A stretch of DNA of 64,000 bases from Magnetococcales bacterium (GTDB taxonomy: Bacteria; Pseudomonadota; Magnetococcia; Magnetococcales; JADGAQ01): positions 4,791 through 68,790 of the forward strand of contig JADGAQ010000002.1 in assembly GCA_015231925.1 (NCBI GenBank), in the 5' to 3' direction. Each line of letters opens with the position of its first letter. Positions within the stretch are counted from its first letter, which is position 1. Positions 1 through 64,000 of the stretch are shown here, piece by piece. Made by a program: the position numbers and the translations under genes. The notes under the pieces were generated by a model. The model had not been told where the DNA came from. It ran no database searches and saw only the letters and a program-made list of their open reading frames with translations.

Positions 1-66
1 AAATAAAGTCGGTGGGGTTTCGCCGGCCGGAAGGGGTCGCAAGGGGCCGGTGCGGCTGGGAGGGAC

Positions 67-648
67 TCAAACGGAGGAGGGTTTTGGAGCGAACGGATCG
101 CCCAGGAGACAGACTTCCCGTTTACTCAGCAACCACTGTCGCCACACCTCGCCGGATTCGAGGAAGAAGACGATTTTGCGTCCCCGATGTCCTCCGGTGT
201 CCACCCGCATGGGCTGGAGTTCGACGGTGCTGAGAATCTTCAGAGCCGATTCGACGTTGGCTTTTCCGACACTGAAACGGGATTTGTGGAACGACCTGCC
301 ATGAATCAGCATGTCGGAACCCCCGAAGAGTTTGAGCTGCAACTCCCGGTAGGGCAGACCGCGGTCGGCGCATTCCGTCAACATGTGGGCCACGACGCAA
401 TCCACGTAACGGAAGCAGTTGGCATCCCACCCCCGGCAATGATCCTGCTCCACCAGATGCTCCGCCCGGCAGGTGGGCAGCATGCCGTGACACATCATGC
501 CGGTACGGGTTGGGGCGTGATAGATGGTCAAGGCCACGCAGGAACCCAGAATGGTGGTGACCACCCCGTGATTCTGGCCGATGAAGAACTCCCCCTGTTT
601 GAGATTGACCGCCATGGCCAAGTGGTGCTGGGTAAGTCGGTCCCTCAT
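67..648 (-). CDS. cheD: Chemoreceptor glutamine deamidase CheD
   Basis: 193-aa ORF with CheD-family sequence including the catalytic-Cys motif TILGSCVALTIYH. It lies 23 bp downstream of cheR on the same strand. Confidence 0.85.
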   Translation of the reverse strand: MRDRLTQHHLAMAVNLKQGEFFIGQNHGVVTTILGSCVALTIYHAPTRTGMMCHGMLPTCRAEHLVEQDHCRGWDANCFRYVDCVVAHMLTECADRGLPYRELQLKLFGGSDMLIHGRSFHKSRFSVGKANVESALKILSTVELQPMRVDTGGHRGRKIVFFLESGEVWRQWLLSKREVCLLGDPFAPKPSSV

Positions 649-671
649 GTGGGCAACAGTCCTTTTTCAGA

Positions 672-1550
672 CTACTTTGGCAACTGATAGATGGTGGGGG
701 CGACCTGTTTGACCGGCACGTTGAGATTGTTCAGAGATTCGGAATGACCGATGAAAAGATAACCTCCTGGAATCAGATGACGACATATCTTGTTGACAAT
801 CTGCTCGGTGGTGATGCGGTCGAAATAGATGATGACGTTGCGACAGAAGACCACATCCATGCGCTCTCTCAAGCCGTAATCGGCATCCATGAAATTGAGG
901 CGCTGGAAGCGCACCATCTGCCGCAACTCCGGCCCGATGCGGGCCAGGGGACGCTCCCGGCTTTTGAGCAGGTATTTCTTCTTCAGGGTCATGGGGATGG
1001 GCGCCACCTTTTCCAGTTCGTAGATGGCATCCTTGGCCTTTTTCAAGACCCGGGTGGAGATGTCCGTGGCCAGGATGGAGGCCTGAAAGGAGCCCTGGCT
1101 TTCGCCGAACTCCGCCAGCACCATGGCCAGGGTGTAGGGCTCCTCCCCCGAGGAACAGGCCGCGCTCCAGACATTGAGACGACGCCGTACCCCGGCCCCT
1201 TCCCGAGCGATCAGATCGGGCAGGGCCTCCCGCACCAGGTAGTCGAAATGGGCCGATTCCCGGAAAAAATCGGTCTTGTTGGTGGTGACGATGTCGATGA
1301 AGTGAATCAGCTCGTCCCCGGCCGCACCCGGCGTCAGCACCCAGTCGATGTATTCCGAAAAGGAGTCCATGCCCAGAGTGCGCAACCGCTTCTGAATACG
1401 CGCCGTCAGCATGGTTTTTTTGGCAGGCGGCATTTGAATACCGCACTGCTGATAGATAAACTGGCTGAGCTGATTGAACTTGTGGTCCGGGATGGTGGTT
1501 TCCATGAGACTCGGATCGATCGTGGCGGCTAGGGTGGACGACAGGAGCAT
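672..1550 (-). CDS. cheR: Chemotaxis protein methyltransferase CheR
   Basis: ORF 672..1619. Has the CheR N-terminal helical domain (FNQLSQFIYQQCGI) and the SAM-MTase core (VWSAACSSGEEPYTLAM, VFCRNVIIYFD, GGYLFIGHSES). Start is uncertain: ATG 1550 is preferred; 1505 and 1619 are possible. Confidence 0.85.
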   Translation of the reverse strand: MLLSSTLAATIDPSLMETTIPDHKFNQLSQFIYQQCGIQMPPAKKTMLTARIQKRLRTLGMDSFSEYIDWVLTPGAAGDELIHFIDIVTTNKTDFFRESAHFDYLVREALPDLIAREGAGVRRRLNVWSAACSSGEEPYTLAMVLAEFGESQGSFQASILATDISTRVLKKAKDAIYELEKVAPIPMTLKKKYLLKSRERPLARIGPELRQMVRFQRLNFMDADYGLRERMDVVFCRNVIIYFDRITTEQIVNKICRHLIPGGYLFIGHSESLNNLNVPVKQVAPTIYQLPK

Positions 1551-1664
1551 TGTACCCTGGTTGCAACGCGGACGCTCCCCTTTTTTCACGATCCCCCCTG
1601 GGGAAATCGAGAGAGGCATGCGAGGAAACCGTGATCTTTTCCTTGACCGGGAAGGGAAATTCGA

Positions 1665-1691
1665 GAGAATATGAGAATCTTAGAATATTCT
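1665..1691. promoter_or_regulatory. Three AGAAT half-sites phased 8 bp apart, the last inside the perfect 10-bp palindrome AGAATATTCT
   Basis: gAGAATatgAGAATcttAGAATATTCT in the cheR/dsrA divergent intergenic region. AGAAT starts at 1666, 1674 and 1682. Confidence 0.3.
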
Positions 1692-1855
1692 ATTATGTTG
1701 CGTTGCAAAAAATCCCCGAATCGCAAACAACAAGAAAAGGCTCGGCGACACGCCGGGCACTGCGGGCGATGCAGAAGAAACTGAAGGGTTTGTTCGCCCC
1801 TTTGGTCCGTTTTTGACCTGAATCACTGAATGCCAACGAGGAAAGGAATGAAACA

Positions 1856-3130
1856 ATGAGCGGGCAGGTCACGGAGTTGAAAACGCCGTTGCTGGATCAA
1901 TTGGAATCCGGCGATTGGCCCAGTTTTGTGACGGATTTGAAGGCGTGGTCGAAAGTCAAGCCCCAGGTGGCCCAACTGCTGAACCAGTTGAACGAATCCT
2001 ACGAGAATCGCTGGAACTACTGGACCGGAACCGTGCTGAACGTTCCCGGTTACGGCGGCGGGGTCATCGCCCGTCTCTCCGAGAAGGCGGACAAGTATCC
2101 CGATATCGCCCAGTTCCATACCATCCGCATCATCGAGCCGCCGGGCTGGGTATACAATACCAAGTCCCTGCGCAATCTGGCGGATACCAGCTCCAAGTAC
2201 GGCGCGGGCATCCTGCAGTTGCACGGCATGACCGGCGACGTGCTGTTGCTGGGCTTCGACAACGAGAACACCTACAAGGCCGCGGAAGCCCTGATGAGCG
2301 ACGGCTGGGATCTGGGCGGCTCCGGCGGCGCCCTGCGCACCCTGCAGTGCTGCGTGGGTCAGGCCCGTTGCGAAATGGCCTGCTACGACACCATGCGCAC
2401 CACCAAGTTCCTGACGGATCACTACATCGATTTCCTGCATCGTCCGGAATTCGTCTACAAGTTCAAGTTCAAGCTCTCCGGATGCCCGAACGACTGCGCC
2501 AACGCCATGATGCGCTGCGACATGCCCATCATCGGCACCTGGCGCGGCCCGATGCAGGTCGATCAGGCGGAAGTCAAAGCCTTCATCGAAAAGAAGGGCG
2601 TGGAGTACGTCATCGACAACGTGCTGACCCGCTGCCCGACCCGCTGCATGTCCCTGCGCAACGGCGAAATGGTCATCGAGCACGAGAACTGCGTGCGCTG
2701 CATGCACTGCATCAACGTGATGCACAAGGCGCTGAAGCCGGGCAAGGATCGTGGCGTCACCATCCTCGTGGGCGGCAAGCGCACCCTGAAGATCGGCGAC
2801 ACCATGAGCACCATGATCGTGCCCTTCATGAAGCTGGAGACGGAAGAGGATTACGAGAAGCTGGTCGATTTCGTGGATCGTTGCTGGGAGTTCTGGAACG
2901 ACAACGGCATGGATCACGAGCGTATCGGCGAGTTCATCTATCGCGTCGGTCTGGGCACCTTCCTGGAAGGCATCGGGGAGAAGCCGGACGCCCGCATGGT
3001 GACCCGTCCCCGCACCAGCCCCTACATCAAGTTCGAGGAGCTGGCTCCGCGTCGTTTGGACGGCGAGGAGAAGGGACGCATCACGCCGGTCTGGAATCGC
3101 GAACCGGAATTCACCGAAGCGGCCTCCTGA
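1856..3130 (+). CDS. dsrA: Dissimilatory sulfite reductase alpha subunit DsrA
   Basis: 424 aa. Has the siroheme/[4Fe-4S] Cys clusters (CCVGQARCEMAC; SGCPNDCANA) and the ferredoxin insert (CPTRC ... CVRCMHCINV). RBS aggaaaggaa lies upstream of the ATG. Confidence 0.93.
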   Translation: MSGQVTELKTPLLDQLESGDWPSFVTDLKAWSKVKPQVAQLLNQLNESYENRWNYWTGTVLNVPGYGGGVIARLSEKADKYPDIAQFHTIRIIEPPGWVYNTKSLRNLADTSSKYGAGILQLHGMTGDVLLLGFDNENTYKAAEALMSDGWDLGGSGGALRTLQCCVGQARCEMACYDTMRTTKFLTDHYIDFLHRPEFVYKFKFKLSGCPNDCANAMMRCDMPIIGTWRGPMQVDQAEVKAFIEKKGVEYVIDNVLTRCPTRCMSLRNGEMVIEHENCVRCMHCINVMHKALKPGKDRGVTILVGGKRTLKIGDTMSTMIVPFMKLETEEDYEKLVDFVDRCWEFWNDNGMDHERIGEFIYRVGLGTFLEGIGEKPDARMVTRPRTSPYIKFEELAPRRLDGEEKGRITPVWNREPEFTEAAS

Positions 3131-3205
3131 CACGGACCATGACGCCATCCCGATCTTCGGGATGGATGGAATTCGACCTCTACGTTTCTCCAAAGGAAGC
3201 GCGAC

Positions 3206-4279
3206 ATGAGTGAACAGAAAATGGGTCCCCGCAACCAGGGGGCTCCCGACTATACGCAGCACCTGCATCCCCTGATGACCAAGAACTACGGCAAGTGGTC
3301 CTACCACGAGCGGCTCCGGCCCGGCGTGCTGGTCCATGTCGCCGAGAACGGCGACAAGCTCTTCACGGTGCGGGCCGGTTCCCCCCGTACCATGAGCGCC
3401 GCCACGGTCCACAAAATCTGCGACATCGCCGACAAGTACTGTGACGGTTTCCTGCGTTTCACCACCCGCACCAACGTGGAATTCCTCCTGGGCAAGGAGT
3501 CGGATATCCCCGCCCTGATCGCGGACGTGGAAAAGACCCTGGGCTTCCCCATCGGCGGCACCGGTCCTTCGATCTCCAACATCGCCCACACCCAGGGTTG
3601 GCTGCACTGCAACCTGCCCGGCACCGACGCCGCCGGCGCGGTCAAGGCCATGATGGACGAACTGATCGACGAGTTCACCCACGAGCGCCTGCCCAACCGC
3701 GTGCGCCTCTCCACCTCCTGCTGCCAGATCAACTGCGCCAGCCATGCGGACATCTCCGTGATCGTCCAGCATCACCATCCGCCTCGCATCAACCACAACA
3801 ACATGCAGATCTGCGAACTGCCGAAAGTGGTGGCCATCTGCCCGGCGGCGGCCATTCGTCCGGCCGTGGTCAACGGCAAGGAGTCGGTGGAAGTGGTGGA
3901 TGAGAAGTGCATGTACTGCGGCGCCTGCCACGGCCAGTGCCCCAGCATGGAAATCCGCGACGCCGAAACCGACTCCCTCTCCATCTGGATCGGCGGCAAG
4001 ACGGCCAACACCCGCGGCGGCCCCACCTTCATGAAGCTCGCGGTCTGGGGTCTGCCCAACAGACCCCCCCGCTGGCCCGAAGTGGGCACTGCGGTGCGCA
4101 CCATCATCGAGGCCTACAAGTCCTCCGCCAAACCCTGGGAACGGGTCGGCGAATGGGTCGAGCGCATCGGCTGGCAGCGTTTCTTCGAGATGACCGGCTT
4201 CCCCTTCACCAAGTATCACATTGATGACAGCCCGGAAGCCTTCACCACCTTCAACCGCTCCACCCACGTTCGTTTGTAG
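3206..4279 (+). CDS. dsrB: Dissimilatory sulfite reductase beta subunit DsrB
   Basis: 357 aa. Motifs HTQGWLHCN and CCQINCASH, plus ferredoxin insert CMYCGACHGQCP. Starts 75 bp after dsrA. Confidence 0.93.
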   Translation: MSEQKMGPRNQGAPDYTQHLHPLMTKNYGKWSYHERLRPGVLVHVAENGDKLFTVRAGSPRTMSAATVHKICDIADKYCDGFLRFTTRTNVEFLLGKESDIPALIADVEKTLGFPIGGTGPSISNIAHTQGWLHCNLPGTDAAGAVKAMMDELIDEFTHERLPNRVRLSTSCCQINCASHADISVIVQHHHPPRINHNNMQICELPKVVAICPAAAIRPAVVNGKESVEVVDEKCMYCGACHGQCPSMEIRDAETDSLSIWIGGKTANTRGGPTFMKLAVWGLPNRPPRWPEVGTAVRTIIEAYKSSAKPWERVGEWVERIGWQRFFEMTGFPFTKYHIDDSPEAFTTFNRSTHVRL

Positions 4280-4285
4280 CGGGTG

Positions 4286-4364
4286 TATCCCCGGGTTGGC
4301 CGGGGATATCGACATCCCTGGCCAACTTCGGATCAAGCGCCGCGAGGAGTTCTCTTCGCGGCGC
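4286..4364 (+). other. Two GC-rich hairpins in the dsrB-dsrL spacer
   Basis: TATCCCCGG-gttgg-CCGGGGATA (4286-4308) and AGCGCCGCGA-ggagttctct-TCGCGGCGCT (4335-4364). Neither is followed by a T-run. Confidence 0.5.
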
Positions 4365-4497
4365 TGTCAAATCCCCCGGCCCGAGGCACGGTGCGGAACC
4401 CTTCCGCATCGATGCCGGGGCTCGGGGATTTTCCCCGGAATCGTCACGTCCGGCGCGTCAGCGGTCGGCGTATGCAATTGTTCTAGGAGGGTTGTGC

Positions 4498-6369
4498 ATG
4501 GTTGCCCCGTCCATTTTAAGTACGCAAACCCGTGAAGAGGTTGAGTCCCACCTGAAGAACTTCGTTCCCGAAGAGATCGTGGTTCGCAACGGCAGCAGTT
4601 GGAAGTGCCCGACCTATGTGCAGCGCATGCCTCCGTGCCGGGACAGTTGCCCCAGCAGCGAAGACATTCGCGGCTATCTGACCACCATCGCCCAGGCCGA
4701 CATGCTGCGCAAGTCGTCGGAAGAGGTGCTGGATCAGGCCTGGGAGATTCTCACCGACAAGAATCCCCTGCCCGCAGTTCACGGGCGTATTTGCCCCCAT
4801 CCCTGCGAGACCGGCTGCAACCGTCAGCATCTGCCGGACGGCTCCGTGGCCATCAACAACATGGAGCGCTTCGTCGGCGATCATGGCCTGCGTCGCAAAC
4901 TGAAGTTCAAGAAGATCACCGACAAGGTTCAGAGCAAAAAGATCGCCGTGATCGGTTCCGGTCCCAGCGGTCTCTCCTGCGCCTATCAACTGGCGCGTCG
5001 CGGTTATCCCGTGACCATTTTCGAGGCTTTCGAAAAGGCGGGCGGCATGCTGCGTTACGGCATCCCCTCCTACCGTTTGCCGGAGGATGTGCTGGATGGC
5101 GAGATTCAGGCCATTCTCGATCTGGGGGTGGAGCTGCGCTGCAACACCCGGGTCGGTCGGGACATCTCCTTCGAGCAACTGCGCAAGGAATATGACGCCG
5201 TCTATATCGCCGCCGGGGCTCACAAGGGTGTGGCTCTGGGTGTCGAGGGGGAGAATTCCGCCAATGTCTTCACCGGCGCCAGCTTCCTCAACCGGGTCAA
5301 TACCGGCGCCAAAGTGGAGATCGGACGCCGTGTGGTGGTCATCGGTGGTGGTGACAGCGCCGTGGACGCCGCCCGTGTTTCCCTGCGTCTGAACAACGCC
5401 CTGGAAGCCGCCGAGGCCAAGCATGATCCCGACGCCATCGCCGATGCGCAGCATGCCATCGAGCAGGAAGCCGAGGGAGTCGATACCGTGGCCGACAAGA
5501 CCATGTTCGACGCCGCTCGGGCTTCCAAGCGCAGCTCCCGCTACTCCGAGGTGACCATTCTCTACCGGCGCACCCGGGAAGAGATGCCGGCCATCACCAA
5601 GGACGTGGTGGAGGCCGAACACGAAGGCATTCGCTTCGAATTCCTGGCCGCTCCGGTGGGTTTCGTCACCGAGGGGGGGCGCGCCACCGCCATCAAGTGC
5701 ATTCGCATGGAACTTGGTCCCAAAGACAAGTCCGGGCGTCGTTCCCCGGTTCCCATTGCCGGTTCCGAGTTCACCCTGCCGGTGGATACCGTCATCGTGG
5801 GTATCGGGCAGCAGCCCGAGTTGGTCGAGGGCATGGAGGAGCTGGCCAATAAATGGGGTTGGGTTGATGCCAACGCCACCCATTGCACCAAGGTTGCCGG
5901 TATTTTCGCCGGCGGCGACGTGCTGGGGCTGGGTATTTCCACCCGTTCCGTGGGTCACGGACGCATCGCGGCCCGAGCCATCAATGCCTATTTGACCGGC
6001 GAGAACTATCAGTTGCCTTATCGGGGCAAGCCGGTTCGCATCGAGGAGATGCGGCCCTCCTATTACAAGCCGTTGGCGCGTAACGAGGAGGAGCATATCG
6101 ACCTGGAGGTGGCGTCCAAGGACTTTTCGGAGATTTTCAAGACCCTGTCCACCTCTCAGGCGTTGGCCGAAGCCAAACGGTGCATGAGCTGCGGCTTGTG
6201 TTTCGTTTGTGACCAGTGCCGGATTTACTGCCCGCGGGAGGCGATTCATCGCGATCTCAAGCGTCCCAAGGGCCGTATCATGTTTACCGACTACACCCGC
6301 TGCAACGGGTGTCACGTCTGTCAGCAGGCCTGTCCCTGCGGGTACATTCAGATGGGCATGGGTTTCTGA
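4498..6369 (+). CDS. dsrL: DsrL-type NAD(P)H:acceptor oxidoreductase (GltD-like iron-sulfur flavoprotein)
   Basis: N-terminal Cys cluster, two dinucleotide folds (IAVIGSGPSGLSCAY; VVVIGGGDSAVDAA) and a C-terminal 2x[4Fe-4S] ferredoxin (CMSCGLCFVCDQCRIYCP; CNGCHVCQQACP). ATG 4498 lies 7 nt after AGGAGG; the track start at 4492 is TTG. Confidence 0.85.
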   Translation: MVAPSILSTQTREEVESHLKNFVPEEIVVRNGSSWKCPTYVQRMPPCRDSCPSSEDIRGYLTTIAQADMLRKSSEEVLDQAWEILTDKNPLPAVHGRICPHPCETGCNRQHLPDGSVAINNMERFVGDHGLRRKLKFKKITDKVQSKKIAVIGSGPSGLSCAYQLARRGYPVTIFEAFEKAGGMLRYGIPSYRLPEDVLDGEIQAILDLGVELRCNTRVGRDISFEQLRKEYDAVYIAAGAHKGVALGVEGENSANVFTGASFLNRVNTGAKVEIGRRVVVIGGGDSAVDAARVSLRLNNALEAAEAKHDPDAIADAQHAIEQEAEGVDTVADKTMFDAARASKRSSRYSEVTILYRRTREEMPAITKDVVEAEHEGIRFEFLAAPVGFVTEGGRATAIKCIRMELGPKDKSGRRSPVPIAGSEFTLPVDTVIVGIGQQPELVEGMEELANKWGWVDANATHCTKVAGIFAGGDVLGLGISTRSVGHGRIAARAINAYLTGENYQLPYRGKPVRIEEMRPSYYKPLARNEEEHIDLEVASKDFSEIFKTLSTSQALAEAKRCMSCGLCFVCDQCRIYCPREAIHRDLKRPKGRIMFTDYTRCNGCHVCQQACPCGYIQMGMGF

Positions 6370-6374
6370 TTCAA

Positions 6375-6424
6375 GGTCCGTGGTGGGGAACCGGAGGGCT
6401 CAGGCCCTCCGGTGGACCGTTTTT
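6375..6424 (+). terminator. Intrinsic terminator after dsrL
   Basis: GGTCC...CCGGAGGGC-tcag-GCCCTCCGG...GGACC followed by GTTTTT. Confidence 0.6.
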
Positions 6425-6666
6425 CGTCGTATCCCCCTCTCCGCTTTCCTGTGCGACTCTCTTTCCCCCCTACGGGGATTCGGGGGCTCCGACGGTTCCG
6501 GCAGCACCCTGGGACCCCCTCTTCCGTCTTCAGCCGCTCTTCTTTCAAGCTTGTCCTGCAAAAACACGGGGTTCGGGGGGAAAACATCCCCTCTGAACCC
6601 CGTGTTCCCGAATCGTTTCGCTTGCCTTCGGGTCAATAACATGGCTTCAGAGAGCGCAACCGTCTC

Positions 6667-6786
6667 ATTTGCAGATAGGAATTATTTATATCATTAGTTT
6701 TGCATCTATAAGCACAATAAATTAGCAAGCTATAATATATTTCCCTGTCAAACAATTATATATAATAATTATACATCATTATTCAC
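6667..6786. promoter_or_regulatory. Extremely AT-rich tract upstream of mucR
   Basis: About 120 bp of attatttatatcattag...ctataatatatt...attatatataataattatacatcattatt in an otherwise GC-rich window. Contains a perfect TATAAT at 6731-6736. Confidence 0.4.
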
Positions 6787-6996
6787 CGGTCCCGCCAGCA
6801 CCTTCCAAACAGCCTAAATAAATTCAAAAAAGACCACATCACCACTTGCCGATTACATCATCCTTCGCTACAAAGAGAATCAACCGGAACGGAGCCGTCA
6901 CGCTCCATGACAAGAAGAGAGTCGGTTCCTCTTCATAAACTATTTGCTTTGTCCAATTCCCATATCCATATGCCCTTTTCCCGGAGTCTCTCCAAC

Positions 6997-7464
6997 ATGT
7001 CTTTGGAGCTCATCAAACGCACCGCAGAACTGGTTACCGCCTTCGTCACCCGTAACGAAATGGCCGCCAAGGAGATCAAACCCCTGCTGGAAGAGGTGTA
7101 CAATACCCTTTCCGGCTTTGCCGCCGAAACAAGCAGGCAAACATCCGGTAAAATACCCGCAGGCGCCATCCTGAAAACGCATGAAATCCCCTCTTCCGCC
7201 CCCACCAATGTTCCCGTCTTCGACGATGCCGCAGACAAGGAAACCGTGAGATGCCTGGTCTGCTCCAAAAAATTCCGCACCCTTAAGAGACATCTCATTG
7301 CAAAACACGGAATAACCCAGGATCAATATCGTAAACAATACGGTCTTAAAGCTAAGGATTTAATCGCTCCAGGATACTCCGCAATGCGGGCCAATATGGC
7401 CAAAGAACATAATTTAGGGGGTAATTTGCGTCATTCAAAGAGTGATCGTGTGTCAGAAGAGTAA
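6997..7464 (+). CDS. mucR: MucR/Ros family zinc-finger transcriptional regulator
   Basis: C-terminal Ros/MucR signature VRCLVCSKKFRTLKRHLIAKHGITQDQYRKQYGL. The N-terminus MSLELIKRTAELVTAFV is typical of the family. ATG 6997 (155 aa) is preferred over the track start at 6907. Confidence 0.85.
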   Translation: MSLELIKRTAELVTAFVTRNEMAAKEIKPLLEEVYNTLSGFAAETSRQTSGKIPAGAILKTHEIPSSAPTNVPVFDDAADKETVRCLVCSKKFRTLKRHLIAKHGITQDQYRKQYGLKAKDLIAPGYSAMRANMAKEHNLGGNLRHSKSDRVSEE

Positions 7465-7471
7465 TTCCATT

Positions 7472-7659
7472 GTAACTATTCAGACCCCTGAACGGTGCAG
7501 CATGATTGTGTCAACGGCGAAAGGAAAAGTCCCAGGGGTGCCCCCTGGATCCCATGGGGTCGGAAGTCAACAGCAAACGGAAGAGTCCCAGGGCGCTGCC
7601 CTGGACCCGTCGAGGGGGAGGGATAATCCCCGCCGCCCCCCATATATCCGAACAGTTAA
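7472..7659. repeat. GC-rich MITE-like element (family D), copy with a duplicated inner module
   Basis: Termini GTAACTATTCAGA ... CCGAACAGTTAA. Inner modules GTCCCAGGG-n-CCCTGGA and GGGATAATCCCC. Related to the copies at 11224, 36302, 37330, 42251, 42488 and 62345. Confidence 0.7.
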
Positions 7660-7830
7660 TATTTTTTCATTTCAAACTACTAAAGAAATTTAAATTAACA
7701 AATTAAAACAAGAGCGGACAATTATCGGAAACATTGAACTTAAACTGTCGCCCCGGTAAAGCCGAAGGTTTGTCAGCCTTCACTTTACTTTATTAGATTT
7801 CATATATCTCAAATCTTAGCGGAGTGGAAG

Positions 7831-8547
7831 ATGACTAACAGGAAGATATGGACTCTTTTATCCTTGTTGACCGTGCTATTCGGTGTATCCGGATGTGCAA
7901 CGCTTCTTCCTTTACCGGATGAAATGGCCAGCGTCTTGTTGGACGAGAAGGTCGAAAAGGTATTGGATAGATTTTGCCCCATCTCCGCCGACCCGAAGAA
8001 CGTAACCTTCGATGACCGGGTTATTCGTTCCTACGCCGTCTTGGCAGCTGTCGTTGGACACGGATATCGGACGCTTGAGAATTACGGCTTCTCGAAAGAG
8101 GACTCAAAGTTCTTTGCTGAAAAGATCGTGAGCAAAATAAAACCATCGCTTGAGCTGATCAAAAAGATGGATGATGAAAAATCAGCTTACTTTTTTCTTC
8201 CACACGGCGATGTCGTTGTGGAATTAAGCAAAGTGGCCTTGGCATCGATCGAACCCTCCATAAAGATCGGCAAGAAACCGGCCGATCTATTGCTCTCTTC
8301 AAATCGGGAGCAAGCGGCAGGATTGCTCATTCAAATCCTGGAGGACAAGCTCTATTTCGACGCCTTCCACAATAGTTGCTACTGCTATGCAAACACTGGA
8401 AAAAAAGCCGAGACAATACCCATGACCTGCCCCACAACAGCGACGGACATGAAGGCCAAATTCAAAGAGCGCATCACGGATCGCTGCGAGAAGCTAAAAG
8501 GTTTCTTTGATAATAATAGTACTAATTATGAGTGCGAGGTAAAGTAA
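7831..8547 (+). CDS. Cys-rich lipoprotein of unknown function
   Basis: Signal peptide with lipobox (LLTVLFGVSGC). No family recognised. Visibly lower GC than neighbouring genes. Ends 31 bp upstream of the lipase gene. Confidence 0.6.
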   Translation: MTNRKIWTLLSLLTVLFGVSGCATLLPLPDEMASVLLDEKVEKVLDRFCPISADPKNVTFDDRVIRSYAVLAAVVGHGYRTLENYGFSKEDSKFFAEKIVSKIKPSLELIKKMDDEKSAYFFLPHGDVVVELSKVALASIEPSIKIGKKPADLLLSSNREQAAGLLIQILEDKLYFDAFHNSCYCYANTGKKAETIPMTCPTTATDMKAKFKERITDRCEKLKGFFDNNSTNYECEVK

Positions 8548-8578
8548 ATCATCCATACTCTAAATACAGGGGGAGTAT

Positions 8579-11194
8579 ATGACCTGGGGATATGCCATCG
8601 AAGAGGAACAGAAAAAGCTCCGTAGCGAGGGCTACCTCTCTGGTGAACCGATAGGACTGGCTCTTTCGGGCGGAGGCATTCGCAGTGCCACCTTCAACCT
8701 GGGCCTGATTCAGGCACTGGCCAAAAAGAGGGTACTCACCTCTTTTTCTTACCTCTCCACCGTTTCGGGCGGCGGCTATATCGGCTCCTGGTTGATGACC
8801 TGGGCCAAGCAGTCGCCCAAGGGCATGGAGACCGTTCAGACCGCGCTGTCTTCAGCCAATGCCGAATCTGGAACCGAAGCAAAACCCGTAGCTTGGCTGA
8901 GGACCTACAGCAACTACCTCACCCCACGCAAAGGTTTGTTGACCCTGGATACTCTGACCGGAATCACCTACCAGTTTCGCAACGTTTTCCTGTCAAGTCT
9001 GGTGTTGACTCTGTTCGTTTCAGGCGTTTTATCCATCCTGGCTGGACTGGTCAATGGCGTAAAATATCTTCCGACTTCGTCCTTCCAAATTATCTTCCTG
9101 TTTTTTGGCTCGGTAGCAGCCTTTCTTTTTGGCAGAGCCCTGGCCCGATTGATCGACGACAACACCAACTCCGATTCCATCTCAACAAAACCAACCGCTT
9201 TCGGAATGGTCTTGGCGATACTGGCGTTCGGCTTCTGTAAGGATTCGACCCCCCTCTCCCCTCTGCATTTCGGTTTATCCGTCGGCACGGTTTACTTCCT
9301 CGGCGTAAGTATCGGTTCTTGGATGTTCCTGTCCAGAAAGAGCCTATGGGATCACTTGTTTCTTCGCTCTCTTTTTGCCGGATTTCCCATTTTCGCCATC
9401 GCCGGTTTCCTCCTCCCCGTCCTCCTGCAGCAAGGATCCTGGAACTCCTCCTGGGAACTGGCGGGATTTGGGGTGCCACTCGCCTGCCTGCTGTTCGCCC
9501 TGGCGGCCTCCGTTCACCTCGGTGTGATTGGTCGCCTTCTGCCCGACGAGGCCTATTTCTGGATCAGCCGCCTCGCGGGACGGCTGCTGCAATACTCCCT
9601 GATCTGGAGCCTGCCCTTCCTGATATTTCTGCTTGTACTACCGCTGATCGACTGGACGGAACACTTTGCCCTCGCCGGCGGCACCAGTGTCGTCTACGCC
9701 TTTCTGGTCCGATGGCTGGCAGCGGGCTCCAGCACCGGCGGAGAAGGCGCCAAGGCTGGAAAAGGCTGGAAAAATCAGTTGATCGAAGGCCTTGTCGCCA
9801 CCGCTCCCTATCTGTTGATGCTGCTGCTGGTTGGTTTCATGGCCTTGGGGGTGCGTTACGGTTTTGTTGAAAGGTTCGCGGACACCAAAGCCTCCGCCAA
9901 CACGCCCCCCTCCTGCACCCCGTGCCAGGTGGTCGTGGTAAACACCGGCGCCCAACCCGACTGCCAGACACAAAAATGCCTCGTCAGCGAGGGAAAACAT
10001 TCCCCCTACTATGGTGAAATGTATCAGGAAAATCTTAAACTGCTGGAAAAAATTTCGCCCTGGTGGGGCATAGCCATCGGGTTGGTTTTGGCTGAAATAT
10101 CGCTATTATTGTCGCACCTGATAGATGCCAATCTTTTTTCGCTGCACGGCTTCTACCGCAACCGCTTGACCAACGCCTATCTTGGCGCCAGCAATCCGAA
10201 TCGTCGTCACCCGCCTTCCGAAACCGGCGTCGACCCTGGGGACTCCCCCAAACTGGCCGATTTGGTAGGCATCCGCCCCTATTTTCTGATCAACACCACC
10301 TTGAATCTGACGGGCCGGAAAAACGACCTGGCTTGGCAAAATCGTCAGGGAGCCGCCTTTCTCTTTTCCCCGCTCTATTGCGGTTTCAGCGCAGGCGTCA
10401 CCAATGCATACAAACCCACAAAGGACTACGGCAAGGACGCCTCTCTACCTCTCAAGCTCGACTTGGCCATGACCATCTCCGGAGCCGCCGCCAGCCCTCT
10501 GGAGGGATTTCATACCAAACCGGGTCTGTCGATGCTTCTGGCCCTCCTGGGCGCACGCCTGGGATGGTGGTTGACGAATCCGGCAAAAGATGAATGGAAT
10601 AAAACTCCACCAAAAGCCACCCTCCTGACAACTCTCTACAAGGAAATGACGGCTCAAGCCGATGCCTCTCAACCGCTAGTCAACCTGAGCGACGGCGGCC
10701 ACTTCGAGAATCTCGGCATTTACGAACTGGTGCGACGACGTTGTACCGTCATCCTGGCCAGCGATGCCGGAGCGGATCCTGACTACGTTTTCGACGACTT
10801 GGGCAACGCTATCCACAAGATTCGTACCGATTTCGGCGTCGAAATCGACATCGATCCACTGCCCATCCGGCCTGCCGCATCATCAAATTCCACTTCGGGA
10901 ACCGTAGTGGGCAGTGACGAAAATTTTGTGGAAGGAACAATCCGTTATAGTACAAGTCCCCTGCCCTGGTTCAAGAACCTGAAAGACGGGAAACTGATCT
11001 ATCTCAAGGCCTCGCTTCCGAGGCCGTTCGAGAAAAAGGCTGCCGATGTGCTGTACTACGCAGCCACCCATCCCTTGTTTCCGCAGGAACCCACCTCCGA
11101 CCAATGGTTCAGTGAGGAGCAGTTCGAGGCCTATCGGAAACTGGGAGAATTGCTTGGGGAGTCTCTCCCCGACAACATGTTCAGTCCCTCATAG
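8579..11194 (+). CDS. Membrane-embedded cPLA2/patatin-like phospholipase
   Basis: Oxyanion motif LSGGGIRSA and nucleophile motif YLSTVSGGGYIGSW at the N-terminus. The Asp-dyad motif LSDGGHFENLGIYELVRRRCTVILASDAG lies about 630 aa later. About 9-10 hydrophobic helices sit between them (aa ~130-430). Confidence 0.7.
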   Translation: MTWGYAIEEEQKKLRSEGYLSGEPIGLALSGGGIRSATFNLGLIQALAKKRVLTSFSYLSTVSGGGYIGSWLMTWAKQSPKGMETVQTALSSANAESGTEAKPVAWLRTYSNYLTPRKGLLTLDTLTGITYQFRNVFLSSLVLTLFVSGVLSILAGLVNGVKYLPTSSFQIIFLFFGSVAAFLFGRALARLIDDNTNSDSISTKPTAFGMVLAILAFGFCKDSTPLSPLHFGLSVGTVYFLGVSIGSWMFLSRKSLWDHLFLRSLFAGFPIFAIAGFLLPVLLQQGSWNSSWELAGFGVPLACLLFALAASVHLGVIGRLLPDEAYFWISRLAGRLLQYSLIWSLPFLIFLLVLPLIDWTEHFALAGGTSVVYAFLVRWLAAGSSTGGEGAKAGKGWKNQLIEGLVATAPYLLMLLLVGFMALGVRYGFVERFADTKASANTPPSCTPCQVVVVNTGAQPDCQTQKCLVSEGKHSPYYGEMYQENLKLLEKISPWWGIAIGLVLAEISLLLSHLIDANLFSLHGFYRNRLTNAYLGASNPNRRHPPSETGVDPGDSPKLADLVGIRPYFLINTTLNLTGRKNDLAWQNRQGAAFLFSPLYCGFSAGVTNAYKPTKDYGKDASLPLKLDLAMTISGAAASPLEGFHTKPGLSMLLALLGARLGWWLTNPAKDEWNKTPPKATLLTTLYKEMTAQADASQPLVNLSDGGHFENLGIYELVRRRCTVILASDAGADPDYVFDDLGNAIHKIRTDFGVEIDIDPLPIRPAASSNSTSGTVVGSDENFVEGTIRYSTSPLPWFKNLKDGKLIYLKASLPRPFEKKAADVLYYAATHPLFPQEPTSDQWFSEEQFEAYRKLGELLGESLPDNMFSPS

Positions 11195-11223
11195 CGCGGC
11201 ATAGCCGCAACCAAACTGCAATG

Positions 11224-11452
11224 GTAACTGTTCAGGATCCTGCACAGCGGGACATGACCGTATCAACAGCGAAAGAATAAGTCCCAGGGGTACCCCCTGG
11301 ACCCCGGGAGGTCATAACGTCAACGGCAAAAGGAAGAGTCCCAGGGCGCTGTCCTGGATCCGTCGGGGGGGATAATCCCCCCCGAACCCCCGTATATCTG
11401 AATAGTTACTTCCTTTTTGATATTTAAAGGATAACATATTGAAAGTTAAAGG
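11224..11452. repeat. Family-D MITE-like element fused to a partial TIR60 unit
   Basis: GTAACTGTTCAGG ... CCCCGTATATCTGAATAGTTAC followed by ttcctttttgatatttaaaggataacatattgaaagttaaagg. Confidence 0.7.
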
Positions 11453-11473
11453 ATTCTAATCTCTATCTCCGGA

Positions 11474-14308
11474 TCACGGCTTCACCAGCAGGGGCTGCAA
11501 ATACCGCCCCGTCCAAGACTCCGCACAAGCCACCACCTGCTCCGGCGGCCCCGCCACCAGAATACGCCCTCCGCCTTCGCCGCCTTCCGGTCCCAGGTCG
11601 ATGACCCAGTCACAGCTTTTGACCACATCCAGATTGTGTTCGATCACCACCACCGTATTGCCCGCCCCCACCAACTGCTGCAACACCTCCAGCAGCTTGC
11701 GGATGTCATCGAAGTGCAGTCCGGTGGTCGGTTCGTCCAGGATGTAAAAGGTGCGCCCCGTGGCCCGCTTGCTCAACTCCTTGGCAATCTTGACCCGCTG
11801 CGCCTCCCCGCCCGAAAGGGTGGTGGCCGCCTGACCCAGACGCATATACCCCAACCCCACCTCCATGAGGGTGGCCAGCTTGCCACGAATCGCCGGAACC
11901 GCCTGAAAGAAGGCCAACCCCTCCTCCACCGTCAGATCCAGCACCTCGGCAATGGAACGATCCCGATAGCGGATTTCCAGGGTTTCGCGATTGTAACGAC
12001 TGCCGTGGCACTGGTCGCACTGCACGAAAAGATCGGGCAGAAAATGCATTTCGATCTTGATCAGACCGTCGCCGGCACAGGCTTCGCAGCGCCCCCCCTT
12101 GACGTTGAAGCTGAAACGCCCCGGCTGGTATCCCCTGGCCCGCGCCTCCGGCACCCCGGCGAAGAGATCCCGAATCGGCGTGAACAAACCGGTATAGGTG
12201 GCGGGATTGGAACGCGGCGTGCGCCCGATGGGGGACTGGTCGATGTGGATGATCTTGTCCAGATGCTCCAGCCCGGAAAGGGATTCGAAACGCCCGCCGG
12301 GCAGTCGCGCGTTATTGAGACGCTGGGCCAGGGCCGGATAGAGGGTATCGAGAATCAGACTCGACTTGCCCGAACCGGAGACACCGGTAATGCAGGTGAA
12401 CAGCCCCAGGGGCACCGCCAGATCGACGCCGCGCAAATTGTGGGTGGTCACTTTGTCCAAACGCAGCCAGCGTTCGTCGCCCGGAGGCGAACGTCGCCCG
12501 CCGGGCGCGGCAATGGTGAGCTGCCCGCTGAGATAACGACCTGTCAGCGAGTCGGGATTGGCGGTGATCTCCGCAGGTGTTCCCGTGGCCACCACCCGAC
12601 CCCCGTGTTCACCCGGTCCGGGCCCCATATCCACCACGAAATCGGAGGTGCGCATGGCCTCTTCGTCGTGTTCCACCACCACCACGGTATTGCCCAGATC
12701 GCGCAGTCGCAGCAGAGTGGCCAACAGACGGGAGTTGTCCCGCTGGTGCAGCCCGATGCTGGGCTCGTCCAGAATGTAGAGTACCCCCGTCAGCCCGGAA
12801 CCGATCTGATTGGCCAGCCGGATGCGTTGTCCCTCCCCGCCCGAAAGGGTGCCGGCGGCCCGATCCAGCGACAGATAATCGAGTCCCACGGCGATGAGGA
12901 AATCGAGTCGCTCCCGCACCTCCTTGAGAATGCGTTCCGCCACCACCGTCTCCCGCGGGGTCAGGCTCAACTGGCCCATCATGGCTCGCGACTCCCGCAG
13001 GGAGAGGGCGGAGAGTTCGGCGATATTGAGACCGCCCACCCGCACCGCCAGGGCTTCGGGTCGCAGGCGGGCGCCGCCGCAGCGGGGACAGGGCGAGGTG
13101 TTGCGATAGGGTTGCAGCTCCTCGCGCACCTCGTCGGAATCGGTTTCCAGATAGCGTTTCTCCAGATGGGCGATCACCCCCTCCCAGAGGCGGAAGGAGC
13201 GAAAACGGCGTCGACCCCGTACATGAAAGCGCACCTTCTCGGACCCGCTGCCGAAGAGCATCAACTGGCGGTGTTCCTCGGGCAACTGGTTCCAGGGGGT
13301 ATGGATGTCGATGCCGAAGTGTTCGGCCACGGTATAGAGCATCTCCTGCCCGGCGCGGGCGGTGGGCTTGGCCCAGGGGGCCACGGCGCCGTCGCGGATG
13401 GTCAGCTCCGCGATGGGCACGATCAGCTCCGGGTCGAAGAACTCGCGTGCCCCCAGACCGTCGCAGGCGGGGCAGGCGCCGGCGGGATTGTTGAAGGAGA
13501 AGAGTCGGGGCTCGATCTCCGGGTAGGAGATGTTACAGTGGATGCAGGCATGGCGTTCCGAAAAGAGCTGCTGCCGGGGGGGGGTCTCATCGAGCAGGGA
13601 GACGGCGGCCAACCCCTCCCCCAGGCGCAACGCCGTCTCCAGGGAGTCGGCCAGACGGCTTTCCAGGCCGGAACGCACCACGATGCGGTCCACCACCACC
13701 TCGATGGTGTGGGCGGTATTGCGATCCAGGGGGGGCATCTGGTCGATTTCGTGTTGCACGCCGTCCACCACCACCCGGGTGAAGCCTTGTTGCTGCAGAT
13801 CGGCCAGCTCCTTGCGGTGTTCCCCTTTGCGGCCCCGCACCAGCGGCGCCAGCAACAGCAGGCGGGAGCGTTCCGGAAGCCCCAGGATGGCATCGACCAT
13901 CTGGCTGATGGTTTGGCATTCGATGGGACGTTGACAGCTGGGGCAGTGGGGTCGACCGGCGCGGGCGTAGAGCAGGCGCAGATAGTCGTGGATTTCGGTG
14001 ACGGTGCCCACGGTGGAGCGGGGATTGCGGCTGGTGCTTTTCTGCTCGATGGAGATGGAGGGCGAGAGGCCTTCGATGGAATCGACATCGGGTTTGCCCT
14101 GCAGACTGAGGAACTGCCGGGCGTAGGCGGAGAGGGATTCCACGTAGCGGCGCTGGCCCTCGGCGTAGAGGGTATCGAAGGCCAGGGAGCTTTTTCCGGA
14201 TCCGGAAACGCCGGTGATGACGGTCAGGGTGTGACGGGGAATCTCCAGATGGATATTCTGGAGATTGTGTTCCCGGGCGCCGCGGATGATGATGTGGGTA
14301 TTGGACAT
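11474..14308 (-). CDS. uvrA: Excinuclease ABC subunit A
   Basis: UvrA throughout: [33 protein letters not shown], two ABC signature/Walker sets and zinc-finger Cys pairs. ATG at 14308 is preferred over the 38-codon upstream extension. Confidence 0.95.
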
Positions 14309-14357
14309 GCAATTCGAGGCCAGGCAGTAGGGCGGAAGAGGAAAGGTAGAGGGTAGC

Positions 14358-14990
14358 ATGGCTTTGTACATGGTGGAACTTGTCTTGAGGGACCGGCTGG
14401 TGTTGATTGCGGGGGGAGGCATGGTGGCGGCCCGAAAAGTGACGGGAATGTTGCCGTGCGGAGCGCGATTGAAGGTGGTGGCGCCTCAGGCGTGCCCCCA
14501 GGTGGAGGCGTTGGCCCGGGAGGGGCGATTGCAGTGGGTGGTGGACACATTCCGGGAGGGGCATTTGAAGGAGAAGCCGGCGTTGGTTTTCGCCGCCACG
14601 GGAGAGGGGGGGACCAATCGGGAGATTGCCCGTATTTGTGCCCGGCAGGGGGTGTGGTGCAATTCGGCGGATGATCCGGAGGTCTCGGGTTTTCTGGTAC
14701 CGGCGGTGGTGCGGCGGGGGGTGATCAGTGTCGGGGTGGGCACCTCCGGGAACAGTCCGGCGTTGGCGCGGGTGTTGAAGGAGCGGTTGGAGGGGTGGCT
14801 GGATCCGCAGTGGGGTGAGGTGGCGGTATTGTTCGGGCGGTTGAGGGAACGGGTCAAGGAGCGGATCAGGGATGGCGAGGTGCGCAGTCGTTTCTGGCGG
14901 GAGGCGGCGGTGGCGGTGGAGGGGGTGATGCGGGAAGGGAAGAATGTGGAGGACTGGTTGCGGCAGAAGATCGATGCGTTGAGGGAGTAA
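14358..14990 (+). CDS. Siroheme-branch precorrin-2 dehydrogenase/sirohydrochlorin ferrochelatase (SirC/Met8/CysG N-domain-like)
   Basis: 210 aa. Rossmann motif [13 protein letters not shown] and [23 protein letters not shown], typical of the CysG N-terminal domain. Confidence 0.75.
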
Positions 14991-15455
14991 ACGGGGGTCC
15001 GGGGGGGCGAGCCCCCTCGGTGGGGTTTGGGGCGAAGCCCCAAGGTGTGGCCGTCGACGTGGCCGTAAGCGGTCCGCAGACAATCGGTCGTGGCTGCCAA
15101 GCTGTTCCCCAGGCGATCCAAACGGAATCCCGCGGACCGCCGGGGGGGCAAGGGGGGGCCTCATCCCCCCATCCTTGAACCCGACACCCGGCGAAAAGCC
15201 GGTACAGTCCCCAAAAGGCCTGACGGCTGAAGTTGGTTTTGCATCATGCCGTTCGTCCCGGATGGCGAGTCCGCAACGGATGGGGGGATGAGGCCCCCCC
15301 TTGCCCCCCCGCGGTCCGCTGCGAAACAGTCAGCCGGTGCGGGTGAACGGCTTTTGCGCTTATATCGGGGGCAGCGGACCGCTTACGGCCACGTCAACAC
15401 CTTGGGGCTTCGCCCCAAACCCCACCGGGGGGGATAATCCCCCCCGGACCCCCGT
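14991..15455. repeat. Nested palindromic element, copy A
   Basis: Outer arms of about 95 bp (ACGGGGGTCCGGGGGGG...GGCCGTAAGCGGTCCGC vs GCGGACCGCTTACGGCC...CCCCCCCGGACCCCCGT). Inner inverted repeat GGGGGGCAAGGGGGGGCCTCATCCCCCC / GGGGGGATGAGGCCCCCCCTTGCCCCCC. It fills the convergent intergenic space almost exactly, from stop codon to stop codon. Confidence 0.85.
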
Positions 15456-15460
15456 TATAA

Positions 15461-16207
15461 TCAGTGCTGCATATGTTCGCTGTGATCGACCACCCCATCC
15501 TCCATCGAATGGTGGTGCGCCCCGCCCGGCCAGGCCATACCCGCCAGCCCGAGCAGAATCAGCAGGATCGCCACCAACCGCCGCCAGCGCGGCTGCTGGG
15601 CGCGGCTCAACAACCACCCGGCCAGCAGACCCGTGGTCACCGTGGCCGGCAAGGTGCCCAAGCCGAACGCCGCCATGGCCATCGCCCCCCGCAAGGGGGC
15701 GCCGCTCGCCGCCGCCATGAGCAGCGCGGCATAAACCAGGAAACAGGGCAGCCAACCCCACACCAAACCCGCACCCCAGGCCCGAAGCGGTGAATCGACC
15801 GGCATGAAACGCCGCCAAAGGGGTTGCAAGGCGCGCCACAACCCTGCACCCAACCGTTCCAGCCCGGCAAGCGCCGGAAGCCACCCGGCCAGTTGCAATC
15901 CGGCCCCCACCAGAATCAGCCCGGCCAGAAACTGCAACACCCGATGGCCCACCGCCATCTCTTCCGGCAGCAAGGTCAAACCCTGACCCAGCCAACCGGC
16001 CAGAAATCCGCCCAGAGTATAACTGGTGATCCGCCCCAGATTGATCAGCAGAACGAACAGCAGCAGCCGGCGGCGATCCTGCCGCACCGCCGGAGGCAGG
16101 CTCATGGAGACCGCACCCAGAATGCCGCCGCACATGCCGACACAATGGAACAGACTGGCCAGACCCAGGAGAAAGGCCGGAATGAAGGAAAAACCGGTAA
16201 CGTCCAT
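15461..16207 (-). CDS. DsbD_2/TauE-like membrane protein with HCxGMCGG motif and His-rich tail
   Basis: Polytopic membrane protein with SLFHCVGMCGGILG and the C-terminal tail GGAHHHSMEDGVVDHSEHMQH. ATG 16207 (MDVTGFSFIPAF) is preferred over the track start at 16351. Confidence 0.65.
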   Translation of the reverse strand: MDVTGFSFIPAFLLGLASLFHCVGMCGGILGAVSMSLPPAVRQDRRRLLLFVLLINLGRITSYTLGGFLAGWLGQGLTLLPEEMAVGHRVLQFLAGLILVGAGLQLAGWLPALAGLERLGAGLWRALQPLWRRFMPVDSPLRAWGAGLVWGWLPCFLVYAALLMAAASGAPLRGAMAMAAFGLGTLPATVTTGLLAGWLLSRAQQPRWRRLVAILLILLGLAGMAWPGGAHHHSMEDGVVDHSEHMQH

Positions 16208-16328
16208 CAAGCGCAACACGATCAAGAGGCAAGGAGAATGGAAAAGGGCATCATGGCGGCATTGACGCGGCTGGTCAATGGGACCATGCTTTGCCGAGGA
16301 ATGACCCGCAAGCGATGAGATAGGATCC

Positions 16329-18440
16329 ATGGACCCGAAAGACATGCACAAGGCCCTGGCCCACTTGCGTCAGGGAGCGGCGGCGGAAGCTCTGGCGGAG
16401 TTTCGCAAGCTGCTGCAACTCCACCCCCATCCGGCGGAACTGCTCTATCACGCCGGGGTGGCGGCCCATCAGGCCGGAGAGGCGCGGGAAGCGCTGCACT
16501 ACCTGGAAAAGGCGGCGCACAAAGCCCCGGAAGTGGCGGAAATCCAGTTCAGCCTGGCCACGGTGCTTTTCGACCTGGGCCGGGAGACGGACGCGGAAGA
16601 GGCCTATCGACGCGCCATCCACGGCAATCCCAAACTGGAACGCGCCCATTTCCGCCTGGGCGAACTGACCCTGCAACGCGGCAACGCCATCGAGGCGATC
16701 CGCCACTTCAAAGCCTCCCTGCAACTGGCTCCGGGACGGGTGGAAACCCTGTTCGGACTGGGCACCGCCCTGGTGGCCGAAGGCCGCTTCACCGGGGCGC
16801 TTCCCGTGGTGCGGGAAGGCATCGCCCTGGGCGACGGCCGCTTTTTGAATCTGCTGGCCCAACTGCTGCCCTGGATCGATCCACCCCGGGAAGAGAACGC
16901 CGCCCTGCAGAAAGAGGTGCTGATTCTGCTGGAACGGCGTCTGACAGACGCTCAACTTCTGATGCCGGTGGTGCTGGAACTGTTGCGTCAGGACCGGCAA
17001 CTGGCGGCTCTGCTGGCTCTGGGCGACGTGACATCGGTGCTGGAGGACAACTCCCTGGAGACGTGGTGGCGGGAAGCCCTGCGGGGGGAACGGGAAGAGG
17101 CCGCCCTGGAACATCCCCTGCTGCGGGCCATCCTGCCGAGAGGACTGCTGGCGGCGGGAGACTGGGAACGGGCCCTGACCAACCTGCGCGCCCTCTGGCT
17201 GGCGGAAATGCGGCATCGGGATGACGACTGGCGTTGCCCGCCGGCGCTGCAACCCCTGCTGCTGGCCCTGGCCCTGCACTGTTTCCATGGGGGGTACGCC
17301 TGGTTCGAAACGGAACAGGAACGGCAGTGGATCGGCGAGGAGCAGGATCGACTGGTGCGCAACGGTCCCGCCTATCCGGCGGAACGCTGGGTGATGCTGG
17401 CCTGCTACCGGGTGTTTCACCGCATTCCGGGTCTGGTGGACGCTTTGCCGGACCATCCGGTTCCGTTGCTCAAGGAGTTGTTGCGTCATACGGTGATGGA
17501 GCCATTGGAAGAAGAGCAGGAGATGCCGCACATCCCTTTGGCCACCAGCCAGATGCCGGGACTCACCTGCGCGGTGCGGGAGCGTTACGACGATCTGGCC
17601 CATCCCCGCTGGCTGCCGCGTTTTCCGCTGCTGCCTTCCGCCATGCCCGGTCTGGAAGCCTGGCTGGCCCAATGCTGTCCCCGGGTGCCCCTGGCCGATT
17701 GGCGTCCCGTCAATCCCCTGCAGGTATTGGTGGCCGGTTGCGGCAGCGGCGAAGAGACCATCCGGCTGGCGGCGCGTCTGCCGTCGGCCCGACTGCTGGC
17801 CGTGGACGACAACTGCTCCGCATTGGCCTACGCCCGCCGGGCCGCCCGTCTTCTGGGGGTGGAAAACGTGCGTTTCGCCCAGGCGGATCTCTCCCGGCTG
17901 GGGGAGTGGCAGGAGAACTTTCACCTGATCGTGGGAGGTGAAAAGCTCCTGTCGGGAACCGACGCCAGCGTTCTGTGGCGCAGTCTGGTGGAGCTGCTGG
18001 CTCCGGGGGGCATCCTGCGGCTGACGATGGAGAGCGAACGGGGTCTCAAGGAGCGTCATCGCCTGCGGGAGTGGATCGCCAAACACGGCGATCTGCCGAC
18101 GGCGGCGGGATTGCGTCAATTGCGGCGCACCCTGCTGGATCAACCCGGTCTCTGGCCCGGATTGCGTCATTCGCCGGAGTTTTACAGCCTGCCGGGCTGC
18201 CGGGAGCTGTTATTTTCGGAAAGTGGCCGGGGTTTTCGCCTGCCCACCATCGCCGCCATGTCCATCGAACTGGGCCTGACGGTACTGGGCCTGGAACTGG
18301 AAGACCCCCGCCTCATGCCCCGCTACCGGGGACGTTTTCTGGAGGACGAAACCGGCACCGATCTGCTGCTGTGGGACCGCTTCGAGGAGGAGACCCCTCT
18401 GGGCAGCCACTATCGCATCTGGTTCCAGGAAGGGAATTGA
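16329..18440 (+). CDS. TPR-repeat protein with C-terminal class I SAM-dependent methyltransferase domain
   Basis: N-terminal TPR-like repeats (AEEAYRRAIHGNPKLERAHFRLG...). The SAM motif VLVAGCGSGEETIRLA...LLAVDDN lies near aa 480. Confidence 0.65.
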   Translation: MDPKDMHKALAHLRQGAAAEALAEFRKLLQLHPHPAELLYHAGVAAHQAGEAREALHYLEKAAHKAPEVAEIQFSLATVLFDLGRETDAEEAYRRAIHGNPKLERAHFRLGELTLQRGNAIEAIRHFKASLQLAPGRVETLFGLGTALVAEGRFTGALPVVREGIALGDGRFLNLLAQLLPWIDPPREENAALQKEVLILLERRLTDAQLLMPVVLELLRQDRQLAALLALGDVTSVLEDNSLETWWREALRGEREEAALEHPLLRAILPRGLLAAGDWERALTNLRALWLAEMRHRDDDWRCPPALQPLLLALALHCFHGGYAWFETEQERQWIGEEQDRLVRNGPAYPAERWVMLACYRVFHRIPGLVDALPDHPVPLLKELLRHTVMEPLEEEQEMPHIPLATSQMPGLTCAVRERYDDLAHPRWLPRFPLLPSAMPGLEAWLAQCCPRVPLADWRPVNPLQVLVAGCGSGEETIRLAARLPSARLLAVDDNCSALAYARRAARLLGVENVRFAQADLSRLGEWQENFHLIVGGEKLLSGTDASVLWRSLVELLAPGGILRLTMESERGLKERHRLREWIAKHGDLPTAAGLRQLRRTLLDQPGLWPGLRHSPEFYSLPGCRELLFSESGRGFRLPTIAAMSIELGLTVLGLELEDPRLMPRYRGRFLEDETGTDLLLWDRFEEETPLGSHYRIWFQEGN

Positions 18441-18789
18441 GGTTTCGGGAAGATAACCGTTCCGCTTGACGAAGGTTTGGGGGGATTATCCCCCTTGACA
18501 TAGGGTGTTGTTTGCCGGTGTTTATGATATATATTATTTTTGATTCCGCATCAATCGCCTTGTTGCGGGATAACTCTTTCGGTCAAAGATTATGCCATCA
18601 TTTTGAGTCACATTATTTATCAGCAGGATCAAGAGCCGCCTGTTCTTTCATCCGGCGCCGTATTTCAATTGAAATGGCTGTTTTGATGGTATACAACGCC
18701 TTATCAGGAGCCTGCGGCGCGGGTTCCGGCGGCTGAACAGAATAATTATCCAATCGATTTCGTTCCTCCCACTATTGGGAAGGAGTGCC

Positions 18790-21312
18790 ATGAATATTCA
18801 GAATGCCAACCTCTTGGAAGCGTCGAGCCGCGTGGCTTTCGCGGCTCTGGTGCATGATCTGGGAAAGTTCGCCGAACGCGCCGAGATGGCCGTTGCCAAG
18901 GCGGAAATAGATCAGAGGAAAAAAGATTATTGTCCAAAAGGTTCTTCAAAATACACCCACGCCCACGCCGCCTATTCCGCCCTGGCCCTACAGGCTCTCA
19001 AGGGGATGCTGCCCGACTTCCAATCGGGAGACATGTTCCCTTTCGACACGTCGAACGAAACCCTGATCGCCGCTGCCGCCGGGCATCACGAGCCCAAAAC
19101 GTCCCTGCAACGCATCGTGGCCATCGCCGACCGCCTGGCCTCGGGATTCGAGCGCAGCAACTTCACAGAATACGAGCGACTCCAGGAAGGAGATGCCCCC
19201 AACGGTGTGGGACTGCATCGCGCCCGGCAATGGCCGATGCTGGAGACCATTTATCCGGATCAGCAGAATTTGAAGGAACCCAAACAACGTTTCCCCCTGA
19301 AGGCCCTGGCTCCGGAAACCCTTTTCCCCGGAGGGTGGAATCCGGGAACTCCAGACGAGGCCAAGGCCGAGTACCGGGAGCTGTGGGACGCTTTCATCTC
19401 CAAGTTGGAAACCCTCTCCCATCGCAACCGTCTACCCTTGTGGCTCGACCATTTCGACAGCCTGTTCCTCACCTTCACCCACGCCATCCCCTCGGCCACG
19501 GTGAGTCGTGAGAATGGACGTTTCACCAAAATCCCCACCGATGTCTCGCTTTACGACCACTCCAAGGCGGTGGCGGCTTTGGCGGTGGCGCTGTGGCGTT
19601 ATCACCTGGAAAACGGCACGGTGGAGGAGGTCTTTTCCAAGTCCAAATGGAACCACTGGGACGAACACGACGTAGCGGAATTTCTGCTGATTCAGGGTGA
19701 CTTCTCCGGCATTCAGGCCTTCATTTTCGACAGCGCGGAATCCACCTCCAAGGCGGCCAAACGGTTGCGGGGTCGCTCCTTCATGGTTTCGCTGCTGACG
19801 GAGCTGGCGGCGTTGAAGGTGCTGGAGACCCTGGAGCTGCCGTCCACCAGCCAGATCATCAACGCGGCGGGCCGGTTTCTCATCGTGGCTCCCAATCGGG
19901 AGACGGTGCAGCAAAAACTGGAAGGGGTGCGTCGCGAGCTGGACGAGTGGTTTTTGCAGCAAACCTTCGGGCAAAGCGGCATCGCTCTGGTGACCACGGA
20001 GGCCAGCCGGCAGGATTTCCATAAAGAGAGGTTCGCCGCCCTGATGGATCGGTTGTTTGTCGATGCCCAGCGCCGTAAACGGCAGCGGTTTGGCCTGTGC
20101 GGCGAGACACCTCCTGCACCGATCTTCGAAGCGGTGGACTATCCCAACGGGCCCTGCGTCGTGGATGGACACAAACCCGGAGAGATCCTGGCGGAGGGCA
20201 AATACCGCTGTCGGCTGTGCAACGATCAGATCACGGCAGGTGATCAACTGGTCAAGCAGAATCTCCTGTTGATCGGATACACCGTTCCGCAAGAATTACC
20301 CGCCCTGGAAGCCAGCTATTTCGGCTATCGGGTTGCTTTCGCCAGAGAAGAGAAAGGTGGGGATTGGCTGCGGGTGTGGGATTTCGCCCTGCCCGAAGCG
20401 GATGGGAAGACTCCCTTGTGGAACGGCTACGCCCGGCGGGCCATCAATGCCCATGTGCCCCGGAATGAGTCGGGCGAACTCCTCGATTTCGAAACGATTG
20501 CCAAAACGGCCATTGTGCCGGATGAATCGGGCAATCCTCGCGGTGTGGCCGCTCTGGGCATTCTCAAAGGCGATGTGGACAATCTGGGAGCGATTTTCCG
20601 CAAGGGGCTGGAGCATCCCACCTTTGCCCGCATGGCGGGTTTGAGCCGACAGGTCAATGCCTTTTTCGCCATCTGGCTGCCCTGGTGGTGTTCCAAAGAG
20701 TTTCCCAATACCTACACGGTCTTCGCCGGGGGGGATGACTTCTTTCTCATCGGCCCCTGGCTTGAACAGATTCATCTGGCGCGGGAGATTTGCAAAGCCT
20801 TGAGGCTATACGGCGGGAAGAATCCTAAGGTGCATCTTTCCGCCGGTCTGGTGATGACCAAACCGGACCTGCCGGTTCCCGCTTTGGACAGCCTTGCGGA
20901 GGAGGCGTTACAACACGCCAAGAACCATGCTGACAAAACCAAGAACGCCATCACCTGCTGGAACCGCACCGTCTCCTGGCAGGTTTTCGAGGAGATGATG
21001 CAGGCGGAAGAAGAGCTGACAACCCTGACGGCTCTGCTGGCCGAAGAGAAGGTGGAGATGAGTTCCGGCTATCTCTACTCCCTGTTGGATCTTTGCGACA
21101 GGGCGGAAAGCCCCCGCCCGGAAGATCAGCTCTGGCGCTCCTGGTTCGTCTACCGCACCTGGCGATTCGTGGTGGATCGCCTGCCGGAAGAAAAGCGGGA
21201 GCCATATTACAAGGATGAGTTTGTCGCCAAGATCGGCAAGCGGCTCCTCTGCCGCAGCGGCGATTACAAAATAGCCCTGTTCACCCATCTTTATCAGCGA
21301 CGGGAGGCGTGA
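18790..21312 (+). CDS. cas10: Type III CRISPR Cas10/Csm1
   Basis: HD domain (ALVHDLGKF, AAGHHE, IADRLASG), first palm domain (LLIQGDFSGIQAFIF), Zn-binding Cys cluster (CVVDGH...CRLC) and cyclase motif FAGGDDFFLIGPW. ATG 18790 follows GGAAGGAG; the track start at 18775 is TTG. Confidence 0.92.
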   Translation: MNIQNANLLEASSRVAFAALVHDLGKFAERAEMAVAKAEIDQRKKDYCPKGSSKYTHAHAAYSALALQALKGMLPDFQSGDMFPFDTSNETLIAAAAGHHEPKTSLQRIVAIADRLASGFERSNFTEYERLQEGDAPNGVGLHRARQWPMLETIYPDQQNLKEPKQRFPLKALAPETLFPGGWNPGTPDEAKAEYRELWDAFISKLETLSHRNRLPLWLDHFDSLFLTFTHAIPSATVSRENGRFTKIPTDVSLYDHSKAVAALAVALWRYHLENGTVEEVFSKSKWNHWDEHDVAEFLLIQGDFSGIQAFIFDSAESTSKAAKRLRGRSFMVSLLTELAALKVLETLELPSTSQIINAAGRFLIVAPNRETVQQKLEGVRRELDEWFLQQTFGQSGIALVTTEASRQDFHKERFAALMDRLFVDAQRRKRQRFGLCGETPPAPIFEAVDYPNGPCVVDGHKPGEILAEGKYRCRLCNDQITAGDQLVKQNLLLIGYTVPQELPALEASYFGYRVAFAREEKGGDWLRVWDFALPEADGKTPLWNGYARRAINAHVPRNESGELLDFETIAKTAIVPDESGNPRGVAALGILKGDVDNLGAIFRKGLEHPTFARMAGLSRQVNAFFAIWLPWWCSKEFPNTYTVFAGGDDFFLIGPWLEQIHLAREICKALRLYGGKNPKVHLSAGLVMTKPDLPVPALDSLAEEALQHAKNHADKTKNAITCWNRTVSWQVFEEMMQAEEELTTLTALLAEEKVEMSSGYLYSLLDLCDRAESPRPEDQLWRSWFVYRTWRFVVDRLPEEKREPYYKDEFVAKIGKRLLCRSGDYKIALFTHLYQRREA

Positions 21313-21693
21313 GTGAATACTACCGGAATTATTCTGAACAATATTCAGAAAGATTTATTTGATGGGGTCGCCGAGAGGGTAGCCAAGGATCTGGCTGCAA
21401 ATCGGCAATCCAATAAACCTACTCAATTGCGTCGTTTTTATGACGAGATTTGTCAATGGACGGAAAAAGTCGATGGCAAGGACGAGACTTACAAAACATT
21501 AAGCCCATTCATTCATATGCTGAACGCCAAGACAGCCTATGCCTTTGGTCGAAACAAACTGGTTGATGCCAACTTTGTAGAATTGATCCGTTACTGCCTG
21601 AACCAGGTCAATAATGCCGAAACCCTCGGCAATTTCAAACTCTTCATGGAAGCGGTGATGGGATTTTATAAATACGAGCGGCCCGGCAACTGA
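21313..21693 (+). CDS. csm2: Type III-A small subunit Csm2
   Basis: 126 aa, helical. Has the Csm2-like TQLRRFYDEI and NAKTAYAFGR motifs. The GTG start abuts the cas10 stop. Confidence 0.8.
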   Translation: MNTTGIILNNIQKDLFDGVAERVAKDLAANRQSNKPTQLRRFYDEICQWTEKVDGKDETYKTLSPFIHMLNAKTAYAFGRNKLVDANFVELIRYCLNQVNNAETLGNFKLFMEAVMGFYKYERPGN

Positions 21694-21703
21694 GGAACAG
21701 ACC

Positions 21704-22420
21704 ATGAAACTGACCCACATCGACGAAATCTCCGGGCAACTCCTTCTGTGCAGCGGGTTGCATATCGGCAGCGGCAACACCGAAATGCACATCGGCGGTT
21801 CGGACAATCCCGTGATCAAACATCCCCACACCAACCGACCCTACATTCCGGGCAGCAGCCTGAAAGGCAAAATCCGCAGCCTGCTGGAATGGCGTGTTGG
21901 GGGCAAGGCGATACTCGACGGAAAACCGATGAGTTATGGCAAACTTCAACAGCTTCCGGACGATGACCGCCCGGATGCCCTGACCATTCTCAAACTGTTC
22001 GGCAATTCCGCCGGTGAGAAGTTAAAAGATGAAGTGTACCAGGAAATCGGCCTTCCCCGCTTGATCTTTCGGGACTGCATGCTTTCGGATGAATGGGTAA
22101 CATCCGTTAATAACAAAAAGCTTTCTCTGACTGAAACCAAGATGGAAAACACCATCAACCGGGTTAGCGGTGTGGCGGAACACCCCCGCAGCATGGAGCG
22201 GGTTCCGGCGGGAGCGATATTCAATTTTTGCCTGGTGATCCGGCGATTCGGCGAGGAGGAGGAATTGCACGATCTCCTTTTCAAGGGTTTGAAACTGCTG
22301 GAGATGGACAGCCTGGGTGGTTCGGGTTCCCGCGGTTACGGCCGGGTTGAATTCAAACTGCATGCCCCGTGGCAGGAGAAACTCGACAAGACCAACCCCT
22401 GGAGTGACAACGGCAAATGA
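21704..22420 (+). CDS. csm3: RAMP protein Csm3 (Cas7 family)
   Basis: LHIGSG...PYIPGSSLKGKIRSLLEW and C-terminal GGSGSRGYGRV glycine loop. Confidence 0.9.
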   Translation: MKLTHIDEISGQLLLCSGLHIGSGNTEMHIGGSDNPVIKHPHTNRPYIPGSSLKGKIRSLLEWRVGGKAILDGKPMSYGKLQQLPDDDRPDALTILKLFGNSAGEKLKDEVYQEIGLPRLIFRDCMLSDEWVTSVNNKKLSLTETKMENTINRVSGVAEHPRSMERVPAGAIFNFCLVIRRFGEEEELHDLLFKGLKLLEMDSLGGSGSRGYGRVEFKLHAPWQEKLDKTNPWSDNGK

Positions 22421-23322
22421 ACACCCTGCTGATCACCCTGGAGCCCTTGACGGCTTTTGCCACGCCGTTGCACGGGGACACCCTCTTCGGGCAACTCTGC
22501 TGGGCGTTGCGCAATCGTCAGGGCGAAGCCTGGCTGGTGGAGCGGCTGCGGGGATACACCGCCAACGACCCCTTTCTGGTGGTTGGGGATGCGTTTCCCG
22601 AAGGGCACTTTCCCCGTCCCCGAAAACCCTCGAAGGGTTTTCAGAGCAAGGAAAATCGTCAGCAGGTCTGGTTGCCCCGCCGGGAGTGGGGATTGGACTG
22701 TGTGACTGAGGAGGCGATCTGGGGCAAGGACAAAACCCGCATCGAGCGGCCCCAGCCCCACAACAGCATCCATCGCCTGAGCGGAACCACGGGCGAGGGA
22801 GAGCAAGGGTTTGCGCCGTTCGTCACCCGGCAAATCTGGTTTCCCGAAGGAGCCCGCCTGGAGGTGTGGCTGCTTCACGATGCGGATCGCTTGCCGGAGG
22901 AGACGCTGCACACCGCGTTGAGCGATATCGGACAGTTGGGTTTTGGCAAGGAGGCTTCGAGGGGACTCGGCAAATACCGGGTGACTGCCATGCAACCCAC
23001 CCCCCTGCCCCGACAGGAAGGCTGCAACGCCTGGCTGACCCTGGGAAGTTGCGCCCCCCAAGGGTGCGGTTTCGACGCCGCCAACAGTTTTTATGAGCTT
23101 TTCACCCGTTTCGGTCGTCACGGGGATTGGCCGGCGCTGAGCGGACAACCCTTCAAGAAACCGATCCTGATGGCCGGTGCCGGCGCGGTGCTGACCCCCG
23201 CCGTGTGGCGGGATGTCCGCTTCGTCGGGCAGGGTTTGGGTGGCGAGGGCAAGCTGTCGAAGGTCATTGCGGATACCGTGCATCAAGGCTACTGCCCGGT
23301 AGTGGGCATTCGGGTGGATTGA
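22417..23322 (+). CDS. csm4: RAMP protein Csm4 (Cas5 family)
   Basis: The N-terminus LEPLTAFATPLHGDTLFGQLCWAL is typical of Csm4. Has the G-rich motif IGQLGFGKEASRGLGKY. ATGA overlap with csm3. Confidence 0.85.
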   Translation: MNTLLITLEPLTAFATPLHGDTLFGQLCWALRNRQGEAWLVERLRGYTANDPFLVVGDAFPEGHFPRPRKPSKGFQSKENRQQVWLPRREWGLDCVTEEAIWGKDKTRIERPQPHNSIHRLSGTTGEGEQGFAPFVTRQIWFPEGARLEVWLLHDADRLPEETLHTALSDIGQLGFGKEASRGLGKYRVTAMQPTPLPRQEGCNAWLTLGSCAPQGCGFDAANSFYELFTRFGRHGDWPALSGQPFKKPILMAGAGAVLTPAVWRDVRFVGQGLGGEGKLSKVIADTVHQGYCPVVGIRVD

Positions 23323-23335
23323 CGGGAGGGAAAAG

Positions 23336-24508
23336 ATGGCTGAACGATTTTTACAATCCCATCGTCTGGTGATTTCCACCCTTTCACCAGTCCACATCGG
23401 TTGCGGGGAGGATTACGAACCCACCAACTACGTTATTGATGACAACAATAATACGTTGCACTATTTCGAACCAAGCGACCTTTTGACGCTGCCGCAATGG
23501 CCGGAACGGCGTCAAGAATTGCTCAACCTGGTTACCCGACAGGGAGGAAGCCAGGTGGTTCGCGGCATACAGACCTTTTTCCACAAACTGCGCAAGGAAA
23601 TCGCCCCCCTTTCCAGACATCAGGTAAGCGTTTCCCAAGGAATTATGGACTCTTACAAGGAACGTATCGGGCAAGTGGCGCAGCGGGAGTTCGGCAACAA
23701 GGAGACCCTCAACTCTCTGGGAATCCAACGCGGGTATTACCACCCCCACTCCGGTCAACCGATTCTTCCCGGCAGCAGTTTGAAAGGAGCCGTGCGCACG
23801 GCCTTGCTGAATCACGCCCATGGGGGCCAGAAGTTGAAACAGCCTGCTCTGGCGGAGCAACGCACCAATTGGAAAAAGCTCTCCCCGCTTGATGTGACGT
23901 TACGGAATTTTCATGGAGATTTTCACGCCGATCCCCTGCGCCTGATAAAGATTACCGACAGCACCCCATTCCCCACCGAGAAGATCAAACCGCTCATCTG
24001 CTTTGCCGTCAATCGGAGCAAACGGCCCGACGATACGAAAGAGCGGCCCTTTCAAATGAGGGAATGCCTTCCCGGAATGGCCAAAAAGGCTGTAGAGGCC
24101 GAGTTGATTTTGCATGATGTGGGTGCGCTGCGCTCCGAGAAGTTACCGGCCGTGCGTCCGACCATGGAAGAGATTGTGAAACGCTGCAATGACTATTATC
24201 TGCATCGGTTGCAGGAGAGTTTGAAACTGCCGGGTGTAGATAAAGAATGGATCAACAAGATTCAAAGGTCTTTAGATAGAAATATCTGGAGGCTTCAAGA
24301 GGGAGACTCTTTTTTGCTGCGTCTGGGCATGGGCAGCGGGTCCGAAAGCATTACGCTCGATGGAGCAAGACATATTCATCAGCCACAACATAGACAGTGG
24401 GTGGAAAAGCCCTCGACGGTCTGGCTGTTTTCCGAGATGGGCAAGGATGCAAGGGAGGGGCTGTTACCTTTTGGCTGGGTGCTGGTGGCCTGGGATAAAC
24501 GGCCATGA
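23336..24508 (+). CDS. csm5: RAMP protein Csm5 (Cas7 family)
   Basis: STLSPVHIGCGE and ILPGSSLKGAVRTALL motifs. It sits in the csm5 position of the operon. Confidence 0.85.
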   Translation: MAERFLQSHRLVISTLSPVHIGCGEDYEPTNYVIDDNNNTLHYFEPSDLLTLPQWPERRQELLNLVTRQGGSQVVRGIQTFFHKLRKEIAPLSRHQVSVSQGIMDSYKERIGQVAQREFGNKETLNSLGIQRGYYHPHSGQPILPGSSLKGAVRTALLNHAHGGQKLKQPALAEQRTNWKKLSPLDVTLRNFHGDFHADPLRLIKITDSTPFPTEKIKPLICFAVNRSKRPDDTKERPFQMRECLPGMAKKAVEAELILHDVGALRSEKLPAVRPTMEEIVKRCNDYYLHRLQESLKLPGVDKEWINKIQRSLDRNIWRLQEGDSFLLRLGMGSGSESITLDGARHIHQPQHRQWVEKPSTVWLFSEMGKDAREGLLPFGWVLVAWDKRP

Positions 24509-25446
24509 CGATCTATTCCCTTCCCCTGGCGCGATACCGTCTGGAGTGGCGGGTGGAGACACCGTTGCGCTTGCCGGAGTATGCCGGATCAGCGTTGCGG
24601 GGGGTGTTTGGCGCGGCTCTGCGGGGGCTGGCCTGTATCACTCGGGAAAGGGAGTGTCCGGGTTGCGGCCTTTTGCGCACCTGCCCCTATTCCCTGATCT
24701 TCGAAACCCCTGCCCCACTGGTGGCCGAAGGGGAAAAAGGCTTTGCGGTGACACCCAATCCCTACATTATCGAGCCGCCGCCCTGGGGGGTGCGGGAGTA
24801 TGGTGTCGGGGAGGCGTTGGTGTTTCATCTGGTGCTGGTGGGACGGGCGTTGGGCCATTTGCCCCTGCTGATATTGGCCTGGCAACGCGCCCTTGGCCGG
24901 GGTGTCGGGGCGGGAGATGGCAAAGCCGAGTTGCAACAGGTGGTGCTGGAAAGGTCGAACGGCGAAGAGGTGGTTTTTCGGCGGGAGGAAGGGCTGCTGC
25001 GCGACCACGACACGCAGGTTGTCGTGCCATCCTGGCCGGGACAGGAGGCTCTCACTCTGCATCTGCTCACCCCGGTCCGCATTCAGCGCGACGGTTCGCC
25101 TCTCGGTCCGGGACGCCTCACGCCACGGGATCTGCTGGTGGGGTTGATGCGTCGTATCGGTCAGATGGCTCATCTACATGCGGATGTCGACCCGGAGATC
25201 GATTACTCGGAGCTGTCCCGGCAGGCGGGTTTGATTCCGTGTCATGGCAACCTCGCCTGGCGGGACTGGACACGCCGTTCCGCCCGACAGCAGCAAACCA
25301 TGGCCTTGGGCGGTGTCGTCGGTCGATGGACTTTGACGGGTGATCTGCAACCTTTCTGGCCGTTTCTTTATCTGGGGCAGTGGTTGCATGTGGGCAAAAA
25401 TGCCACCTTCGGGTTGGGTGGGTACCAACTTGAAACGCAGGTTTGA
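24505..25446 (+). CDS. cas6: Cas6-family CRISPR endoribonuclease
   Basis: 313 aa. C-terminal G-rich loop HVGKNATFGLGGYQL and N-terminal CPGC...C cluster. ATGA overlap with csm5. It is the last gene before the leader. Confidence 0.75.
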   Translation: MTIYSLPLARYRLEWRVETPLRLPEYAGSALRGVFGAALRGLACITRERECPGCGLLRTCPYSLIFETPAPLVAEGEKGFAVTPNPYIIEPPPWGVREYGVGEALVFHLVLVGRALGHLPLLILAWQRALGRGVGAGDGKAELQQVVLERSNGEEVVFRREEGLLRDHDTQVVVPSWPGQEALTLHLLTPVRIQRDGSPLGPGRLTPRDLLVGLMRRIGQMAHLHADVDPEIDYSELSRQAGLIPCHGNLAWRDWTRRSARQQQTMALGGVVGRWTLTGDLQPFWPFLYLGQWLHVGKNATFGLGGYQLETQV

Positions 25447-25471
25447 TGAATATCGACGAGGATGAGGCGTT

Positions 25472-25507
25472 TGTTAATCATCGCTCCGTTTGATAGGGGA
25501 TTGTAAC
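25472..25507 (+). repeat. Orphan degenerate CRISPR repeat
   Basis: tgTTAA-TCATCGCtCCGtTTGATAGGGGATTGtAAC vs the consensus CCTTAAGTCATCGCCCCGCTTGATAGGGGATTGAAAC. It shares the CGCTCCG variant with the degenerate terminal repeat of the array. Confidence 0.75.
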
Positions 25508-25679
25508 GGTTCTGACGGGGGAGCTTCAAGCCAGAATGGCGGAAGAGGTTAAAGAGCGCATCCGTGGGACGGACGATGCGGTGCAGATTTATCCGCTTTG
25601 TGCCAATTGTGCGGCCAAGGTGCAACGTTTGGGCAACGCCTGTGAGGCTCCTGGTGAGGAGGTGGTATTCGTGGTTTAA
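25497..25679 (+). pseudogene. cas2: cas2 3' remnant
   Basis: The open frame after the stop at 25494-25496 translates to ..VLTGELQARMAEEVKERIRGTDDAVQIYPLCANCAAKVQRLG.., which matches the Cas2 C-terminal pattern (D-x-hydrophobic-x-IY-x-L-C...C...G). The N-terminal half is absent and its place is taken by the orphan repeat. Not in the ORF track because it is under 60 aa from the ATG at 25536. Confidence 0.55.
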
Positions 25680-25721
25680 TGGCAGGCAGGGGATTTTTCA
25701 GAAAAATTATTTTTTTATCTT

Positions 25722-25779
25722 TTGACCTTCAATATGTTTCCTTTAAATAGTAAAAAAAGAAAATGTTCTGTCCGTGGCC
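25722..25779 (+). repeat. TIR60 unit (forward orientation) in the CRISPR leader region
   Basis: TTGACCTTCAATATGTTTCCTTTAAATAGTAAAAAAAGAAAATGTTCTGTCC, matching the family consensus TTGACTTTCAATATGTTATCTTTTAAGTATCAAAAAAAGGAAATGTTCTATCCTTTGAC. Confidence 0.8.
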
Positions 25780-25786
25780 TTTTCCT

Positions 25787-25815
25787 TTGATTATCCTTTT
25801 CAAATAATATATAAT
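25787..25815 (+). promoter_or_regulatory. Candidate sigma70 promoter for the CRISPR array
   Basis: TTGATT (25787-25792), a 17-bp spacer, then a perfect TATAAT (25810-25815). It lies about 215 bp upstream of the first repeat and faces the array. Confidence 0.55.
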
Positions 25816-25841
25816 ATCTAGCATCGATGTATCGAGATGTA

Positions 25842-25883
25842 GTCGTAACCCCGAAAACCCGATTTTCGACCGGGGGTTACGAC
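25842..25883 (+). other. Long bulged hairpin in the leader
   Basis: GTCGTAACCCCGAAAA-cccga-TTTTCG(accgg)GGGGTTACGAC: an 11-bp outer stem plus a 5-6-bp inner stem. Confidence 0.6.
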
Positions 25884-26029
25884 AAGACCCAACCCGTTGG
25901 AAAATAAGAATGTTTACAATCCCGCACTTTCTTTTCACCAGAAAAACCGGGGGCACGGTATGCCAGATGAAACGGTTACGAAAATGTGGTCAATTTCCGA
26001 TGGAAAATCAGGTAAATGTAGCATGGTCT

Positions 26030-27533
26030 CCTTAAGTCATCGCCCCGCTTGATAGGGGATTGAAACAGTTCGATATCGGAGCGGGTCTCGAAGTCCAAGT
26101 GTAAAACGGCCTTAAGTCATCGCCCCGCTTGATAGGGGATTGAAACTGTTTGAAAGCTTCCAGAAGGTCGCTCAACGCTCCCCTTAAGTCATCGCCCCGC
26201 TTGATAGGGGATTGAAACGTTGTCCATCAATAAAGACCAGTGCGCGACGAATTTCCCCTTAAGTCATCGCCCCGCTTGATAGGGGATTGAAACAGTTGAT
26301 TGCCTCGTCCATCCGGGTGATGGCTGCATCTCCTTAAGTCATCGCCCCGCTTGATAGGGGATTGAAACACATCGAACATACGTGTCTTCATAGGTGTAAC
26401 AAGCGCATCCCTTAAGTCATCGCCCCGCTTGATAGGGGATTGAAGCCGTCAAGAGGGGTGTCGCGTCACTCACCGTGGCTCGGATCTCCTTAAGTCATCA
26501 CCCCGCTTGATAGGGGATTGAAACACCAGATGCCCCGGCAGGATCCCGGACCGATAGACGCACCTTTAAGTCATCGCCCCGCTCGATAGGGGATTGAAAA
26601 CACAAACTTTACAGCGTTCGCTACGTTATCACAAAACTCTTTAAGTCATCGCCCCGCTCGATAGGGGATTGAAACACGTCAGCGTCTTGGATGATTTCGA
26701 GTTCCTTCACTTCCTGATCTTTAAGTCATCGCCCCGCTCGATAGGGGATTGAAACGGCAACCCAACATCATCCACCCCGACATTCTCCACCCGATGCTTT
26801 AAGTCATCGCCCCGCTCGATAGGGGATTGAAACAGAAAGAAAAAGCGAGCGCCGCTGGTTGTTTCGACATAGTGCCTTTAAGTCATCGCCCCGCTCGATA
26901 GGGGATTGAAACGCCTCACGGTCAATCCCATCGACCGCCCGAAGGCACCAGACTTTAAGTCATCGCCCCGCTCGATAGGGGATTGAAACCTACGCTCCGC
27001 CGGATTGGCTGTATCCATGGCCATTGCCTTTAAGTCATCGCCCCGCTCGATAGGGGATTGAAACCACTTCCGGCCCCCTCGGCGAAGGTGTAATCCTTCA
27101 CCAGTTCCTTAAGTCATCGCCCCGCTCGATAGGGGATTGAAACTCAACCAGTGCAATGATTGACTCGTCAACATACTCTACAATCCTTAAGTCATCGCCC
27201 CGCTCGATAGGGGATTGAAACGATGCGCCCTGCGCGCCGGTCAAAACGCCGTTTTCGGCTTCCTTAAGTCATCGCCCCGCTCGATAGGGGATTGAAACTT
27301 TTTTCGTTTGGCATGCGCCTGAAATATTCTTCCGCAGTTGCCTTAAGTCATCGCCCCGCTCGATAGGGGATTGAAACTCTGCCGGGCAGGCGGCCGGATC
27401 CCACAGTGTGCCGATACACCTTAAGTCATCGCCCCGCTTGATAGGGGATTGAAACTCAGGGTCGTAGCCGAAATCTGAACAAAAATCCTCGAAAGACCTT
27501 AAGTCATCGCTCCGCTTGATAGGGGATAAACCG
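26030..27533 (+). CRISPR. CRISPR array with 20 repeats and 19 spacers
   Basis: 37-bp repeat C[C/T]TTAAGTCATCGCCCCGCT[T/C]GATAGGGGATTGAAAC; spacers are 35-43 bp. First repeat is 26030-26066. The last repeat, 27497-27533, is degenerate (..CGCTCCGCTTGATAGGGGATAAACCG). The 3' ATTGAAAC matches the usual 8-nt crRNA 5' handle. The degenerate repeat distal to the cas genes places the leader at 25680-26029. Confidence 0.97.
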
Positions 27534-27552
27534 CAGAGACGGCTTTATTCTG

Positions 27553-27581
27553 TTGACTTATAGTACTAGGTACGATATCAT
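27553..27581 (+). promoter_or_regulatory. Candidate hicAB promoter with an embedded palindrome
   Basis: TTGACT (27553-27558), a 17-bp spacer containing the 8-bp palindrome TAGTACTA, then TATCAT (27576-27581). The hicA ATG is at 27589. Confidence 0.45.
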
Positions 27582-27588
27582 CACTGCC

Positions 27589-27816
27589 ATGAACACCTCC
27601 GCCAAACTCCTTGATGCCATGCAGACCAACCCCACCGACTGGAGGATCACCCAATTGCAGACGGTGGCCCAGCAGTACGGGATCACCTGGCGGCACAAGG
27701 GGACAAGCCATTGTTATTTCATGCGTGAAGACGGAGCCGTCCTTTCTGTGCCAGCCCAGCGCCCCATCAAACCGATCTACATCAAAAAATTCATTCTGTT
27801 CGTGAAAGGGGGCTGA
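27589..27816 (+). CDS. hicA: HicA-family mRNA interferase toxin
   Basis: 75 aa. ...WRHKGTSHCYF...LSVPAQRPIKPIYIKKFILFV matches the HicA pattern (GSH..F, VP..kpIKP.Y.K.f). ATG 27589 is preferred over the TTG at 27553. Confidence 0.7.
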   Translation: MNTSAKLLDAMQTNPTDWRITQLQTVAQQYGITWRHKGTSHCYFMREDGAVLSVPAQRPIKPIYIKKFILFVKGG

Positions 27817-27818
27817 CC

Positions 27819-28193
27819 GTGTATAAACCCGAAGATTACCCCTTCGAAATCAGGCCACTGGATCCGGAAGAAGGCGGCGGCTACCTGATCTCCTTCCCGG
27901 ACTTCTGCGAATGCCTCTCGGACGGCGAAACACCGGCGGAAGCGATTGAAAACGGCTTGGATGCCCTGCGAGGCCTGATCACACTCTTTGTGGAAGAGGG
28001 ACGCCCCCTACCAGCACCCCTGTCCGGCGGCTTTTCCGGAAAATTCGTGGCCAGAGTTCCCAAAACCCTGCATGCCCATCTCTCCGCCAGAGCCAAAGCG
28101 GAAGGGGTCAGTCTGAATACGCTGGTGGTGGCCCTGATCGCCGAAGGACTGGGAAGACGGGAGGCGGGAGAGATCCGAAGCCGTTCTGCATGA
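27819..28193 (+). CDS. hicB: HicB-family antitoxin with C-terminal RHH DNA-binding domain
   Basis: HicB fold N-terminus (FEIRPLDPEEGGGYLISFPDFCECLSDGETPAEAIENG). C-terminus FSGKFVARVPKTLHAHLSARAKAEGVSLNTLVVALIAEGL. The GTG start is 2 nt after the hicA stop. Confidence 0.8.
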   Translation: MYKPEDYPFEIRPLDPEEGGGYLISFPDFCECLSDGETPAEAIENGLDALRGLITLFVEEGRPLPAPLSGGFSGKFVARVPKTLHAHLSARAKAEGVSLNTLVVALIAEGLGRREAGEIRSRSA

Positions 28194-28386
28194 TAAATAG
28201 TGGTCAACCGGATACCATCCGGCGGGTGTGGCGAAAACGGTATCGTTCGATGGGCAATCGACAGGAGCAGGAGACGACCCTTGAAGAATTCTATCGGTTT
28301 TATTTAGGATCGATATAAAATATTATAAGTATGATTTTGACCGATTGATCCATATTTATTAAAAAGATTAATAAAAGATACATTCC

Positions 28387-28444
28387 AAAGTCAAAGGATA
28401 GAACGTTTTCTTTTTTTGATACTTAAAAGATAAATATTGAAAGG
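28387..28444 (-). repeat. TIR60 unit (reverse orientation)
   Basis: AAAGTCAAAGGATAGAACGTTTTCTTTTTTTGATACTTAAAAGATAAATATTGAAAGG. It forms an inverted pair with the copy at 25722. Confidence 0.8.
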
Positions 28445-28680
28445 CCACGGGTTCATTTATCCCGGATCGTCACGGATTCCACTTGCCATTTCTGTCAATT
28501 CGTCATAATAAAACCCCGACGAAGGTGCAGAGGATCCCCTCCCCCAGGCTTCGATCCCGTCAATCCGCATTCCGGCGCTATCTTTGCAATGCAAAACCTT
28601 CGAGACCGGAGAAAATCCGGCTACAATGACATCGTCGAACCCGGATAACCCGAACTGCCTTTCATGGAAGGTGCGTGGTC

Positions 28681-30384
28681 ATGCAAGACGCCAAAACCCC
28701 TGGGACCGCCCCCGACTTCATCCGCTCCATCATTCGCGACGACCTGCTGGCAGGCCGACACCACCGGGTGGTGAGCCGCTTCCCCCCCGAGCCCAACGGC
28801 TACCTCCACATCGGTCACGCCAAATCGATCTGCCTCAACTTCGGCGTGGCCCAGGAGTTCCCGGGTAGCTGGTGCAACATGCGCTTCGACGACACCAACC
28901 CCGCCAAGGAAAACCCGGAATACGTGCGCGCCATCCAGGAAGACGTCGCCTGGCTGGGCTTCGCCTGGCACGGACCCGTGCGCTTCACCTCCGACTACTT
29001 CGAACAGCTCTACACCTACGCCGAAGAGCTGATCGTCAAAGGATTGGCCTACGTCTGCGACCTCAACGCCGACCAGATTCGCGCCACCCGCGGCACCCTG
29101 ACCGAGCCGGGACAAGCCTCCCCCTTCCGGGATCGCACCGTGGAAGAAAACCTCGACCTCTTCCGTCGCATGCGCGTCGGAGAGTTCGAAGACGGCAGCC
29201 GCCTGCTGCGCGCTCGCATCGATATGGCCTCCCCCAACATCAACATGCGGGATCCCGCCCTCTATCGCATTCGCCGGCTGACCCACCATCAGACCGGGGA
29301 TCGCTGGTGCATCTATCCCACTTACGACTATTCCCACCCCATCTCCGATGCCCTCGAAGGCGTCACCCACTCCCTCTGCACCCTGGAGTTCGAAGACCAC
29401 CGGCCCCTCTACGACTGGATCCTGGCCAACGTCTCCGTGCCCTGCCGCCCCCGGCAGATCGAGTTCTCCCGGTTGGAGATGGAATACACCGTCCTCTCCA
29501 AACGCAAACTCAACACCCTGGTCAACGAAGGCTACGTCAGCGGCTGGGATGATCCCCGCATGCCGACCCTCGCCGGTTTGCGTCGTCGCGGTTACACCCC
29601 GGAGGCCATTCGCACCTTCTGTCAACGCATCGGCATCACCAAATCCGCCGGAACCGTGGAGATGGCCCTGCTGGAAAGCTGCCTGCGCGAGGATCTGGAA
29701 GTGCGGGCGCCTCGGGCCATGGCGGTCTTGCGTCCCTTGAAGATCGTGCTGGAGAACTTCCCCAAAAAAGGCGTGGAAGAGATTCAGGCCCCGATTCATC
29801 CCCAAAAACCGGAAATGGGTCAGCGCACCCTGCCCTTCACCCGCGAGATCTACATCGATCGCAACGACTTCCGCGAAGAGGCTCCCAAGCAGTTCAAGCG
29901 GCTGTTGCCGGGTGGAGAGGTTCGGCTGCGCAATGCCTATGTGATTCGCTGCGAAAAGGTGATCAAGGATCCGGTGACCAAGGAGATCGTGGAGTTGCGT
30001 TGCACCTACGATCCGCACACCTTGTCGGCCAATCCCGAAGGGCGCAAGGTGCGGGGCGTGATTCACTGGGTATCGGCCTCACGTTCCCATGCGGCGACGG
30101 TGCGCCTGTATGACCGGTTGTTCACCCATGCCGATCCGGGTGCGGGTTTGGCGGCGGGGCAGGATTTCACCGCCCGGCTTAATGCGGATTCGTTGCAGGT
30201 GTTGGAGAATGCGCGTTTGGAGGAGAGTCTGGGTGGGGCCAGGCGGGGGGTTTCGTATCAGTTCGAGCGGGAGGGGTATTTCGTGCTGGATGCCGATTCA
30301 ACCCCGGAGATGCCGGTGTTCAATCGCACGGTGGCCTTGAAGGACTCCTGGGCCAGGATTTCCGGCAGACCGGAAGAGGAATGA
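28681..30384 (+). CDS. glnS: Glutamine--tRNA ligase
   Basis: Class I HIGH motif ([14 protein letters not shown]), KMSKS-like VLSKRKL and GlnRS-specific blocks. ATG 28681 is preferred. Confidence 0.95.
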
Positions 30385-30387
30385 GCC

Positions 30388-30839
30388 GTTGCCGTTCAAT
30401 ATGTTTCCTTTAAGTATCAAAAAAAGGAAATGTTCTGTCCGTTGACGTGGCCTTGAGCGGGTCGAAGCCAAAAGGAAAGCGCAGCAACCCGATTCCCCGC
30501 ACGACCTTGGTGAACACTTCGACCCGCCGGAGGGGGCAAAGGGAGGGACTCACCCTCCCCCTCCTTGAACTCACCACCCATAATAAGCCATAGCCTGTTC
30601 CAAGCAAAACTTTCGGATCAAACTCAAATCGCGGCGGAATGGCCACGTCCCAAAAGGATGGGGAGGATGAAGCCCTCCCCTTGCCCCCTCCGGCGGGTCG
30701 AAGATGGGACAGGGTTTGGAAGACGGTGCGGAGTTGGGCACTTCTCCTTTTGGCTTCGACCCGCCAAAGGCCAAGGCCACGTCAAAGGACAGAACATTTC
30801 CTTTTTTTGATACTTAAAGGCAACATATTGAACGGCAAC
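30388..30839. mobile_element. TIR60-bounded composite with nested-palindrome cargo
   Basis: Forward TIR60 30388-30446 and reverse TIR60 30775-30839. The interior holds long inverted repeats (GGGTCGAAGCCAAAAGGA.. / ..TCCTTTTGGCTTCGACCC; GGGGGCAAAGGGAGGGACTCACCCTCCCC / GGGGAGGATGAAGCCCTCCCCTTGCCCCC). It fills the glnS/MBL convergent spacer. Confidence 0.8.
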
Positions 30840-30842
30840 TGC

Positions 30843-33461
30843 TTAATAAATACATTTATTGTTCAAGAACGCCGCATACTGCCGGTCCTCTTCTAAAATA
30901 TGATGAACCAACCAATCCGTAAAGAAGCTGCGGAAATCCTCCTTGGCCACTCCCCCACCCTTCAAGACCGCCCAATAGCCCACCACCCTCTCCACCAACC
31001 GTCGATGATGCTCCCGATGCACCGCCAACCCCGGATATCCATAAAGCGCCATCAACGCCTCCTCTTCCGCGAAATGATACCGGGTATAATCCATCAACGC
31101 CTGAAAGGCCCGCTCCAAAGGCGGCATCTCCCCCGCCCGCTGCATCTCGATAATGCCGTTGGCAATCTCCACCAAGGTCTTGTGCTGCGTGTCCATGCGC
31201 AAGACATGCACACTGAACTCCTCCCGCCAACGCAACACCTCCCGATCATTGCCGGCATGCACAATCTGCAAGGTGCGCCGCGTATACGACTCGAACAACT
31301 TCCAGCGAATGACGGGAATGTCCTTCAGCAACTCCCCATCCACCTGATAAACCTCCGTCTCCTCCTCCACCTCCAGCCGGAACAGACACGGCAGACTGAA
31401 TAACGCCCCCTCCTCCCCGAAATAGGCCCCGCGTTCCAGCATATCCAGAAACTCACTGCCCACCAAACGCCGCAACCGCCCGCTGCGCACCAGATTGAGA
31501 CTGGTCAGATCCTGACAGGTGATGCGCTCCCCCGGACGAAACCGCTTGACCCGCGCCCGATCCAATATCTGACTGAGTACCGGATAGGAAACCCCCTCCC
31601 CAAACAGCGTCGTGGTCTGGAAAAAGGACCACTTCTCCCATAACGCCTCGATCTTGGGCAACAAACCATTCAGCCGAACCAACTCCAGATAAAGCCTGCC
31701 GGGAATCCGCAACACCTGCACATAACTGGCCGCCCGATAGGTGGCCGGCGAGATTTGATGATGCAGACACGACTTCTCCCCGATCAACGCCCCCGCCGAC
31801 AGCCGACTCTGCACATTGTCCCGGGAGATGATGCGCTCCACCACCCCACCCAGAATCAACAACACATTGCCCGCCCGAGTGCCCTCCCGCAAAATGATGC
31901 TGCCCGGATTGAACTCCTCCAGATCGTTGTTGAGCAGAATGCGCACCTGATGCACCGGCATGTCCGGAAAATAGATGCGCAAATGCTCGAAAGCCCCACG
32001 GCGCGTGAAATCGGACTTGCCCACGATGAGAATGTCGGAGGTGCCATACGGCGCCGAAGAGCCGATCTCCTTCTCCTCGGAAGTCAACGGCCGCGCCACA
32101 TGCGCCAACAAAATCTTGCCCGAGGCATCCTGCCGGAAATCCTTGGCCTGCCCGTGAATCAACCCCCCGCCAATGTCGATCTTCTTCAAATCGGCGGGCG
32201 TCAGATAGGCCTCCTCCACCCGATTGTAAAACTCCCGACTCACCCCCGGAACAGAAGTGTCCGCCGTGATCATGCCCCGCAACAAATCCAACGGAACGAT
32301 ATCGGCAAAATGGGCATAGGTCTTGTAACCATTGGCCCACAGGGTGCGAAACAGAAAGATGGAGGTCTCCACCGGATGAGGCGAGAAGATAGGCTTGACC
32401 TCCACCCCTTCGATGTCATTCCACACATCGAAGGTCAAATCACAAATGTCGAAGAAATCCCGAAAACGCTCCTCCTCCATGGAAAGGAGCGCGGCAATCT
32501 TCTTCTCCGTCGAGGCCCGCACCAGCGGCGTGGCGAAATAACGGATGCGATGACCCGCCTGCATGAGAGTGGTGATGCCGGCAAAGTGGTCATCATGGGC
32601 ATGGGTGTGGAAAATGCCCTCCACTTCATCAAGCCCCACCCCCAACGCCGTGAGATTCTGCGCCAGATTGGGACCCGCATCCACCAGGAAGATGCGGCCT
32701 TGAAAAACCAGAATGCTTGACATGGCGGGACGATTGACATCCCAACCATCCCCCTCCCCGGAGTGAATAATAGAGAAGTAGTCCCGCACCAGACGCTGAT
32801 GCACCAGCGGATAGGGGGTTTCGTACTGCTCCCGCGGGGAGAGATTGAGATCCACCGCCACCTCCTCCTCCTGAAAGCGGAAGACGTAGTGGTTGGTGGC
32901 GGTGCGCCGGATGAAAAGACCGTTGCGGATTTCCACCTCCGTCTGCTCCACCAGACAGGTGTCGAGCAGCTCCTGGGAGGGACGAATGCGCCCGAAGGCA
33001 AAACGCAGCTTGAGACGCATTTGCTCCTGCGCCGCCTCCCGGGAGAGCCCGGCCTGCATCAGCTCCTCCAGGGAAACCAGCCCGTAATTGCCGCGATAGA
33101 TGTATTGCAACTGGGCGTTGACCTGCTGCGGCAACCCGATGAGCAGCGGCTTGGCCCCGGTATTGTTGGGATGCCCCGGCAGAATCATGCCCTGTTTGTA
33201 GAGCATCTGCAGCACGGGAAACTCACTCAAATTGGCGAAATCCCCGTTCTGCAACATGGTGTCGGAGAGCAGAATGGCGTTGGGCCCGCTTTCGCACGGC
33301 ACCCCCTGCTTCTCCTTCTGCAGGATGAGACCCCGCTTGATCAGATGCTTGACGCTGTCGGCGGGACATCCGCACAAAATGCGCAGATCGGCCAACGGGG
33401 CCTCCACCCAGTAGATGCCTTGGGATACCGCAATTTTATGGAGTTTCTCCATGCCATCCAC
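30843..33461 (-). CDS. MBL-fold hydrolase (class-II-PDE-like HxHxDH) + two cNMP-binding domains + hemerythrin domain
   Basis: FHTHAHDDHFAGI; two cNMP-binding-like domains (GALIGEKSCL...RAASYVQVLRI; GAYFGEEGALF); C-terminal hemerythrin (HKTLVEI...HFAEEEALM...HREHHRRL...WLVHHILEEDRQY). The N-terminal ~230 aa are unassigned. Start is GTG 33461 or ATG 33452. Confidence 0.75.
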   Translation of the reverse strand: MDGMEKLHKIAVSQGIYWVEAPLADLRILCGCPADSVKHLIKRGLILQKEKQGVPCESGPNAILLSDTMLQNGDFANLSEFPVLQMLYKQGMILPGHPNNTGAKPLLIGLPQQVNAQLQYIYRGNYGLVSLEELMQAGLSREAAQEQMRLKLRFAFGRIRPSQELLDTCLVEQTEVEIRNGLFIRRTATNHYVFRFQEEEVAVDLNLSPREQYETPYPLVHQRLVRDYFSIIHSGEGDGWDVNRPAMSSILVFQGRIFLVDAGPNLAQNLTALGVGLDEVEGIFHTHAHDDHFAGITTLMQAGHRIRYFATPLVRASTEKKIAALLSMEEERFRDFFDICDLTFDVWNDIEGVEVKPIFSPHPVETSIFLFRTLWANGYKTYAHFADIVPLDLLRGMITADTSVPGVSREFYNRVEEAYLTPADLKKIDIGGGLIHGQAKDFRQDASGKILLAHVARPLTSEEKEIGSSAPYGTSDILIVGKSDFTRRGAFEHLRIYFPDMPVHQVRILLNNDLEEFNPGSIILREGTRAGNVLLILGGVVERIISRDNVQSRLSAGALIGEKSCLHHQISPATYRAASYVQVLRIPGRLYLELVRLNGLLPKIEALWEKWSFFQTTTLFGEGVSYPVLSQILDRARVKRFRPGERITCQDLTSLNLVRSGRLRRLVGSEFLDMLERGAYFGEEGALFSLPCLFRLEVEEETEVYQVDGELLKDIPVIRWKLFESYTRRTLQIVHAGNDREVLRWREEFSVHVLRMDTQHKTLVEIANGIIEMQRAGEMPPLERAFQALMDYTRYHFAEEEALMALYGYPGLAVHREHHRRLVERVVGYWAVLKGGGVAKEDFRSFFTDWLVHHILEEDRQYAAFLNNKCIY

Positions 33462-33687
33462 CCGCGTCGTTCTTTGGAAGTGGAACTTTATCTATTTTCC
33501 AGTCGATATACTGTGCCGCAATTGCCGTCGGGATACAATACCGGTTTCGGTGCCGGGCAATCGCTTGTAACGACGGGGGACCGGCGGACCCCCGTCGTTA
33601 CCAATCCCACCCGTTTTGCCGCGCAACAGAGCCCAGGTTGCCTATTGTTGCGGAAGAGGGTAACCTTACCCCAGGAGGTGGGCTGCC

Positions 33688-35778
33688 ATGGTCAGTCATA
33701 AGGAACTGGAACAGGTTGAATTGTTTCGCGGGATGAATCTCAAAGTGATCCGCAAGGGATTACGGGGTTCGCGCGTCACCGAACTTGCCGGTGGCCAGGT
33801 GCTTCTCTCACCGGACCACGACAATCATCGCCTGTTCGTTCTGCTCTCCGGACGCCTCGCCATCCATTTCGACCGCCGCGAGCCCCCCGAACGCTACATC
33901 GAACCCGGCGGCGCCGTCGGCGAAAGCTCCCTGCTGGAACGCTCCCGCCCCTCGGCCTTCGTCATCGTGGTGGAACCTTCACGGGTGCTGGAAATCACCG
34001 AGGAGGATCTCTGGTCCCTGATGCGCCTTGACGGCACCGCCGCCGTCAACCTGCTGAAAACCTTGATCACCTGGATGAAATCCAACACCGGAAAGGTGAT
34101 GGCCAAACAACAGAAGCTGATGCAGAGCGAAGCCCGCATCCGCTCCATTCTGGAAACCGCCGTTCACGGCATCATCGTCATCAACGAAGCCGGATTGATC
34201 GAATCCTTCAATCTGGCGGCGGAAAAGATGTTCGGCTATGGCGCACAAGAGGTTTACGGCAAAAACGTCAACCTGTTGATGCCCTCCCCCGATGCCGAAA
34301 ACCACGACGGCTACCTGGACCGCTATCGGGAAACCGGGGTGAAGCGCATCCTGGGCAACGGCCGGGAGCTGTTGGGCAAACGCAAGGACGGCACCCTCTT
34401 TCCCATCGAACTCTCGGTCAGCGAGGTGCCCCTGCCCCAGGGTCGGCTCTTCACCGGCGTGGTCATCGACATCACCGCCCGCAAGGAGGCCCAGGAGCGT
34501 CTGCAAGCCCTGCACAACGCCGCCGACCGTTTCGTGCCCCACCGCTTCATCGAACTGCTTGGCAAGCCGGACATCACCGGCGTGGCCCTCGGCGACAGCA
34601 TCGAAGCCTCGATGACGGTCCTCTTCTCCGATATCCGCGGCTTCACCTCCCTTTGCGAGGTGATGACCCCTCACGAGGTCTTTCTCTTCATCAACGGCTA
34701 CCTGAAACGCATGGAACCGCCGATTCAACAACACGGCGGCGTCATCGACAAGTTCATCGGGGACGCCATCATGGCCCTCTTCCCTGCCTCGCCCGATGAA
34801 GCGGTCCAGGCGGCCCTGGCCATGTGCCAGGAGGTGGACCGATACAATCTGGAACGCATCCACTACCAGAAACTGCCCCTGCGCATGGGCATCGGTCTCA
34901 ATACCGGCCGGGTGATGCTGGGTACCATCGGCGGTCGGGAACGCATGGAAAACACCGTGATCGGCGACGTGGTCAACATCGCCTCCCGCATGGAAGGCCT
35001 GACCAATCAGTACGAAACACGCCTGCTGATCACCCACGAAACCCGTTTCCACCTGCAGCATCCGGAACGCTTCTCCATGCGCCTGATCGACTATCTCCGA
35101 CCACGGGGACGGCAGATGCCGGTGCTGGTTTACGAAGTCTTCGATACCGATGTCGACTCCCTCCGGCACGAGAAACAGATCACCCGCACCCAGTTCGAGG
35201 AGGCGGTGGCCCTCTTCCATCTCGGCGAACTGACCGCGGCCCACGACCTCTTCCTGACCTGCCAAACCCATGGCGGACGGGATCCGGTGGCCAAGATCTA
35301 TCTGGAACGCATCGCCACCTATCTCAAGGAAGGGCGTCTTCCCAACGGGGGATCCGCCGGTCGAGCCATGCTCTGGACCCCGGAACTGGCCATCGGGGTG
35401 GAAAATATCGATAGCCAACACCGTCAGATCATGGAAATGGCCTCTCGGGTGGAAGCGGCTCTCCATTCCCGTCATACCCGGGAGGTTCTGCTCGAATCCA
35501 TGAACTTCCTGATGGATTACACCCTCAACCATTTCAGTGAAGAAGAGACGTTGATGGAGAAATGGGGCTATCCCGCCATGGCTCTGCATCGCGCCAAACA
35601 TCGCGCCTTCACCGTCGACTTCCAGCGTCTCCGGGACGAAATGGCCGGATCGGATCATCGGGAGGCCTATCTGCTGTTCCGCCTGCAGTCGCTGCTTTTC
35701 GACTGGCTGGTCAACCACATCGCCCGGGAAGATCAGAAAATTGGCGTCTACCTGCGTGGCGGAGCGTCAACGGATTGA
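33688..35778 (+). CDS. cNMP-binding + PAS + class III nucleotidyl cyclase + hemerythrin domain protein
   Basis: cNMP-binding domain (GGAVGESSLL...RPSAFVIVVEPSRVLEI), PAS, cyclase motifs (VLFSDIRGFTSL, KFIGDAIMALF, TVIGDVVNIASRMEGLT) and hemerythrin (IDSQHRQIM...HFSEEETLM...HRAKHRAF...WLVNHIAREDQKI). RBS AGGAGG. Confidence 0.85.
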   Translation: MVSHKELEQVELFRGMNLKVIRKGLRGSRVTELAGGQVLLSPDHDNHRLFVLLSGRLAIHFDRREPPERYIEPGGAVGESSLLERSRPSAFVIVVEPSRVLEITEEDLWSLMRLDGTAAVNLLKTLITWMKSNTGKVMAKQQKLMQSEARIRSILETAVHGIIVINEAGLIESFNLAAEKMFGYGAQEVYGKNVNLLMPSPDAENHDGYLDRYRETGVKRILGNGRELLGKRKDGTLFPIELSVSEVPLPQGRLFTGVVIDITARKEAQERLQALHNAADRFVPHRFIELLGKPDITGVALGDSIEASMTVLFSDIRGFTSLCEVMTPHEVFLFINGYLKRMEPPIQQHGGVIDKFIGDAIMALFPASPDEAVQAALAMCQEVDRYNLERIHYQKLPLRMGIGLNTGRVMLGTIGGRERMENTVIGDVVNIASRMEGLTNQYETRLLITHETRFHLQHPERFSMRLIDYLRPRGRQMPVLVYEVFDTDVDSLRHEKQITRTQFEEAVALFHLGELTAAHDLFLTCQTHGGRDPVAKIYLERIATYLKEGRLPNGGSAGRAMLWTPELAIGVENIDSQHRQIMEMASRVEAALHSRHTREVLLESMNFLMDYTLNHFSEEETLMEKWGYPAMALHRAKHRAFTVDFQRLRDEMAGSDHREAYLLFRLQSLLFDWLVNHIAREDQKIGVYLRGGASTD

Positions 35779-36050
35779 GGCTTTGTTGGCACTTTTTGCC
35801 GAAGGCTGGTTGACACACCGCGCGGCAGAAAATGTTTCTGTAATGATAACAATGGGATAAATCAATATTCAATTATTGGCCCGGCACTTGCTACATAATA
35901 AACAAACCGAGGAACGGTGCTCTGGTTGCAGGCTCCAAGAAACTGATCTACTCAATCGACACTAAACGAACGAGCTCTGGAAGCCCACTGCGACGAATGC
36001 ATTTGTCCCCTTCGGAACCCGTCCAGCTCCCCCAGAGGGAGACGACACCA

Positions 36051-36079
36051 CCCGGATCTGCGAAGATCCGGGTTTTTTT
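36051..36079 (+). terminator. Canonical intrinsic terminator about 270 nt downstream of the cyclase gene
   Basis: CCCGGATCT-gcga-AGATCCGGG followed by T7. Confidence 0.8.
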
Positions 36080-36092
36080 ATGCCACAATCTT

Positions 36093-36543
36093 TTGACTTT
36101 CAATATGTTATCTTTTAAATATCAAAAAAAGGAAATGTTCTGTCCTTTGACTTTTCGTGACCATTCACTCCTCCTATTTCTCCCCAGCCCCCGAGGGGCC
36201 ATCTGGTCGGGGGGCTGGACGGAAACGGATGGGGCAAAGGACAGAACATTTCCTTTTTTGGATACGTATACCGTGTCTACTTTGGAATACATAATTTTTC
36301 TGTATCTGTTCAAGTATACGGGGGTTTGGAGGGGATTACCCCCCCCCAACGGGTCCAGGGCAGCGCCCTGGGACTTTTCCTTTCGCCGTTGACTTCGTCA
36401 TATCGCGCTGCGCGGGATCCTGAATAGTTATAGAAAAATTACGCATTCCAAAATGGACACGGTATAAATGAATGAAAAATAAAAAGTCAAAGGATAGAAC
36501 ATTTCCTTTTATTGATACTTAAAAGATAACATATTGAAAGTCA
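36093..36543. mobile_element. TIR60-bounded composite carrying a family-D element
   Basis: Forward TIR60 36093-36152, internal partial reverse copy ~36233-36270, second inverted pair ATACCGTGTC.../...GACACGGTAT, reversed family-D core ~36302-36431, and reverse TIR60 36483-36543. Confidence 0.8.
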
Positions 36544-36679
36544 AATGATTAAAATATATTTCCGCTTGGCTGCAGGAGCATTGCCACACCTCCCCCAACA
36601 GGTGAGGCGTTGCCCCAAACACCCTCAAGGAGGATAATGCTCCCCCCGGCCCACGAATGCTCGAAAACGATCGGATCCC

Positions 36680-37258
36680 ATGGAAAAACCGCACTGGACT
36701 TGGCGCTACGCACGCATTCAATGGTGGAAACGCATCATGCGCCCCATGGTTCGTTCCCCCCACCCCCCGGAATATCAAGCCCGGGCCTCCTTCTGGGGCC
36801 TGGTGGTCAACTTCACCCCCTCCATCGGCTTCCAACTGCCCATGGTGGCCGCCATCTGGGCCATCTCCCGCACCTTGCGCAAAGAGTGGGATTTCAACTT
36901 CCCCCTGGCCTTCGCCTGGACCTGGATCACCAACCCCGCCACCGCCGCCCCCCTCTACTACCTGTTTCTGGTCACCGGACGCTTCATGCTGGGCGAGTGG
37001 GACAACCCCAACATGGACTTCGAGGCCTTTCGCAATCTCTTCGGGGAAGTCTTTCGGGAAGGTGGCGCGGAAACAAGCTGGTGGCAGGTGATGCTGGACC
37101 AGATGACCCAGCTTTGGCATCACTTCGGCTTTCCCATGGTGGTGGGTTCCCTGCCCTGGGCCCTGTTCAGCGGCTGGGTCGGCTATGTCTGGACGTTGCG
37201 CTTTCTCAAAGCCTACCACGCCCGCCGGGCAAGGATGTCGAATCAGGCTTCCCTGTAA
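36680..37258 (+). CDS. DUF2062-family membrane protein
   Basis: 192 aa. FWGLVVNFTPSIGFQLPMVAAIWAISR...AFAWTWITNPATAAPLYYL matches the DUF2062 pattern. Overlapping ORFs in other frames are discounted. Confidence 0.65.
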   Translation: MEKPHWTWRYARIQWWKRIMRPMVRSPHPPEYQARASFWGLVVNFTPSIGFQLPMVAAIWAISRTLRKEWDFNFPLAFAWTWITNPATAAPLYYLFLVTGRFMLGEWDNPNMDFEAFRNLFGEVFREGGAETSWWQVMLDQMTQLWHHFGFPMVVGSLPWALFSGWVGYVWTLRFLKAYHARRARMSNQASL

Positions 37259-37265
37259 TTTATCT

Positions 37266-37486
37266 TTCGACTTTCAATATGTTATCCTCTAAGTATCAAA
37301 AAAAGGAAATGTTCTATCCTTTGACTTTGCGCCGCATGATGGTGTCAACGGCGTATGGAAAAGTCCCAGGGTGCTGCCCTGGACCCGTCTGAGGGGAGTA
37401 ATCCACTACGTATATCTGAACAGATATAAATCATAAAGTCAAAGGACAGAACATTGCCTTTTTTTGATACTTGAAGGATAACATAT
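37266..37486. mobile_element. TIR60-bounded composite (short family-D cargo)
   Basis: Forward unit 37266-37328, cargo ..GTCAACGGCGTATGGAAAAGTCCCAGGGTGCTGCCCTGGACCC.., reverse unit 37426-37486. Confidence 0.8.
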
Positions 37487-37536
37487 TGAAAGTCAAAGAA
37501 TTACGGTAACACTGCCATCGGGGTCGGGCCTGAACA

Positions 37537-39234
37537 TCAGGAGGCGTTGTCCAACCGCTCTTCCATGCCCTCTTCATACATCTGGAAGTCGTTGCGACCC
37601 CGCTTTTTGACGGCATACATGGCCATATCGGCCTTCTTGACCAGTTCCTCCGGCGTATGGCCGCTCTTGGGAAAAAGCGCCGCCCCCACGGAAGATCCGA
37701 TGCGGCAGGTATTGCCTTTCAGCTCGAAGGGTTCGTTGAGGGCATCGATGATCTTGCGGGCCACCAGGGCCACCGCGTCCCCGTCCGTCACCACCGAGAG
37801 CAGCAGAACGAACTCGTCCCCACCCAACCGCGCCAGGGTGTCGGCATCGCGCAGGCAACTGCGAATGCGCCGGGAGACCTCCCGCAACAGCATATCGCCG
37901 ATATCGTGGCCCAGAGAGTCGTTGACCTGTTTGAAGCGGTCCAGATCCATGAACAACACCGCAAGCGTTTTCTGCTCCCGTTGGGCGCGGGCCAGGGTGC
38001 GTTCCAGCAACTCCAGGAAGAGTACCCGATTGGGCAAACCCGTCAGGGGATCGTGATGGGCCATGAAACGCAGCTTCTCCTCCGCCTCCCGCAGGCGCTG
38101 TTCCATCTGACGCCGCTCGATGATGCCCGCCAGGGTGATGGCAATGGTGGAGAGAAAGGCCACCTCCTCCGAGGTTTGCTGATGATTGTGGGGCACATAC
38201 AGGTTGAGTACCCCCAGCAGTCGCTGGTTGGAAAGCAGGGGAATGCAGTAGTGGCCGTGTTCGCTGATGCCCTGAAAGGTGACATCGTGGCGATGGTCCA
38301 GGGCGTTGGCGAAGACCAGTTCCCGGGTTTCCGCCGCCCGACCGCACAAACAGTATCCCGGCGGAATGCGGGCGCAGGCCGTGAGCAGATGGCGGTGCAG
38401 ACCCCGCTGACTGGCGATGACCAGATCCCCGGTCTGGGGGTCCACCAGAAAGATGGATCCCTTGTATTCCACCGCCAGCCAGGAGACGGAAAGCACGATG
38501 TCCAGCGCCACTTCCAACTGCCGGCTGAGGGTCAATGGCTCCAGACCCGTCTCCAGCAACGCGGTGATGGCCAGCCGGGAAGCCTGACTGCGCAGCTCCC
38601 GACGCTCCTCCTCCCGTCGGCGGGAGATGTCGCGAAAAACCACCACCGCTCCGGTCGGCACGCCATTTTCCATGATCGGCGAGCTGGTATAATCCACCGG
38701 AAAGCTGCTGCCATCTTTCCGCCAAAAACAATCCCGATCCGTTTGACGCGGTTTTCCGGTGTGAATGGAGGCATAAATCTGACACTCCTCCTTGGGATAG
38801 GGAGAACCGTCCCGATGGGAATGGTGCAGAATTTCATGCTGATGGTGCCCGATCAGATCGTCCCGGGTCCAACCCGTCATGCGGATGGCGGCTTGATTGA
38901 CGAAGGTGGTGTTGCCGTACTGATCGACTCCGTAAATGCCTTCCGCCGCCGCGTTCAAAATCAGTTCGGTGCGATGGTGCAGGGTCTCCAGGGTGGAGCT
39001 TTGTTCGTCCAGACGCATGGCAAGGCGGCGGAAGTGGCCCGACAGGTAGATCAGATAGCCCAATCCCACCAGAATGGAGAGCAGAAAGAGGTTACCCCAA
39101 TGGCGATCCATCTTCTGACGCAGCCATTGGTCCGACAAATGGGCGAACGGATCGATCTCCAGATGCACCAATACGGCATCACCCAGGGTAACCAGGAGCA
39201 GTCCCAGGCCGACATGCAACAGAAAGCGTTTCAT
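37537..39234 (-). CDS. Membrane-anchored PAS-GAF-GGDEF diguanylate cyclase
   Basis: TM start MKRFLLHVGLGLLLV (ATG 39234; the track ORF runs on to 39690 and overlaps the upstream gene). PAS, GAF and the RLGGDEFVLLL active site. Confidence 0.85.
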   Translation of the reverse strand: MKRFLLHVGLGLLLVTLGDAVLVHLEIDPFAHLSDQWLRQKMDRHWGNLFLLSILVGLGYLIYLSGHFRRLAMRLDEQSSTLETLHHRTELILNAAAEGIYGVDQYGNTTFVNQAAIRMTGWTRDDLIGHHQHEILHHSHRDGSPYPKEECQIYASIHTGKPRQTDRDCFWRKDGSSFPVDYTSSPIMENGVPTGAVVVFRDISRRREEERRELRSQASRLAITALLETGLEPLTLSRQLEVALDIVLSVSWLAVEYKGSIFLVDPQTGDLVIASQRGLHRHLLTACARIPPGYCLCGRAAETRELVFANALDHRHDVTFQGISEHGHYCIPLLSNQRLLGVLNLYVPHNHQQTSEEVAFLSTIAITLAGIIERRQMEQRLREAEEKLRFMAHHDPLTGLPNRVLFLELLERTLARAQREQKTLAVLFMDLDRFKQVNDSLGHDIGDMLLREVSRRIRSCLRDADTLARLGGDEFVLLLSVVTDGDAVALVARKIIDALNEPFELKGNTCRIGSSVGAALFPKSGHTPEELVKKADMAMYAVKKRGRNDFQMYEEGMEERLDNAS

Positions 39235-39397
39235 TGTATAGGTATGTACCGTCAAACCGACTTGGGCCATGGCCCTTGTGTCCCGATCCCCCCCCCGGGT
39301 TCCAGGATCTCTTTCCCGGGGTAAATAAGAAGCCTTCCCCCGTTGCGGCGAATTGTAGCAATTCTTCTGCCGGTCGAACAGGTATGGTGAAAGAAGG

Positions 39398-40480
39398 TCA
39401 GCGTGAGGGATCCGTCTCCGGGTCGGCGAAGTCCAGCGCCGTCTGCCGGAAGTCCTCCACCCGGGCATTGAAAGCGTCCACCACATCCGGGTCAAAATGG
39501 GTATTGCGGTTTTCTCGAATGATTCTTTCGGCCTCCGGATGGGAAAAAGCCGATTTATAGACCCGGCAACTGATGAGGGCGTCGAAGACATCGGCCAGAG
39601 CCATGAGGCGTCCGGAGATCGGAATGGCGTCTCCTGCCAGGCCTCGGGGATAGCCGGCGCCGTCCCATTTTTCGTGATGGGTGAAGGCAATTTCGCTGGC
39701 GAGATGGAGAAAGGAGGTGGATCCCAGGCTGCGTTGAGCGGCTTCCAGGGTTTTGTAGCCCAGAAGGGTATGATCCTTCATGCGCTCGAACTCTTCCGCC
39801 GTCAGTTTGCCGGGTTTGAGCAGAATCTGGTCGGGGATGCCCACTTTGCCCATGTCGTGGAGGGGTGCGGATTTGAACAGCATGTCCACCATGGTGTCCG
39901 TCAGGGTGTCCCGGAAGCGGGGGTGTCGTTGCAGGACCGAAGCGAGGATACGAACATAATGCTGGGTACGACGGATGTGTCCTCCGGTTTCGGGATCACG
40001 GGTTTCCGCCAGGGAGGCCAGGGCGTGGATGGTGGCTTCCTGGGTGATGGCGATTTCCCGGGTGCGTTGCTCGACCAGTTCTTCCAGATGGTCCTTGTGC
40101 CGTTTGAGTTCCACCTGGCTGCGGACACGAGCCTTGACCAGGCGGGGCACAATCGGTTTGGTGATAAAATCGACGGCTCCGACGGTCAATCCTCTGACTT
40201 CCGCCTCGGTTTCCGCCAACGCCGTGACAAACAGCACCGGAATACTCCAGGTTATCGGATCCGACTTAAGGCGGAGACAAACCTCGAAACCATCCATGCC
40301 GGGCATCATGACATCCAGCAGAATGACATCCGGAGGATTGGATTCCCGGGCCAGTTGCAGGGCGGTTTCTCCATCCCGGGCCACCACGATGGTATAATCG
40401 TGGCGCAGGGTCTCCGCGAGGATGCGAAGGTTGCCCGGATTGTCATCCACCAGTAGAATCTTGGGGCGGCTCGAATCCAT
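39398..40480 (-). CDS. Response regulator with HD-GYP c-di-GMP phosphodiesterase domain
   Basis: REC (KILLVDDNPGNLR...DVILLDVMMPGMDG) and HD-GYP (LHDMGKVGIPD, HHEKWDGAGYPRGL). Start is ATG 40480 or 40498. Confidence 0.88.
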   Translation of the reverse strand: MDSSRPKILLVDDNPGNLRILAETLRHDYTIVVARDGETALQLARESNPPDVILLDVMMPGMDGFEVCLRLKSDPITWSIPVLFVTALAETEAEVRGLTVGAVDFITKPIVPRLVKARVRSQVELKRHKDHLEELVEQRTREIAITQEATIHALASLAETRDPETGGHIRRTQHYVRILASVLQRHPRFRDTLTDTMVDMLFKSAPLHDMGKVGIPDQILLKPGKLTAEEFERMKDHTLLGYKTLEAAQRSLGSTSFLHLASEIAFTHHEKWDGAGYPRGLAGDAIPISGRLMALADVFDALISCRVYKSAFSHPEAERIIRENRNTHFDPDVVDAFNARVEDFRQTALDFADPETDPSR

Positions 40481-40554
40481 GTGCTTTCGAAAGGGCATGG
40501 GGAATAGTAGCGACCTGGTGATAAAGATAGCACGAAACAGGACAAGTGAAACAC

Positions 40555-42213
40555 ATGTCTGAAAAAAGTCTCCCACCGGCCCTGATGGAAAAACTCAACC
40601 TGGCCTGTCGCAACTGGGCGGGCGAGTTACCGGCGCGATTGCGCAAGATTCAGGAGATCTGGACCGGGCTGCAACCGGACTCCTGGCAAAAGGAGCGCTT
40701 CGACACGCTGCATCGCATGGTGCATTCCCTGGCCGGATCGGGGGCCACCTTCGGTTTCCCCAGGGTAGGCGAAAAGGCCCGGGTGATGGAGAATCTCATC
40801 GCCACCTGGTGTTTGCGCGGTGAGGTTCCGGATCAGACGGGACGGAACGCCGTTTCCCAGGCGTTACAGCATCTGGTGGAGCAGATCGCCCTGGATTTGC
40901 GGACGGGCCCCGCACCGATCATGGTCGAGGAGGCTGAGGAGAGTCAGAAAACACCACCTCGTGAGGCAGCGCTGATATTACTGGCAGAGCCCGACGCGCT
41001 TTGGAGCAAAACACTCGGGCAGCAGTTGGCCTGTTACGGCTATCGGGTGGAAACATGCACCACGCTCGATATTCTGCTGCGCCGTCTGGAAGTGGTTTCG
41101 CCGGGAGTGGTGATTCTCAACGTGGCCATGCCGGATGGCGATGGTGCGCTTTACTGGCGGCGTTTTCGGGAAGAACGGGAAAATCTACCCCCAGTCATTT
41201 TCATCACCCGGCAGGGCGATCTGGAGACCCGGTTGAACGTGGTTCGGGCCGGGGGGGTGACGCTTTTCGAAAAACCGGTGGACATCACCCGTTTGGTGGA
41301 CACGTTGGATGAGCTGGTGCATCCGCTGCACGAGGAGCCCTATCGCATTCTGGTGGTGGACGATTCCAGGGCCTTGGCCCAGCATTTGGCCAATATTCTG
41401 GAAGAGGGGGGCATGCAGACCAAGGTGGTCAACAATCCTTTGGATGTGTTGGAACATCTGCACGAATTCCGGCCGGATCTGGCTTTGATGGATCTCTACA
41501 TGCCGCAGTGTACCGGATTGGAACTGGCGCGGGTCATTCGGCAGCAGCCTGTTTTTGTTGGCATGCCGATCGTTTTTCTGTCGGGTGAAAAGAACCTGGA
41601 TAAGCAACTCAGCGCCATGGCCACGGGAGGGGATGATTTTCTGACCAAGCCGATTCAGCCGGATCATCTGGTTCGGTCGGTATTGACGCGGGTCAGGCGG
41701 TCGCGGATTTTGCAGGGGTTCATGATCAAGGACAGTTTGACGGGTCTTTATAATCACACGCGCACCAAGGAGCAGTTGGCTTTGGCGGTCGGGCGGGCGC
41801 AACGGTTGGGCAAGCCGTTGGCGATGGCCATGGTCGATATCGACAAGTTCAAGTCGGTTAACGACACCTATGGGCATCCCACGGGGGATCGGGTGATTCG
41901 GAGTCTTTCCCGATTGTTGCGGCAGCGGGTGCGTTCCACGGATATCGTAGGGCGGTATGGCGGGGAGGAGTTTGCGGTTATTTTTCCGGAGACGGATGGT
42001 GAAACGGCCTTGGGGGTGATGGATACGTTGCGGGAGGCGTTTTCGACGATTCAGCATCAGTTCGAGGAGACGGTTTTCACGCGGACGTTTTCCTGTGGGG
42101 TGGCGGCGTTTCCGGGGCAGCAGACGGCGACGGCGTTGAATGATGCGGCGGATCGGGCGTTGTACGAGGCGAAGAACGGGGGGAGGAATCGGGTGGTGTT
42201 GGCGGGGAAGTGA
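40555..42213 (+). CDS. Hpt-REC-REC-GGDEF response regulator/diguanylate cyclase
   Basis: N-terminal Hpt-like domain (LHRMVHSLAGSGATFGF), two receiver domains (the second has DLALMDLYMPQCTG) and the RYGGEEFAVIF active site. Confidence 0.85.
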   Translation: MSEKSLPPALMEKLNLACRNWAGELPARLRKIQEIWTGLQPDSWQKERFDTLHRMVHSLAGSGATFGFPRVGEKARVMENLIATWCLRGEVPDQTGRNAVSQALQHLVEQIALDLRTGPAPIMVEEAEESQKTPPREAALILLAEPDALWSKTLGQQLACYGYRVETCTTLDILLRRLEVVSPGVVILNVAMPDGDGALYWRRFREERENLPPVIFITRQGDLETRLNVVRAGGVTLFEKPVDITRLVDTLDELVHPLHEEPYRILVVDDSRALAQHLANILEEGGMQTKVVNNPLDVLEHLHEFRPDLALMDLYMPQCTGLELARVIRQQPVFVGMPIVFLSGEKNLDKQLSAMATGGDDFLTKPIQPDHLVRSVLTRVRRSRILQGFMIKDSLTGLYNHTRTKEQLALAVGRAQRLGKPLAMAMVDIDKFKSVNDTYGHPTGDRVIRSLSRLLRQRVRSTDIVGRYGGEEFAVIFPETDGETALGVMDTLREAFSTIQHQFEETVFTRTFSCGVAAFPGQQTATALNDAADRALYEAKNGGRNRVVLAGK

Positions 42214-42250
42214 GACACCAATCCGTTGACTTTATAATATTTCCTTTGGC

Positions 42251-42379
42251 GTAACCATTCAGACCCCTGAACAGTGCGGCATGATTGTGTCAACGGCGAA
42301 AGGAAAAGTCCCAGGGCGCTGCCCTGGACCCGTCGGGGGGGATAATCCCCCCCGAACCCCCGTATATCTGAATTGTTAC
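42251..42379. repeat. Family-D MITE-like element (near-consensus copy)
   Basis: GTAACCATTCAGACCCCTGAACAGTGCGG...GTCCCAGGGCGCTGCCCTGGACCCGTCGGGGGGGATAATCCCCCCCGAACCCCCGTATATCTGAATTGTTAC. Confidence 0.8.
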
Positions 42380-42429
42380 CCTTTGACTTTCAATAAATCC
42401 TTTTAATTAATAAAAAGGGTTGGGGGAGT

Positions 42430-42464
42430 CTGAGGGGGAGCTCTGCTGCCCCCTCAGGGTTTTT
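42430..42464 (+). terminator. Intrinsic terminator after the Hpt-REC-REC-GGDEF gene
   Basis: CTGAGGGGG-agctctgctg-CCCCCTCAG followed by GGTTTTT. Confidence 0.7.
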
Positions 42465-42487
42465 CCTTGCCTTTCCCTTTAAAAATA

Positions 42488-42613
42488 TTACCGCTGTTCA
42501 GGATCCTGCACAGCGCATATTCGTTTCAACGGCAAAAGGAAGAGTCCCAGGGTGCTGCCCTGGATCCGTCGGGGGGGATAATCCCCTCCGAACCCCCATC
42601 TACCTGAACAGAT
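42488..42613. repeat. Family-D MITE-like element overlapping the 3' end of the methyltransferase ORF
   Basis: TTACCGCTGTTCAGGATCCTGCACAGCG...GGGGGGGATAATCCCCTCCGAACCCCCATCTACCTGAACAGATGG. Confidence 0.8.
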
Positions 42614-43374
42614 GGCAACTTTCGAGTATTCAGCCCCGCCTTCACCATCAAGGGCCAGCTCACCCTGCGTTCCCCCTCCCCCCACATCGTGGCCAACCGC
42701 TGCTCCAGCGCCACCACCGGATCCTGTCCCGTGGCCTTGAGACAGGCCCCGGTCGCCGACCAACTGCGCAAATAGCCCATCAATTCCGCCAAACACCACG
42801 ACTGCGCCATGCAGAACTCGGGAACCTCCCCGATCGGATCAAAGGGAAACGGCAGCTCCCGATACCCCGTCTCCACATGATGTCTCTCCGGCGGCCAATA
42901 AGGCCCCACCACCCGGTGATAAAAGCGCTCCACCTCGCGCCCCACCTCTTCACCCGCCACCCGGAGAATGCCGTAACACCAGACGGCAATCACCCCACCC
43001 GGCTTCAACACCCGTTTAACCTCGGCGTAAAACCGCTCCGGATCGAACCAGTGCAGCGCCTGGGCCACAATCACCAGATCACAGCTCGCCGTTTCCAGAC
43101 CGCTCTCTTCCGCAGGAGCCACCCGATAGACGATGCCCGGATGCCGCATGGCCTTTCCGATCTGGCCGGCACTGGCATCCGTGGCCAATACCCGCTCGAA
43201 ATGGGCCGTCAAAGCCAGGGAAGCCTGTCCGGAACCCGCGCCGCAATCCCAGGCCTGGCGATGCTCCCGGCACAGGGAAGCCAGCCAGGTGAACAACTCC
43301 GCCGGATAAGTGGGCCGATGCCGGGCATAATGGGCGGAAACCGGATCGAAGTGGTCCGAAAAGGCCACCTTCAC
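42526..43374 (-). CDS. Class I SAM-dependent methyltransferase
   Basis: AWDCGAGSGQASLALTAHFERVLATDAS...LKPGGVIAVW. There is a 4-nt start/stop overlap with the upstream GGDEF-EAL gene. The last ~29 codons lie inside a repeat element. Confidence 0.8.
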   Translation of the reverse strand: MKVAFSDHFDPVSAHYARHRPTYPAELFTWLASLCREHRQAWDCGAGSGQASLALTAHFERVLATDASAGQIGKAMRHPGIVYRVAPAEESGLETASCDLVIVAQALHWFDPERFYAEVKRVLKPGGVIAVWCYGILRVAGEEVGREVERFYHRVVGPYWPPERHHVETGYRELPFPFDPIGEVPEFCMAQSWCLAELMGYLRSWSATGACLKATGQDPVVALEQRLATMWGEGERRVSWPLMVKAGLNTRKLPSVQVDGGSEGIIPPDGSRAAPWDSSFCR

Positions 43375-45980
43375 CCCTCCCCCAAGGAACGGGGATCCCG
43401 CAACAACGCTTCCAGCTTCTCCGCCGGCTGGGGCCGACTGTAATAATAGCCCTGAATCTCGTCACAAAGCTGGGTCCGCAGATAATTCAGATGCTCCAGC
43501 GTCTCCACCCCCTCGGCAACCACTTTCAGACCCAGATTGTGAGCCATGGAAATAATGGCCGCCACAATCGAGGCATCATTGGAATCGATGCTCAAATCCC
43601 TCACAAACGACTGGTCAATCTTGAGCGCATTGATCGGAAACCGCTTCAACGTACTCAACGACGAATATCCCGTGCCGAAATCATCCATGGAAAGCGTTAA
43701 ACCCAAAGCCGTCAACTGCTCCAAAATGGCCATCGCCCGATCCAAATCCTCCATCATCAGACTTTCGGTGATCTCCAGATTCAGATACCTGGCCTCCAAC
43801 CCGGTCTTTTCCAATACCTGCTGTACCTGTTCCACCAAATCCTTCTGGCGAAACTGACGCACCGACAGATTCACCGCCATTACAAACGGTCCCAAGCCGG
43901 CATCATTCCACACCTTGACCTGCCGACACGCCGTCTCGATGGTCCACAATCCCATCGGCACGATCAATCCCGTCTCTTCGGCAACCGGAATGAACTCTCC
44001 CGGAGAGACCATGGTGCCATCCGCCTGGCGCCAGCGAATCAACGCCTCCATGCCGGTAATACGATCCAACTCGACATCGACCTTCGGCTGGTAATAGAGA
44101 ACAAACTCCTCCCGCTCCAATCCCTTGCGCAGATCCGCCTCCAGCCGCATGCGACGGGCGGCCTTCTGATCCATGGCTTCGGTGTAAAACTGAAAGTTGT
44201 TGCGACCCGCATCCTTGGCCCGGTTGGTGGCCAGATCCACATTGCGGATCAGGGTATCCACGTCGTTGCCATCTCCGGGAAAAATGGTGATCCCCATGCT
44301 GACAGTCACATAGAGGTCATGGTCACCCAAATGAAAAGGTTCTTCTATAACTTGGAAAAGTTTTTGAATGACATTCATCGCATCCCGGGTCTGTTGCAAA
44401 CCCTCCAGGATGATAGCAAATTCATCACCACCCAAACGACAGGCCGTATCCCCTTCCCTCAAACTGTCCCGAGTACGACGGGCCACCTCCTGGATCAGAC
44501 GATCGCCACTGGCCAACCCCAAGCTGTCGTTGACATTTTTGAACAAATCCAGGTCGAACATGACCACCGCCACCTGACCCCGGCTGCGATGAGCCTGATG
44601 AATGGCATGCTGCAAACGCTCCCTGAAGAGATGGCGATTGGGCAATCCGGTGAGCGGGTCGTAATTGAGTCGATAGCGCAACTCCTCCTCGGTGCGTTTG
44701 GCCTCGGAGAGATCATGGAAAATGGCCACCACCCGGAAAAGTTCCCCGGAGGGGTTGTTCACTGCCGTCATGGCATATTGTTCGGGATAGATCTCCCCAT
44801 TGCGCCGGCGATTCCACAACTCTCCACGCCACTCTCCGCTCTGCAGCATTCCCCTCCAGCCCAGGCGAAAAGCATCGACATGATCCGAACTGATCCGCAA
44901 CGCCTCCGCCTTGCATCCTATAACTTCGGAGCTTTCCATCCCCGTCATAGAGGTAAAAGCAGCATTCACCGAGAGAATCTCTCCCTCGGCATTCATCACC
45001 ATCACCCCTTCCAGCGTACTTTCAAGAATTTTTTCAATGACCCGCCACTGGTTGTCCATCAGGGTCATGGCATCCTCGAAGGTGCGGGTGGCAATGCGCA
45101 ACTGTTCCCGCGCCACCCACTCCTCGGTGATGTCATGCACCACACCCACCAGGTGTTTGGCCCCCTCCTCCGTGCAAACCACCTCCCCCCACTGACGGAC
45201 GACCCGTTCCTGGCCGTCCGGACGGACAACCCGATGGTTGAGGGAAAACGGTTCACACCGATGTCGCGCCCGCACCAAGGCCCGCAGCACCCGAAAACGA
45301 TCCCCGGTATGCACCGCCTGTAAAAAATGGCGGGTGGTGACCACCTGCCCGGCCGAACGATCCAGGCCGAAAATGCGGAACATCTCGTCGGACCAGAACA
45401 TGGTCCCGTTCTGCAGATCCATCTCCCAGTTGGCGAACCGCGCCAGGGACTGGGCGCGCAACATGCTCTCCCGATGGGCCAGCAACTCCCGTTGCGATCT
45501 TCTCTGCTCCGTAACATCCTCACCCGCGTGGAGGAAACCCAGGCATCGGCCCGCTTCATCCTTCAACAGGGAGGTGTGCCAGATGATCAGACATTCCCGG
45601 CCATCGCGAGTCATCACCGTGTTTTCGTGTTGAACGATCTCTTCGGAACCGTCACGGTTCAATTGGTCGAAAAAGTGTCGCGCCGCCTGGCGCTGATCAA
45701 CGGGAACAACCGTCTCGAACCAGTCCCGCCCGGACAGCCTCTTCCGCTGCCAGCCCAGCAAACGACAAAACCGCTGGTTGAGAAAAGCAATGCGCCCACG
45801 ACAATCCAATACCACAAACAGCGTGGCGGCAATATCCAGACAGGCACGGGTTTTTTCACCGAGCAATCCGGCTGTCTTTTGCACTTTTTTTAGACGATTG
45901 CTCATGGATTCATCACTGACCGTCAAATGCGGGTTCGAGGATAACCTCGCATCATCTTCCTTCCGCTGGGACAATGGCAA
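43371..45980 (-). CDS. Multi-PAS GGDEF-EAL c-di-GMP turnover protein
   Basis: Three PAS-like segments, RLGGDEFAIIL and the EAL domain (EALIRWRQADG...DDFGTGYSSLSTLKRF). An alternative start is at 45905. Confidence 0.88.
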   Translation of the reverse strand: MPLSQRKEDDARLSSNPHLTVSDESMSNRLKKVQKTAGLLGEKTRACLDIAATLFVVLDCRGRIAFLNQRFCRLLGWQRKRLSGRDWFETVVPVDQRQAARHFFDQLNRDGSEEIVQHENTVMTRDGRECLIIWHTSLLKDEAGRCLGFLHAGEDVTEQRRSQRELLAHRESMLRAQSLARFANWEMDLQNGTMFWSDEMFRIFGLDRSAGQVVTTRHFLQAVHTGDRFRVLRALVRARHRCEPFSLNHRVVRPDGQERVVRQWGEVVCTEEGAKHLVGVVHDITEEWVAREQLRIATRTFEDAMTLMDNQWRVIEKILESTLEGVMVMNAEGEILSVNAAFTSMTGMESSEVIGCKAEALRISSDHVDAFRLGWRGMLQSGEWRGELWNRRRNGEIYPEQYAMTAVNNPSGELFRVVAIFHDLSEAKRTEEELRYRLNYDPLTGLPNRHLFRERLQHAIHQAHRSRGQVAVVMFDLDLFKNVNDSLGLASGDRLIQEVARRTRDSLREGDTACRLGGDEFAIILEGLQQTRDAMNVIQKLFQVIEEPFHLGDHDLYVTVSMGITIFPGDGNDVDTLIRNVDLATNRAKDAGRNNFQFYTEAMDQKAARRMRLEADLRKGLEREEFVLYYQPKVDVELDRITGMEALIRWRQADGTMVSPGEFIPVAEETGLIVPMGLWTIETACRQVKVWNDAGLGPFVMAVNLSVRQFRQKDLVEQVQQVLEKTGLEARYLNLEITESLMMEDLDRAMAILEQLTALGLTLSMDDFGTGYSSLSTLKRFPINALKIDQSFVRDLSIDSNDASIVAAIISMAHNLGLKVVAEGVETLEHLNYLRTQLCDEIQGYYYSRPQPAEKLEALLRDPRSLGEG

Positions 45981-46147
45981 TCAATTTTTACATTTTTTCT
46001 ATCGAATTTTTTTATAACCTATAAAGATTATCAAATATGGAAACCTGGCCTGTCTGCAAGTAGAATGGGATCCCTGATAATCATCCCGTGAACCTCACCG
46101 CCAGTCAAAGGCCGGGCGGACGTATGCCTTCAGCACGAGGGAGAAGC

Positions 46148-46978
46148 ATGACCGCGACCAATTTGATGGGAATCCTGGGCTTGATCGGCCTGATCGGAGG
46201 CATGTTTTGGATGTTGTTGCAGGAGTTGGGCAAGAGCCGCTCCCCTGCCCGCAGCGCTCCCCGCCGCGAGAGTTCTACACTGAAGGAAGTGGCATTACCA
46301 GTCACCCGTTTCGAAGGTCCCGCGCCGGACCCGACTCCGGTAACCATTGTCGACGAAGCTGTGGAAGCGCCTTCTTGCCGGGTGACGCCTCATTCGGTTT
46401 CGTCCGAACCGGTTCTGGTGGGGAATGGGGAATCTTCCGGGAAGCGTTGGCGTTATCCGCCGTGTCAGCCGTTTCCCTTGCCCGCCCTGCCGGAGAAGTT
46501 CGACAAGGTTTATCAGGCTCGCAGTTTGGGGGGTGAGCCCGGTGCTATTTACGAACTCAATCCGGTGACTCAGACCTGTAGCTGCGAGGATTTCAAGACG
46601 TTGCGGGCCGTCTTTCCCACGGGCGACGTGCGGCGGGTGTGTGCGCATATTGCCATGAAGTTTCAGCAGATTCGGGCGCGGGAGTTTTTCGATCCGTTGA
46701 CCTGGGCCATGGTATCGTCCAGCACCTTTTCGCGCCGGGATGCCTGTTATGCGCGACTGCCCGGCAAGGCAGGGGAGAGTGGAGTGGGTTACACGCCGGG
46801 GCTGGAGGTGGTCAATGTGTTGACCCGGAAGCGTCGCACGGTGGATGGTGCATCCCAGGATGCGACGGGGGATTATGCCTGGTTTTCTTATGACCTGGCG
46901 GCGGAGAAGTGGTTGGAAAAGGATCCCATGGCCGAGGAGTTGACGGGGGAGGTACGGCGCTATTTCGGCTTGGGCTGA
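46148..46978 (+). CDS. Membrane-anchored SWIM zinc-finger protein
   Basis: N-terminal TM (LMGILGLIGLIGGMFWMLL). SWIM CxCx(n)CxH motif: TCSCEDFKTLRAVFPTGDVRRVCAHI. ATG 46148 follows GAGGGAGAAG; the track start at 46088 is GTG. Confidence 0.6.
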   Translation: MTATNLMGILGLIGLIGGMFWMLLQELGKSRSPARSAPRRESSTLKEVALPVTRFEGPAPDPTPVTIVDEAVEAPSCRVTPHSVSSEPVLVGNGESSGKRWRYPPCQPFPLPALPEKFDKVYQARSLGGEPGAIYELNPVTQTCSCEDFKTLRAVFPTGDVRRVCAHIAMKFQQIRAREFFDPLTWAMVSSSTFSRRDACYARLPGKAGESGVGYTPGLEVVNVLTRKRRTVDGASQDATGDYAWFSYDLAAEKWLEKDPMAEELTGEVRRYFGLG

Positions 46979-46995
46979 TCATCTGTTCGGTGAAT

Positions 46996-47034
46996 ACGGG
47001 GTTCGGGGGGGGATTATCCCCTTCGGACCCCCGT
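46996..47034. repeat. Minimal terminal hairpin of the GC-rich repeat families
   Basis: ACGGGGTTCGGGGGGGG-ATTAT-CCCCTTCGGACCCCCGT: the two ends of the large palindromes joined with no cargo. Confidence 0.75.
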
Positions 47035-47057
47035 ATCTTTTGCCAAGGGATTCCGCT

Positions 47058-47657
47058 GTGGACAATCGGCTCGAAACGGATAGAGGCGTTATTTCGTACC
47101 GCTTGTGTCGTCATCCGCGCCGGCAGCGTATGGCTGTTGTGGTGACTGCTGCCGGAGAGGTGGAACTGCGGCTGCCGATGCGTTGTTCCCTGTTGCGGGC
47201 GCAAGGCTTTCTGGCCAGTCAGACCGAGTGGATTTTGGGGCGGTTGGCTGCGCTGCCCGAGCTGGAAACCCGATCTCCGCCGGTATTGACTTATTTGGGG
47301 CGTTCGGTACCTCAAGGCGGGTCTGACACGGAAGTCTGGTTGAAGGATCGGGCACGGCGGTATTTGCCGGCGCGGCTCTTTTTTCTGGCCCGGAAGCATG
47401 GTTTGGAGCCGCAGCGGGTGCAGGTCCGGGATCAACGCAGTCGTTGGGGGAGTTGTTCTTCTCGGGGCACTGTCAGTCTCAACTGGCGTTTGATTCAGTT
47501 GCCGCGACGATTGTCGGATGCGGTGCTGCTGCATGAGTTGGCCCATTTGGTTCATTTGAACCATGGTCCCGGGTTTCAACGGTGGTTGGATGGGGCGGAT
47601 CCGGGATGGCGGGCGCATCGGCGGGAGTTGCGCGGGCTGTGGAATGAGGTGAGGTGA
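47058..47657 (+). CDS. YgjP/DUF45-family (M48-like) zinc metallopeptidase
   Basis: HExxH in VLLHELAHLVHLNHGPGF, and SRWGSCSSRGTVSLNWRL, which is typical of DUF45. GTG 47058 follows AAGGGA; the track start at 47040 is TTG. Confidence 0.75.
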   Translation: MDNRLETDRGVISYRLCRHPRRQRMAVVVTAAGEVELRLPMRCSLLRAQGFLASQTEWILGRLAALPELETRSPPVLTYLGRSVPQGGSDTEVWLKDRARRYLPARLFFLARKHGLEPQRVQVRDQRSRWGSCSSRGTVSLNWRLIQLPRRLSDAVLLHELAHLVHLNHGPGFQRWLDGADPGWRAHRRELRGLWNEVR

Positions 47658-47710
47658 GGTGGGATGGGGTGAGGTGAGGTGAGGTGAGGTGAGGTGGGGT
47701 GGGGTGGGGT
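47646..47710 (+). repeat. G-rich pentanucleotide microsatellite
   Basis: (GAGGT)3-GGGAT-GGGGT-(GAGGT)5-(GGGGT)3. The stop codon of the DUF45 gene (47655-47657) lies inside the first block. Confidence 0.9.
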
Positions 47711-47725
47711 GATCTTTTCAGTCAT

Positions 47726-48241
47726 ACGGGGGTCCGGGGGGGATTATCCCCCCCGGCGGGGTTCGGGGCGGAGCCCCGAGGTGTTGCCGTTGCGGTCCGC
47801 TGCAGCCAATGAAATCCCAAAAGTCCCCACCCGCACCCAACGGATTTATCGCAGCGGACCGCGGGGGGGCAAGGGGGGGCCTCATCCCCCCCTCCTTGAA
47901 CCCGCCCCACGACGAGAAGCAGGGCCAACCCTCCGCATCGAGCCTCACGGCGAACGGCAACGGCGAACGGCAACGGATGGGGGGATGAGGCCCCCCCTTG
48001 CCCCCCCGCGGTCCGCTGCGTTTCTCAAGATCGCATTTGGAATCGGCTTTTTGTGCTTCCATTGGCTGCAGCGGACCGCAACGGCAACAGACACGGCAAC
48101 AGACACGGCAGCAGACACGGCAGCAGACACGGCAGCAGGCACGGCAGCAGACACGGCAGCAGACACGGCAACAGACACGGCAACACCTCGGGGCTCCGCC
48201 CCGAACCCCGCCGGGGGGGATAATCCCCCCCGGACCCCCGT
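47726..48241. repeat. Nested palindromic element, copy B
   Basis: Same termini as copy A (ACGGGGGTCCGGGGGGGATTATCCCCCC ... GGGGGGGATAATCCCCCCCGGACCCCCGT) and the same inner GGGGGCAAGGGGGGGCCTCATCCCCCC inverted pair. Confidence 0.85.
48081..48186 (+). repeat. 12-bp tandem repeat inside palindrome copy B
   Basis: ACGGCA[A/G]CAG[A/G]C in about 8.8 copies. Other copies of the element have only ACGTCAACGTCAAC or GTCGACGTGGCC at this position. Confidence 0.9.
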
Positions 48242-48247
48242 ATATCT

Positions 48248-49504
48248 TCAACAGCCCATCAGGCTCCGCAAACGCCACGCCTTGGCACTCCAGGACTCCT
48301 CCTTCACCACCTCCCGTCGCCCCTGCGCCAACCGCATCCCCTCCCCCCGCATCGTCGCCAACACCCGGACATAATCCTCCCCACTCCCCTCCCCCACCCA
48401 GGCGATATGCCCCTCGAAACGCCGCAACGACGGCACCCGCGTCGCCAACACCGGCAGACCCATGGCCAGATACTCCACCCCCTTCAAGGGATCACTGGCC
48501 ATGGTGAAAGCATTGAGCCGATACGGCACCCCCCCCGCCTGACAATGCCGCATAAACGCCGGAACCCGCTGCAACGCCACCGGCGCCAGAACATGCCACG
48601 GCATTCCCGAACCCGGTTGCAACCACGCCTTCACCTCTCCATCCAGATCCGGCGACAAACCTCCCAGAAAAACCCACTGCCACTCCGGTAACAGACAACT
48701 CGCCGCCCGAATCCCCTCCCAATCCAACCGCCCGGAAAGATGCCCCGCCACAAGAATCCGCGGTCGGGGAATCGCCGCCAACTCCTCCGGTTCCGGCCAG
48801 TCACGATCGGGATCAAAGAGATACTCGTCATAACCATTGCCCAGAACCGCAATGGGAACGCTCTGCCTCATCCGCATCAACAAACGCCCCGCCAACGTCT
48901 CACTGACGCAGACCACATGATCCACCCCCGCCAGAAGACGCCTCTCCAGCTCCAACTCCCCCGGAATGACATCGCCCTCCAACGTCACCGTATGGTCGTC
49001 AATGGCCAGATAAGCCTGCTGGGTCGCCTGCAGACGATTGAGCAGGGAACACTGCACAGGCATGTCGAAAAGCACGTTCCGCCTGCCCCGTACCGGTCCC
49101 AGCAAGGCATTGAGCTCCCGTAACAACAGATGCCGGTTCAACGCGCCGGCAAAAGCCCCGGCCACCGGCAACCGTTCGGGAAAATAGAGGGGGGTATAGA
49201 GCCAAGCCGCAGGAAACGACTCCAAGCGCTGCACACGGGAGGAAAAAGCCGGAAGACGACGATGTTTCAAAACACTGAACGGCGTGTTGACCACCACCAC
49301 CGGATCCTGCCCCGCCAGACGCATGGGCAACGCCCGGCGCAACGAAGAAGGCTTGGGGGCTTTGGTGGCAAAAAAAATCCATTGTACCTCGGAAGGAGCG
49401 CTCCCTTGAAATCCGGAGCGATCGGACCCACCCGATCCATTCATGTCCTTCACCCGTTCGAGCCGCTTCGGAGGAGAACCCCTCCGGTTCTTTCCGAGTG
49501 TCAA
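48248..49504 (-). CDS. Putative GT-B-fold glycosyltransferase
   Basis: C-terminal half resembles the GT1/GT4 family (ILVAGHLSGRLDW...GVEYLAMGLPVLATRVPSL). Start is uncertain (49504 or 49444). Confidence 0.5.
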   Translation of the reverse strand: MTLGKNRRGSPPKRLERVKDMNGSGGSDRSGFQGSAPSEVQWIFFATKAPKPSSLRRALPMRLAGQDPVVVVNTPFSVLKHRRLPAFSSRVQRLESFPAAWLYTPLYFPERLPVAGAFAGALNRHLLLRELNALLGPVRGRRNVLFDMPVQCSLLNRLQATQQAYLAIDDHTVTLEGDVIPGELELERRLLAGVDHVVCVSETLAGRLLMRMRQSVPIAVLGNGYDEYLFDPDRDWPEPEELAAIPRPRILVAGHLSGRLDWEGIRAASCLLPEWQWVFLGGLSPDLDGEVKAWLQPGSGMPWHVLAPVALQRVPAFMRHCQAGGVPYRLNAFTMASDPLKGVEYLAMGLPVLATRVPSLRRFEGHIAWVGEGSGEDYVRVLATMRGEGMRLAQGRREVVKEESWSAKAWRLRSLMGC

Positions 49505-49558
49505 GGATGCCGGTATGCGACGATGCGCAGGAGAAACGGCCCCTCGTATCCTTGAAAT

Positions 49559-50176
49559 TCAAAGCGGTGACGGCGCACGAGGCCGTTTTTTCTCCTGCTC
49601 CTCTTCCTCACGATCTTTACGATATCCACGCCACTTCTGGATAGCCCAAATCAAAACACCGATACCAACAAAGATACCAAGTACATACATCTGAGCATGT
49701 TCGGCTTCGCCGATGAATTGTTCGATGCTGCGACCGAACCAGTATCCCGCCGTGCCGAAGCTGATGGCCCAAACCGCCGCCGCCAGAAAATTGAGCAGGA
49801 AAAAGCGATAGGTGGGCACCCGGCTCATGCCGACGGCGAAGGGTGTGACGTTGCGCACCCCGTAGACGAAGCGAAAGGAGAGGATGAACCAGGTATCGTA
49901 CTTGTTGAGCAGATACAACACCAAGGTAATACGACGACGCCATTGTCGCGAGCGGTTGGGCATGAGCTTGCGCCCGAAACGACGGCCCAGGAAAAAGTAG
50001 AGCTGGTCTCCGGAAAAGGTGCCGCCAAACGCGGAGAGGATGCACAGGGGCAGAGAGAGCCAACCGAGGCTTGCGGCATAGCCCGCTACCAACAGAATGG
50101 TCTCTCCTTCCAGAAAGGTGCCGATGAAAAGCACCCAATAACCATATTCTTCCAGAATTTTCAGTAAAGTATCCAA
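49559..50176 (-). CDS. dedA: DedA/SNARE-associated family membrane protein
   Basis: EEYGYWVLFIGTFLEGETILLVAGYAA...FVYGVRNVTPFAVGMS. Confidence 0.85.
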   Translation of the reverse strand: MDTLLKILEEYGYWVLFIGTFLEGETILLVAGYAASLGWLSLPLCILSAFGGTFSGDQLYFFLGRRFGRKLMPNRSRQWRRRITLVLYLLNKYDTWFILSFRFVYGVRNVTPFAVGMSRVPTYRFFLLNFLAAAVWAISFGTAGYWFGRSIEQFIGEAEHAQMYVLGIFVGIGVLIWAIQKWRGYRKDREEEEQEKKRPRAPSPL

Positions 50177-50566
50177 GAAACTCCTCCCCGCTTCCTGCGA
50201 TCAACAGCTTATCCGCCTGCCATGGCGCGTCCCGGGACAAATCCATGCCATGCGTGTCCGGCTTGAAGCTTTGGTATATACCATAATGCGGCATTTTTCG
50301 AGTGGCATCGGTGTTCCGTTTCGTCAAGAACCGGATGCCCGCAATCGTGTCGTCAGAGGAATACACCGGTCCCTGCAAGGGAATGTTCCCCTCCGCATGC
50401 CCCGTTCCCGGTTGGGCTATCTTGCGGAGAAGTATCCGGTACCCTGAAGCGGTACTCACTACGGACTTTTTGGGAAGCACCCGCTAATCTTCTGGCACTT
50501 TTCAGGTGAAATCGTCATAATTGCCGTGTCGCGCCGCAAGGAAATGCACCACAACGGGGGAGGGAA

Positions 50567-51526
50567 ATGCGACGACTTCGCGTCCTGCCGCACGCCGTGC
50601 GACTCGTTTGTTGTCTCCTCATGCTCCTGGTCCACTCCAACGGAGCAAAAGCCGAGATTCCGGAAACCGTCCTGCCCCGTTCCGCCCGGCTGGTGGTGGC
50701 CCAAATCGGCAACAACCCCCTTAAGTACCATGCCCAACTGGCTCCCCTGGTCGCTTACGTGGCTGATCGCATGGCCGACCTCGGCATCCGCCGGGGGGAA
50801 GTGGTGGTGGCCCGGAACCTGACCGAACTCAGCCGGAAGCTGGCCGCCGGCGAAGTGGACTGGTGCAATGCCACCATCCACGCCGCCTTCTCCCTCGAAG
50901 CCGACGGGTTGGCCGAACCCTTCCTGCTGCGCCATAAACAGGGCGTTTCTCTCTACAAGACCGTCTTCGTCAGTCGCGCCGAGGAGCCCCTCTCTTCGCT
51001 GGCCGATCTCCGGACGAAACGTATCGCCTTCGGCGAGACCGATTCCACCTCCTCCTTTCATCTGCCGAGCGCACTGGCGGTCGAAGCGGGTCTGGCGCTT
51101 TTTCCCCTGCAGCAGCCGGAACAAGCCGTGCCGCCTGCCAAAACCGGCTACCTCTTCGCCGGCACACCCCTCAATCAGGCGACCTGGGTGGTGCGCGGTC
51201 TCGCCGACGCGGCCGCGTTCAGCAATCTGGACTGGGAAACGCCTCAGTCCGTCCCCCCCGTCTTGCGGGACCGGCTGAAAATGTTCCACGTCTCCCAACC
51301 CGTGCCTCGCGCCCTGGAGCTGGTATCCCCCGCACTGGATGCCCGCCTCCGGGACCGCTTGCGGGAGATTCTCCTGAACGCCCCCGCCGACCCGGAGGGA
51401 CGCCTGGCTTTGGAGGCCTATCAACAAACCAGCGGCTTCGCAACCATTTCGGATGAGCAGAAAGAGCTTCTCTCGAAGGCGCGGGCCCTGCTGAAGCGAA
51501 CTCCCATCCCTCAGGGGCAGCCATGA
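50567..51526 (+). CDS. PhnD-like periplasmic substrate-binding protein
   Basis: Signal peptide followed by a Phosphonate-bd-like fold ([25 protein letters not shown]...). ATGA overlap with the downstream kinase gene. Confidence 0.65.
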
Positions 51527-54327
51527 ATCTGCGTAACCGCTACATTCTGGTCATACTGGGAGCCATCGTTCTGGTTTCCGCCACCCTCGGAGGCCTGCTG
51601 CTGCACCAGTTCCGCGCCGCCGTCCAACAGGAGACCCACGCCGGACGGGAGGTGGTCGCACCGCTTCTCGAAAGCGAGTTGCGCCAAAAAGGGGAGTTCT
51701 TCACCCGGCTGCTGGCCAACCTGTTGGTCAACCCCGTCTACCGGCTCGACATGGAGGCTATCGGTCAGCTTCTGGAAGAGGCCCTGCGTCAACCCGATGT
51801 CCGTCTGGTTCAGGTGGTGGATCCGGAAGGAAAACTCCTGCATGACGGCAACCGCACCCTGCCCGATTACGGCAAGCCGATTCTGACTCCCGAAGCCGTC
51901 ACTTCTCTGGCGACCTCGTCCGCTCCGACCGTGCGGAAAGAGCAGCACCTGGAAATCGTCATGCCGATCCTCATGGGCGGGCAGCTTATCGGCGGCGTGC
52001 GCATCCATTTCACCCTGGAGCGACTGAACGAACAGGTGCAGACCCTGAGCAACCGCATGATGGCCATCCACCACGAAGGTGAGGAACACAGCGTGCGGGT
52101 GGCCCTTTTTCTGATTGCCGGCCTGATCAGTCTGGGCATGATCCTGGCCATCACCGCCGCCAACAGTCTGATCCGGCCCATTCTGGCCCTGACCCGGCAG
52201 GCAGGCCGCCTGGGACAAGGGGAGATGGAACAACCCATCATTCTGCAGCGCGGTGATGAACTGGGCATGCTGGGAGCCGCCCTTGAAACCATGCGCCGGG
52301 ATCTGCTCGAATCCAATCGCAAGATCAGCCAGCAAATGGAGGCCCTGCTGGCCAGTCAGCTCGCGGAAGCGCATTCCCAACACCAGAAAGAGCTCGCGGA
52401 AGCGGCCAATCGGGCCAAAAGCGCTTTTCTGGCCACCATGAGCCATGAAATCCGCTCTCCGATGAACGCCATCATCGGCATGACCGATCTGGTTCTCGAT
52501 TCGGAACTGGACGCCGAACAACGCCATTATCTGCTGGTGGTGCAACAGGCTTCGGAGGCGCTGCTCTCCCTGATCAACAGCATTCTGGACCTCTCCAAGA
52601 TCGAGGCGGGCCGGCTGGAGCTGGAAGATGTCGAATTCTCCCTGCAGGAGGTCATGGAACAGGTTTGTCTGACCCTGGCGGTCAAGGCTCACCAGAAGGG
52701 ATTGGAGCTGCTGCTGGATGTTTCCCCCGAGGTGCCGAGGCTGCTGACCGGGGATCCGTTGCGCCTGCGCCAGATTCTGGTCAACCTGGTGGGCAACGCC
52801 ATCAAGTTCACCGACACGGGCCACGTTCTGGTCGAGGTTCGCCTCTCCAGTCAGGAGAAAGCGGTTGCACACAAAGCCCTGCTGCATTTCACCGTTTGCG
52901 ATACCGGTATCGGCATTCCCGCCAACCGGCTCGACGCGGTCTTCGACAGCTTTTCCCAGGCCGATCACTCCATCAGTCGACGCTACGGCGGCACCGGTCT
53001 CGGTCTGACCATCTCCCGGCAACTGGCGGTCCACATGAAGGGCGCCATGTGGGTGGAAAGCACCGTGGGCGAAGGCAGCCGCTTTCATTTCACCGCGCTT
53101 CTGGGATCTCCCGAAACGGTCGAAAACCAGTCTCCGGAGATGATCGTTCTGGCGGGATACCGCATGTTGGTCGCGGAACGCCACGCCACGGCGCGTCATC
53201 TGCTGTGCCACCCCTTGCGGATCTGGGGTGCGGAGGTGACGGAGGTGGATTGCGCAGCGGCCTTGCACAACACCCTGCTGGAGGCCCGGCAGAAAGGAGG
53301 GGATTTTCATCTGCTGCTGCTGGACGCCCCGATGCTGCAGGATGCGGACGAAGCCCTGGCCCTGGCGCTGTGTGCCCTGGGACCCTTTCAGCCCACCCTG
53401 CTTCTCTCCCCGGTGGGGGAGAAGCAGCGGGAGGGGAATCCCCTCTGCACCGCTCTCGACGTGCGGGGTCGTCTGGTGAAACCCCTGTTGCGCAGCCATC
53501 TGGTGCAGGCTCTGGCCACCGCCTTGAAACTGGGCGATTCCGGTGAAGAACCCGCTTCCCGGAAAGAAACGGTCTGCGAAAGCCGCCATCTGTTGTTGGT
53601 GGAAGATCGGCCCGATCACCGCCAGTTGGCTCTGGCCATTCTGAGCCGCGCGGGACATCGGGTCGAGGTGGTGGATAACGGTCGTGAGGCCCTGGAGTGG
53701 CTGGCCGGCCACCGTTGTCAGCTCATCCTCTCGGATGTCAACATGCCGGAAGTCGATGGGCTGGAGCTGGTGCGCGCCATCCGGCAGGGCAAGGTGGCCG
53801 GGGTACCCCGCGATTTTCCGCTGCTGGCCATCACCGCCTGCGCCTTGCAGGAGGATCGGGAACGCTGCCGGGAGGCGGGCTTCAGCGATTTCCTGGCCAA
53901 ACCCTATCACCCCGAGGAGCTGCTGCAGCGTGTCGATCAACTGGCCCGAGAAAAAGAGGGGGGCGCCCCCTTCCCGGAACGGGTTGATACGCCGGTTCTT
54001 TCCCCTCCCCCCGGCCAGGAAAGTCCGTCCATGGCCATGGCGCGCCGCACCTTTTCCCGAAAGGCCGGGGAGATTCTGCACGCCCTGGATCAGGTTCCCG
54101 CCCATGCCGAATCCCAGGGAGTGGAACATCTGGCCCTGCGCCTGAAAGAACTGGCTGTCGCCGTCGGCGCACCCCAATTGCGGCAGGAAGCCTTCCGACT
54201 GGTCATGGCCGCCCGAAAATTCCATCCGGAGGCGTTGCACGCACACGCAAAAACGTTGCACGGCATGGTGCAAAAAGTGGAAAATCACCTGGCATCGGGA
54301 CCCGCTGCCACTGACCTGTACGGCTAG
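51523..54327 (+). CDS. Hybrid sensor histidine kinase (TM-sensor-HAMP-HisKA-HATPase-pseudoREC-REC-Hpt-like)
   Basis: H-box [21 protein letters not shown]-box [16 protein letters not shown], and receiver [13 protein letters not shown]...[13 protein letters not shown]. Confidence 0.88.
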
Positions 54328-54344
54328 AGAAGAAAGACTCCTGC

Positions 54345-54743
54345 ATGAAAATCATGATTGCCGACGATGAACTCAACAATCGCATTCTGTTGGAACGCAT
54401 CCTCTCTCCTTACGGAGAGTGCGATTTCGTCATCAATGGCCGTGAGGCCATCGAGGCCTTCGAACTGGCCATGATGGACAACAAGCCTTACGATCTGATC
54501 TGCCTCGACATCATGATGCCCGAGGTGGATGGACAGGAGGCGCTGAAAACCATGCGCGACATGGAGCGCGGGGGACGCCCCGACGGCAAGGAGACCATCA
54601 TTTTCATGGTTTCCGCCCTCGACACCGAAGAGCAGGTGGTCAAGGCCTTCTTCCGAGGGGGGTGTTCCGATTATCTGGCCAAGCCGATCACCCGGGACAA
54701 GGTGTTGGACAAACTGCGGCAGTATCGTCTCATTCCGGAATGA
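54345..54743 (+). CDS. Single-domain CheY-like response regulator
   Basis: 132 aa; MKIMIADDELNNRILLERIL...DLICLDIMMPEVDG...DYLAKP. Confidence 0.88.
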   Translation: MKIMIADDELNNRILLERILSPYGECDFVINGREAIEAFELAMMDNKPYDLICLDIMMPEVDGQEALKTMRDMERGGRPDGKETIIFMVSALDTEEQVVKAFFRGGCSDYLAKPITRDKVLDKLRQYRLIPE

Positions 54744-54759
54744 TTCCGCGAGAGGGAAT

Positions 54760-55209
54760 ACGGGGGGCCGGGGGGATTATCCCACCGGCGGGGGCCGGGG
54801 CGAAGCCCGGGGAGTTGACGTAGCCTTCGGCGGGTCGATGCCAAAAGGTTGAATATATGGTTTCGAGCCACCTTTAAACTAAAGTAATACATCGACCCAC
54901 CGGAGGGACCAGGGGAGGGACTCATCCTCCCCATCCTAAAGGTACCGACACGATACAGCCGGGGCTGTTCAAACGAGGAAATGACTCTGGAAACAACCCC
55001 GAACCAAGGCGGAATGGGCACTTCCCAAAAAGATGGGGAGGATGAAGCCCTCCCCTGGCCCCCTGCGGCGGGTTGAAGCGTTTACCAAGATCGTGCGAGG
55101 GATCGGGTTGGTGCGCTTTCCTCCAGGGCTTCGACCCGCTACGTCAACGTCAACACCTCGGGGCTCCGCCCCGAACCCGCCGGGGGGATAATCGCCCCCG
55201 GACCCCCGT
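54760..55209. repeat. Nested palindromic element, copy C
   Basis: ACGGGGGGCCGGGGGGATTATCCCACC ... GGGGGGATAATCGCCCCCGGACCCCCGT, with the inner pair GGGGAGGGACTCATCCTCCCC / GGGGAGGATGAAGCCCTCCCC. Confidence 0.8.
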
Positions 55210-55307
55210 AATACTTGCAAGATGTCGCCCTGGACCACGGTCTTCTTGCCATTTTAGCGCGATTGTTGCAAATTGTTCACTTCCTGTCACCGTGACCCGG
55301 GTAGACC

Positions 55308-57560
55308 ATGGCTCCCTTTACCGATTCCCAGCACTTGCGGGCACGACTCCCGGCTTCCGGATGGCTGGGCGGAGCCGCGGTCCTCCTGGTCCTCGTTCTG
55401 GCCCGCCTGACCCCCGCCGAAATCGCCTGGCCGGGCGGCGTCCTCCTGGCCCTGATCACCATCTGGGGAGTCGGCAAGACGGCCATGCGGCGCGAAGAGC
55501 GGCTGCAACGCCTGGGAGATCTCGTCCAACAGCGTTGTGAACCCCAACGCACCGATACCGCTCCAATCGAGGAACTCCTGCCGCGTCTGGCCCATCTCGT
55601 CGAAAACAGCGCCCGCGCCATGGCCCTCCATGCCGGCAACGTCACGGCGCTGGTCTGCGATATCGTCCAGGTACACCGGTTCCTGAGCAAGGACTCCACC
55701 GACCTGGCCAGCCTCTCCCGGAACATTCAAAGCGAAAATGATCGCCTGCTTGGGGAAGTCGCCAACATCAGCGAACAGATGAGTGTTCTGAACGGCTATG
55801 TGGAGGCCATTTCGGCCCAGGCCGGCGCCATCGTGCAAGAGACCACCGCCGTCAGCGAAACCACCTCCGTGGCGCACGGAGCCATGGCCGCCATGGTGAA
55901 CGGCAGCGAGGAGATGTCGCGAACCATCTCCGTGGTGCATCGCAATCTGGCGGAGGTGGAAGCCTTCTCCAGCGGGGTGATGCAAACCATGCAGGAGATG
56001 ATCCGCGCCATCGAACAGGTGCGCGCCATCACCACCCGGGCGGATCAGGCCTCTCTTCGCGCCCACGCCGCCACGATGGAAAACGAAACGGTCATGGAGC
56101 GTCTGGCAGGCCTGGCGCGAGACATCGGCGCCATGGTGGAAGCGATCACCGATATCGCCGCCCAAACCAACATGCTGGCTCTGAACGCCGCCATCGAGGC
56201 CGCCGGCGCCGGCAGCGCCGGACGCGGATTCGCGGTGGTGGCGGGAGAGATCAAACAATTGGCCAGCCAGACCGCTACCGCCACCCAGGAGATCATTTCC
56301 AAAATCGGCGACATTCAGGAAGAGGTCAAACAGGCCAATACCTCTTCCCGCACCACCTCGGAGACCATGTCCATCCTGCTGGGTTTCAACCGGCAGATCT
56401 CCTCGGCCATGGAACAGCGTCTGCTCGCCATTCATCGGGTCAACGAATCCCTCTCCCAGGTTCAAACCGTGTTGGCCAGCATCACCCACAACACCCGTGG
56501 TCTCGAAGAGGCCGCCACCCGGGTACACCGTGACGCGGATCAGGCGGCGCATCTCACCCGAACCGCCGCCGGCCAGGCCGAGGCCGCCGCCAGCGCCGCC
56601 GAAACCATCCGCTCCCACATCGAGGAGGGACGCCGCTCTTCCCTGGCCACTCTGGCTTCGACCCGGGCTACGCACCAACTGGCCACCACCACCCGGGAAT
56701 CACTGGTGCGTTCTTTGCGCCTGAGCGGTTTTCTGCACGGCTCCATCAGTCAGTTCCAGGCATCAAGCACCTTCGCCAGGGAGATCAACGATCACCTGCT
56801 GGCCTGGAAACCCCGTTTGCCGCCCTTCCAGGAACCGTTCGACATCAAACGCATGAAGGAGCCCCTGCTGATTCTGGGGGGACGGCTGGCCAAAGCCTTT
56901 CACGGCAACATACCCCGGCAGGAAAACCTCTCCTGGGAAGAGAGTTATCCCGGCTTATGGCTGAACCGCTGCCCCCTCGACGCCCAGCAAACCCGCCCCG
57001 TGATTCAGGAACTCAAATCCGCTTACGAACTGGCCCTTCAAGGCCTCGCCGCTTTGCGGGATAATCGTCGGGACCAGGCGGTGCAGCTTGTCGAGGCCTT
57101 TCACCAACAACGCCGCCTCTTTTTCAACGCCGTGGATACCCTCTATCTGCAACTCGACATCCCTCCGCTGGATCTGCCCGCCATGCGGTGGAGTGCCGAT
57201 CTGGCCATCGGCCATGCCGACATCGATGCGGCGCATCAACGCATCTACTCTTTGGTCAATCAATTGTATCTCGCCCTGACCCGCAGTCAGGATCAGGCCG
57301 GACGTCTGGCCCTCTTCAAGGAACTCAATACCTTGTTATTGAAGCATTTCCGTGAAGAAGAGGCCCTCATGGACCAGACGAACCATCCCGATCGGGAGTT
57401 TCACAAAAGCCAGCACCGCATTTTGCAGCAACGTCTCTCCGGTCATATCGAATCCGGGGAGGTGGAGAGTCTGACCCTCTCCCTGGATCTGCTCTCCTTC
57501 CTGGAAAACTGGTTTTCCTATCATATCTGCCATGTGGACAGTCGTCTGAAGTCCCGATGA
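55308..57560 (+). CDS. Methyl-accepting chemotaxis protein with C-terminal hemerythrin domain
   Basis: Two N-terminal TM helices. MCP signalling hairpin ([37 protein letters not shown]). Hemerythrin ([11 protein letters not shown]...HFREEEALM...HKSQHRIL...[13 protein letters not shown]). Confidence 0.88.
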
Positions 57561-57767
57561 GCTGAAAGCCTCTGTTTCACCCCCTCTTCCCGCCGGATCC
57601 GCTGCCTGCATCGCCACCCTTTTTGACAAACGGGTGACGATCTTATTACCTTTTTATTTGTCCTGATATTTTTATTGCGATGTTATTTTGTTTATCGGTA
57701 TTCTCATTGTCAAGCACAGGGCATACCAAATAATATTTGGACACCTTCAAACTGCATGGAGCAACGT

Positions 57768-58565
57768 ATGACGCAACGCAAGGCAAATGGTTTCAAACTG
57801 GCTGTCGCGCTTCTTCTCCTCTACCCGGCGCTGGCCAGCGGGGATGAGGAACTTCCAAGTTACACCAACACCATCGGCATGACTTTTATCCGCTTGCCTG
57901 CCGGATTTTTCACCATGGGATCGGACAAGAATTTTGATGCCGAGGCCAGTCGGGACGAACAACCTCCTCATCAGGTTACCATCACTCAGCCGTTTTTCAT
58001 GGGCAAGTATGAAGTGACCCAAAGCCAGTGGGTGGCTTTGATGGGCACCAATCCCAGTTCGAACAAGGGGCGCAGCCAGCCGGTGGAGCAGGTCAACTGG
58101 ATGGATGTGCAGGAGTTCATTCGTCGATTGAACACCAAGGAGAACACGGGTAGTTATCGTTTGCCCACGGAAGCGGAATGGGAATATGCGGCTCGTGCTG
58201 GAACGGACACCACCCGTCACTGGGGGGACAGTAGTGACGGCATGGAAAAATACGCCTGGTTCAAGAGCAACTCGGGTGGGGAGAGTCATGCGGTGGGGCA
58301 GTTGCTGCCCAATGCCTGGGGTTTGTATGATATGTTGGGCAATGTTTGGGAGTGGGTATCTGATTTGTATGATGCCCGGTACTATTCGAACAGCCCGGCG
58401 GCGGATCCGAAGGGTCCGACGTTTGGTTCCATTCGGGTTCGGCGTGGAGGGGGGTGGTTCGACAATTCGACTTATCTGCGATCTTCTTCGCGTTTCTGGT
58501 TTGATCCGGGGGTGCGATATTCTTATTTAGGTTTTCGTTTGGTCAAACAGGTTGAGGGTCCCTGA
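57768..58565 (+). CDS. Secreted formylglycine-generating-enzyme (FGE/SUMF1) family protein
   Basis: Signal peptide (KLAVALLLLYPALASG). FGE-sulfatase blocks (GSDKNFDAEASRDEQPPHQVTI, YRLPTEAEWEYAARAG, NAWGLYDMLGNVWEWV, RVRRGGGW). ATG 57768 follows GGAG. Confidence 0.8.
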   Translation: MTQRKANGFKLAVALLLLYPALASGDEELPSYTNTIGMTFIRLPAGFFTMGSDKNFDAEASRDEQPPHQVTITQPFFMGKYEVTQSQWVALMGTNPSSNKGRSQPVEQVNWMDVQEFIRRLNTKENTGSYRLPTEAEWEYAARAGTDTTRHWGDSSDGMEKYAWFKSNSGGESHAVGQLLPNAWGLYDMLGNVWEWVSDLYDARYYSNSPAADPKGPTFGSIRVRRGGGWFDNSTYLRSSSRFWFDPGVRYSYLGFRLVKQVEGP

Positions 58566-58630
58566 TTTGCCGTTTCACCCGGGTTTCCGAGTTTTCGGAA
58601 ACCGGGGATTTTCAGACAACGCCAATTTTT

Positions 58631-58790
58631 TTGACGTTCAATATTTTTTCTTTAAGTATCAAAAAAAGAAAATGTTCTATTTTTTGACGTTCAATATTTT
58701 TCTTTAAGTATCAAAAAAAGAAAATGTTCTATTTTTTGACGTTCAATATTTTTCTTTAAGTATCAAAAAAAGAAAATGTTCTATCCTCTA
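58631..58790 (+). repeat. Tandem triplication of the TIR60 unit
   Basis: Three head-to-tail copies of TTGACGTTCAATATTTTTCTTTAAGTATCAAAAAAAGAAAATGTTCTATTTT, with TTGAC starts at 58631, 58684 and 58736 (53- and 52-bp periods). Confidence 0.92.
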
Positions 58791-58987
58791 TTCTTTCAGG
58801 CTCGCCCAGCTCATGGCCATCCTTTTCGGCGGCCTTTTGCCGAAAAGGATGGCCCAAGAGCGAGCCCGCCATTGGTCTTGTCTTCAGCCAATCGTCCGTT
58901 TGATTGGCTGAAGACAAGAGCGGATTGCCCGTGAAAATGGCTTCGACGTTTTGGTTTTTTATTATATAAAATCAACAGACAAGACAG

Positions 58988-59046
58988 AGTCAAAGGATAG
59001 AACATTTTCTTTTTTTGATTTTTAAAAGATAAATATTAAAAGTCAA
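58988..59046 (-). repeat. TIR60 unit (reverse) closing the 58631-59046 composite
   Basis: GAGTCAAAGGATAGAACATTTTCTTTTTTTGATTTTTAAAAGATAAATATTAAAAGTCAA. Confidence 0.8.
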
Positions 59047-59052
59047 AGAAAA

Positions 59053-62217
<3,165 letters not shown>

Positions 62218-62255
62218 CTTTCCTCTTTTCCGAAGGGTGGGTAATATTAAATTTT

Positions 62256-62531
62256 TTGACTTTCAATATTTTATCTTATAAATATCAAAAAAAAGGAAAT
62301 GTTCTATCCTTTGACTTTTTCATTTATCATTTATTTAGATCGTTTTGAACCATTGCTTCTCCTTTCGCTGTTGACGTTCAAACCCCATGGGATCCAGGGG
62401 GCGCAGGGACTTGTCCTTTGATTGTTGATACGGTCACGCTACGCTACGCAGGGTTCTGAATCGTTACGGAAAGTCAAAGGATAGAACATTTCCTTTTTTT
62501 GATACTTAAAAGATAAAATATTGAAAGTCAA
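62256..62531. mobile_element. TIR60-bounded composite with reversed family-D-like cargo
   Basis: Forward unit 62256-62318 and reverse unit 62471-62531. The cargo contains GGATCCAGGGGGCGCAGGGAC and ends in ..TTCTGAATCGTTAC. Confidence 0.8.
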
Positions 62532-62592
62532 AAGATCAAAGACATATACCCACAGGATCTCGGGAGTTTTGCAACTCCCTCGGATGACGGAA

Positions 62593-62991
62593 TCAGGTCA
62601 CGAGGTGATGGGTTCGGAGTTTGTCCAGCATCTCCTGCCGGGTAACCGGCTTGCTCAGAAAATCGGTACAGCCCTGGGAAAAGAGACCCTCCACCGACAA
62701 ATCACCCAGATCCGACCCGGTAACCAGAAAGATGGAAGAGAGTTGATTCGACGTCAGACCGAATTCCGTCTCCTGCTCACGCATGCATTGCAAGGCTTCG
62801 CGTCCGTTCATGGCAGGCATTTGGAAATCGAGACAGACCAGACGGTAGGGGTGGCCCTCCTCCAGCGCGAACTGAAAGGCTTCCGTGGCTTCCTGCCCGT
62901 CGGCGACGAAATCGCAGTGGCCGAGAGGACCGAGTATGCGCTCCAAAAGCAGTCGATTGTCGAGTTCGTCATCCGCGACCAGAATGCGCAT
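62593..62991 (-). CDS. Single-domain CheY-like response regulator (paralog of 54345..54743)
   Basis: 132 aa from ATG 62991 ([13 protein letters not shown]); MRILVADDELDNRLLLERIL...LVCLDFQMPAMNG...DFLSKP. Confidence 0.85.
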   Translation of the reverse strand: MRILVADDELDNRLLLERILGPLGHCDFVADGQEATEAFQFALEEGHPYRLVCLDFQMPAMNGREALQCMREQETEFGLTSNQLSSIFLVTGSDLGDLSVEGLFSQGCTDFLSKPVTRQEMLDKLRTHHLVT

Positions 62992-63165
62992 GTCCTCTTC
63001 CTTGAAGGCAGGAGTGAAACTTCCCTCGCTACGCCCCGCCATTGTTCACCGTCGAGGGGAAATTTTCAATCATTTCTCTACCGGAATCGGTGCGCCTTAA
63101 CGGAAAATACCAATTGCATTATGGTGACGCAATGGTTCATCATGATTTAAAGTAACAAAACAGGA

Positions 63166-63223
63166 AAAGTCAAAGTATAGAACATTTTCCTTTTTTACTT
63201 TCTAAAGGATAACATATTGAAAG
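63166..63223 (-). repeat. Solo TIR60 unit
   Basis: AAAGTCAAAGTATAGAACATTTTCCTTTTTTACTTTCTAAAGGATAACATATTGAAAGG. Confidence 0.75.
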
Positions 63224-63389
63224 GAAAAGGATTTAAAATATACTACCCGCTTGGCTTCGTGGCATATTGCAACTCCCTCGGACTTGCCGATATTCGGGAT
63301 TCCGCCTCTTTTCCGCTCGTCAAGCGCATCCGTCCTCGTTACCATGGGCGATACACTCGTCCCCATTGAACAAACCAGCCCTTTTGCAG

Positions 63390-64000
63390 ATGGAGTCGCC
63401 TCCGATGGAACGCACCCGCATTTTGTTATCGGAAGAGGATATTCCCACCCATTGGTACAATGTGGTGTCGGACATGCCCAACGTCCCGGCCCCTCCCCTG
63501 GGACCGGATGGCAAGCCTCTGGGACAGGAGGCTTTGGCGGCGATATTCCCACCGGCTCTGATCGAACAGGAGATGGCCACCGAGCGATGGATACCGATTC
63601 CCGAGGAGGTTCGCGGCGCCCTGAGTCTGTGGCGTCCCACTCCGCTGCATCGGGCCTGGCGTCTGGAAGAGGCGCTGAACACGCCGGCCCGCATCTATTA
63701 CAAATACGAAGGGGTCAGTCCCGCCGGATCCCACAAACCCAATACGGCGGTAGCGCAGGCCTATTACAACCGCGAAGCGGGCATCCGCCGCCTGACCACG
63801 GAGACGGGCGCCGGGCAATGGGGCTCCTCCATCGCTTTGGCAGGCCGCATGTTCGGGTTGGAAGTGCGGGTTTACATGGTGAAGGTCAGCTATCAGCAAA
63901 AGCCCTTCCGCCGTTCCATGATGCAAAGCTGGGGCGCGGAGGTCTTCGCCAGCCCGTCGAACATGACCAACTCGGGACGCGCCGCCCTGCTGGCCGATGC
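63390..64000 (+). CDS. trpB: TrpB2-type tryptophan synthase beta-like PLP enzyme (5' part; runs off the window)
   Basis: Hand-translated open frame: [31 protein letters not shown]...[25 protein letters not shown]...[16 protein letters not shown]. The PLP-Lys context SHKPN is typical of TrpB2. Absent from the ORF track because it has no stop inside the window. Confidence 0.8.

What the first reader, a model, noticed from the sequence alone, without database searches (positions are those of the whole stretch)
1856..6369. Self-contained dsrA-dsrB-dsrL operon with no other dsr genes nearby
dsrAB is followed, after a hairpin-rich spacer, by dsrL and then a strong terminator. No dsrC, dsrEFH or dsrMKJOP is present in the window; the flanks are chemotaxis genes and an AT-rich islet. 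DsrL is the NAD(P)H-linked partner associated with sulfur-oxidising (reverse-acting) DsrAB, although a second DsrL type also occurs in other sulfur metabolisms. A minimal ABL unit separated from its sulfur-relay and membrane-complex partners is worth checking for type, direction of operation and origin.
Basis: partly seen in the sequence, partly recalled or inferred. Interest (0 to 1): 0.55.

Follow-up and report, generated by a model that had tools for sequence, protein, structure and literature searches.

The report
Ordinary Magnetococcales dsrABL sulfur-oxidation operon
The window really carries a stand-alone dsrA-dsrB-dsrL operon, but this three-gene unit, with an NADP-type DsrL and the other dsr genes elsewhere in the genome, is the normal, already published layout in magnetotactic cocci (Magnetococcales), so it is ordinary.

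Summary
dsrA (1856-3130), dsrB (3206-4279) and dsrL (4498-6369) lie on the + strand. A strongly structured 218-nt spacer separates dsrB from dsrL, and a hairpin plus U-run follows dsrL. No dsrC, dsrEFH, dsrMK, dsrJOP or dsrT homologue occurs anywhere in the 64 kb.

The sequence comes from a Magnetococcales MAG. The same isolated trio, in different flanks, occurs in every Magnetococcales genome I could read. Two papers describe it for strains UR-1 and FCR-1, where dsrC, dsrEFH-JOP and dsrMK sit at other loci.

DsrL is type 2. It has the YRR motif, a short linker and a retained Cys cluster ligand, and it groups (95% bootstrap) with the published DsrL-2 of Nitrospirae RBG_19FT_COMBO_42_15. DsrA, DsrB and DsrL give congruent trees. 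Magnetococcales form one clade, next to Arenicellales and then Nitrospinota/Nitrospirota. This is the "oxidative DsrAB + DsrL-2 of Magnetococcia" group of Diao et al. 2023.

Most likely function: sulfite-forming oxidation of stored sulfur with NADP+ as electron acceptor, dependent on DsrC and other partners encoded elsewhere.

Verdict: real, but already known. Low interest.

The parts
67..648 (-). cheD (left flank, unrelated to dsr)
   Evidence: PF03975 CheD, E 1.2e-18. The same gene is next to the operon in the sister MAG.
672..1505 (-). cheR (left flank, divergent from dsrA). The longest ORF runs to 1619; the sister MAG aa.
   Evidence: PF01739 + PF03705; gene call in L001.
1643..1670 (+). 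Sigma-70-like promoter match in the cheR-dsrA intergenic region (weak, unverified)
   Evidence: TTGACC-16-GAGAAT, 9 of 12. Only 1 site was found against 1.6 expected in shuffles.
1856..3130 (+). dsrA, dissimilatory sulfite reductase alpha subunit (424 aa)
   Evidence: TIGR02064 484.5 bits. 100% identical to MBF0307982.1 of a Magnetococcales MAG. Has C166-x5-C172, C210-x3-C214 and the ferredoxin cysteines C260/C264/C279/C282/C285. AGGAA lies 8 nt upstream of the ATG.
3131..3205 (+). dsrA-dsrB spacer with one stable hairpin
   Evidence: -26.3 kcal/mol, z = -2.5.
3206..4279 (+). dsrB, beta subunit (357 aa)
   Evidence: TIGR02066 462.7 bits. Has C135, C172-C173-x3-C177 and C235-x2-C238-x2-C241-x3-C245-P. 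380 bits to Desulfovibrio DsrB chains in the PDB.
4280..4497 (+). Highly structured dsrB-dsrL spacer (three or four long GC hairpins) ending in the dsrL ribosome-binding site
   Evidence: MFE -126.7 kcal/mol, z = -6.3. No Rfam family. The 28-nt central hairpin is unique in the window. Identical in the sister MAG, so it gives no covariation information.
4498..6369 (+). dsrL, type 2 (623 aa): NAD(P)H:acceptor oxidoreductase iron-sulfur flavoprotein
   Evidence: Domain order. YRR, Cys ligand, short linker and insertion. 95% bootstrap clade with the DsrL-2 reference L017.
5395..5544 (+). About 50-residue insertion (DsrL residues 300-349) between the GxGxxA helix and the YRR strand of the NAD(P)-binding domain
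   Evidence: Unaligned to all NfnB/GltD-like PDB chains. The segment is 62 aa here, against 12 in plain DsrL-2 and 43 in DsrL-1A. Alignment. Low-confidence helix plus disordered segment in the AlphaFold model.
5563..5571 (+). Codons for Y356-R357-R358, the NADP(H)-specificity motif that defines DsrL-2
   Evidence: ILYRRTREEMPA. Invariant in 48 homologues. Meaning of the motif from PMC7596348.
6375..6424 (+). Intrinsic-terminator-like hairpin followed by UUUUU, closing the operon
   Evidence: -30.1 kcal/mol, z = -2.9. Sequence.
6640..6900 (.). AT-rich intergenic stretch upstream of mucR (right flank, not part of the operon)
   Evidence: Sequence. GC profile.
6997..7464 (+). MucR/Ros-family regulator (right flank). 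Low GC (0.48, GC3 0.52).
   Evidence: PF05443, E 3.5e-28. 155-aa call in the sister MAG. Composition.

Best explanation
This is the lineage-typical dsrABL operon of a magnetotactic coccus (order Magnetococcales).

Shown here:
- dsrA and dsrB encode an intact DsrAB-type sulfite reductase.
- dsrL encodes a type-2 DsrL with the YRR motif, a short linker and a retained Cys ligand.
- The three genes form one unit, bounded by a promoter region and a terminator-like hairpin.
- That unit is conserved and phylogenetically congruent across Magnetococcales.
- The other dsr genes are not in the window.

Inferred:
- The enzyme works in the oxidative direction. DsrAB oxidises DsrC-bound sulfane sulfur, derived from stored sulfur, to sulfite.
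- The electrons pass through the Fe-S clusters and FAD of DsrL to NADP+. This yields NADPH, which would be useful for an autotroph that fixes CO2 by the reverse TCA cycle.
- DsrC, DsrEFH, DsrMK and DsrJOP are supplied from other loci, as in relatives.
- The hairpin-rich dsrB-dsrL spacer probably stabilises or partly terminates the dsrAB message, so that DsrAB is made in excess over DsrL.
For: Identity of the genes.

Organism: DsrA and DsrL are 100% identical to MBF0307982.1 and MBF0307984.1, annotated as Magnetococcales bacterium.

Same isolated trio elsewhere:
- The sister MAG has the same flanks.
- Strain FCR-1 and MAG GCA_015232395 have different flanks.
- L007 and L009 also carry the trio alone. 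L008 has dsrN-dsrEFH-dsrJO 7.5 kb upstream on the other strand.
- By contrast, all 46-55%-identical proteobacterial loci carry dsrABEFHCMKLJOP.

DsrL type:
- YRR, S-W-K-C, and an 86-aa linker against 133-148 aa in DsrL-1A.
- 60% identity and a 95% clade with Nitrospirae RBG_19FT_COMBO_42_15, against 38% identity to DsrL-1A.
- Criteria from PMC7596348.

Trees:
- The Magnetococcales + Arenicellales clade has 96-100% support.
- Magnetococcales are monophyletic at 89% in DsrA+B+L.
- DsrA, DsrB and DsrL topologies are congruent.

Direction:
- PMC10591310 places 'DsrL-2 of Magnetococcia' with lineages of verified or indicated oxidative metabolism, always directly downstream of oxidative dsrAB.
- FCR-1 has this type as its only reported dsrABL (DsrA 72% identical). 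It oxidises sulfide, stores sulfur and does not reduce sulfate.
- DsrE is present in dozens of Magnetococcales MAGs.
- The DsrL next to a reductive-type DsrAB in L016 has Arg at the ligand position, whereas the window has Cys.

Composition: dsrABL GC3 is 0.76-0.87 against a window mean of 0.72. There are no tRNA genes and no mobility genes nearby.
Against: - The direction of operation is inferred, not shown. My NJ trees give three well-supported DsrA groups (reductive, canonical oxidative, and this clade), and the deep order is unresolved under paralogue rooting.
- Window DsrA is 48-52% identical to canonical oxidative DsrA and 41-48% identical to reductive DsrA, so it is only slightly closer to the oxidative set.
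- DsrL-2 enzymes with YRR are also the type used with reductive DsrAB. Only the reductive-side model enzyme, from Desulfurella amilsii, has been characterised biochemically.
- Whether this MAG itself has dsrC, dsrEFH, dsrMK or dsrJOP could not be checked.
- The role proposed for the spacer rests on folding energy alone.
Confidence: 0.8

Rival explanations
1. The operon works reductively or in both directions. NADPH is oxidised by DsrL-2 and the electrons drive DsrAB-catalysed sulfite reduction, for sulfite or thiosulfate respiration, sulfur disproportionation or sulfite detoxification under anoxia. A second, DsrL-1B-linked dsrABL elsewhere in the genome would then do the oxidising.
For: - YRR/NADP(H)-type DsrL is the type found with reductive DsrAB. 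The only DsrL-2 characterised is from a thiosulfate/sulfur reducer.
- UR-1 has two dsrABL copies, and its authors state that the type of the second copy needs confirmation.
- This DsrAB clade sits with the 'transitional' Nitrospinota, Nitrospirota and Actinomycetota sequences.
- The A. vinosum rDsrABL-1A complex catalyses NADH-dependent sulfite reduction in vitro.
Against: - FCR-1 is reported with only this type, oxidises sulfide and does not reduce sulfate.
- The Cys ligand is retained, as in DsrL found with oxidative DsrA, rather than Arg.
- No dsrD-like ORF was found in the window.
- dsrEFH lies 7.5 kb from this type of operon in L008.
- Diao et al. classify the Magnetococcia DsrL-2 as an indicator of oxidation.
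Confidence: 0.14
2. The trio is a recently acquired, laterally transferred cassette. On this reading it is a mobile minimal dsr module dropped between chemotaxis genes and an AT-rich islet, rather than a vertically inherited operon.
For: - Flanks differ between Magnetococcales genomes.
- The right flank (mucR and the 238-aa ORF) is low in GC and bracketed by REP-like repeats.
- Arenicellales and other Gammaproteobacteria carry 76%-identical copies.
- In the DsrA-only tree the window groups with those copies at 90%.
- Diao et al. list Magnetococcia among taxa with multiple dsrAB transfers.
Against: - Magnetococcales are monophyletic in DsrB, DsrA+B and DsrA+B+L trees (72%, 66% and 89%), with the gammaproteobacterial copies as sister group.
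- dsrABL GC and GC3 equal or exceed the window mean.
- No integrase, transposase or tRNA gene lies next to the operon.
- The nearest relative outside the same population is only 78% identical.
- An ancient transfer at the base of the order is not excluded, but that is not a recent cassette.
Confidence: 0.05
3. The trio is a decaying remnant of a once complete dsr cluster and is no longer functional.
For: No partner genes occur within 64 kb.
Against: - All cofactor-binding cysteine motifs are intact in the three proteins.
- The ORFs are full length and 60-78% conserved across many genomes.
- GC3 is high.
- Ribosome-binding sites and a terminator-like hairpin are present.
Confidence: 0.01

Closest known systems
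dsrABL loci of Magnetococcales strains 'Ca. Magnetaquicoccus inordinatus' UR-1 and FCR-1 (PMC6783814, PMC11950176)
   Same: Same gene order dsrA-dsrB-dsrL, standing apart from dsrC, dsrEFH-JOP and dsrMK. FCR-1 DsrA is 72% and DsrL 69% identical to the window proteins, with the same YRR motif, the same Cys ligand and a 64-aa insertion segment.
   Different: The flanking genes differ: CheD/CheR and MucR here, against an aminotransferase and a peroxidase in FCR-1. The dsrB-dsrL spacer is longer and more structured here (218 nt, z -6.3, against 132 nt, z -2.3). The window lineage branches first among the Magnetococcales sampled.
DsrL-2 found with oxidative-type DsrAB: subclusters DsrL-2A/2B of Diao et al. 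[quoted passage not shown] 2020
   Same: YRR motif, Cys at the NfnB-Cys42 position, 86-aa linker, and a gene directly downstream of dsrAB in the same operon. The clade has 95% bootstrap support.
   Different: [quoted passage not shown] In the window nothing follows dsrL.
Canonical proteobacterial rDsr cluster dsrABEFHCMKLJOP with DsrL-1A (Allochromatium type; here Thiomargarita L048, Azospirillum halopraeferens L066, and others)
   Same: Same enzyme family and the same presumed role (oxidation of stored sulfur to sulfite). DsrL carries an insertion at the same site of the NAD(P)-binding domain, and the second half of the insertion is faintly similar (T-x-x-D-x-A-x-x-x-x-R).
   Different: - DsrA is only 48-52% and DsrL 38% identical.
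- dsrL follows dsrK rather than dsrB.
- DsrL-1A has SLF/SRQ-type residues instead of YRR, and a linker 47-62 aa longer.
- All partner genes are contiguous.
Reductive dsrAB(D) of sulfate/sulfite reducers (PDB 2V4J, 2XSJ, 3OR1, 3MM5) and DsrL-2C
   Same: Same fold family, same cofactor motifs, and the YRR motif in DsrL-2C.
   Different: - DsrA is 41-48% identical.
- The window protein lacks the insertions seen in the Desulfovibrio-type ferredoxin domain.
- The DsrL beside the reductive-type DsrAB in L016 has Arg, not Cys, at the cluster-ligand position.
- No dsrD-like ORF was found in the window.

Membership tests
DsrAB dissimilatory sulfite reductase | Both subunits pass the curated equivalog models | tested here: met
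   TIGR02064 484.5 bits (cut-off 392.85) and TIGR02066 462.7 bits (cut-off 341.5).
DsrAB dissimilatory sulfite reductase | Cysteine motifs for the sirohaem-coupled [4Fe-4S] cluster and the inserted ferredoxin domain in both subunits | tested here: met
   DsrA has C166-x5-C172, C210-x3-C214 and C279-x2-C282-x2-C285. DsrB has C135, C172/C173-x3-C177 and C235-x2-C238-x2-C241-x3-C245-P.
Oxidative-type (reverse) DsrAB | Phylogenetic placement in the oxidative bacterial-type clade | tested here: inconclusive
   The window groups at 100% with sequences the literature assigns to the oxidative type (Nitrospirae RBG_19FT_COMBO_42_15, Gaiellales SURF_19). However, NJ gives three groups whose deep order is unresolved under paralogue rooting.
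Oxidative-type (reverse) DsrAB | No dsrD next to dsrAB | tested here: met
   The dsrB-dsrL gap is 218 nt. The only overlapping ORF (4221-4535) has no Pfam hit, and no ORF in the window hits a DsrD model. Caveat: my candidate DsrD from L016 could not be validated as a reference.
Oxidative-type (reverse) DsrAB | dsrEFH and dsrC in the same genome | not testable with these tools
   Both are absent from the window. The rest of the MAG could not be retrieved. They are present in relatives: L008, UR-1, and many Magnetococcales MAGs.
DsrL (criteria of Loeffler et al. 2020) | Domain order: N-terminal two-cluster ferredoxin domain, FAD domain with embedded NAD(P) domain, linker, C-terminal two-[4Fe-4S] ferredoxin | tested here: met
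   Fer4_20 at 46-133 and Pyr_redox_2 at 150-484. C-terminal C-x2-C-x2-C-x3-C-P motifs occur twice. Criteria quoted.
DsrL (criteria of Loeffler et al. 2020) | Encoded in an organism with dsrAB and not linked to 2-oxoacid:ferredoxin oxidoreductase genes | tested here: met
   The gene lies directly downstream of dsrB, and no POR/VOR genes are in the window.
DsrL-2 | YRR motif in the NAD(P)-binding domain | tested here: met
   ILY356-R357-R358-TREEMPA.
DsrL-2 | Clusters with published DsrL-2 sequences rather than DsrL-1 | tested here: met
   95% bootstrap clade with L017 at 60% identity, against 38-39% identity to DsrL-1A. No DsrL-1B reference (Chlorobaculum, M. marinus) was available.
DsrL-2 subgroup found with oxidative DsrA (DsrL-2A/2B of Diao et al. 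2023) | Cys, not Arg, at the position of NfnB Cys42, and a gene directly downstream of oxidative dsrAB in the same operon | tested here: met
   S-W-K-C in the window, against S-H-L-R in the DsrL beside the reductive-type DsrAB of L016. Operon layout. Assignment to 2A versus 2B is not testable without the authors' tree.
DsrL-1A | [quoted passage not shown] | tested here: inconclusive
   An insertion is present at the same site, but it is about 50 aa long and only faintly similar in its second half.
DsrL-1A | Long linker (about 30 aa or more extra) and no YRR | tested here: not met
   The linker is 86 aa against 133-148 aa, and YRR is present.
Canonical contiguous dsr cluster (dsrABEFHCMKLJOP) | Partner genes adjacent to dsrAB | tested here: not met
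   tblastn with ten reference proteins finds none of them in the 64 kb.

The most novel reading that the evidence does not exclude
The DsrL of this Magnetococcales/Arenicellales clade could be an undescribed structural intermediate between DsrL-2 and DsrL-1A. It keeps the NADP-type YRR motif and the short linker. It has also gained a 50-56-residue insertion at exactly the site where DsrL-1A carries its 32-residue insertion. Shorter versions (30-38 aa) occur in some Nitrospinota and Nitrospirota, and none in others. If the insertions are homologous, this would trace stepwise how the oxidative NAD+-reducing DsrL-1A arose from a DsrL-2. Because FCR-1 is cultured, it would also give the first experimentally tractable organism in which sulfur oxidation by rDsrAB feeds NADP+ directly.
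Probability: 0.25. Interest if true: 0.4.

Novelty: already known. Interest (0 to 1): 0.15.

Why it matters
It matters little as a discovery. The stand-alone dsrABL layout of magnetotactic cocci and their DsrL-2 are in the literature (PMC6783814, PMC11950176, PMC10591310).

It is a useful annotation point. The public record calls this DsrL only 'FAD-dependent oxidoreductase', and the YRR motif predicts NADP(H) rather than NAD(H) coupling.

The clade-specific insertion in the nucleotide-binding domain, together with a cultured relative (FCR-1) that carries the same enzyme type, offers a modest opening. It would allow a test of whether oxidative DsrAB can reduce NADP+ in vivo.

Tried and rejected
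- **Retrieving the rest of the 78-kb source contig or the MAG.** Exact-protein look-ups with DsrA, P0001, DsrB and CheD returned only the 8.3-kb contig of a sister MAG. The single genome-contig scan did not return the source genome.
- **Finding this MAG's own DsrE through accession numbers.** The 90% cluster has 82 members, only 15 are listed, and none falls near MBF0307982. The result is inconclusive.
- **Paralogue (DsrB) rooting of the DsrA tree to decide oxidative versus reductive.** Deep nodes have 6-20% support, so I rejected this as a test.
- **Bootstrapping with Biopython's own calculator.** It timed out, and I replaced it with a numpy NJ.
- **Using the 81-aa ORF between dsrB and dsrL of L016 as a DsrD reference.** It has no Pfam or PDB support, so I did not use it.
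- **Consensus terminator scan.** It missed the hairpin after dsrL because of the internal loop, so I folded the region directly instead.
- **Rfam on 1-12000.** It returned only two sub-threshold chance hits and nothing in the spacer. No tRNA genes were found.
- **Asking whether the spacer hairpins belong to the window's REP-like repeat families.** They do not: the central hairpin is unique.
- **PADLOC on ten unassigned ORFs, including the two downstream of mucR.** No hits.
- **AlphaFold model of DsrL.** The insertion is low confidence (pLDDT below 50 for residues 319-348), so I attempted no structural inference or fold search.

Full report
**What is there**

The + strand carries three consecutive genes.
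- ORF 1856-3130 passes the curated dsrA equivalog model (TIGR02064, 484.5 bits, cut-off 392.85).
- ORF 3206-4279 passes the dsrB model (TIGR02066, 462.7 bits, cut-off 341.5).
- The third ORF has an N-terminal Fer4_20 domain, an FAD/NAD(P) Rossmann body and a C-terminal ferredoxin. That is the DsrL architecture defined by Loeffler et al. 2020 (PMC7596348).
- Its real start is the ATG at 4498, 7 nt after AGGAGG, giving 623 aa, as called in a sister MAG.

All cofactor cysteine motifs of DsrA, DsrB and DsrL are intact.

The 218-nt dsrB-dsrL spacer is exceptionally structured: -126.7 kcal/mol, z = -6.3, and none of 200 shuffles folds as well. After dsrL, a 10-bp GC stem nested in a 5-bp outer stem is followed by UUUUU.

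The left flank is cheR/cheD on the other strand. The right flank is an AT-rich stretch followed by a MucR/Ros gene.

**Nothing else of the Dsr system is in the window**

Pfam scans of the non-overlapping ORF set found no DsrC, DsrE/F, DsrH, NrfD-type DsrP or DsrM.

I took DsrE, F, H, C, M, K, L, J, O and P from a canonical Thiomargarita cluster, and DsrT, M, K, J, O and P from Nitrospirae RBG_19FT_COMBO_42_15. Pfam matches support E, F, H, C, M, K, O and P; DsrJ had no Pfam hit and DsrT hit only RsbRD_N, so those two are assigned by their place in the cluster. I then ran them by tblastn against the window. Only dsrA, dsrB and dsrL were hit.

One limit remains: about 14 kb of the 78,001-bp source contig lies outside the window and could not be fetched.

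**Origin**

DsrA and DsrL are identical to MBF0307982.1 and MBF0307984.1 of a Magnetococcales MAG. A second MAG of the same population (GCA_015229045.1) has the identical locus with hemerythrin-cheD-cheR on one side and mucR on the other.

**Is the isolated trio unusual? No.**

I mapped dsr genes on 84 loci, using the reference proteins as queries.
- Every locus whose DsrA is 46-55% identical to the window's, all from Alpha-, Beta- and Gammaproteobacteria, carries the classical dsrABEFHCMKLJOP cluster.
- Every locus in the 61-78% band has dsrA-dsrB-dsrL contiguous.
- In Magnetococcales the trio stands alone within +/-10 kb. This holds for strain FCR-1, GCA_015232395, nNGHbin2 and nWRX3bin10.
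- HCHbin5 has dsrN-dsrEFH-dsrJO 7.5 kb upstream on the other strand.
- Arenicellales add dsrC. Nitrospinota continue with dsrC-MK. Nitrospirota continue with dsrT-MK(JOP).

The literature says the same.
- UR-1 has dsrABL (two copies), a single dsrC and a dsrFEHJOP cluster (PMC6783814).
- The cultured strain FCR-1 has dsrABL, dsrMK and dsrJOP at three separate loci (PMC11950176).

**Type of DsrL**

Loeffler et al. define three types.
- DsrL-2 has a YRR motif, which confers NADP(H) specificity.
- Cys at the NfnB-Cys42 ligand position is kept in DsrL-1 and in DsrL-2 found with oxidative DsrA. It is Arg in DsrL-2 found with reductive DsrA.

The window protein reads ILY-R-R-TREEMPA, S-W-K-C, and has an 86-aa linker against 133-148 aa in DsrL-1A. 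It falls in a 95%-bootstrap clade with Nitrospirae RBG_19FT_COMBO_42_15, a published DsrL-2 paired with oxidative DsrA. Identity is 60% to that reference and 38% to DsrL-1A.

The control behaves as expected. In the Thermoleophilia locus L016, the DsrL next to the DsrAB copy that clusters (100%) with Desulfovibrio and Archaeoglobus structures has Arg at the ligand position.

The window DsrL is therefore a DsrL-2 of the subgroup linked to oxidative DsrAB. This is what Diao et al. 2023 call DsrL-2A/2B, and they explicitly list 'DsrL-2 of Magnetococcia' there (PMC10591310).

**Type and history of DsrAB**

- NJ trees give a 96-100% clade of Magnetococcales plus Arenicellales/Gammaproteobacteria.
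- That clade is nested in a 100% group with Nitrospinota, Nitrospirota and Actinomycetota sequences.
- The group is separate from canonical oxidative DsrA (95%) and from reductive DsrA (100%).
- The deep order is unresolved with a DsrB outgroup.
- Identities are only slightly higher to the oxidative set (48-52%) than to the reductive set (41-48%).
- My own test of 'oxidative type' is therefore inconclusive. The assignment rests on co-clustering with sequences that the literature assigns to that type.

DsrA, DsrB and DsrL give congruent topologies. In the concatenated tree, Magnetococcales are monophyletic (89%) and the window lineage branches first.

dsrABL composition is normal or codon-biased upwards: GC3 is 0.76-0.87 against a window mean of 0.72. 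There are no tRNA or mobility genes beside it.

This fits vertical descent within the order. It does not exclude an ancient transfer, which Diao et al. suggest for Magnetococcia.

**Mechanism**

Shown:
- An intact DsrAB and a YRR-type DsrL are encoded as one unit.

Inferred:
- The unit performs the sulfite-forming step of stored-sulfur oxidation, with electrons leaving through DsrL to NADP+.
- It depends on DsrC, DsrEFH and DsrMK(JOP) encoded elsewhere.

Support for the oxidative direction:
- FCR-1 is reported with only this dsrABL type, oxidises sulfide, stores sulfur and does not reduce sulfate.
- DsrEFH is widespread in the order.
- The Cys ligand is retained.
- No dsrD-like ORF was found.

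A reductive or bidirectional role remains possible, at about 0.14.

The structured spacer may stabilise a dsrAB transcript or attenuate dsrL expression. Long spacers in two relatives are also structured (z = -3.7 and -2.3), while the short ones are not. This is conjecture.

**The one feature I could not find described**

Relative to NfnB-like structures, DsrL residues 300-349 are an insertion between the GxGxxA helix and the YRR strand. The segment length varies across groups:

| Group | Segment length (aa) |
|---|---|
| Magnetococcales / Arenicellales | 62-68 |
| Some Nitrospinota / Nitrospirota | 42-50 |
| Plain DsrL-2 | 12 |
| DsrL-1A | 43 |

The insertion is at the same site as in DsrL-1A. 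Its second half faintly resembles the DsrL-1A insertion. AlphaFold models it with low confidence. Neither of the two papers that mention both Magnetococcus/Magnetococcia and DsrL-2 describes it: Diao et al. do not discuss such an insertion or the YRR motif, and Loeffler et al. attribute the insertion to DsrL-1A only.

**Verdict**

This is a real, correctly read locus, and it is the ordinary, already published arrangement for this lineage. Interest is low.

Noticed in passing
window 18775-27527: A complete type III-A CRISPR-Cas locus: cas10 with an HD domain, csm2, three RAMP genes and cas6, spanning 18775-25446. It is followed by an array of about 20 repeats (CCTTAAGTCATCGCCCCGCTYGATAGGGGATTGAAAC) spaced 72-80 nt apart, from 26029 to 27527.
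   Followed up: partly
window 25716, 28362, 30383, 30781, 36088, 36458, 37262, 37410, 58625-58798, 58961, 62251, 62445, 63141: An AT-rich intergenic repeat family of about 70-97 nt (core GTCAAAGGATAGAACATTTCCTTTTTTTGATACTTAAAAGATAACATATTGAAAGTCAAA) occurs in both orientations, at least 13 times, often flanking genes on both sides. It could be a MITE-like element or a shared regulatory element; its nature is unknown.
   Followed up: no
window 7472-7641, 11224-11400, 15385-15462, 37344-37397, 42251-42379, 42500-42615, 47006-47041, 48171-48248, 55141-55216: GC-rich REP-like palindromic repeats (GGGGGGGATAATCCCCCCC and GTCAACGGCGAAAGGAAAAGTCCCAGGGCGCTGCCCTGGA) sit at many gene ends. Two copies, 76% identical over 88 nt, bracket the low-GC segment 7.5-11.3 kb. 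That segment holds two ORFs (238 and 871 aa) with no Pfam, NCBIfam or PADLOC match.
   Followed up: partly
window 30843-33461, 33688-35778, 55308-57560; L001 1-327: Hemerythrin domains are fused to signalling proteins three times in the window: cNMP-binding + metallo-beta-lactamase + hemerythrin; cNMP + PAS + adenylate cyclase + hemerythrin; and MCP + hemerythrin. A stand-alone hemerythrin lies just left of cheD in the sister contig.
   Followed up: no
window 47645-47712 and 48081-48182: There is a pentanucleotide tandem array (TGAGG x 13.6) and a 12-nt tandem array (ACGGCAGCAGAC x 8.5). They lie in or next to ORFs 47718-48278 and 48248-49504, which have no family match.
   Followed up: no
L026, L037, L054, L061, L074 (related loci): Several proteobacterial DsrL proteins have the full DsrL-1A architecture (43-aa insertion segment, 133-aa linker) but carry YRR instead of SLF/SRQ. 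In L054 and L061 such a copy sits in tandem with an SLF copy (dsrL1-dsrL2). YRR is therefore not exclusive to the DsrL-2 branch, and these clusters may use both NAD+ and NADP+.
   Followed up: partly
L016 1810-11500 (Thermoleophilia B_ACT_02): One contig carries two dsrABL sets in tandem. The first is a reductive-type DsrAB with an Arg-ligand DsrL. The second is a DsrAB of the window's clade, with a Cys-ligand DsrL followed by dsrEFH. An 81-aa ORF between the first dsrB and dsrL looks DsrD-like by eye but has no Pfam or PDB support.
   Followed up: partly
window 27553-28193: A HicB-family antitoxin gene (27819-28193) lies directly after the CRISPR array, preceded by an 87-aa ORF that may be its HicA partner.
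   Followed up: no

What the first reader, a model, noticed from the sequence alone, without database searches (positions are those of the whole stretch)
7831..11194. Low-GC two-gene islet: a Cys-rich lipoprotein followed by a cPLA2/patatin-like lipase whose catalytic Ser and Asp are separated by a ~10-helix membrane domain
The lipase has the GGGxR oxyanion motif and the SGGG nucleophile motif within its first 70 aa. The DGG catalytic-Asp block appears only near aa 694, after about 300 aa of transmembrane helices and a further soluble region. In canonical patatin/cPLA2 folds the dyad residues are about 150-200 aa apart. The pair is visibly AT-richer than its neighbours, is flanked on both sides by MITE-like repeats (7472-7659, 11224-11452), and sits next to a MucR-type silencer. 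A periplasmic lipoprotein encoded immediately upstream of a phospholipase recalls the Tle/Tli effector-immunity logic. Alternatively the pair could be a membrane-disrupting abortive-infection module. Neither role can be assigned from sequence alone.
Basis: partly seen in the sequence, partly recalled or inferred. Interest (0 to 1): 0.65.

Follow-up and report, generated by a model that had tools for sequence, protein, structure and literature searches.

The report
Membrane-split cPLA2-like lipase with lipoprotein partner
This gene encodes a phospholipase of the patatin/cPLA2 kind whose catalytic domain is cut in two by a ten-helix membrane block; it belongs to a very large bacterial family that I found no published study of, and here it is paired with a fast-evolving periplasmic lipoprotein that probably regulates it.

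Summary
ORFs 7831-8547 (lipobox lipoprotein) and 8579-11194 (871-aa lipase) are real. The lipase has GGGIR (aa 31-35), nucleophile Ser63 and SDGG (Asp705, not ~694). About 390 aa with ten predicted helices separate Ser from Asp.

AlphaFold is confident (pLDDT 82, pTM 0.83). The best solved-structure matches are human cPLA2 alpha and delta. Removing the membrane block in silico restores a Pfam patatin hit.

Loop charge and cysteine parity across 60 relatives place both catalytic halves in the cytoplasm and a variable, probably disulfide-bonded loop in the periplasm. The split is family-wide (Ser-Asp spacing 708 +/- 56 aa in 245 of 246 members). The family has about 6,400 clusters at 50% identity, and eight literature searches found nothing on it.

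Most members stand alone in very varied contexts, so no general two-gene system exists. The lipoprotein does have distant relatives, and all three with readable flanks sit directly upstream of such a lipase.

A T6SS effector-immunity reading is not supported. An abortive-infection role is neither supported nor excluded.

Best reading: an inner-membrane phospholipid deacylase with a cytoplasmic active site, modulated from the periplasm by the lipoprotein. It is a new variant of a known kind.

The parts
6907..7464 (+). Ros/MucR-type zinc-finger regulator gene. It forms the AT-rich left part of the islet (48.4% GC).
   Evidence: PF05443 E = 3.5e-28; GC.
7469..7680 (+). Upstream copy of the MITE-like element. 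It has terminal inverted repeats GTAACTATTCAG...CCGAACAGTTAA and two tandem 56-nt hairpin units.
7831..8547 (+). Lipoprotein gene (238 aa). Signal peptide and lipobox VSG|C22 lie at 7831-7896. The mature part is predicted helical and has 6 Cys.
   Evidence: ORF and sequence. No Pfam, NCBIfam or PADLOC hit. Distant homologues P0248, P0249, P0250 and the L101 ORF. The single-sequence AF2 model is unreliable, pLDDT 43.9.
8579..11194 (+). Membrane-split cPLA2/patatin-like lipase gene (871 aa); identical to a hypothetical protein of a Magnetococcales MAG (HQL56_00470).
8579..8944 (+). N-terminal catalytic half (aa 1-122). It carries the oxyanion motif GGGIR (8669-8683) and nucleophile Ser63 (8765-8767).
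   Evidence: Motifs. These residues are invariant in 60 homologues. In register with cPLA2 delta and VipD. Pfam patatin profile positions 1-80 are matched after splicing.
8945..10123 (+). Membrane block (aa 123-515): ten predicted TM helices, N-in/C-in.
   Evidence: Hydropathy; AF2 helices; positive-inside analysis; no credible solved-structure match.
9854..10060 (+). TM9-TM10 loop (aa 426-494), predicted periplasmic. It has 4 Cys and is hypervariable across the family.
   Evidence: 5% mean identity for aa 438-477. Low pLDDT. Cys count is even in 55 of 60 members.
10124..11191 (+). C-terminal catalytic half (aa 516-871). It carries the catalytic Asp705 in SDGGHFEN (10691-10693) and invariant R720.
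11221..11400 (+). Downstream copy of the MITE-like element: same orientation, same two-unit variant.

Best explanation
The 871-aa protein is an integral inner-membrane acyl hydrolase of the patatin/cPLA2 superfamily.

Its Ser63-Asp705 dyad and GGGIR oxyanion hole lie on two cytoplasmic half-domains. A ten-helix membrane block (aa ~123-515) is inserted about 60 residues after the nucleophile and separates them. Because the helix number is even, both halves emerge on the cytoplasmic side. There they are inferred to pack into one cPLA2-like domain sitting on the inner leaflet, where it would deacylate phospholipids or lysophospholipids. The membrane block is inferred to anchor the enzyme and to gate lipid access.

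The upstream gene encodes a disulfide-bonded periplasmic lipoprotein that travels with this lipase in a few lineages. It cannot reach the active site. It most likely modulates the enzyme across the membrane through the variable, Cys-paired periplasmic loop. This would resemble the way outer-membrane lipoproteins such as RcsF or LpoA/B act on inner-membrane partners.

The pair looks like accessory DNA that was probably acquired horizontally.

Shown: the fold class, motifs, split architecture, topology signals, family size and synteny. Inferred: the assembly of the halves, the substrate, gating by the lipoprotein, and the physiological role. For the role, conditional membrane-lipid turnover is slightly favoured over phage defence.
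For: Fold and motifs:
- The motifs are present, and S63, D705 and R35 are invariant in 60 homologues.
- The AF2 model has pLDDT 81.9 and pTM 0.83.
- Foldseek's top hits are human cPLA2 alpha (1cjy) and cPLA2 delta (5iz5), at probability 1.00 over 402-410 columns. PlpD, VipD, patatin and CapV align over only about 100 columns.
- A family profile aligns in register with cPLA2 delta.
- The intact protein gives no Pfam hit. With the TM block spliced out it passes the patatin gathering score (30.8 vs 27.7 bits).

Split architecture across the family:
- GGGxR-to-SDGG spacing is 708 +/- 56 aa, with 8-10 hydrophobic segments, in 245 of 246 members.

Topology:
- No signal peptide or TM segment precedes the N-terminus, even in the fused forms checked.
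- K+R density is 0.159 in predicted cytoplasmic loops and 0.062 in predicted periplasmic loops. The TM9-TM10 loop has an even Cys count in 55 of 60 members.

Lipoprotein partnership:
- The two genes are 31 nt apart, and no terminator-like site was found on the + strand in that gap.
- The L101 lipoprotein is homologous (shuffle z = 7.6, 0 of 4,000 shuffles reached the score).
- In L102, lipoprotein P0250 is followed after 25 nt by '...IGLAFSGGGIRSATF'.

Accessory status:
- Lower GC.
- The closest relative is only about 45% identical.
- Relatives occur on megaplasmids and in an integrase/toxin-antitoxin element.
Against: - I could not inspect model coordinates. The packing of the two halves and the position of the active site relative to the bilayer are inferred from pTM, helix parity and fold matches only.
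- The nucleophile motif is T-V-S-G-G, without the Gly at position -2.
- Most family members, including several of the closest ones, have no lipoprotein (L007, L008, L009, L104). The partner is therefore dispensable for the enzyme class.
- The lipoprotein family has only 4 database clusters plus the L101 ORF (a near-duplicate of P0248). Those clusters fall into three divergent lineages.
- No activity, substrate or localisation data exist for any member.
Confidence: 0.6

Rival explanations
1. Housekeeping or accessory lipid-remodelling enzyme only. The family removes acyl chains from inner-leaflet phospholipids for turnover or repair, or to supply acyl groups to partner enzymes. The lipoprotein is a minor lineage-specific add-on with no conflict role.
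For: - The family is huge and taxonomically broad.
- Neighbours are mostly metabolic and heterogeneous: 105 Pfam families among 112 neighbours.
- Synteny is stable within some lineages (L013/L014, L002/L003, L005/L006).
- Partners are lipid enzymes: a cytoplasmic class-3 lipase, fused or adjacent; 4HBT thioesterases nearby; and a GNAT-like C-terminal extension in about a third of members.
- The lipase has no PADLOC hit.
- No match in the 50,697 INPHARED phage records and only 1 of 2.9 million IMG/VR viral contigs.
Against: - In this window the gene is compositionally foreign.
- Distribution looks patchy, with paralogues and megaplasmid copies.
- Some copies lie in mobile or defence contexts.
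- An unregulated cytoplasm-facing phospholipase would be dangerous, which argues for tight conditional control.
Confidence: 0.35
2. Abortive-infection or stress-suicide effector. The membrane block, with or without the periplasmic lipoprotein, senses envelope perturbation such as phage entry. It then unleashes the phospholipase on the cell's own inner membrane.
For: - One close homologue is adjacent to a CBASS type III operon.
- Another lies inside an integrase/RelE-Xre/phage-GPA element.
- Another sits next to a KAP NTPase.
- A type III CRISPR-Cas locus lies 7.5 kb away in the window.
- The periplasmic loop is hypervariable and the lipoprotein evolves fast: 19-26% identity between lipoproteins against 43% for the window lipase vs P0005, the lipase of L101.
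- Fusions and neighbours include a second lipase, PG-binding domains and PG amidases.
Against: - The lipase matches no PADLOC model.
- Only a handful of the 112 immediate neighbours hit defence models, and most of those hits are to generic helicase or ATPase models.
- Four housekeeping-type genes separate the lipase from the CRISPR locus.
- No recognisable sensor domain is present.
- No experimental data exist.
Confidence: 0.25
3. T6SS-type (Tle/Tli-like) effector-immunity pair. The lipase is delivered into rival cells, and the lipoprotein protects the producer's periplasm.
For: A lipase gene lies next to a periplasmic lipoprotein gene. One of the 112 family neighbours carries a Tle1-like domain.
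Against: - The lipase is a ten-helix integral membrane protein with no signal peptide and no secretion-associated domain. Its catalytic halves are predicted to be cytoplasmic.
- No Hcp, VgrG, PAAR or other T6SS genes appear among the annotated neighbours in the window.
- Most family members have no adjacent lipoprotein.
Confidence: 0.03
4. The two genes are functionally unrelated. The lipoprotein merely hitch-hiked in the same islet.
For: The first database search found only the protein itself. Most homologous lipases lack it. An unrelated lipoprotein lies upstream in L012.
Against: All three lipoprotein-family loci with readable downstream DNA have the same order and tight spacing (31, 53 and 25 nt), in organisms of very different base composition.
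Confidence: 0.12

Closest known systems
Eukaryotic cytosolic phospholipase A2 (PLA2G4 alpha and delta; PDB 1cjy, 5iz5; Pfam PLA2_B)
   Same: It is the best fold match (probability 1.00). It has the same GGGxR oxyanion motif, an S-G-[SG]-type nucleophile elbow aligned in register, and a Ser-Asp dyad. In both, the dyad is separated by a large insertion; in cPLA2 this is the cap/lid (from my own knowledge).
   Different: There is no C2 domain. PLA2_B scores only 10-15 bits against a 23-bit cut-off. The insertion here is a ten-helix membrane block of about 390 aa, not a soluble cap. The protein is bacterial.
Compact bacterial patatin-like phospholipases (ExoU, VipD, PlpD, CapV, RssA; Pfam PF01734)
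   Same: Same superfamily and catalytic motifs. The N-terminal half matches Pfam patatin and aligns with VipD.
   Different: Those enzymes have a contiguous domain of about 190 aa. They are soluble, secreted or attached to a beta-barrel. Only about 100 columns align structurally. CapV is activated by a cyclic nucleotide, and no such sensor is present here.
Membrane-tethered patatins such as NTE/PNPLA6 and mycobacterial transporter-patatin fusions (from my own knowledge; not tested here)
   Same: A patatin-type hydrolase is held at a membrane by its own TM segments, with the active site on the cytoplasmic side.
   Different: In those proteins the TM segments lie outside an intact catalytic domain. 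Here the membrane block is inserted inside the domain, between the nucleophile and the catalytic acid.
T6SS Tle lipases with Tli lipoprotein immunity
   Same: A lipase gene adjacent to a periplasmic lipoprotein gene.
   Different: Tle proteins are exported soluble effectors that act in the target's periplasm. This lipase is an inner-membrane protein with a cytoplasmic catalytic domain and no T6SS context.
Outer-membrane lipoproteins that signal to inner-membrane partners (RcsF-IgaA, NlpE-CpxA, LpoA/B-PBPs; an analogy from my own knowledge)
   Same: A periplasm-exposed lipoprotein is encoded with, or acts on, a polytopic or bitopic inner-membrane protein.
   Different: There is no sequence relationship, and no interaction has been shown here.

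Membership tests
Patatin/cPLA2 superfamily acyl hydrolase | Oxyanion-hole motif G-G-G-x-[RK] near the N-terminus | tested here: met
   GGGIR at aa 31-35; G31, G32, G33 and R35 are invariant in 60 homologues.
Patatin/cPLA2 superfamily acyl hydrolase | Nucleophile Ser in a G-x-S-x-G-type elbow | tested here: inconclusive
   Ser63 is invariant and aligns with the cPLA2 delta and VipD nucleophiles. However, the motif is T-V-S-G-G, with Thr instead of Gly at position -2.
Patatin/cPLA2 superfamily acyl hydrolase | Catalytic Asp in D-G-[GA] | tested here: met
   S704-D705-G706-G707 are invariant.
Patatin/cPLA2 superfamily acyl hydrolase | Pfam PF01734 match above the gathering score | tested here: inconclusive
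   The intact protein gives no hit at E <= 0.1. With the TM block removed it scores 30.8 bits against a 27.7 cut-off, covering profile positions 1-80 of 191. Most homologues carry PF01734.
Patatin/cPLA2 superfamily acyl hydrolase | The characteristic fold | tested here: met
   Foldseek hits to 1cjy and 5iz5 at probability 1.00, from a model with pLDDT 81.9. Residue-level superposition could not be inspected.
Patatin/cPLA2 superfamily acyl hydrolase | Lipid acyl-hydrolase activity | not testable with these tools
   Needs biochemistry.
cPLA2 proper (PLA2G4 / Pfam PLA2_B) | PLA2_B profile match above cut-off, and an N-terminal C2 domain | tested here: not met
   PLA2_B scores 10.6-14.8 bits against a 23-bit cut-off. 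No C2 or any other Pfam domain was found.
T6SS Tle-Tli effector-immunity pair | An exported effector linked to T6SS genes, acting in the periplasm where the immunity lipoprotein binds it | tested here: not met
   The catalytic halves are predicted to be cytoplasmic. No T6SS genes appear among the window neighbours. The pairing is absent from most of the family.
Known anti-phage defence systems (PADLOC models, including CBASS CapV) | Match to a defence-system protein model | tested here: not met
   The only result is a spurious pAgo hit at E = 0.097.
Bacterial lipoprotein (the upstream gene) | A positively charged n-region, a hydrophobic h-region and a lipobox [LVI][ASTVI][GAS]C | tested here: met
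   MTNRKIWTLLSLLTVLFGVSG|C22. The lipobox Cys is invariant in the 5-sequence alignment.
MITE-like dispersed repeat (the flanking elements) | Short, non-coding, with terminal inverted repeats and several dispersed copies | tested here: met
   Six copies of about 130-185 nt with TIRs GTAACTRTTCAG/CTGAAYAGTTAC. Target-site duplications were not examined.
Ros/MucR regulator (upstream ORF 6907-7464) | Pfam PF05443 match above cut-off | tested here: met
   98.5 bits against a 25.4 cut-off.

The most novel reading that the evidence does not exclude
A very large class of polytopic membrane phospholipases, apparently never studied, in which a ten-helix block is inserted inside the catalytic domain. That block both feeds bilayer lipids to a cPLA2-like active site and transmits a periplasmic signal, here from an outer-membrane lipoprotein. 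The result would be a trans-envelope, signal-gated self-membrane-degrading switch used in defence or stress. The family may also be the prokaryotic stock from which eukaryotic cPLA2 arose.
Probability: 0.2. Interest if true: 0.75.

Novelty: new variant of a known kind. Interest (0 to 1): 0.55.

Why it matters
Patatin/cPLA2 enzymes are normally soluble proteins that dock onto membranes. Here a whole ten-helix membrane domain sits inside the catalytic domain. This occurs in a family of thousands of bacterial lineages that Pfam, NCBIfam and PADLOC do not model beyond the first ~50-100 positions of Pfam's patatin profile. Eight literature searches found nothing on it.

If the topology is right, these enzymes attack the inner leaflet of the cell's own membrane. 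They must therefore be tightly controlled. That makes them candidates either for regulated lipid turnover or for suicide-type defence.

Their closest structural relatives are eukaryotic cPLA2s rather than bacterial patatins. This bears on where the eukaryotic enzymes came from.

The lipoprotein partnership offers a simple two-gene handle for testing trans-envelope regulation.

Tried and rejected
- **Library scans:** Pfam, NCBIfam and PADLOC scans of both intact proteins gave nothing.
- **Lipoprotein as an orphan:** The first word-indexed search of the lipoprotein returned only itself, and I provisionally called it an orphan. A positional comparison in L101 later overturned that.
- **Lipoprotein fold:** The single-sequence AF2 model was too poor to use (pLDDT 43.9), so I ran no fold search on it.
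- **L012 lipoprotein:** It is unrelated to the window's lipoprotein (E = 48).
- **Conserved operon partner:** I looked across 92 loci, and the largest neighbour cluster covers only 8 of them.
- **Defence-island signal:** Pooling 112 neighbours and scanning PADLOC gave only sparse and mostly generic hits.
- **Phage carriage:** 0 of 50,697 phage records and 1 of 2.9 million viral contigs.
- **Islet borders:** No tRNA, no credible Rfam family and no convincing terminator or promoter signal.
- **Second copies in the window:** No Lipase_3 gene and no second patatin.
- **Third shared gene:** The ORFs upstream of the lipoprotein in L101 and L102 are unrelated.
- **Literature:** Eight searches found no description of the architecture.


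Full report

Yes. The window has a 238-aa ORF at 7831-8547 and an 871-aa ORF at 8579-11194, both on the + strand. They are 31 nt apart, and each is preceded by a GGAG-type ribosome-binding site.

The first protein begins MTNRKIWTLLSLLTVLFGVSG|C. That is a canonical lipoprotein signal peptide with a lipobox. It has six further cysteines.

The second protein has GGGIR at aa 31-35 and VSGGG (Ser63).

Hydropathy analysis and the AlphaFold model both show ten helices between aa ~123 and 515, with a 69-aa loop between the last two.

The upstream ORF 6907-7464 is Ros/MucR (E = 3.5e-28).

The composition claim is only partly right:

| Region | GC | GC3 |
|---|---|---|
| MucR | 48.4% | 52% |
| Lipoprotein | 46.3% | 57% |
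| Lipase | 55.5% | 66% |
| Flanking genes | 61-64% | 76-79% |
| Window mean | 58.1% | not computed |

The flanking repeats are real and lie in the same orientation. Aligning all copies shows an element of about 130-185 nt with terminal inverted repeats, so it is MITE-like. The element occurs four more times in the window, against 0.02 matches expected by chance. It is therefore a dispersed genomic repeat and not an islet boundary marker. The two copies that bracket the gene pair uniquely share an internal duplication of the 56-nt hairpin unit.

**2. What is the lipase?**

The intact protein hits nothing in Pfam, NCBIfam or PADLOC. Homology searches nevertheless show a very large family:
- more than 6,500 word-indexed hits;
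- 15,986 representative clusters at 50% identity with E <= 1e-3, of which 6,409 reach E <= 1e-30.

The exact sequence is a 'hypothetical protein' of a Magnetococcales MAG. The nearest relatives are only about 45% identical.

Most homologues carry a precomputed PF01734 (patatin) hit. Where I looked, that hit covers only profile positions 1 to about 52 of 191.

A 60-sequence alignment shows S63, D705, the GGGIR residues and many other positions in the two soluble parts to be invariant. The membrane block is poorly conserved: 22% mean identity, against 47-56% for the soluble parts.

AlphaFold2 with this alignment gives pLDDT 81.9 and pTM 0.83. Foldseek against the PDB behaves as follows:
- Human cPLA2 alpha (1cjy) and cPLA2 delta (5iz5) rank first, at probability 1.00 over 402-410 columns.
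- PlpD, VipD, patatin and CapV match over only about 100 columns.
- The membrane block has no credible match.

A family profile aligns in register with the GGGxR...S-G motif of cPLA2 delta (E = 0.03).

When I removed the membrane block in silico, the window protein passed Pfam's patatin gathering score (30.8 vs 27.7 bits). PLA2_B stayed far below its cut-off.

The split is a family trait. In 245 of 246 members the GGGxR-to-SDGG spacing is 708 +/- 56 aa, with 8-10 hydrophobic segments in between.

**3. Topology**

- None of the members I checked has a signal peptide or TM segment ahead of the N-terminal half. This includes members with N-terminal PG_binding_1 or Lipase_3 modules.
- With ten helices, a cytoplasmic N-terminus implies a cytoplasmic C-terminal half.
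- Across 60 members, loops predicted to be cytoplasmic have a K+R density of 0.159. Loops predicted to be periplasmic have 0.062.
- The long TM9-TM10 loop is hypervariable in length and sequence. It carries an even number of cysteines in 55 of 60 members (0, 2 or 4), which is what periplasmic disulfides would give.

**4. Is the two-gene pairing conserved?**

*Across the whole family: no.*
- In 92 loci from genomes and metagenomes, the upstream gene is heterogeneous. It lies on the opposite strand in about half of the cases and is almost never a lipobox protein.
- The largest neighbour cluster covers 8 of 92 loci.
- The 112 immediate neighbours hit 105 different Pfam families, none more than three times.
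- PADLOC hits among those neighbours are sparse and mostly to generic models.
- Close relatives sit in varied places: next to a CBASS type III operon, inside an integrase/RelE-Xre/phage-GPA element, beside a KAP NTPase, or among ordinary metabolic genes.
- The family is essentially absent from phages. It is common on rhizobial, Methylobacterium, Cupriavidus and Burkholderia megaplasmids, where it is annotated only as patatin-like or hypothetical.

*In a narrow lineage: yes.*
- The lipoprotein first looked like an orphan.
- In L101 (lipase P0005, 43% identical to the window's) the gene directly upstream is a 245-aa lipobox protein, 53 nt from the lipase start. It is colinear with the window lipoprotein.
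- That similarity is statistically sound. The Smith-Waterman score on the mature regions is 72, against 32 +/- 5 for shuffles (z = 7.6), and none of 4,000 shuffles reached it.
- A two-sequence profile then recovered P0248, P0249 and P0250.
- In L102, P0250 is followed after 25 nt by an ORF beginning '...IGLAFSGGGIRSATF', which is the family's N-terminal signature.

All three lipoprotein loci with readable downstream DNA therefore precede such a lipase. Several close lipases nevertheless lack the lipoprotein. The lipoproteins are 19-26% identical to the window's; the two lipases that can be compared in full (window vs P0005 in L101) are 43% identical. They share a few motifs (for example ED(K/A)LY) and conserved cysteines.

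**5. Other partners in the family**

- A cytoplasmic class-3 lipase (no signal peptide, GHSLG nucleophile) lies directly downstream in L101, L104 and L099. It is 28-35% identical to the Lipase_3 modules fused N-terminally in other members. This is a gene-fusion link. The window has no such gene.
- About a third of members carry one type of ~310-aa soluble C-terminal extension with a weak GNAT signature (E = 0.0015, below the Pfam cut-off).
- PG_binding_1 is fused N-terminally in others, and PG amidases recur nearby.
- RoxA-like di-haem cytochrome c genes recur in a few loci.

**6. Mechanism**

*Shown:* a cPLA2-like fold class, a conserved Ser-Asp dyad, a family-wide ten-helix insertion, topology signals that place the catalytic halves in the cytoplasm, and a recurrent upstream periplasmic lipoprotein in one lineage.

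*Inferred:*
- The enzyme deacylates inner-leaflet phospholipids or lysophospholipids.
- The membrane block anchors the enzyme and gates substrate access.
- The lipoprotein cannot touch the active site, so it acts through the periplasmic face. This is analogous to RcsF or LpoA/B acting on inner-membrane partners (my own knowledge).

On the physiological role, conditional lipid turnover or remodelling is slightly favoured because the family partners are lipid enzymes and the contexts are heterogeneous. A stress- or phage-triggered self-lysis role is not excluded. A complete type III CRISPR-Cas locus lies 7.5 kb away in the window, but four housekeeping-type genes separate it from the lipase.

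The Tle/Tli reading fails on topology and context.

**7. Comparison with what is known, and novelty**

- The protein is a member of the patatin/cPLA2 superfamily by motifs and fold.
- It is not a cPLA2 proper: it has no C2 domain and no significant PLA2_B match.
- It is not a known defence effector: it has no PADLOC match.
- Membrane-tethered patatins such as NTE keep their catalytic domain intact (my own knowledge). Here the membrane domain is inserted inside the catalytic domain.
- Eight literature searches found no description of this architecture. The library does not include most subscription-journal papers.

I rate it a new variant of a known kind, of moderate interest.

Noticed in passing
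window 18775-27540: A complete type III CRISPR-Cas locus: Cas10/Csm1 with an HD domain (18775-21312), three RAMP proteins (21704-24508) and Cas6 (24505-25446). A CRISPR array with 20 copies of a 37-nt repeat (CCTTAAGTCATCGCCCCGCTTGATAGGGGATTGAAAC) follows at 26030-27540. It lies 7.5 kb from the lipase, separated by UvrA and three other genes.
   Followed up: partly
window ~36300-36420 (-), ~37300-37440, ~42250-42380, ~42480-42620: Four further copies of the MITE-like element, with terminal inverted repeats GTAACTRTTCAG/CTGAAYAGTTAC and a GC hairpin. All four are the single-unit form. Only the two copies that flank the lipoprotein-lipase pair carry a duplicated 56-nt unit.
   Followed up: partly
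L101 5254-6054; L104 3322-4122; L099 3391-4287; N-termini of P0012, P0014, P0016, P0041: A cytoplasmic class-3 lipase (GHSLG, no signal peptide) is either encoded directly downstream of the membrane-split lipase or fused to its N-terminus. This gene-fusion link points to a two-lipase system in part of the family.
   Followed up: partly
C-termini of 68 family members (e.g. P0238, P0021, P0137): One recurrent soluble C-terminal extension of about 310 aa with no Pfam family. It ends in a GNAT-like RxxGxG segment (Acetyltransf_7, E = 0.0015, below cut-off). This suggests an acyltransferase coupled to the lipase.
   Followed up: partly
N-termini of P0019, P0023, P0028, P0105; neighbours in L012, L036, L039, L043, L098: PG_binding_1 domains are fused N-terminally with no signal peptide, which would place them in the cytoplasm. 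Peptidoglycan amidases or PG-binding proteins recur as neighbours. This link between the lipase family and the cell wall is unexplained.
   Followed up: no
L009 8157-11070; L001; L043; L096 2638-4446: A RoxA-like di-haem cytochrome c (peroxidase-type) gene recurs next to the lipase. In L009 a catalase-related gene follows it. This could be a fatty-acid or lipid oxidation pathway in a minority of loci.
   Followed up: no
L007 3719-8214: A CBASS type III operon lies directly downstream of the closest lipase homologue P0003: a Cap17-like/PNP_UDP_1 effector, a SMODS cyclase, a bacterial HORMA protein and an AAA+ TRIP13-like ATPase.
   Followed up: no
window 30843-35778 and 37537-39690: A cluster of cyclic-nucleotide and hemerythrin signalling proteins: cNMP-binding plus metallo-beta-lactamase plus hemerythrin; cNMP-binding plus PAS plus adenylate/guanylate cyclase plus hemerythrin; and PAS-GAF-GGDEF.
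   Followed up: no
window 1823-4336 (-): An 837-aa ORF with no Pfam hit. Long + strand ORFs overlap it (1856-3130 and 3206-4279), so which strand codes is unresolved.
   Followed up: no

What the first reader, a model, noticed from the sequence alone, without database searches (positions are those of the whole stretch)
14991..15455. Family of 450-515-bp nested palindromes that fill intergenic gaps almost exactly (copies at 14991, 47726 and 54760; variant at 30450)
Each copy has ~95-bp outer arms, a second inner inverted pair and conserved termini ACGGGGGTCC...GGACCCCCGT. Copy A begins at the first base after the stop of 14358..14990 and ends 5 bp before the stop of the convergent gene. Copy B ends 6 bp before the stop of the glycosyltransferase gene. 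The elements generate several spurious ORFs that share peptides such as GGDNPPRTPV and MRPPLAPPRSAA. Their size, multi-level symmetry and precise placement suggest a mobile, non-coding element that may double as a bidirectional terminator or insulator.
Basis: seen in the sequence. Interest (0 to 1): 0.55.

Follow-up and report, generated by a model that had tools for sequence, protein, structure and literature searches.

The report
Nested palindromes built from triplex-type hairpins
Four half-kilobase nested palindromes fill the gaps between genes in a Magnetococcales genome; they are mosaics of small G/C-rich hairpin units of the known "intrastrand triplex" repeat type, and those units recur across distant bacteria.

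Summary
Four non-coding nested palindromes (A 14991-15455, B 47726-48241, C 54760-55211, D 30384-30843) fold far better than shuffles (z about -20). A, B and D sit within 0-6 bp of stop codons. They are not uniform 0.5-kb transposons. They are mosaics. Conserved modules are 84-100% identical between copies, and the spacers between them are nearly unalignable. No target duplication or transposase was found. The outer arms of A-C are inverted copies of a two-hairpin module. That module also occurs alone in the window, in four other Magnetococcales genomes, in Solidesulfovibrio and in many metagenome contigs, with strong stem covariation. Each hairpin is preceded by a run that mirrors its purine arm (G to G, A to A or T). 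This is the grammar of class-I purine-motif intrastrand triplex repeats (BoxC/PIT/TMECO kind, Holder 2015). Each palindrome carries three or four such units, always on the G-rich strand of the half they lie in. D shares the inner core of C but has arms from a separate AT-rich 60-nt repeat family. A terminator role is untested, there is no U-tract, and a purine-motif triplex points to DNA rather than RNA. Verdict: a new variant of a known kind, of moderate interest.

The parts
14991..15455 (.). Copy A, whole nested palindrome between sirC-like (14358-14990, +) and DsbD_2 (15461-16351, -)
14991..15052 (+). A, left outer arm: two-hairpin arm module (GGGGGTCC-hp1-GGTGGGGTTT-hp2)
   Evidence: R1 75.7 bits; class-I triplex unit at 15001
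15132..15174 (+). A, left inner arm: GCGGACCGC + K1 unit (GGGGGGG-CAA-GGGGGGG-CCTCAT-CCCCCC)
   Evidence: class-I unit at 15152
15175..15277 (+). A, asymmetric central loop. Its first ~28 nt (TTGAACCCG...) are shared with B.
   Evidence: (D16)
15278..15319 (-). A, right inner arm (K1'); 50/50 identical to B
   Evidence: (D12)
15393..15455 (-). A, right outer arm module
   Evidence: R1 82.2 bits
47726..48241 (.). Copy B, between ygjP-like (47040-47657, +) and glycosyltransferase (48248-49504, -). Arms 47726-47788 (+) and 48179-48241 (-); K1 arms 47850-47895 and 47975-48020.
48081..48182 (+). 12-nt tandem array (ACGGCAGCAGAC) x 8.5 inserted in B's right arm
   Evidence: (D5)
54760..55211 (.). 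Copy C, between response regulator (54345-54743, +) and MCP-hemerythrin (55308-57560, +). Arms 54760-54819 (+) and 55149-55209 (-); K2 arms 54905-54935 and 55032-55062.
30384..30843 (.). Copy D, between GlnRS (28675-30384, +) and cNMP/hemerythrin (30843-33461, -). K2 core 30517-30566 / 30654-30703. The outer arms are AT-rich 60-nt modules at 30389-30446 (-) and 30781-30838 (+).
46996..47034 (+). Solo terminal unit forming a complete 39-nt hairpin (ACGGGGTTCGGGGGGGGATTATCCCCTTCGGACCCCCGT), 6 bp upstream of ygjP
11332..11393 (-). Solo arm module (T + Hb) downstream of uvrA, with a second, degenerate Hb copy at 11263-11304
   Evidence: (D7-D10)
42302..42363 (-). Solo arm module (T + Hb); a further copy lies at 42538-42599 (-)
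7579..7643 (-). Solo arm module (degenerate T + Hb); a second Hb lies at 7510-7552
36318..36380 (+). Solo arm module (T + Hb) lying inside an AT-module pair (36092-36151 / 36486-36545)

Best explanation
The four elements are BIME-like composite palindromes. They are not single transposons.

Building blocks (shown). Each is assembled from inverted pairs of small G/C-rich units. A unit reads, 5' to 3' on the G-rich strand:
- a G-rich run;
- a 2-4-nt turn;
- a purine arm;
- a loop;
- a pyrimidine arm.
The two arms form a hairpin. The leading run is the mirror image of the purine arm (G opposite G, A or T opposite A). This is the layout of a class-I purine-motif intrastrand triplex, the kind known from E. 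coli BoxC/PIT/TMECO repeats.

Anatomy of one palindrome (shown).
- A, B and D score four units, two per half; C scores three (its left terminal hairpin is degenerate and fails the exact search). Every unit lies on the G-rich strand of its half.
- The outer arm (terminal hairpin plus GGGGCGRAGCCCC hairpin) is a module that also exists alone.
- The inner K arm is a second such unit.
- The centre and the spacers are free to vary.

How it works (inferred).
- The units are kept by selection or homogenisation acting on single-stranded DNA structure. That could be during replication, or through an unidentified enzyme acting on single-stranded DNA.
- They spread or are copied as modules and accumulate head-to-head in the short spacers after stop codons, where they do least harm.
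- In transcripts of convergent genes the whole palindrome would give a very stable hairpin. That could stop read-through or protect 3' ends, but as a by-product.
For: Real, strong palindromes.

Modular make-up and mosaic combinations in 15 intergenic regions of the window.

Mosaic identity between copies: the K' arm is 50/50 identical between A and B while neighbouring spacers are 24-50% identical with gaps.

The arm module occurs alone:
- in the window;
- in genome nNGHbin13 (L001, L004);
- in Magnetofaba australis (L005);
- in DMHC-1 (L006);
- in GCA_015229005 (L007).

Stem covariation:
- 97% of cells paired, 10 of 15 pairs changed on both sides, 0 of 500 shuffles as good.
- 98%, 12 of 15 pairs, 0 of 500 on 81 hits.

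Range of the terminal hairpin:
- A 24-nt core of it is found exactly (Y = C or T at one position) in 38 metagenome loci.
- One of those loci is Solidesulfovibrio-like: rubrerythrin about 89% identical to named Solidesulfovibrio proteins, best unnamed hit 94%.
- Variants occur in the finished S. carbinolicus genome and in IMG/VR contigs.

Mirror run upstream of the hairpins:
- 149 of 156 positions and 44 of 46 A positions match in 27 curated units, against 30.6 +/- 2.2 after permutation.
- In an unbiased scan, 22 of 119 hairpins have a perfect 6/6 run, against 4.6 +/- 2.0 (maximum 12). Mirror beats direct 22 to 11.

Class-I motif counts: the window has 27 (5 triads) against 2.7 +/- 1.7, and 9 (6 triads) against 0.13. 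Fifteen fall in A-D: four each in A, B and D, three in C.

Literature: PMC4666352 describes the kind as intergenic, sometimes in inverted pairs, not linked to transposons, and states that purine-motif triplexes do not form in RNA.
Against: - No experiment shows that a triplex forms. In E. coli stable in-vivo formation was not detected (PMC4666352).
- Most units are plain G-runs, where mirror symmetry is trivial. The informative cases number a few dozen and are partly related to one another.
- The 2-nt turn (CC) is itself base-paired and covaries. Hairpin closure and a triplex with so short a turn may therefore exclude each other.
- Units persist at orthologous 3' ends: sirC in three genera, rubrerythrin in two Solidesulfovibrio. 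In Magnetococcales the G-rich strand is usually the mRNA sense strand. Both points fit a transcript-level role.
- No mechanism of spread was identified.
- Only 64 kb of the source genome could be read.
Confidence: 0.5

Rival explanations
1. Transcript-level 3'-end elements. The hairpins, and in convergent gene pairs the whole palindrome, act as U-tract-less bidirectional terminators, read-through insulators or 3'-exonuclease blocks. They are conserved for that reason.
For: - A, B and D lie within 0-6 bp of the stop codons of convergent genes.
- By my reading of the gene maps, about 14 of 20 strong arm copies in Magnetococcales lie just downstream of a stop with the G-rich strand in the sense orientation.
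- A copy sits at the sirC 3' end in three genera and at the rubrerythrin 3' end in two Solidesulfovibrio.
- The RNA folds are very stable.
Against: - No U-tract follows the stems, and there is no enrichment in the terminator scan.
- Orientation is not consistent. L001, L006, L077 and L089 have antisense or 5'-side copies, and one array lies inside the gspL-gspM operon.
- G-U pairs are not clearly more frequent than A-C (15 against 8).
- The covarying mirror run has no role in an RNA hairpin, and purine-motif triplexes do not form in RNA (PMC4666352).
- E. coli PIT elements had no terminator activity (PMC4666352).
Confidence: 0.2
2. Classical MITEs. Each 450-515-bp element is a non-autonomous transposon moved in trans through its terminal inverted repeats. 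The AT-rich pairs are a second MITE family, and D arose by nested insertion.
For: - Long terminal inverted repeats with conserved ends.
- A further half copy whose right half translates almost identically to B's right half, tandem array included (a few substitutions in the array).
- D-type composites at non-orthologous sites in two genomes.
- 60-nt AT modules and 31-nt terminal units are 100% identical between two genomes whose UvrA proteins are 74% identical.
Against: - No target-site duplication. Flanks are TAA/TAT, CAT/ATA and AAT/AAT.
- No transposase in the window or in the related loci.
- Identity is mosaic rather than uniform.
- Arms also occur singly, in tandem and in both head-in and head-out pairs.
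Confidence: 0.12
3. Host-beneficial DNA structural elements. Cruciform and triplex extrusion at these sites is used by the cell, for example as supercoiling or domain barriers between convergent transcription units, as protein-binding sites, or as programmed recombination hotspots.
For: - Placement between convergent genes, where positive supercoils meet.
- The triplex-type grammar.
- TMECO sites are associated with rearrangement (PMC4666352).
- ygjP and sirC are convergent neighbours in a relative (L003), but in the window they are separated and followed by B and A respectively.
Against: - No binding protein is known and there is no experimental evidence.
- The synteny comparison is between genomes only about 75% identical in UvrA.
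- Density and mosaicism look more like selfish accumulation.
Confidence: 0.13

Closest known systems
BoxC / PIT / TMECO intrastrand triplex repeats of E. coli and other bacteria (Hoyne et al. 2000 as cited in, and Holder et al. 2015, PMC4666352)
   Same: - Three consecutive blocks on one strand: a G-rich third strand, a purine arm and a pyrimidine arm.
- G/C-rich, many copies, always intergenic.
- Sometimes in inverted pairs on opposite strands.
- No link to transposons.
   Different: - The block order is class I (third strand at the 5' end), not class II.
- The sequence is unrelated to CCCTCNCCC...GGGNGAGGG.
- Units come as two-hairpin modules with conserved linkers (GGGGGTYC, GGYGGGGTYY).
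- Here they are stacked into 0.45-0.5-kb two-level palindromes.
- They are found in Magnetococcales and Desulfovibrionaceae.
REP / BIME / REPIN elements mobilised by RAYT transposases
   Same: - Short imperfect palindromes at high density in extragenic DNA.
- Inverted pairs and mosaics with other motifs.
- No target duplication.
- Lineage-specific stem sequences with compensatory change.
- A preference for gene 3' ends.
   Different: - No GT[AG]G head.
- No RAYT flanked by these units was found. The one Y1 transposase seen (L004) is flanked by a different REP.
- The composites are four to five times longer than REPINs.
Bacterial MITEs that fold into long hairpins (Correia, ERIC), and the Porphyromonas gingivalis MITE containing a minisatellite (PMC4596501)
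   Same: - Terminal inverted repeats and an intergenic location.
- Transcribed hairpin potential.
- Copy B carries an internal tandem array, as the P. gingivalis MITE does.
   Different: - No target-site duplication.
- Mosaic rather than uniform similarity.
- Arms exist as independent repeats.
- Palindromy extends over the whole element in two nested levels.

Membership tests
Intrastrand purine-motif triplex repeats (PIT/BoxC/TMECO kind; ITxF class I) | Three consecutive blocks on one strand in the order reverse-Hoogsteen run, purine arm, pyrimidine arm | tested here: met
   My own class-I finder gives 27 hits in the window against 2.7 +/- 1.7 in Markov nulls. Fifteen of them lie in A-D (four each in A, B, D; three in C).
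Intrastrand purine-motif triplex repeats (PIT/BoxC/TMECO kind; ITxF class I) | Purine and pyrimidine arms are Watson-Crick complementary (hairpin) | tested here: met
   97-98% of cells paired; 10-12 of 15 pairs show changes on both sides; 0 of 500 shuffles as good.
Intrastrand purine-motif triplex repeats (PIT/BoxC/TMECO kind; ITxF class I) | Third-strand run mirrors the purine arm with the triad code G*G:C, A*A:T, T*A:T | tested here: met
   149 of 156 positions match in curated units. In the unbiased scan 22 of 119 hairpins are perfect against 4.6 +/- 2.0 after permutation, and mirror beats direct repeat 22 to 11.
Intrastrand purine-motif triplex repeats (PIT/BoxC/TMECO kind; ITxF class I) | ITxF size limits: stem 6-15 triads, loops 1-6 nt | tested here: inconclusive
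   Nine units in the window reach 6 exact triads. The terminal unit has 5-6 G triads and a 2-3-nt turn whose CC is itself base-paired.
Intrastrand purine-motif triplex repeats (PIT/BoxC/TMECO kind; ITxF class I) | TMECO consensus CCCTCNCCC N3-6 GGGNGAGGG N3 GGGNGAGGG (class II) | tested here: not met
   The sequence and the block order both differ. This is therefore the same kind, not the same family.
Intrastrand purine-motif triplex repeats (PIT/BoxC/TMECO kind; ITxF class I) | The oligonucleotide physically forms a triplex | not testable with these tools
   Needs CD, NMR or melting. The available folding tool models Watson-Crick and wobble base pairs only.
REP/BIME/REPIN | Short imperfect palindromes, many copies, extragenic, in clusters with alternating orientation | tested here: met
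REP/BIME/REPIN | Conserved GT[AG]G head next to the hairpin | tested here: not met
   The head is (A/T)(A/C)GGGGGTYC.
REP/BIME/REPIN | A RAYT (Y1 transposase) gene flanked by the same repeats | tested here: inconclusive
   None in the window and none in 884 kb of loci by tblastn. The L004 Y1_Tnp is flanked by a different REP. The full source genome could not be reached.
MITE | Terminal inverted repeats on a short non-coding element | tested here: met
MITE | Target-site duplication | tested here: not met
   Flanks are TAA/TAT (A), CAT/ATA (B) and AAT/AAT (C). No consistent direct repeat.
MITE | Copies similar along their whole length; parent transposon with the same ends | tested here: not met
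   Identity is mosaic. No transposase was found. A whole-genome check was not possible.
Intrinsic (Rho-independent) terminator | G/C-rich stem immediately followed by a U-tract | tested here: not met
   The outer and K1 stems are followed by GGACCCCCGT or GGCGGGG, not a T-run. The scan shows no enrichment (13 against 11.3; 26 against 20.1). Only the K2 and Hb hairpins give weak hits on one strand.
Any Rfam RNA family | Match at the family's gathering score | tested here: not met
   0 hits at gathering score over the window. In E-value mode there were only sub-threshold chance hits.

The most novel reading that the evidence does not exclude
The hairpin units are under selection for a three-stranded purine-motif DNA fold in vivo. 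The evidence would be that the leading run covaries with the stem across lineages that span two phyla (for example GGGTTT-CC-AAAGGG, GGGATT-CC-AAAGGG, GGAGGG-TCC-GGGAGG). That would be evolutionary, three-way covariation evidence that intrastrand triplexes form in living cells, which experiments in E. coli have not shown. The nested palindromes would then be cruciforms whose arms each carry two triplexes. They would act as structured single-stranded DNA substrates, or as replication or recombination control points, at convergent gene ends.
Probability: 0.25. Interest if true: 0.8.

Novelty: new variant of a known kind. Interest (0 to 1): 0.55.

Why it matters
Intrastrand triplex repeats are abundant in bacteria, but their formation in vivo and their function are unresolved. 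This family offers three things:
- It is large and phylogenetically wide: Magnetococcales, Solidesulfovibrio and many uncultured genomes.
- It has natural sequence variation in all three strands, so covariation can be used as a test of structure.
- It has an extreme architecture, with three or four units stacked into half-kilobase palindromes that fill the spacers between convergent genes. This makes a convenient substrate for structural, replication-stalling and transcription-termination assays.

There are also practical consequences. These elements generate spurious ORFs that are already deposited as hypothetical proteins (for example MBF0311659.1). They are also likely to break assemblies of genomes reconstructed from metagenomes.

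Tried and rejected
Collection scans for the inner core:
- The inner-core pattern GGATGARGCCCYCCCYTKGCCCCC gave one hit in genome contigs (L001) and none in metagenome contigs. The K core is therefore confined to a narrow lineage.

Reaching the source genome:
- Exact look-ups of window proteins and of P0001 and P0121 found no contig on record.
- Only the 64-kb window and protein accessions (MBF0307988.1, MBF0311659.1) tie the window to a Magnetococcales genome reconstructed from a metagenome.
- P0002 (L002) turned out not to be a close relative and has no modules.

Census by spurious-ORF protein search: only one further copy.

RAYT hypothesis:
- The Y1_Tnp gene in L004 is flanked by a different REP (CATTCCCGCGGAAGCGGGAATCC), not by these units.
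- tblastn found no other copy.

Other checks that led nowhere:
- Target-site duplications: none.
- Rfam: nothing.
- Sigma-70 promoter and terminator scans: no enrichment in the elements.
- RNA versus DNA by wobble asymmetry: G-T 15 against A-C 8, not decisive.
- Are the arms of one copy more alike than arms of different copies (concerted evolution of arms)? Not clearly: A 0.76 and D 0.79 within a copy, against 0.78 for A-right versus B-left.
- The AT-rich module as a promoter or an A/T triplex: I read TTGACT-17-TAAGTA by eye, but it fails the scan criteria and no consistent triplex layout was found. I did not pursue it.
- Literature searches for the hairpin sequence, for Magnetococcus REP/RAYT and for nested palindromes returned nothing relevant.
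Full report
**Source and setting.** The window comes from a Magnetococcales genome reconstructed from a metagenome.
- Its UvrA is 100% identical to MBF0307988.1, which lies on a 78-kb contig. The next relatives are about 75% identical.
- The genome itself could not be fetched.
- The window encodes chemotaxis and c-di-GMP signalling proteins with hemerythrin domains, a type III-A CRISPR-Cas locus and housekeeping genes. It encodes no transposase.

- Four nested palindromes are present: A 14991-15455, B 47726-48241, C 54760-55211 and D 30384-30843.
- Outer arms are 60-73 nt in one gap-free stretch and 77-100% complementary. They extend to about 90-100 nt when the next conserved block is included. 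Inner arms are 31-50 nt and 90-100% complementary.
- As single strands, A and B fold at -358 and -370 kcal/mol, with z = -19.5 and -23.2.
- The terminus and core patterns never occur in shuffled sequence.
- A begins at the base after the sirC-like stop and ends 5 bp before the DsbD_2 stop. B ends 6 bp before the glycosyltransferase stop. D spans exactly from the GlnRS stop to the stop of the convergent gene. C lies 16 bp after a response-regulator stop and 96 bp before the next start.
- The spurious ORFs and their shared peptides are real. One of these ORFs is deposited as a hypothetical protein.

**The elements are mosaics of modules.** A local module search, together with the repeat families, gives these parts:
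- T, a terminal unit: ACGGGGGTCC-GGGGGGGATTATCCCCCCC-GG.
- Ha, a second hairpin (GGCGGGGTTC-GGGGCGGAGCCCC), or its variant Hb (CCAGGGCAGCGCCCTGG).
- A junction, GTTGAC.
- A short palindromic block: GCGGACCGC in A and B, GGCGGGTCGAAG in C and D.
- An inner K unit: K1 in A and B, K2 in C and D.
- A separate AT-rich 60-nt module.

How the parts combine:
- A, B and C are T+Ha ... K ... loop ... K' ... Ha'+T'.
- D has the K2 core of C, but its outer arms are AT modules.
- T+Hb arms also occur alone or in tandem at 7510-7643, 11263-11393, 36318-36393, 42289-42363 and 42526-42599.
- A complete 39-nt T hairpin sits at 46996-47034.
- AT modules come as inverted pairs around other small palindromes.
- By my count intergenic regions of the 64-kb window carry such modules.

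Identity between A and B is mosaic. Modules are 84-100% identical, and the K' arm is 50 of 50. The spacers between them are 24-50% identical with many gaps. C against D behaves the same way. Arms of one copy are not clearly more alike than arms of different copies. A recently transposed 0.5-kb element would not look like this.

**Tests for mobility.**
- There is no target-site duplication.
- No transposase or RAYT is in the window or in 884 kb of fetched loci.
- The one Y1 transposase seen (L004) is flanked by a different REP.

Dispersal is nevertheless real:
- A protein search with the element's spurious ORF found a fifth copy on a 2,969-bp contig of the same genome. Its right half translates almost identically to B's right half, including the 12-nt tandem array (a few substitutions within the array). 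Its left K arm is missing.
- Genome nNGHbin13 has a UvrA 74% identical to the window's. It carries a D-type element downstream of gspN, which is a non-orthologous site.
- The same genome carries T, Hb and AT modules 100% identical to the window's, between gspM and gspL.
- In another relative (L003), ygjP and sirC overlap convergently with no element between them.

**The outer arm belongs to a wide family.**
- Solo copies with the same architecture but different stem sequences occur in nNGHbin13, Magnetofaba australis IT-1, Magnetococcus sp. DMHC-1 and GCA_015229005.
- On 12 sequences, 97% of cells pair, 10 of 15 pairs change on both sides, and no shuffle of 500 reaches this.
- A covariance model (R1) finds 20 strong copies in the window and the Magnetococcales loci. 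It finds none in an unrelated locus (L002), and none in L003.
- A 24-nt core of the terminal hairpin, searched exactly (Y = C or T at one position), occurs in 38 metagenome loci of 54-68% G+C from about a dozen projects.
- One carrier is Solidesulfovibrio-like. Its rubrerythrin is about 89% identical to named Solidesulfovibrio proteins (best unnamed hit 94%).
- The finished S. carbinolicus genome has variants of the unit, one of them 9 nt after the rubrerythrin stop.
- IMG/VR contigs also carry strong matches in which the first hairpin is highly variable and the second is constant.
- On 81 aligned hits, 98% of cells pair and 12 of 15 pairs covary.
- L080 carries a 320-bp nested palindrome with the same termini but a different core. 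Nested composites are therefore a recurrent outcome in this family.
- Rfam has no matching family. Literature searches for the sequence found nothing.

**The unit grammar.** Each hairpin is preceded, after a 2-4-nt turn, by a run that is the mirror image of its purine 5' arm. G stands opposite G, and A or T stands opposite A. Examples:
- GGTTT-CC-AAAGGC
- GGATT-GC-AAAGGC
- GGGGGAT-GC-AAGGGGGC
- GGAGGT-CC-AGGAGGAAGGGC
- CGGTGAGG-TCA-AGGAGAGGC
- GGGGTTT-CC-AAAGGG (S. carbinolicus)

Statistics:
- In 27 curated units, 149 of 156 positions and 44 of 46 A positions obey the code. Shuffling the upstream runs among units gives 30.6 +/- 2.2 at the A positions.
- In an unbiased scan of all fetched DNA, 22 of 119 informative hairpins have a perfect 6/6 mirror run. 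Permutation gives 4.6 +/- 2.0, with a maximum of 12. A direct-repeat reading fits only 11.
- The layout is that of a class-I purine-motif intrastrand triplex (reverse-Hoogsteen run, purine arm, pyrimidine arm), as defined in PMC4666352.
- A simple class-I finder gives 27 sites in the window against 2.7 +/- 1.7 in Markov nulls, and 9 against 0.13 for six triads.
- Fifteen of those sites fall in A-D. A, B and D have four each, two per half. C has three, because its degenerate left terminal hairpin does not score. Every unit lies on the G-rich strand of its half.
- The K units follow the same plan: GGGGGGG-CAA-GGGGGGG-CCTCAT-CCCCCCC.

**Comparison with what is known.**
- The closest described kind is the BoxC/PIT/TMECO repeat of E. 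coli and about 260 other genomes. It is G/C-rich, always intergenic, sometimes in inverted pairs, not linked to mobile elements, and associated with local rearrangement. It shows no promoter or terminator activity, and stable triplex formation in vivo has not been shown (PMC4666352).
- The present family differs in block order (class I rather than class II), in sequence, in its two-hairpin module with conserved linkers, in its host range, and in being stacked into half-kilobase two-level palindromes.
- It also behaves like REP/BIME elements: high density, mosaics, alternating orientation and no target duplication. It lacks the GT[AG]G head and an identified RAYT.

**Mechanism.**
- Shown: the anatomy, the covariation of the stems, the mirror relation of the leading run, the mosaic conservation and the wide distribution.
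- Inferred: conservation acts on a structure of single-stranded DNA. The paper cited above states that purine-motif triplexes do not form in RNA, and an RNA hairpin gives no role to the leading run.
- Inferred: units spread or are homogenised as modules and pile up head-to-head in the short spacers after stop codons.
- Inferred: any transcript-level effect (a very stable hairpin at the ends of convergent genes) is a by-product.
- I give this reading about 0.5.
- A genuine 3'-end RNA function remains a serious rival, at about 0.2. Units persist at the sirC 3' end in three genera and at the rubrerythrin 3' end in two Solidesulfovibrio. In Magnetococcales about 14 of 20 copies have the G-rich strand in the sense orientation just after a stop (my reading with the gene maps).

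**Limits.**
- Only 64 kb of the source genome could be examined.
- The informative triplex cases are few and partly related.
- The R1-based alignment leans toward the model structure.
- Nothing here shows that any non-B structure forms.

Noticed in passing
window 25721-25773, 28390-28443, 30389-30446, 30781-30838, 36092-36151, 36235-36268, 36486-36545, 37266-37325, 37438-37497, 58630-58787 (three in tandem), 58989-59047, 62255-62315, 62473-62532, 63169-63228, 11400-11450; L001 3305-3358, 5155-5192, 7102-7161: A separate AT-rich 60-nt repeat (GTCAAAGGAYAGAACATTTCCTTTTTTTGATACTTAAAAGATAACATATTGAAAGTCAAA) sits in a 58% G+C genome. It usually occurs as inverted pairs around small palindromes or G/C units. 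It is 100% identical over 60 nt in a genome whose UvrA is only 74% identical. Read inward it contains TTGACT-17 nt-TAAGTA. Its function is unknown.
   Followed up: partly
window 18775-28193: A type III-A (Csm) CRISPR-Cas locus: cas10 with an HD domain, csm2, three RAMP genes and cas6. It is followed by a 20-repeat array at 26015-27527 (repeat GTCATCGCCCCGCTYGATAGGGGATTGAAAC) and a hicB-containing pair at 27553-28193. AT modules lie 240 bp upstream of the array and 200 bp downstream of hicB, in inverted orientation.
   Followed up: partly
L077 7644-7667; L089 2386-2431 and 10585-10630: A 24-nt stretch of the terminal hairpin (GGGGGTCCGGGGGGGATTATCCCC) occurs in a Solidesulfovibrio-like contig, and loop variants occur in the finished S. 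carbinolicus genome. Solidesulfovibrio belongs to a different phylum from Magnetococcales. This suggests horizontal spread of the repeat system or of whatever maintains it.
   Followed up: partly
window 14358-15455 and 47040-48241, compared with L003 8588-9964: In a relative, ygjP and the sirC-like gene are convergent, overlapping neighbours. In the window they are 32 kb apart, and each is followed by one of the two most similar palindromes (B and A). This is a possible rearrangement with breakpoints at the elements.
   Followed up: partly
window 47645-47712: A pentanucleotide tandem repeat, (TGAGG) x 13.6, runs across the 3' end of the ygjP-like gene and up to copy B.
   Followed up: no
window 42526-42599: The 3' end of the methyltransferase ORF (42526-43374, -) runs through a T+Hb arm module. 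The annotated C-terminus may therefore be encoded by the repeat, or the gene may have been truncated by it.
   Followed up: no
window 6900-11200: A lower-G+C stretch (50-53%) holds a Ros/MucR regulator and two large ORFs without any Pfam match (7831-8547 and 8579-11194). It is bounded on both sides by tandem Hb+T modules. It may be an acquired island.
   Followed up: no
L004 17476-18560: A Y1 (IS200/RAYT-like) transposase gene in genome nNGHbin13 is followed by two direct copies and one inverted copy of a different REP (CGTCATTCCCGCGRAAGCGGGAATCCAGGAAAGCCGATCGGCGAATGGCTC). A conventional REP/RAYT system therefore coexists with the units described here.
   Followed up: partly
L001 6800-7165: An array of two T units, three Hb units and one AT module fills the gap between gspM and gspL, inside what should be a type II secretion operon. 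These repeats are therefore tolerated within operons.
   Followed up: no

What the first reader, a model, noticed from the sequence alone, without database searches (positions are those of the whole stretch)
18790..25446. Type III-A-like Csm operon with an apparently catalytically intact Cas10 but no recognisable signal-responsive effector in cis
Cas10 keeps the HD motif set and the GGDD cyclase motif, so nucleotide second-messenger synthesis is expected. However, csm6/csx1 is missing from its usual place after csm5, and I cannot recognise a CARF or SAVED domain in any other ORF of the 64-kb window. The genes are translationally coupled by three ATGA or abutting junctions, which argues for a functional complex rather than decay. 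The reader of the signal is therefore unlinked, unrecognised or absent.
Basis: partly seen in the sequence, partly recalled or inferred. Interest (0 to 1): 0.55.

Follow-up and report, generated by a model that had tools for sequence, protein, structure and literature searches.

The report
Stripped-down type III-A CRISPR locus
This is an intact-looking type III-A CRISPR interference operon in a Magnetococcales genome that lost its signal-reading genes and its spacer-acquisition genes through deletion, which is a known situation rather than a new signalling pathway.

Summary
Positions 18790-25446 encode cas10/csm1, csm2, csm3, csm4, csm5 and cas6, and a 20-repeat CRISPR array follows at 26030-27531. 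Cas10 keeps every clade-invariant HD and cyclase residue, including GGDD. No CARF, SAVED, NucC or similar protein was found in any sizeable ORF of the 64 kb.

The absence is secondary. All seven distinct close sister loci share one architecture: NE0113-family CARF gene, cas10, csm2-5, cas6, then csx16 plus a Csx1-like gene (or Csm6), then cas1, cas2, leader and array. In the window, a solitary degenerate repeat (25472-25507) sits 25 nt after cas6. It abuts the last 56 codons of cas2 (25509-25679), and the leader and array follow. That is a deletion scar at the spot where csm6/csx1 and cas1 normally lie. The upstream CARF gene and the Csm5 C-terminal extension are also missing.

Among 46 related loci with full flanks, 42 carry one of these CARF-type families. 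Effector-less, cyclase-positive type III loci are already documented (Hoikkala 2024). The locus most likely acts through Csm3 RNase and the Cas10 HD nuclease. Any reader of cyclic oligoadenylate must be encoded elsewhere or is absent. The rest of the genome could not be examined. Interest is low.

The parts
18441..18789 (+). AT-rich intergenic region upstream of cas10. In sister loci an NE0113-family CARF gene sits directly upstream of cas10.
   Evidence: Sequence. tblastn with the sister NE0113 proteins finds no remnant here. Sister architecture.
18790..21312 (+). cas10/csm1, 840 aa, with an intact HD nuclease motif set and GGDD cyclase motifs
   Evidence: TIGR02578, 625 bits. Pfam Cas10 palm2, Csm1_B and HD. 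Best solved structure is Serratia Cas10 9zs2_A, E 5e-126. All clade-invariant residues are kept.
21313..21693 (+). csm2, 126 aa. Its GTG start abuts the cas10 stop.
   Evidence: PF03750 and TIGR01870. Junction with a GGGAGG ribosome-binding site.
21704..22420 (+). csm3, 238 aa, the Cas7-type RNase subunit. Catalytic D34 is present.
   Evidence: TIGR02582, 211 bits. Alignment to Serratia dCsm3 9zs2_E, E 3e-60, places D34 opposite the D34A position.
22417..23322 (+). csm4, 301 aa. ATGA overlap with csm3.
   Evidence: TIGR01903, 82.8 bits. Junction.
23336..24508 (+). csm5, 390 aa. RAMP core only. It lacks the roughly 150-aa C-terminal extension found in all sister loci and in Serratia Csm5.
   Evidence: TIGR01899. 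Alignment A1. Serratia Csm5 is 559 aa. The csm5ext HMM gives no hit in the window.
24505..25446 (+). cas6, 313 aa. ATGA overlap with csm5.
   Evidence: PF10040. PADLOC Cas6, E 4e-97. Junction.
25472..25507 (+). Solitary degenerate CRISPR repeat, 29 of 36 positions identical to the array repeat. It lies 25 nt after the cas6 stop and abuts the cas2 remnant.
   Evidence: It is the only isolated repeat copy among the window and the sister loci. Sister cas2 genes contain no repeat-like sequence (16-19 of 36).
25509..25679 (+). 3' remnant of cas2: the last 56 codons plus the stop. There is no start codon, and the N-terminal 40 or so codons are missing.
   Evidence: tblastn, 48% identity to L001 Cas2 residues 41-96, E 8e-11. 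Family HMM E 8e-17. DNA alignment.
25680..26029 (+). CRISPR leader. It contains one copy of a 65-nt genome-specific repeated element (about 25717-25785) and a promoter-like site TTGATT-17-TATAAT (25787-25815).
26030..27531 (+). CRISPR array: 20 repeats of 37 nt, C[C/T]TTAAGTCATCGCCCCGCT[T/C]GATAGGGGATTGAAAC, and 19 unique spacers. It has the same orientation as the cas genes. The last repeat is degenerate.
   Evidence: No spacer matches elsewhere in the window.

Best explanation
This is a reduced derivative of a standard type III-A locus of a proteobacterial Cas10 clade whose closest solved member is the Serratia Csm complex.

Ancestral architecture. It is still present in all sister loci examined: an NE0113-family CARF gene, cas10, csm2-5, cas6, then csx16 plus a Csx1-like CARF-HEPN gene (or a Csm6), then cas1, cas2, leader and array.

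What was lost in this Magnetococcales genome.
- A deletion removed everything between cas6 and the middle of cas2. It left a solitary degenerate repeat fused to the last 56 codons of cas2.
- The upstream CARF gene is missing.
- The Csm5 C-terminal extension is missing.

What remains. A complete interference core (Cas10 with HD and GGDD, Csm2-5, Cas6) and a frozen 19-spacer array with its own leader promoter.

Shown: the gene content, the intact catalytic motifs, the deletion scar, and the absence of any recognisable reader in 64 kb.

Inferred mechanism.
1. Cas6 processes the array transcript.
2. The Csm complex binds complementary invader RNA.
3. Csm3 cuts that RNA, and the Cas10 HD domain cuts nearby single-stranded DNA.
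4. The palm domains still make cyclic oligoadenylate.
5. That signal is either read by an effector encoded elsewhere in the genome or goes unread.

New spacers can only come from adaptation genes acting in trans.
For: Operon identity and motifs.

Deletion scar.
- The cas2 3' remnant lies at 25509-25679 (tblastn E 8e-11, HMM E 8e-17).
- A solitary repeat lies directly in front of it. It is not part of cas2 coding sequence.
- The leader and array then follow in the same order as in the sister loci.

Sister architecture. It is identical in seven distinct loci: L001, L002, L004, L005, L006, L007 and L008. The flanking genes are CARF-type by Pfam.

Wider clade.
- An NE0113 gene is present in 55 of 69 loci with at least 1.5 kb upstream of cas10.
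- At least one of the four CARF-type families is present in 42 of 46 loci with full flanks.
- Another Magnetococcales locus, L010, is also minimal: array plus cas10-cas6 with nothing else. Stripping therefore recurs.

Short Csm5.

Literature (PMC11229360).
- 34% of Cas10 proteins have both HD and cyclase.
- 133 of 1113 loci are effector-less with a cyclase.
- A locus that lacks effectors is 2.57 times more likely to lie in a genome with several type III loci.

Multi-locus genomes in this order. Accession proximity (MBF0151303, MBF0152733, MBF0154073) suggests one Magnetococcales MAG carries three cas10 genes of this clade.

From my own knowledge: in Staphylococcus epidermidis type III-A, Csm6 is dispensable for well-expressed targets.
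Against: - The rest of the genome could not be examined, so a reader encoded in trans and no reader at all cannot be told apart.
- No second cas10 of this clade has an accession near MBF0307993 among the hits I checked.
- The cas2 remnant still has an open frame. This suggests the deletion is fairly recent, so intact csm genes are only weak evidence for ongoing selection.
- The mechanism that placed a repeat at the deletion junction is unexplained.
- The contig comes from a metagenome-assembled genome, so an assembly error at the junction cannot be formally excluded.
- No spacer target was found.
Confidence: 0.72

Rival explanations
1. The locus is a decaying relic that no longer gives immunity. 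The deletion that removed cas1, half of cas2 and the CARF genes, together with the truncated Csm5, marks a system on its way out. The six ORFs are intact only because too little time has passed.
For: Deletion scar and loss of both accessory modules. Csm5 lacks the clade-conserved C-terminal extension. The cas2 remnant is still an open frame, which suggests a recent event. No spacer matched viral contigs in three exact scans.
Against: - Six ORFs spanning 6.6 kb have no frameshift or premature stop.
- All clade-invariant catalytic residues are kept.
- Ribosome-binding sites and coupled junctions are intact.
- The leader keeps a promoter-like site.
- Csm5 of canonical type III-A systems is 340-400 aa and has no extension, so the short form is probably functional.
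- A second minimal locus, L010, exists in the same order.
Confidence: 0.18
2. An unrecognised reader that is neither CARF nor SAVED is encoded in the window. Candidates are the membrane-embedded patatin/cPLA2-like lipase at 8579-11194 with its lipoprotein neighbour, or the protein with MBL, two cNMP-binding domains and hemerythrin at 30843-33461.
For: - The 871-aa ORF has lipase-type motifs (GGGIRS, SGGG, DGGHFENLG) and lies in a low-GC island. From my own knowledge, patatin-like lipases are nucleotide-activated effectors in CBASS.
- The 872-aa ORF has cyclic-nucleotide-binding domains and a weak Apyc1-like MBL match.
Against: - Neither protein, nor any other window gene outside the operon, recurs next to cas10 in the 88 related loci.
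- Both are separated from the operon by housekeeping genes: uvrA, a sirohaem synthase gene, a DsbD-family gene and a TPR methyltransferase on one side, glnS on the other.
- PADLOC gives nothing for the lipase and only weak cNMP-domain matches for the 872-aa protein.
- The N-terminal domain of the 872-aa protein is conserved across many phyla with no CRISPR link and shows no CARF or SAVED fold.
- That protein pairs divergently with a gene encoding cNMP-binding, PAS, class III cyclase and hemerythrin domains. This explains it as ordinary cAMP/cGMP signalling.
Confidence: 0.04

Closest known systems
Serratia (ATCC 39006 / S. marcescens) type III-A Csm system with NucC (PDB 9zs2/9zs4; bioRxiv 10.64898/2026.03.30.715313)
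   Same: It is the closest solved relative. Cas10 matches at E 5e-126 over residues 155-838, Csm3 at E 3e-60 and Csm5 at E 3e-22. The subunit set is the same: cas6, cas10, csm2-5. The GGDD cyclase is active in Serratia and makes mainly cA3.
   Different: Serratia Cas10 has a degenerate HD (HN instead of HD), and immunity there depends on the cA3-activated DNase NucC. The window keeps HD and has no NucC hit (PADLOC). Serratia Csm5 is 559 aa. The window's is 390 aa.
Sister type III-A loci of Magnetococcales and related MAGs (for example GCA_015228815.1 JADGCV010000024.1, GCA_015232675.1 JADFZG010000011.1, GCA_963575685.1 CAUYUB010000088.1)
   Same: Cas10 is 47-56% identical, with the same HD and GGDD motifs. 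The order cas10-csm2-csm3-csm4-csm5-cas6 is the same. The repeat family (...ATCGCCCCGC...GGGGATTGxxAC) and the arrangement cas2-leader-array are the same.
   Different: Every sister locus also carries an NE0113-family CARF gene before cas10, csx16 plus a Csx1-like protein of about 395 aa (or a Csm6 with a HEPN domain) after cas6, full cas1 and cas2, and a Csm5 of 507-552 aa. The window lacks all of these.
Effector-less, cyclase-positive type III loci described by Hoikkala, Graham and White 2024 (PMC11229360)
   Same: The Cas10 cyclase motif is present and no known ancillary effector lies in the locus. The proposed explanation there is signalling to effectors of another locus in the genome.
   Different: Their set of 133 loci was restricted to Cas10 proteins without HD. 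This Cas10 has HD, so it has a built-in effector and is less puzzling. A physical deletion scar is visible in this locus.
Canonical Staphylococcus epidermidis / Streptococcus thermophilus type III-A (cas10-csm2-6, cas6)
   Same: Cas10 has HD and GGDD. Csm5 is of canonical length (340-400 aa in solved complexes). Cas6 is encoded in the locus.
   Different: The canonical loci encode Csm6 (CARF-HEPN) and sit next to cas1 and cas2. Cas10 identity to them is low (E 1e-24 to 1e-37).

Membership tests
Type III-A (Csm) CRISPR-Cas interference module | Cas10/Csm1 large subunit | tested here: met
   TIGR02578 equivalog, 625 bits against a cut-off of 170. PF22335 and PF18211.
Type III-A (Csm) CRISPR-Cas interference module | Csm2 small subunit, which distinguishes III-A from III-B | tested here: met
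   PF03750, 55.8 bits. TIGR01870, 60.5 bits against 30.6.
Type III-A (Csm) CRISPR-Cas interference module | Csm3, Csm4 and Csm5 RAMP subunits | tested here: met
   TIGR02582 at 211 bits against 90, TIGR01903 at 82.8 against 55, and TIGR01899 at 59.7 against 38.3.
Type III-A (Csm) CRISPR-Cas interference module | Cas6 and an adjacent CRISPR array in the same orientation | tested here: met
   Cas6 from PADLOC at E 4e-97. The array has 20 repeats ending in ATTGAAAC.
Type III-A (Csm) CRISPR-Cas interference module | Catalytic residues: Cas10 HD, Cas10 GGDD with the palm aspartates, and the Csm3 aspartate | tested here: met
   All invariant columns of the 25-sequence alignment are kept. Csm3 D34 is kept.
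Type III-A (Csm) CRISPR-Cas interference module | Target-RNA-dependent synthesis of cyclic oligoadenylate | not testable with these tools
   Inferred only from intact palm motifs and from the Serratia homologue, which makes cA3.
cOA signalling pathway encoded in cis (CARF/SAVED/NucC effector, ring nuclease) | A CARF, SAVED, NucC, Cam or CorA-type effector or a ring nuclease within or next to the locus | tested here: not met
   No hit in Pfam, NCBIfam or PADLOC for the window ORFs. No hit with HMMs built from the sister NE0113, csx16, Csx1-like and Csm6 proteins. The N-terminal domain of the 872-aa protein has no CARF fold.
Complete CRISPR-Cas locus with an adaptation module | Intact cas1 and cas2 | tested here: not met
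   There is no cas1. Only the last 56 codons of cas2 remain, at 25509-25679.

The most novel reading that the evidence does not exclude
There are two readings that the evidence does not exclude.

1. The cyclic oligoadenylate made by this complex is read by a non-CARF protein that nobody has described. It could be encoded in the window (for example the membrane patatin-like lipase at 8579-11194) or elsewhere in the genome.

2. The solitary repeat fused to the cas2 fragment is not a passive scar. It could be a CRISPR-derived, crRNA-like regulatory RNA, processed by Cas6 from read-through of the cas operon.
Probability: 0.05. Interest if true: 0.6.

Novelty: new member of a known kind. Interest (0 to 1): 0.2.

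Why it matters
It matters little beyond annotation. The locus is one more example of a type III-A system that keeps its interference core while shedding its adaptation and signalling modules. That fits the published view that such loci rely on the HD nuclease or on components shared in trans.

The modest added value is the visible deletion scar: a solo repeat fused to a cas2 fragment. It shows directly how an effector-less locus can arise from a fully equipped one.

The result also cautions against reading "no CARF in cis" as evidence for a new signal reader without first comparing sister loci.

Tried and rejected
Attempts to reach the rest of the genome.
- A genome-contig scan with Cas10 alone found no relative, so this MAG is not in that collection.
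- Exact look-up of the window's Cas10 and Csm3 found no contig on record. The 14 kb of the contig beyond the window and the other contigs of the MAG could therefore not be read.
- Two metagenome scans with the repeat core gave 0 matches.

Attempts to find spacer targets.
- Three viral-contig scans with leader-proximal spacers gave 0 matches.
- No spacer matches elsewhere in the window.

Other searches that found nothing.
- Rfam at gathering threshold gave no hit in the window.
- PADLOC, NCBIfam and PDB sequence searches of the unassigned ORFs found nothing relevant. These ORFs are 1823-4336, 7831-8547, 8579-11194, 46088-46978 and 36509-37392. The only signal was a chance-level VipD (patatin) match for the 871-aa ORF.

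Ideas rejected.
- The solo repeat is not simply cas2 coding sequence. Sister cas2 genes match the repeat at only 16-19 of 36 positions.
- The N-terminal domain of the 872-aa protein is not a CARF.

Not done: I did not spend the last large protein search looking for an orphan CARF gene from the same MAG. Cas10 accessions already showed no second locus of this clade, and only 10 accessions could have been checked.
Full report
**What is there.**
The window comes from a Magnetococcales metagenome-assembled genome. Its Cas10 is identical to NCBI protein MBF0307993.1, from a 78-kb contig.

The finding's coordinates hold six co-directional genes that pass curated family cut-offs:
- cas10/csm1, 18790-21312. 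It starts at an ATG behind a GGAAGGAG ribosome-binding site.
- csm2, 21313-21693.
- csm3, 21704-22420.
- csm4, 22417-23322.
- csm5, 23336-24508.
- cas6, 24505-25446.

The cas10 stop TGA abuts the csm2 start GTG, and csm3/csm4 and csm5/cas6 each overlap as ATGA.

Downstream lies a CRISPR array at 26030-27531. It has 20 repeats of 37 nt ending in ATTGAAAC and 19 unique spacers, in the same orientation as the genes.

**Catalytic integrity.**
I aligned 25 clade members (A2). The window's Cas10 keeps every invariant column:
- HD domain: H22, D23, H57, H59, H99, H100, D114.
- Palm 1: the GDFSGIQ motif.
- Palm 2: GDVDNLG and AGGDD (G647-D650).

All 40 homologues I inspected also carry HD and GGDD. 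Csm3 keeps D34, opposite the D34A position of the Serratia dCsm3 structure.

**No reader in cis.**
I ran Pfam on essentially every ORF of 150 aa or more in the 64 kb, and NCBIfam and PADLOC on the operon's neighbours and on the ORFs Pfam left unassigned. None gave a CARF, SAVED, NucC, Cam, CorA or ring-nuclease hit.

The surroundings are housekeeping and signalling genes:
- Upstream: cheD, cheR, uvrA, a sirohaem synthase gene, a DsbD-family gene and a TPR methyltransferase.
- Downstream: hicB, glnS, and many GGDEF/EAL, histidine kinase and hemerythrin proteins.

HMMs built from the accessory proteins of sister loci, and then iterated on 80 further loci, also found nothing in the window.

I looked up seven distinct sister loci whose Cas10 is 47-56% identical (L001, L002, L004-L008). 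All share one architecture, in this order:
1. An NE0113-family CARF gene abutting cas10.
2. cas10 and csm2, sometimes followed by an MNT/HepT pair.
3. csm3, csm4, and a csm5 of 507-552 aa.
4. cas6.
5. Either csx16 plus a protein of about 395 aa with weak Csx1-CARF and HEPN signals, or a Csm6 with the Cas02710 HEPN domain.
6. cas1 and cas2.
7. A leader of 200-300 nt and an array of the same repeat family.

tblastn of these accessory proteins against the window gave a single significant hit. Residues 41-96 of Cas2 match 25509-25676 at 48% identity (E 8e-11; family HMM E 8e-17). A stop codon follows at 25677-25679.

Directly in front of this remnant lies a solitary degenerate copy of the array repeat, at 25472-25507, 25 nt after the cas6 stop. 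It matches the array repeat at 29 of 36 positions. Sister cas2 genes contain nothing repeat-like at that position (16-19 of 36). No other locus has an isolated repeat.

After the remnant come an AT-rich leader with a promoter-like site (TTGATT-17-TATAAT, 25787-25815) and then the array.

The locus therefore keeps both ends of the ancestral arrangement. It has lost about 3 kb between cas6 and codon 40 of cas2. That is exactly where csm6/csx1 and cas1 lie in the relatives.

Two more losses are visible:
- The upstream NE0113 gene is absent, with no detectable remnant.
- Csm5 ends right after its RAMP core. It lacks the roughly 150-aa C-terminal extension conserved in all sisters and in Serratia Csm5, which is 559 aa.

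**How typical is this.**
A profile-guided scan returned 80 further loci of the clade from 185,579 species genomes.
- NE0113 is present in 55 of 69 loci with at least 1.5 kb upstream of cas10.
- At least one of the four CARF-type families is present in 42 of 46 loci with full flanks.
- The four without any are L010, L041, L061 and L063.

L010 is another Magnetococcales locus. It consists only of arrays plus cas10-cas6, followed by a GGDEF gene. Minimal versions therefore recur at roughly one locus in ten.

No window gene outside the operon recurs next to cas10 in the 88 loci. There is thus no guilt-by-association candidate for a hidden reader.

**Candidates examined and set aside.**
- This domain is 50-65% identical to proteins in many unrelated phyla. 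It is always fused to an MBL hydrolase, and those proteins are annotated as cyclic-nucleotide-binding or hemerythrin proteins.
- An AlphaFold model built from 38 sequences is confident (pLDDT 86.5, pTM 0.81).
- Its best Foldseek matches are MBL-fold enzymes: Apyc1 7u2r (E 1e-4, TM 0.38), PNGM-1 and RNase Z. No CARF or SAVED structure appears in the list.
- With its divergent neighbour, which combines cNMP-binding, PAS, class III cyclase and hemerythrin domains, it looks like ordinary cAMP/cGMP signalling.

The 871-aa ORF at 8579-11194 is a membrane-embedded patatin/cPLA2-like lipase by motif. It lies 8 kb from the operon beyond uvrA, and it has no PADLOC hit and no link to related loci.

**Comparison with what is known.**
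The closest solved complex is the Serratia type III-A system (Cas10 E 5e-126). It makes mainly cA3 and depends on NucC, and its HD domain is degenerate. This Cas10 differs: HD is intact and NucC is absent.

Hoikkala et al. 2024 (PMC11229360) report:
- 34% of Cas10 proteins have both HD and cyclase.
- 133 of 1113 loci have a cyclase, lack HD and have no known effector.
- A locus that lacks effectors is 2.57 times more likely to lie in a genome with several type III loci.

An HD-positive locus without an effector is less puzzling still, because HD is itself an effector.

Multi-locus genomes probably exist in this order. Three Cas10 accessions lie within 2,800 numbers of each other: MBF0151303, MBF0152733 and MBF0154073. 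For the window's own MAG, none of the clade Cas10 proteins I checked has a nearby accession. Other subtypes could not be checked.

**Most likely mechanism.**
Cas6 processes the array transcript. The Csm complex binds complementary RNA. Csm3 cleaves that RNA, and the HD domain cleaves nearby single-stranded DNA. Cyclic oligoadenylate is still made but has no dedicated partner in the locus. These steps are inferred from intact motifs and from homologues, not shown.

Whether a reader is encoded in trans cannot be decided.

The main rival is that the locus is a recent relic on its way to loss. The open frame of the cas2 remnant suggests the deletion is not old, so intact genes are weak evidence for selection.

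**Verdict.**
The argument against decay is wrong, because the locus demonstrably lost its accessory and adaptation modules. This is an ordinary, reduced member of a known kind.

The one unexplained detail is why a CRISPR repeat sits exactly at the deletion junction, in front of the cas2 fragment.

Noticed in passing
window 25472-25679: A solitary degenerate CRISPR repeat abuts the 3' fragment of cas2, so the cas2 piece sits where a spacer would normally be. How a repeat came to lie at the deletion junction is unexplained. Possibilities include recombination with a cas2-derived spacer, an ectopic integration event, or a remnant of a former second array. Read-through from cas6 could yield a crRNA-like RNA.
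   Followed up: partly
window 23336-24508; sisters such as L001 15594-17234: The window's Csm5 (390 aa) lacks a C-terminal extension of about 150 aa. The extension has a charged coiled-coil followed by a conserved PQPIxGxLWQ...EELPxKLKG region. It is present in all seven sister loci, and Serratia Csm5 is similarly long (559 aa). Its function is unknown.
   Followed up: partly
window 25717-25785, 36088-36155, about 36480-36549(-), 37262-37330, about 37430-37501(-), about 11385-11454(-): An intergenic element of about 65 nt (ATCTTTTGACTTTCAATATGTTATCCTTTAAATATC...GGAAATGTTCTGTCC) occurs six times, against 0.01 expected by chance. It contains a sigma-70-like TTGACT-17-TAAATA. One copy lies in the CRISPR leader, and four flank a DUF2062 gene at 36680-37258. 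It is absent from all 88 related loci.
   Followed up: partly
window 7831-11194: A low-GC island (50-53%) holds a lipoprotein (238 aa) and an 871-aa protein. The larger protein has patatin/cPLA2-type motifs (GGGIRS, SGGG, DGGHFENLG) interrupted by a long multi-pass membrane region. It has no hit in Pfam, NCBIfam or PADLOC.
   Followed up: partly
window 30843-35778: A divergent gene pair. One protein combines a conserved N-terminal domain, an MBL hydrolase, two cNMP-binding domains and hemerythrin. The other combines cNMP-binding, PAS, class III nucleotide cyclase and hemerythrin. This looks like an oxygen- or iron-sensing cyclic-nucleotide module. The N-terminal domain is conserved at 50-65% identity across many phyla and has only a weak MBL-like fold match.
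   Followed up: partly
L001 13290-13839; L005 12888-13560: Two sister loci carry an MNT/HepT (nucleotidyltransferase/HEPN) toxin-antitoxin pair inserted between csm2 and csm3, inside the csm operon.
   Followed up: no
L010 7112-8719: In another minimal Magnetococcales locus, the CRISPR array lies upstream of cas10. It consists of three blocks of five or six repeats, and successive blocks are separated by a 295-nt start-to-start gap. The blocks begin with the same sequence (CTGAAATGGTCC...), which suggests a tandem duplication of an array segment.
   Followed up: no
window 26030-27531: The array has three repeat variants arranged in blocks. Repeats 1-7 and 19-20 have CCTTAAG...GCTTGATAGG. Repeats 8-14 have CTTTAAG...GCTCGATAGG. 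Repeats 15-18 have CCTTAAG...GCTCGATAGG. This hints at past recombination between arrays.
   Followed up: no
proteins P0020, P0005, P0012 (NCBI MBF0151303, MBF0152733, MBF0154073): Three Cas10 proteins of this clade have accession numbers within about 2,800 of each other. This suggests that one Magnetococcales MAG carries three type III-A loci.
   Followed up: partly
window 27553-28193: A hicB antitoxin gene (27819-28193) lies directly after the array trailer. An unassigned 87-aa ORF (27553-27816), with a promoter-like site at 27553-27581, sits where hicA would be expected. It has no Pfam hit.
   Followed up: no
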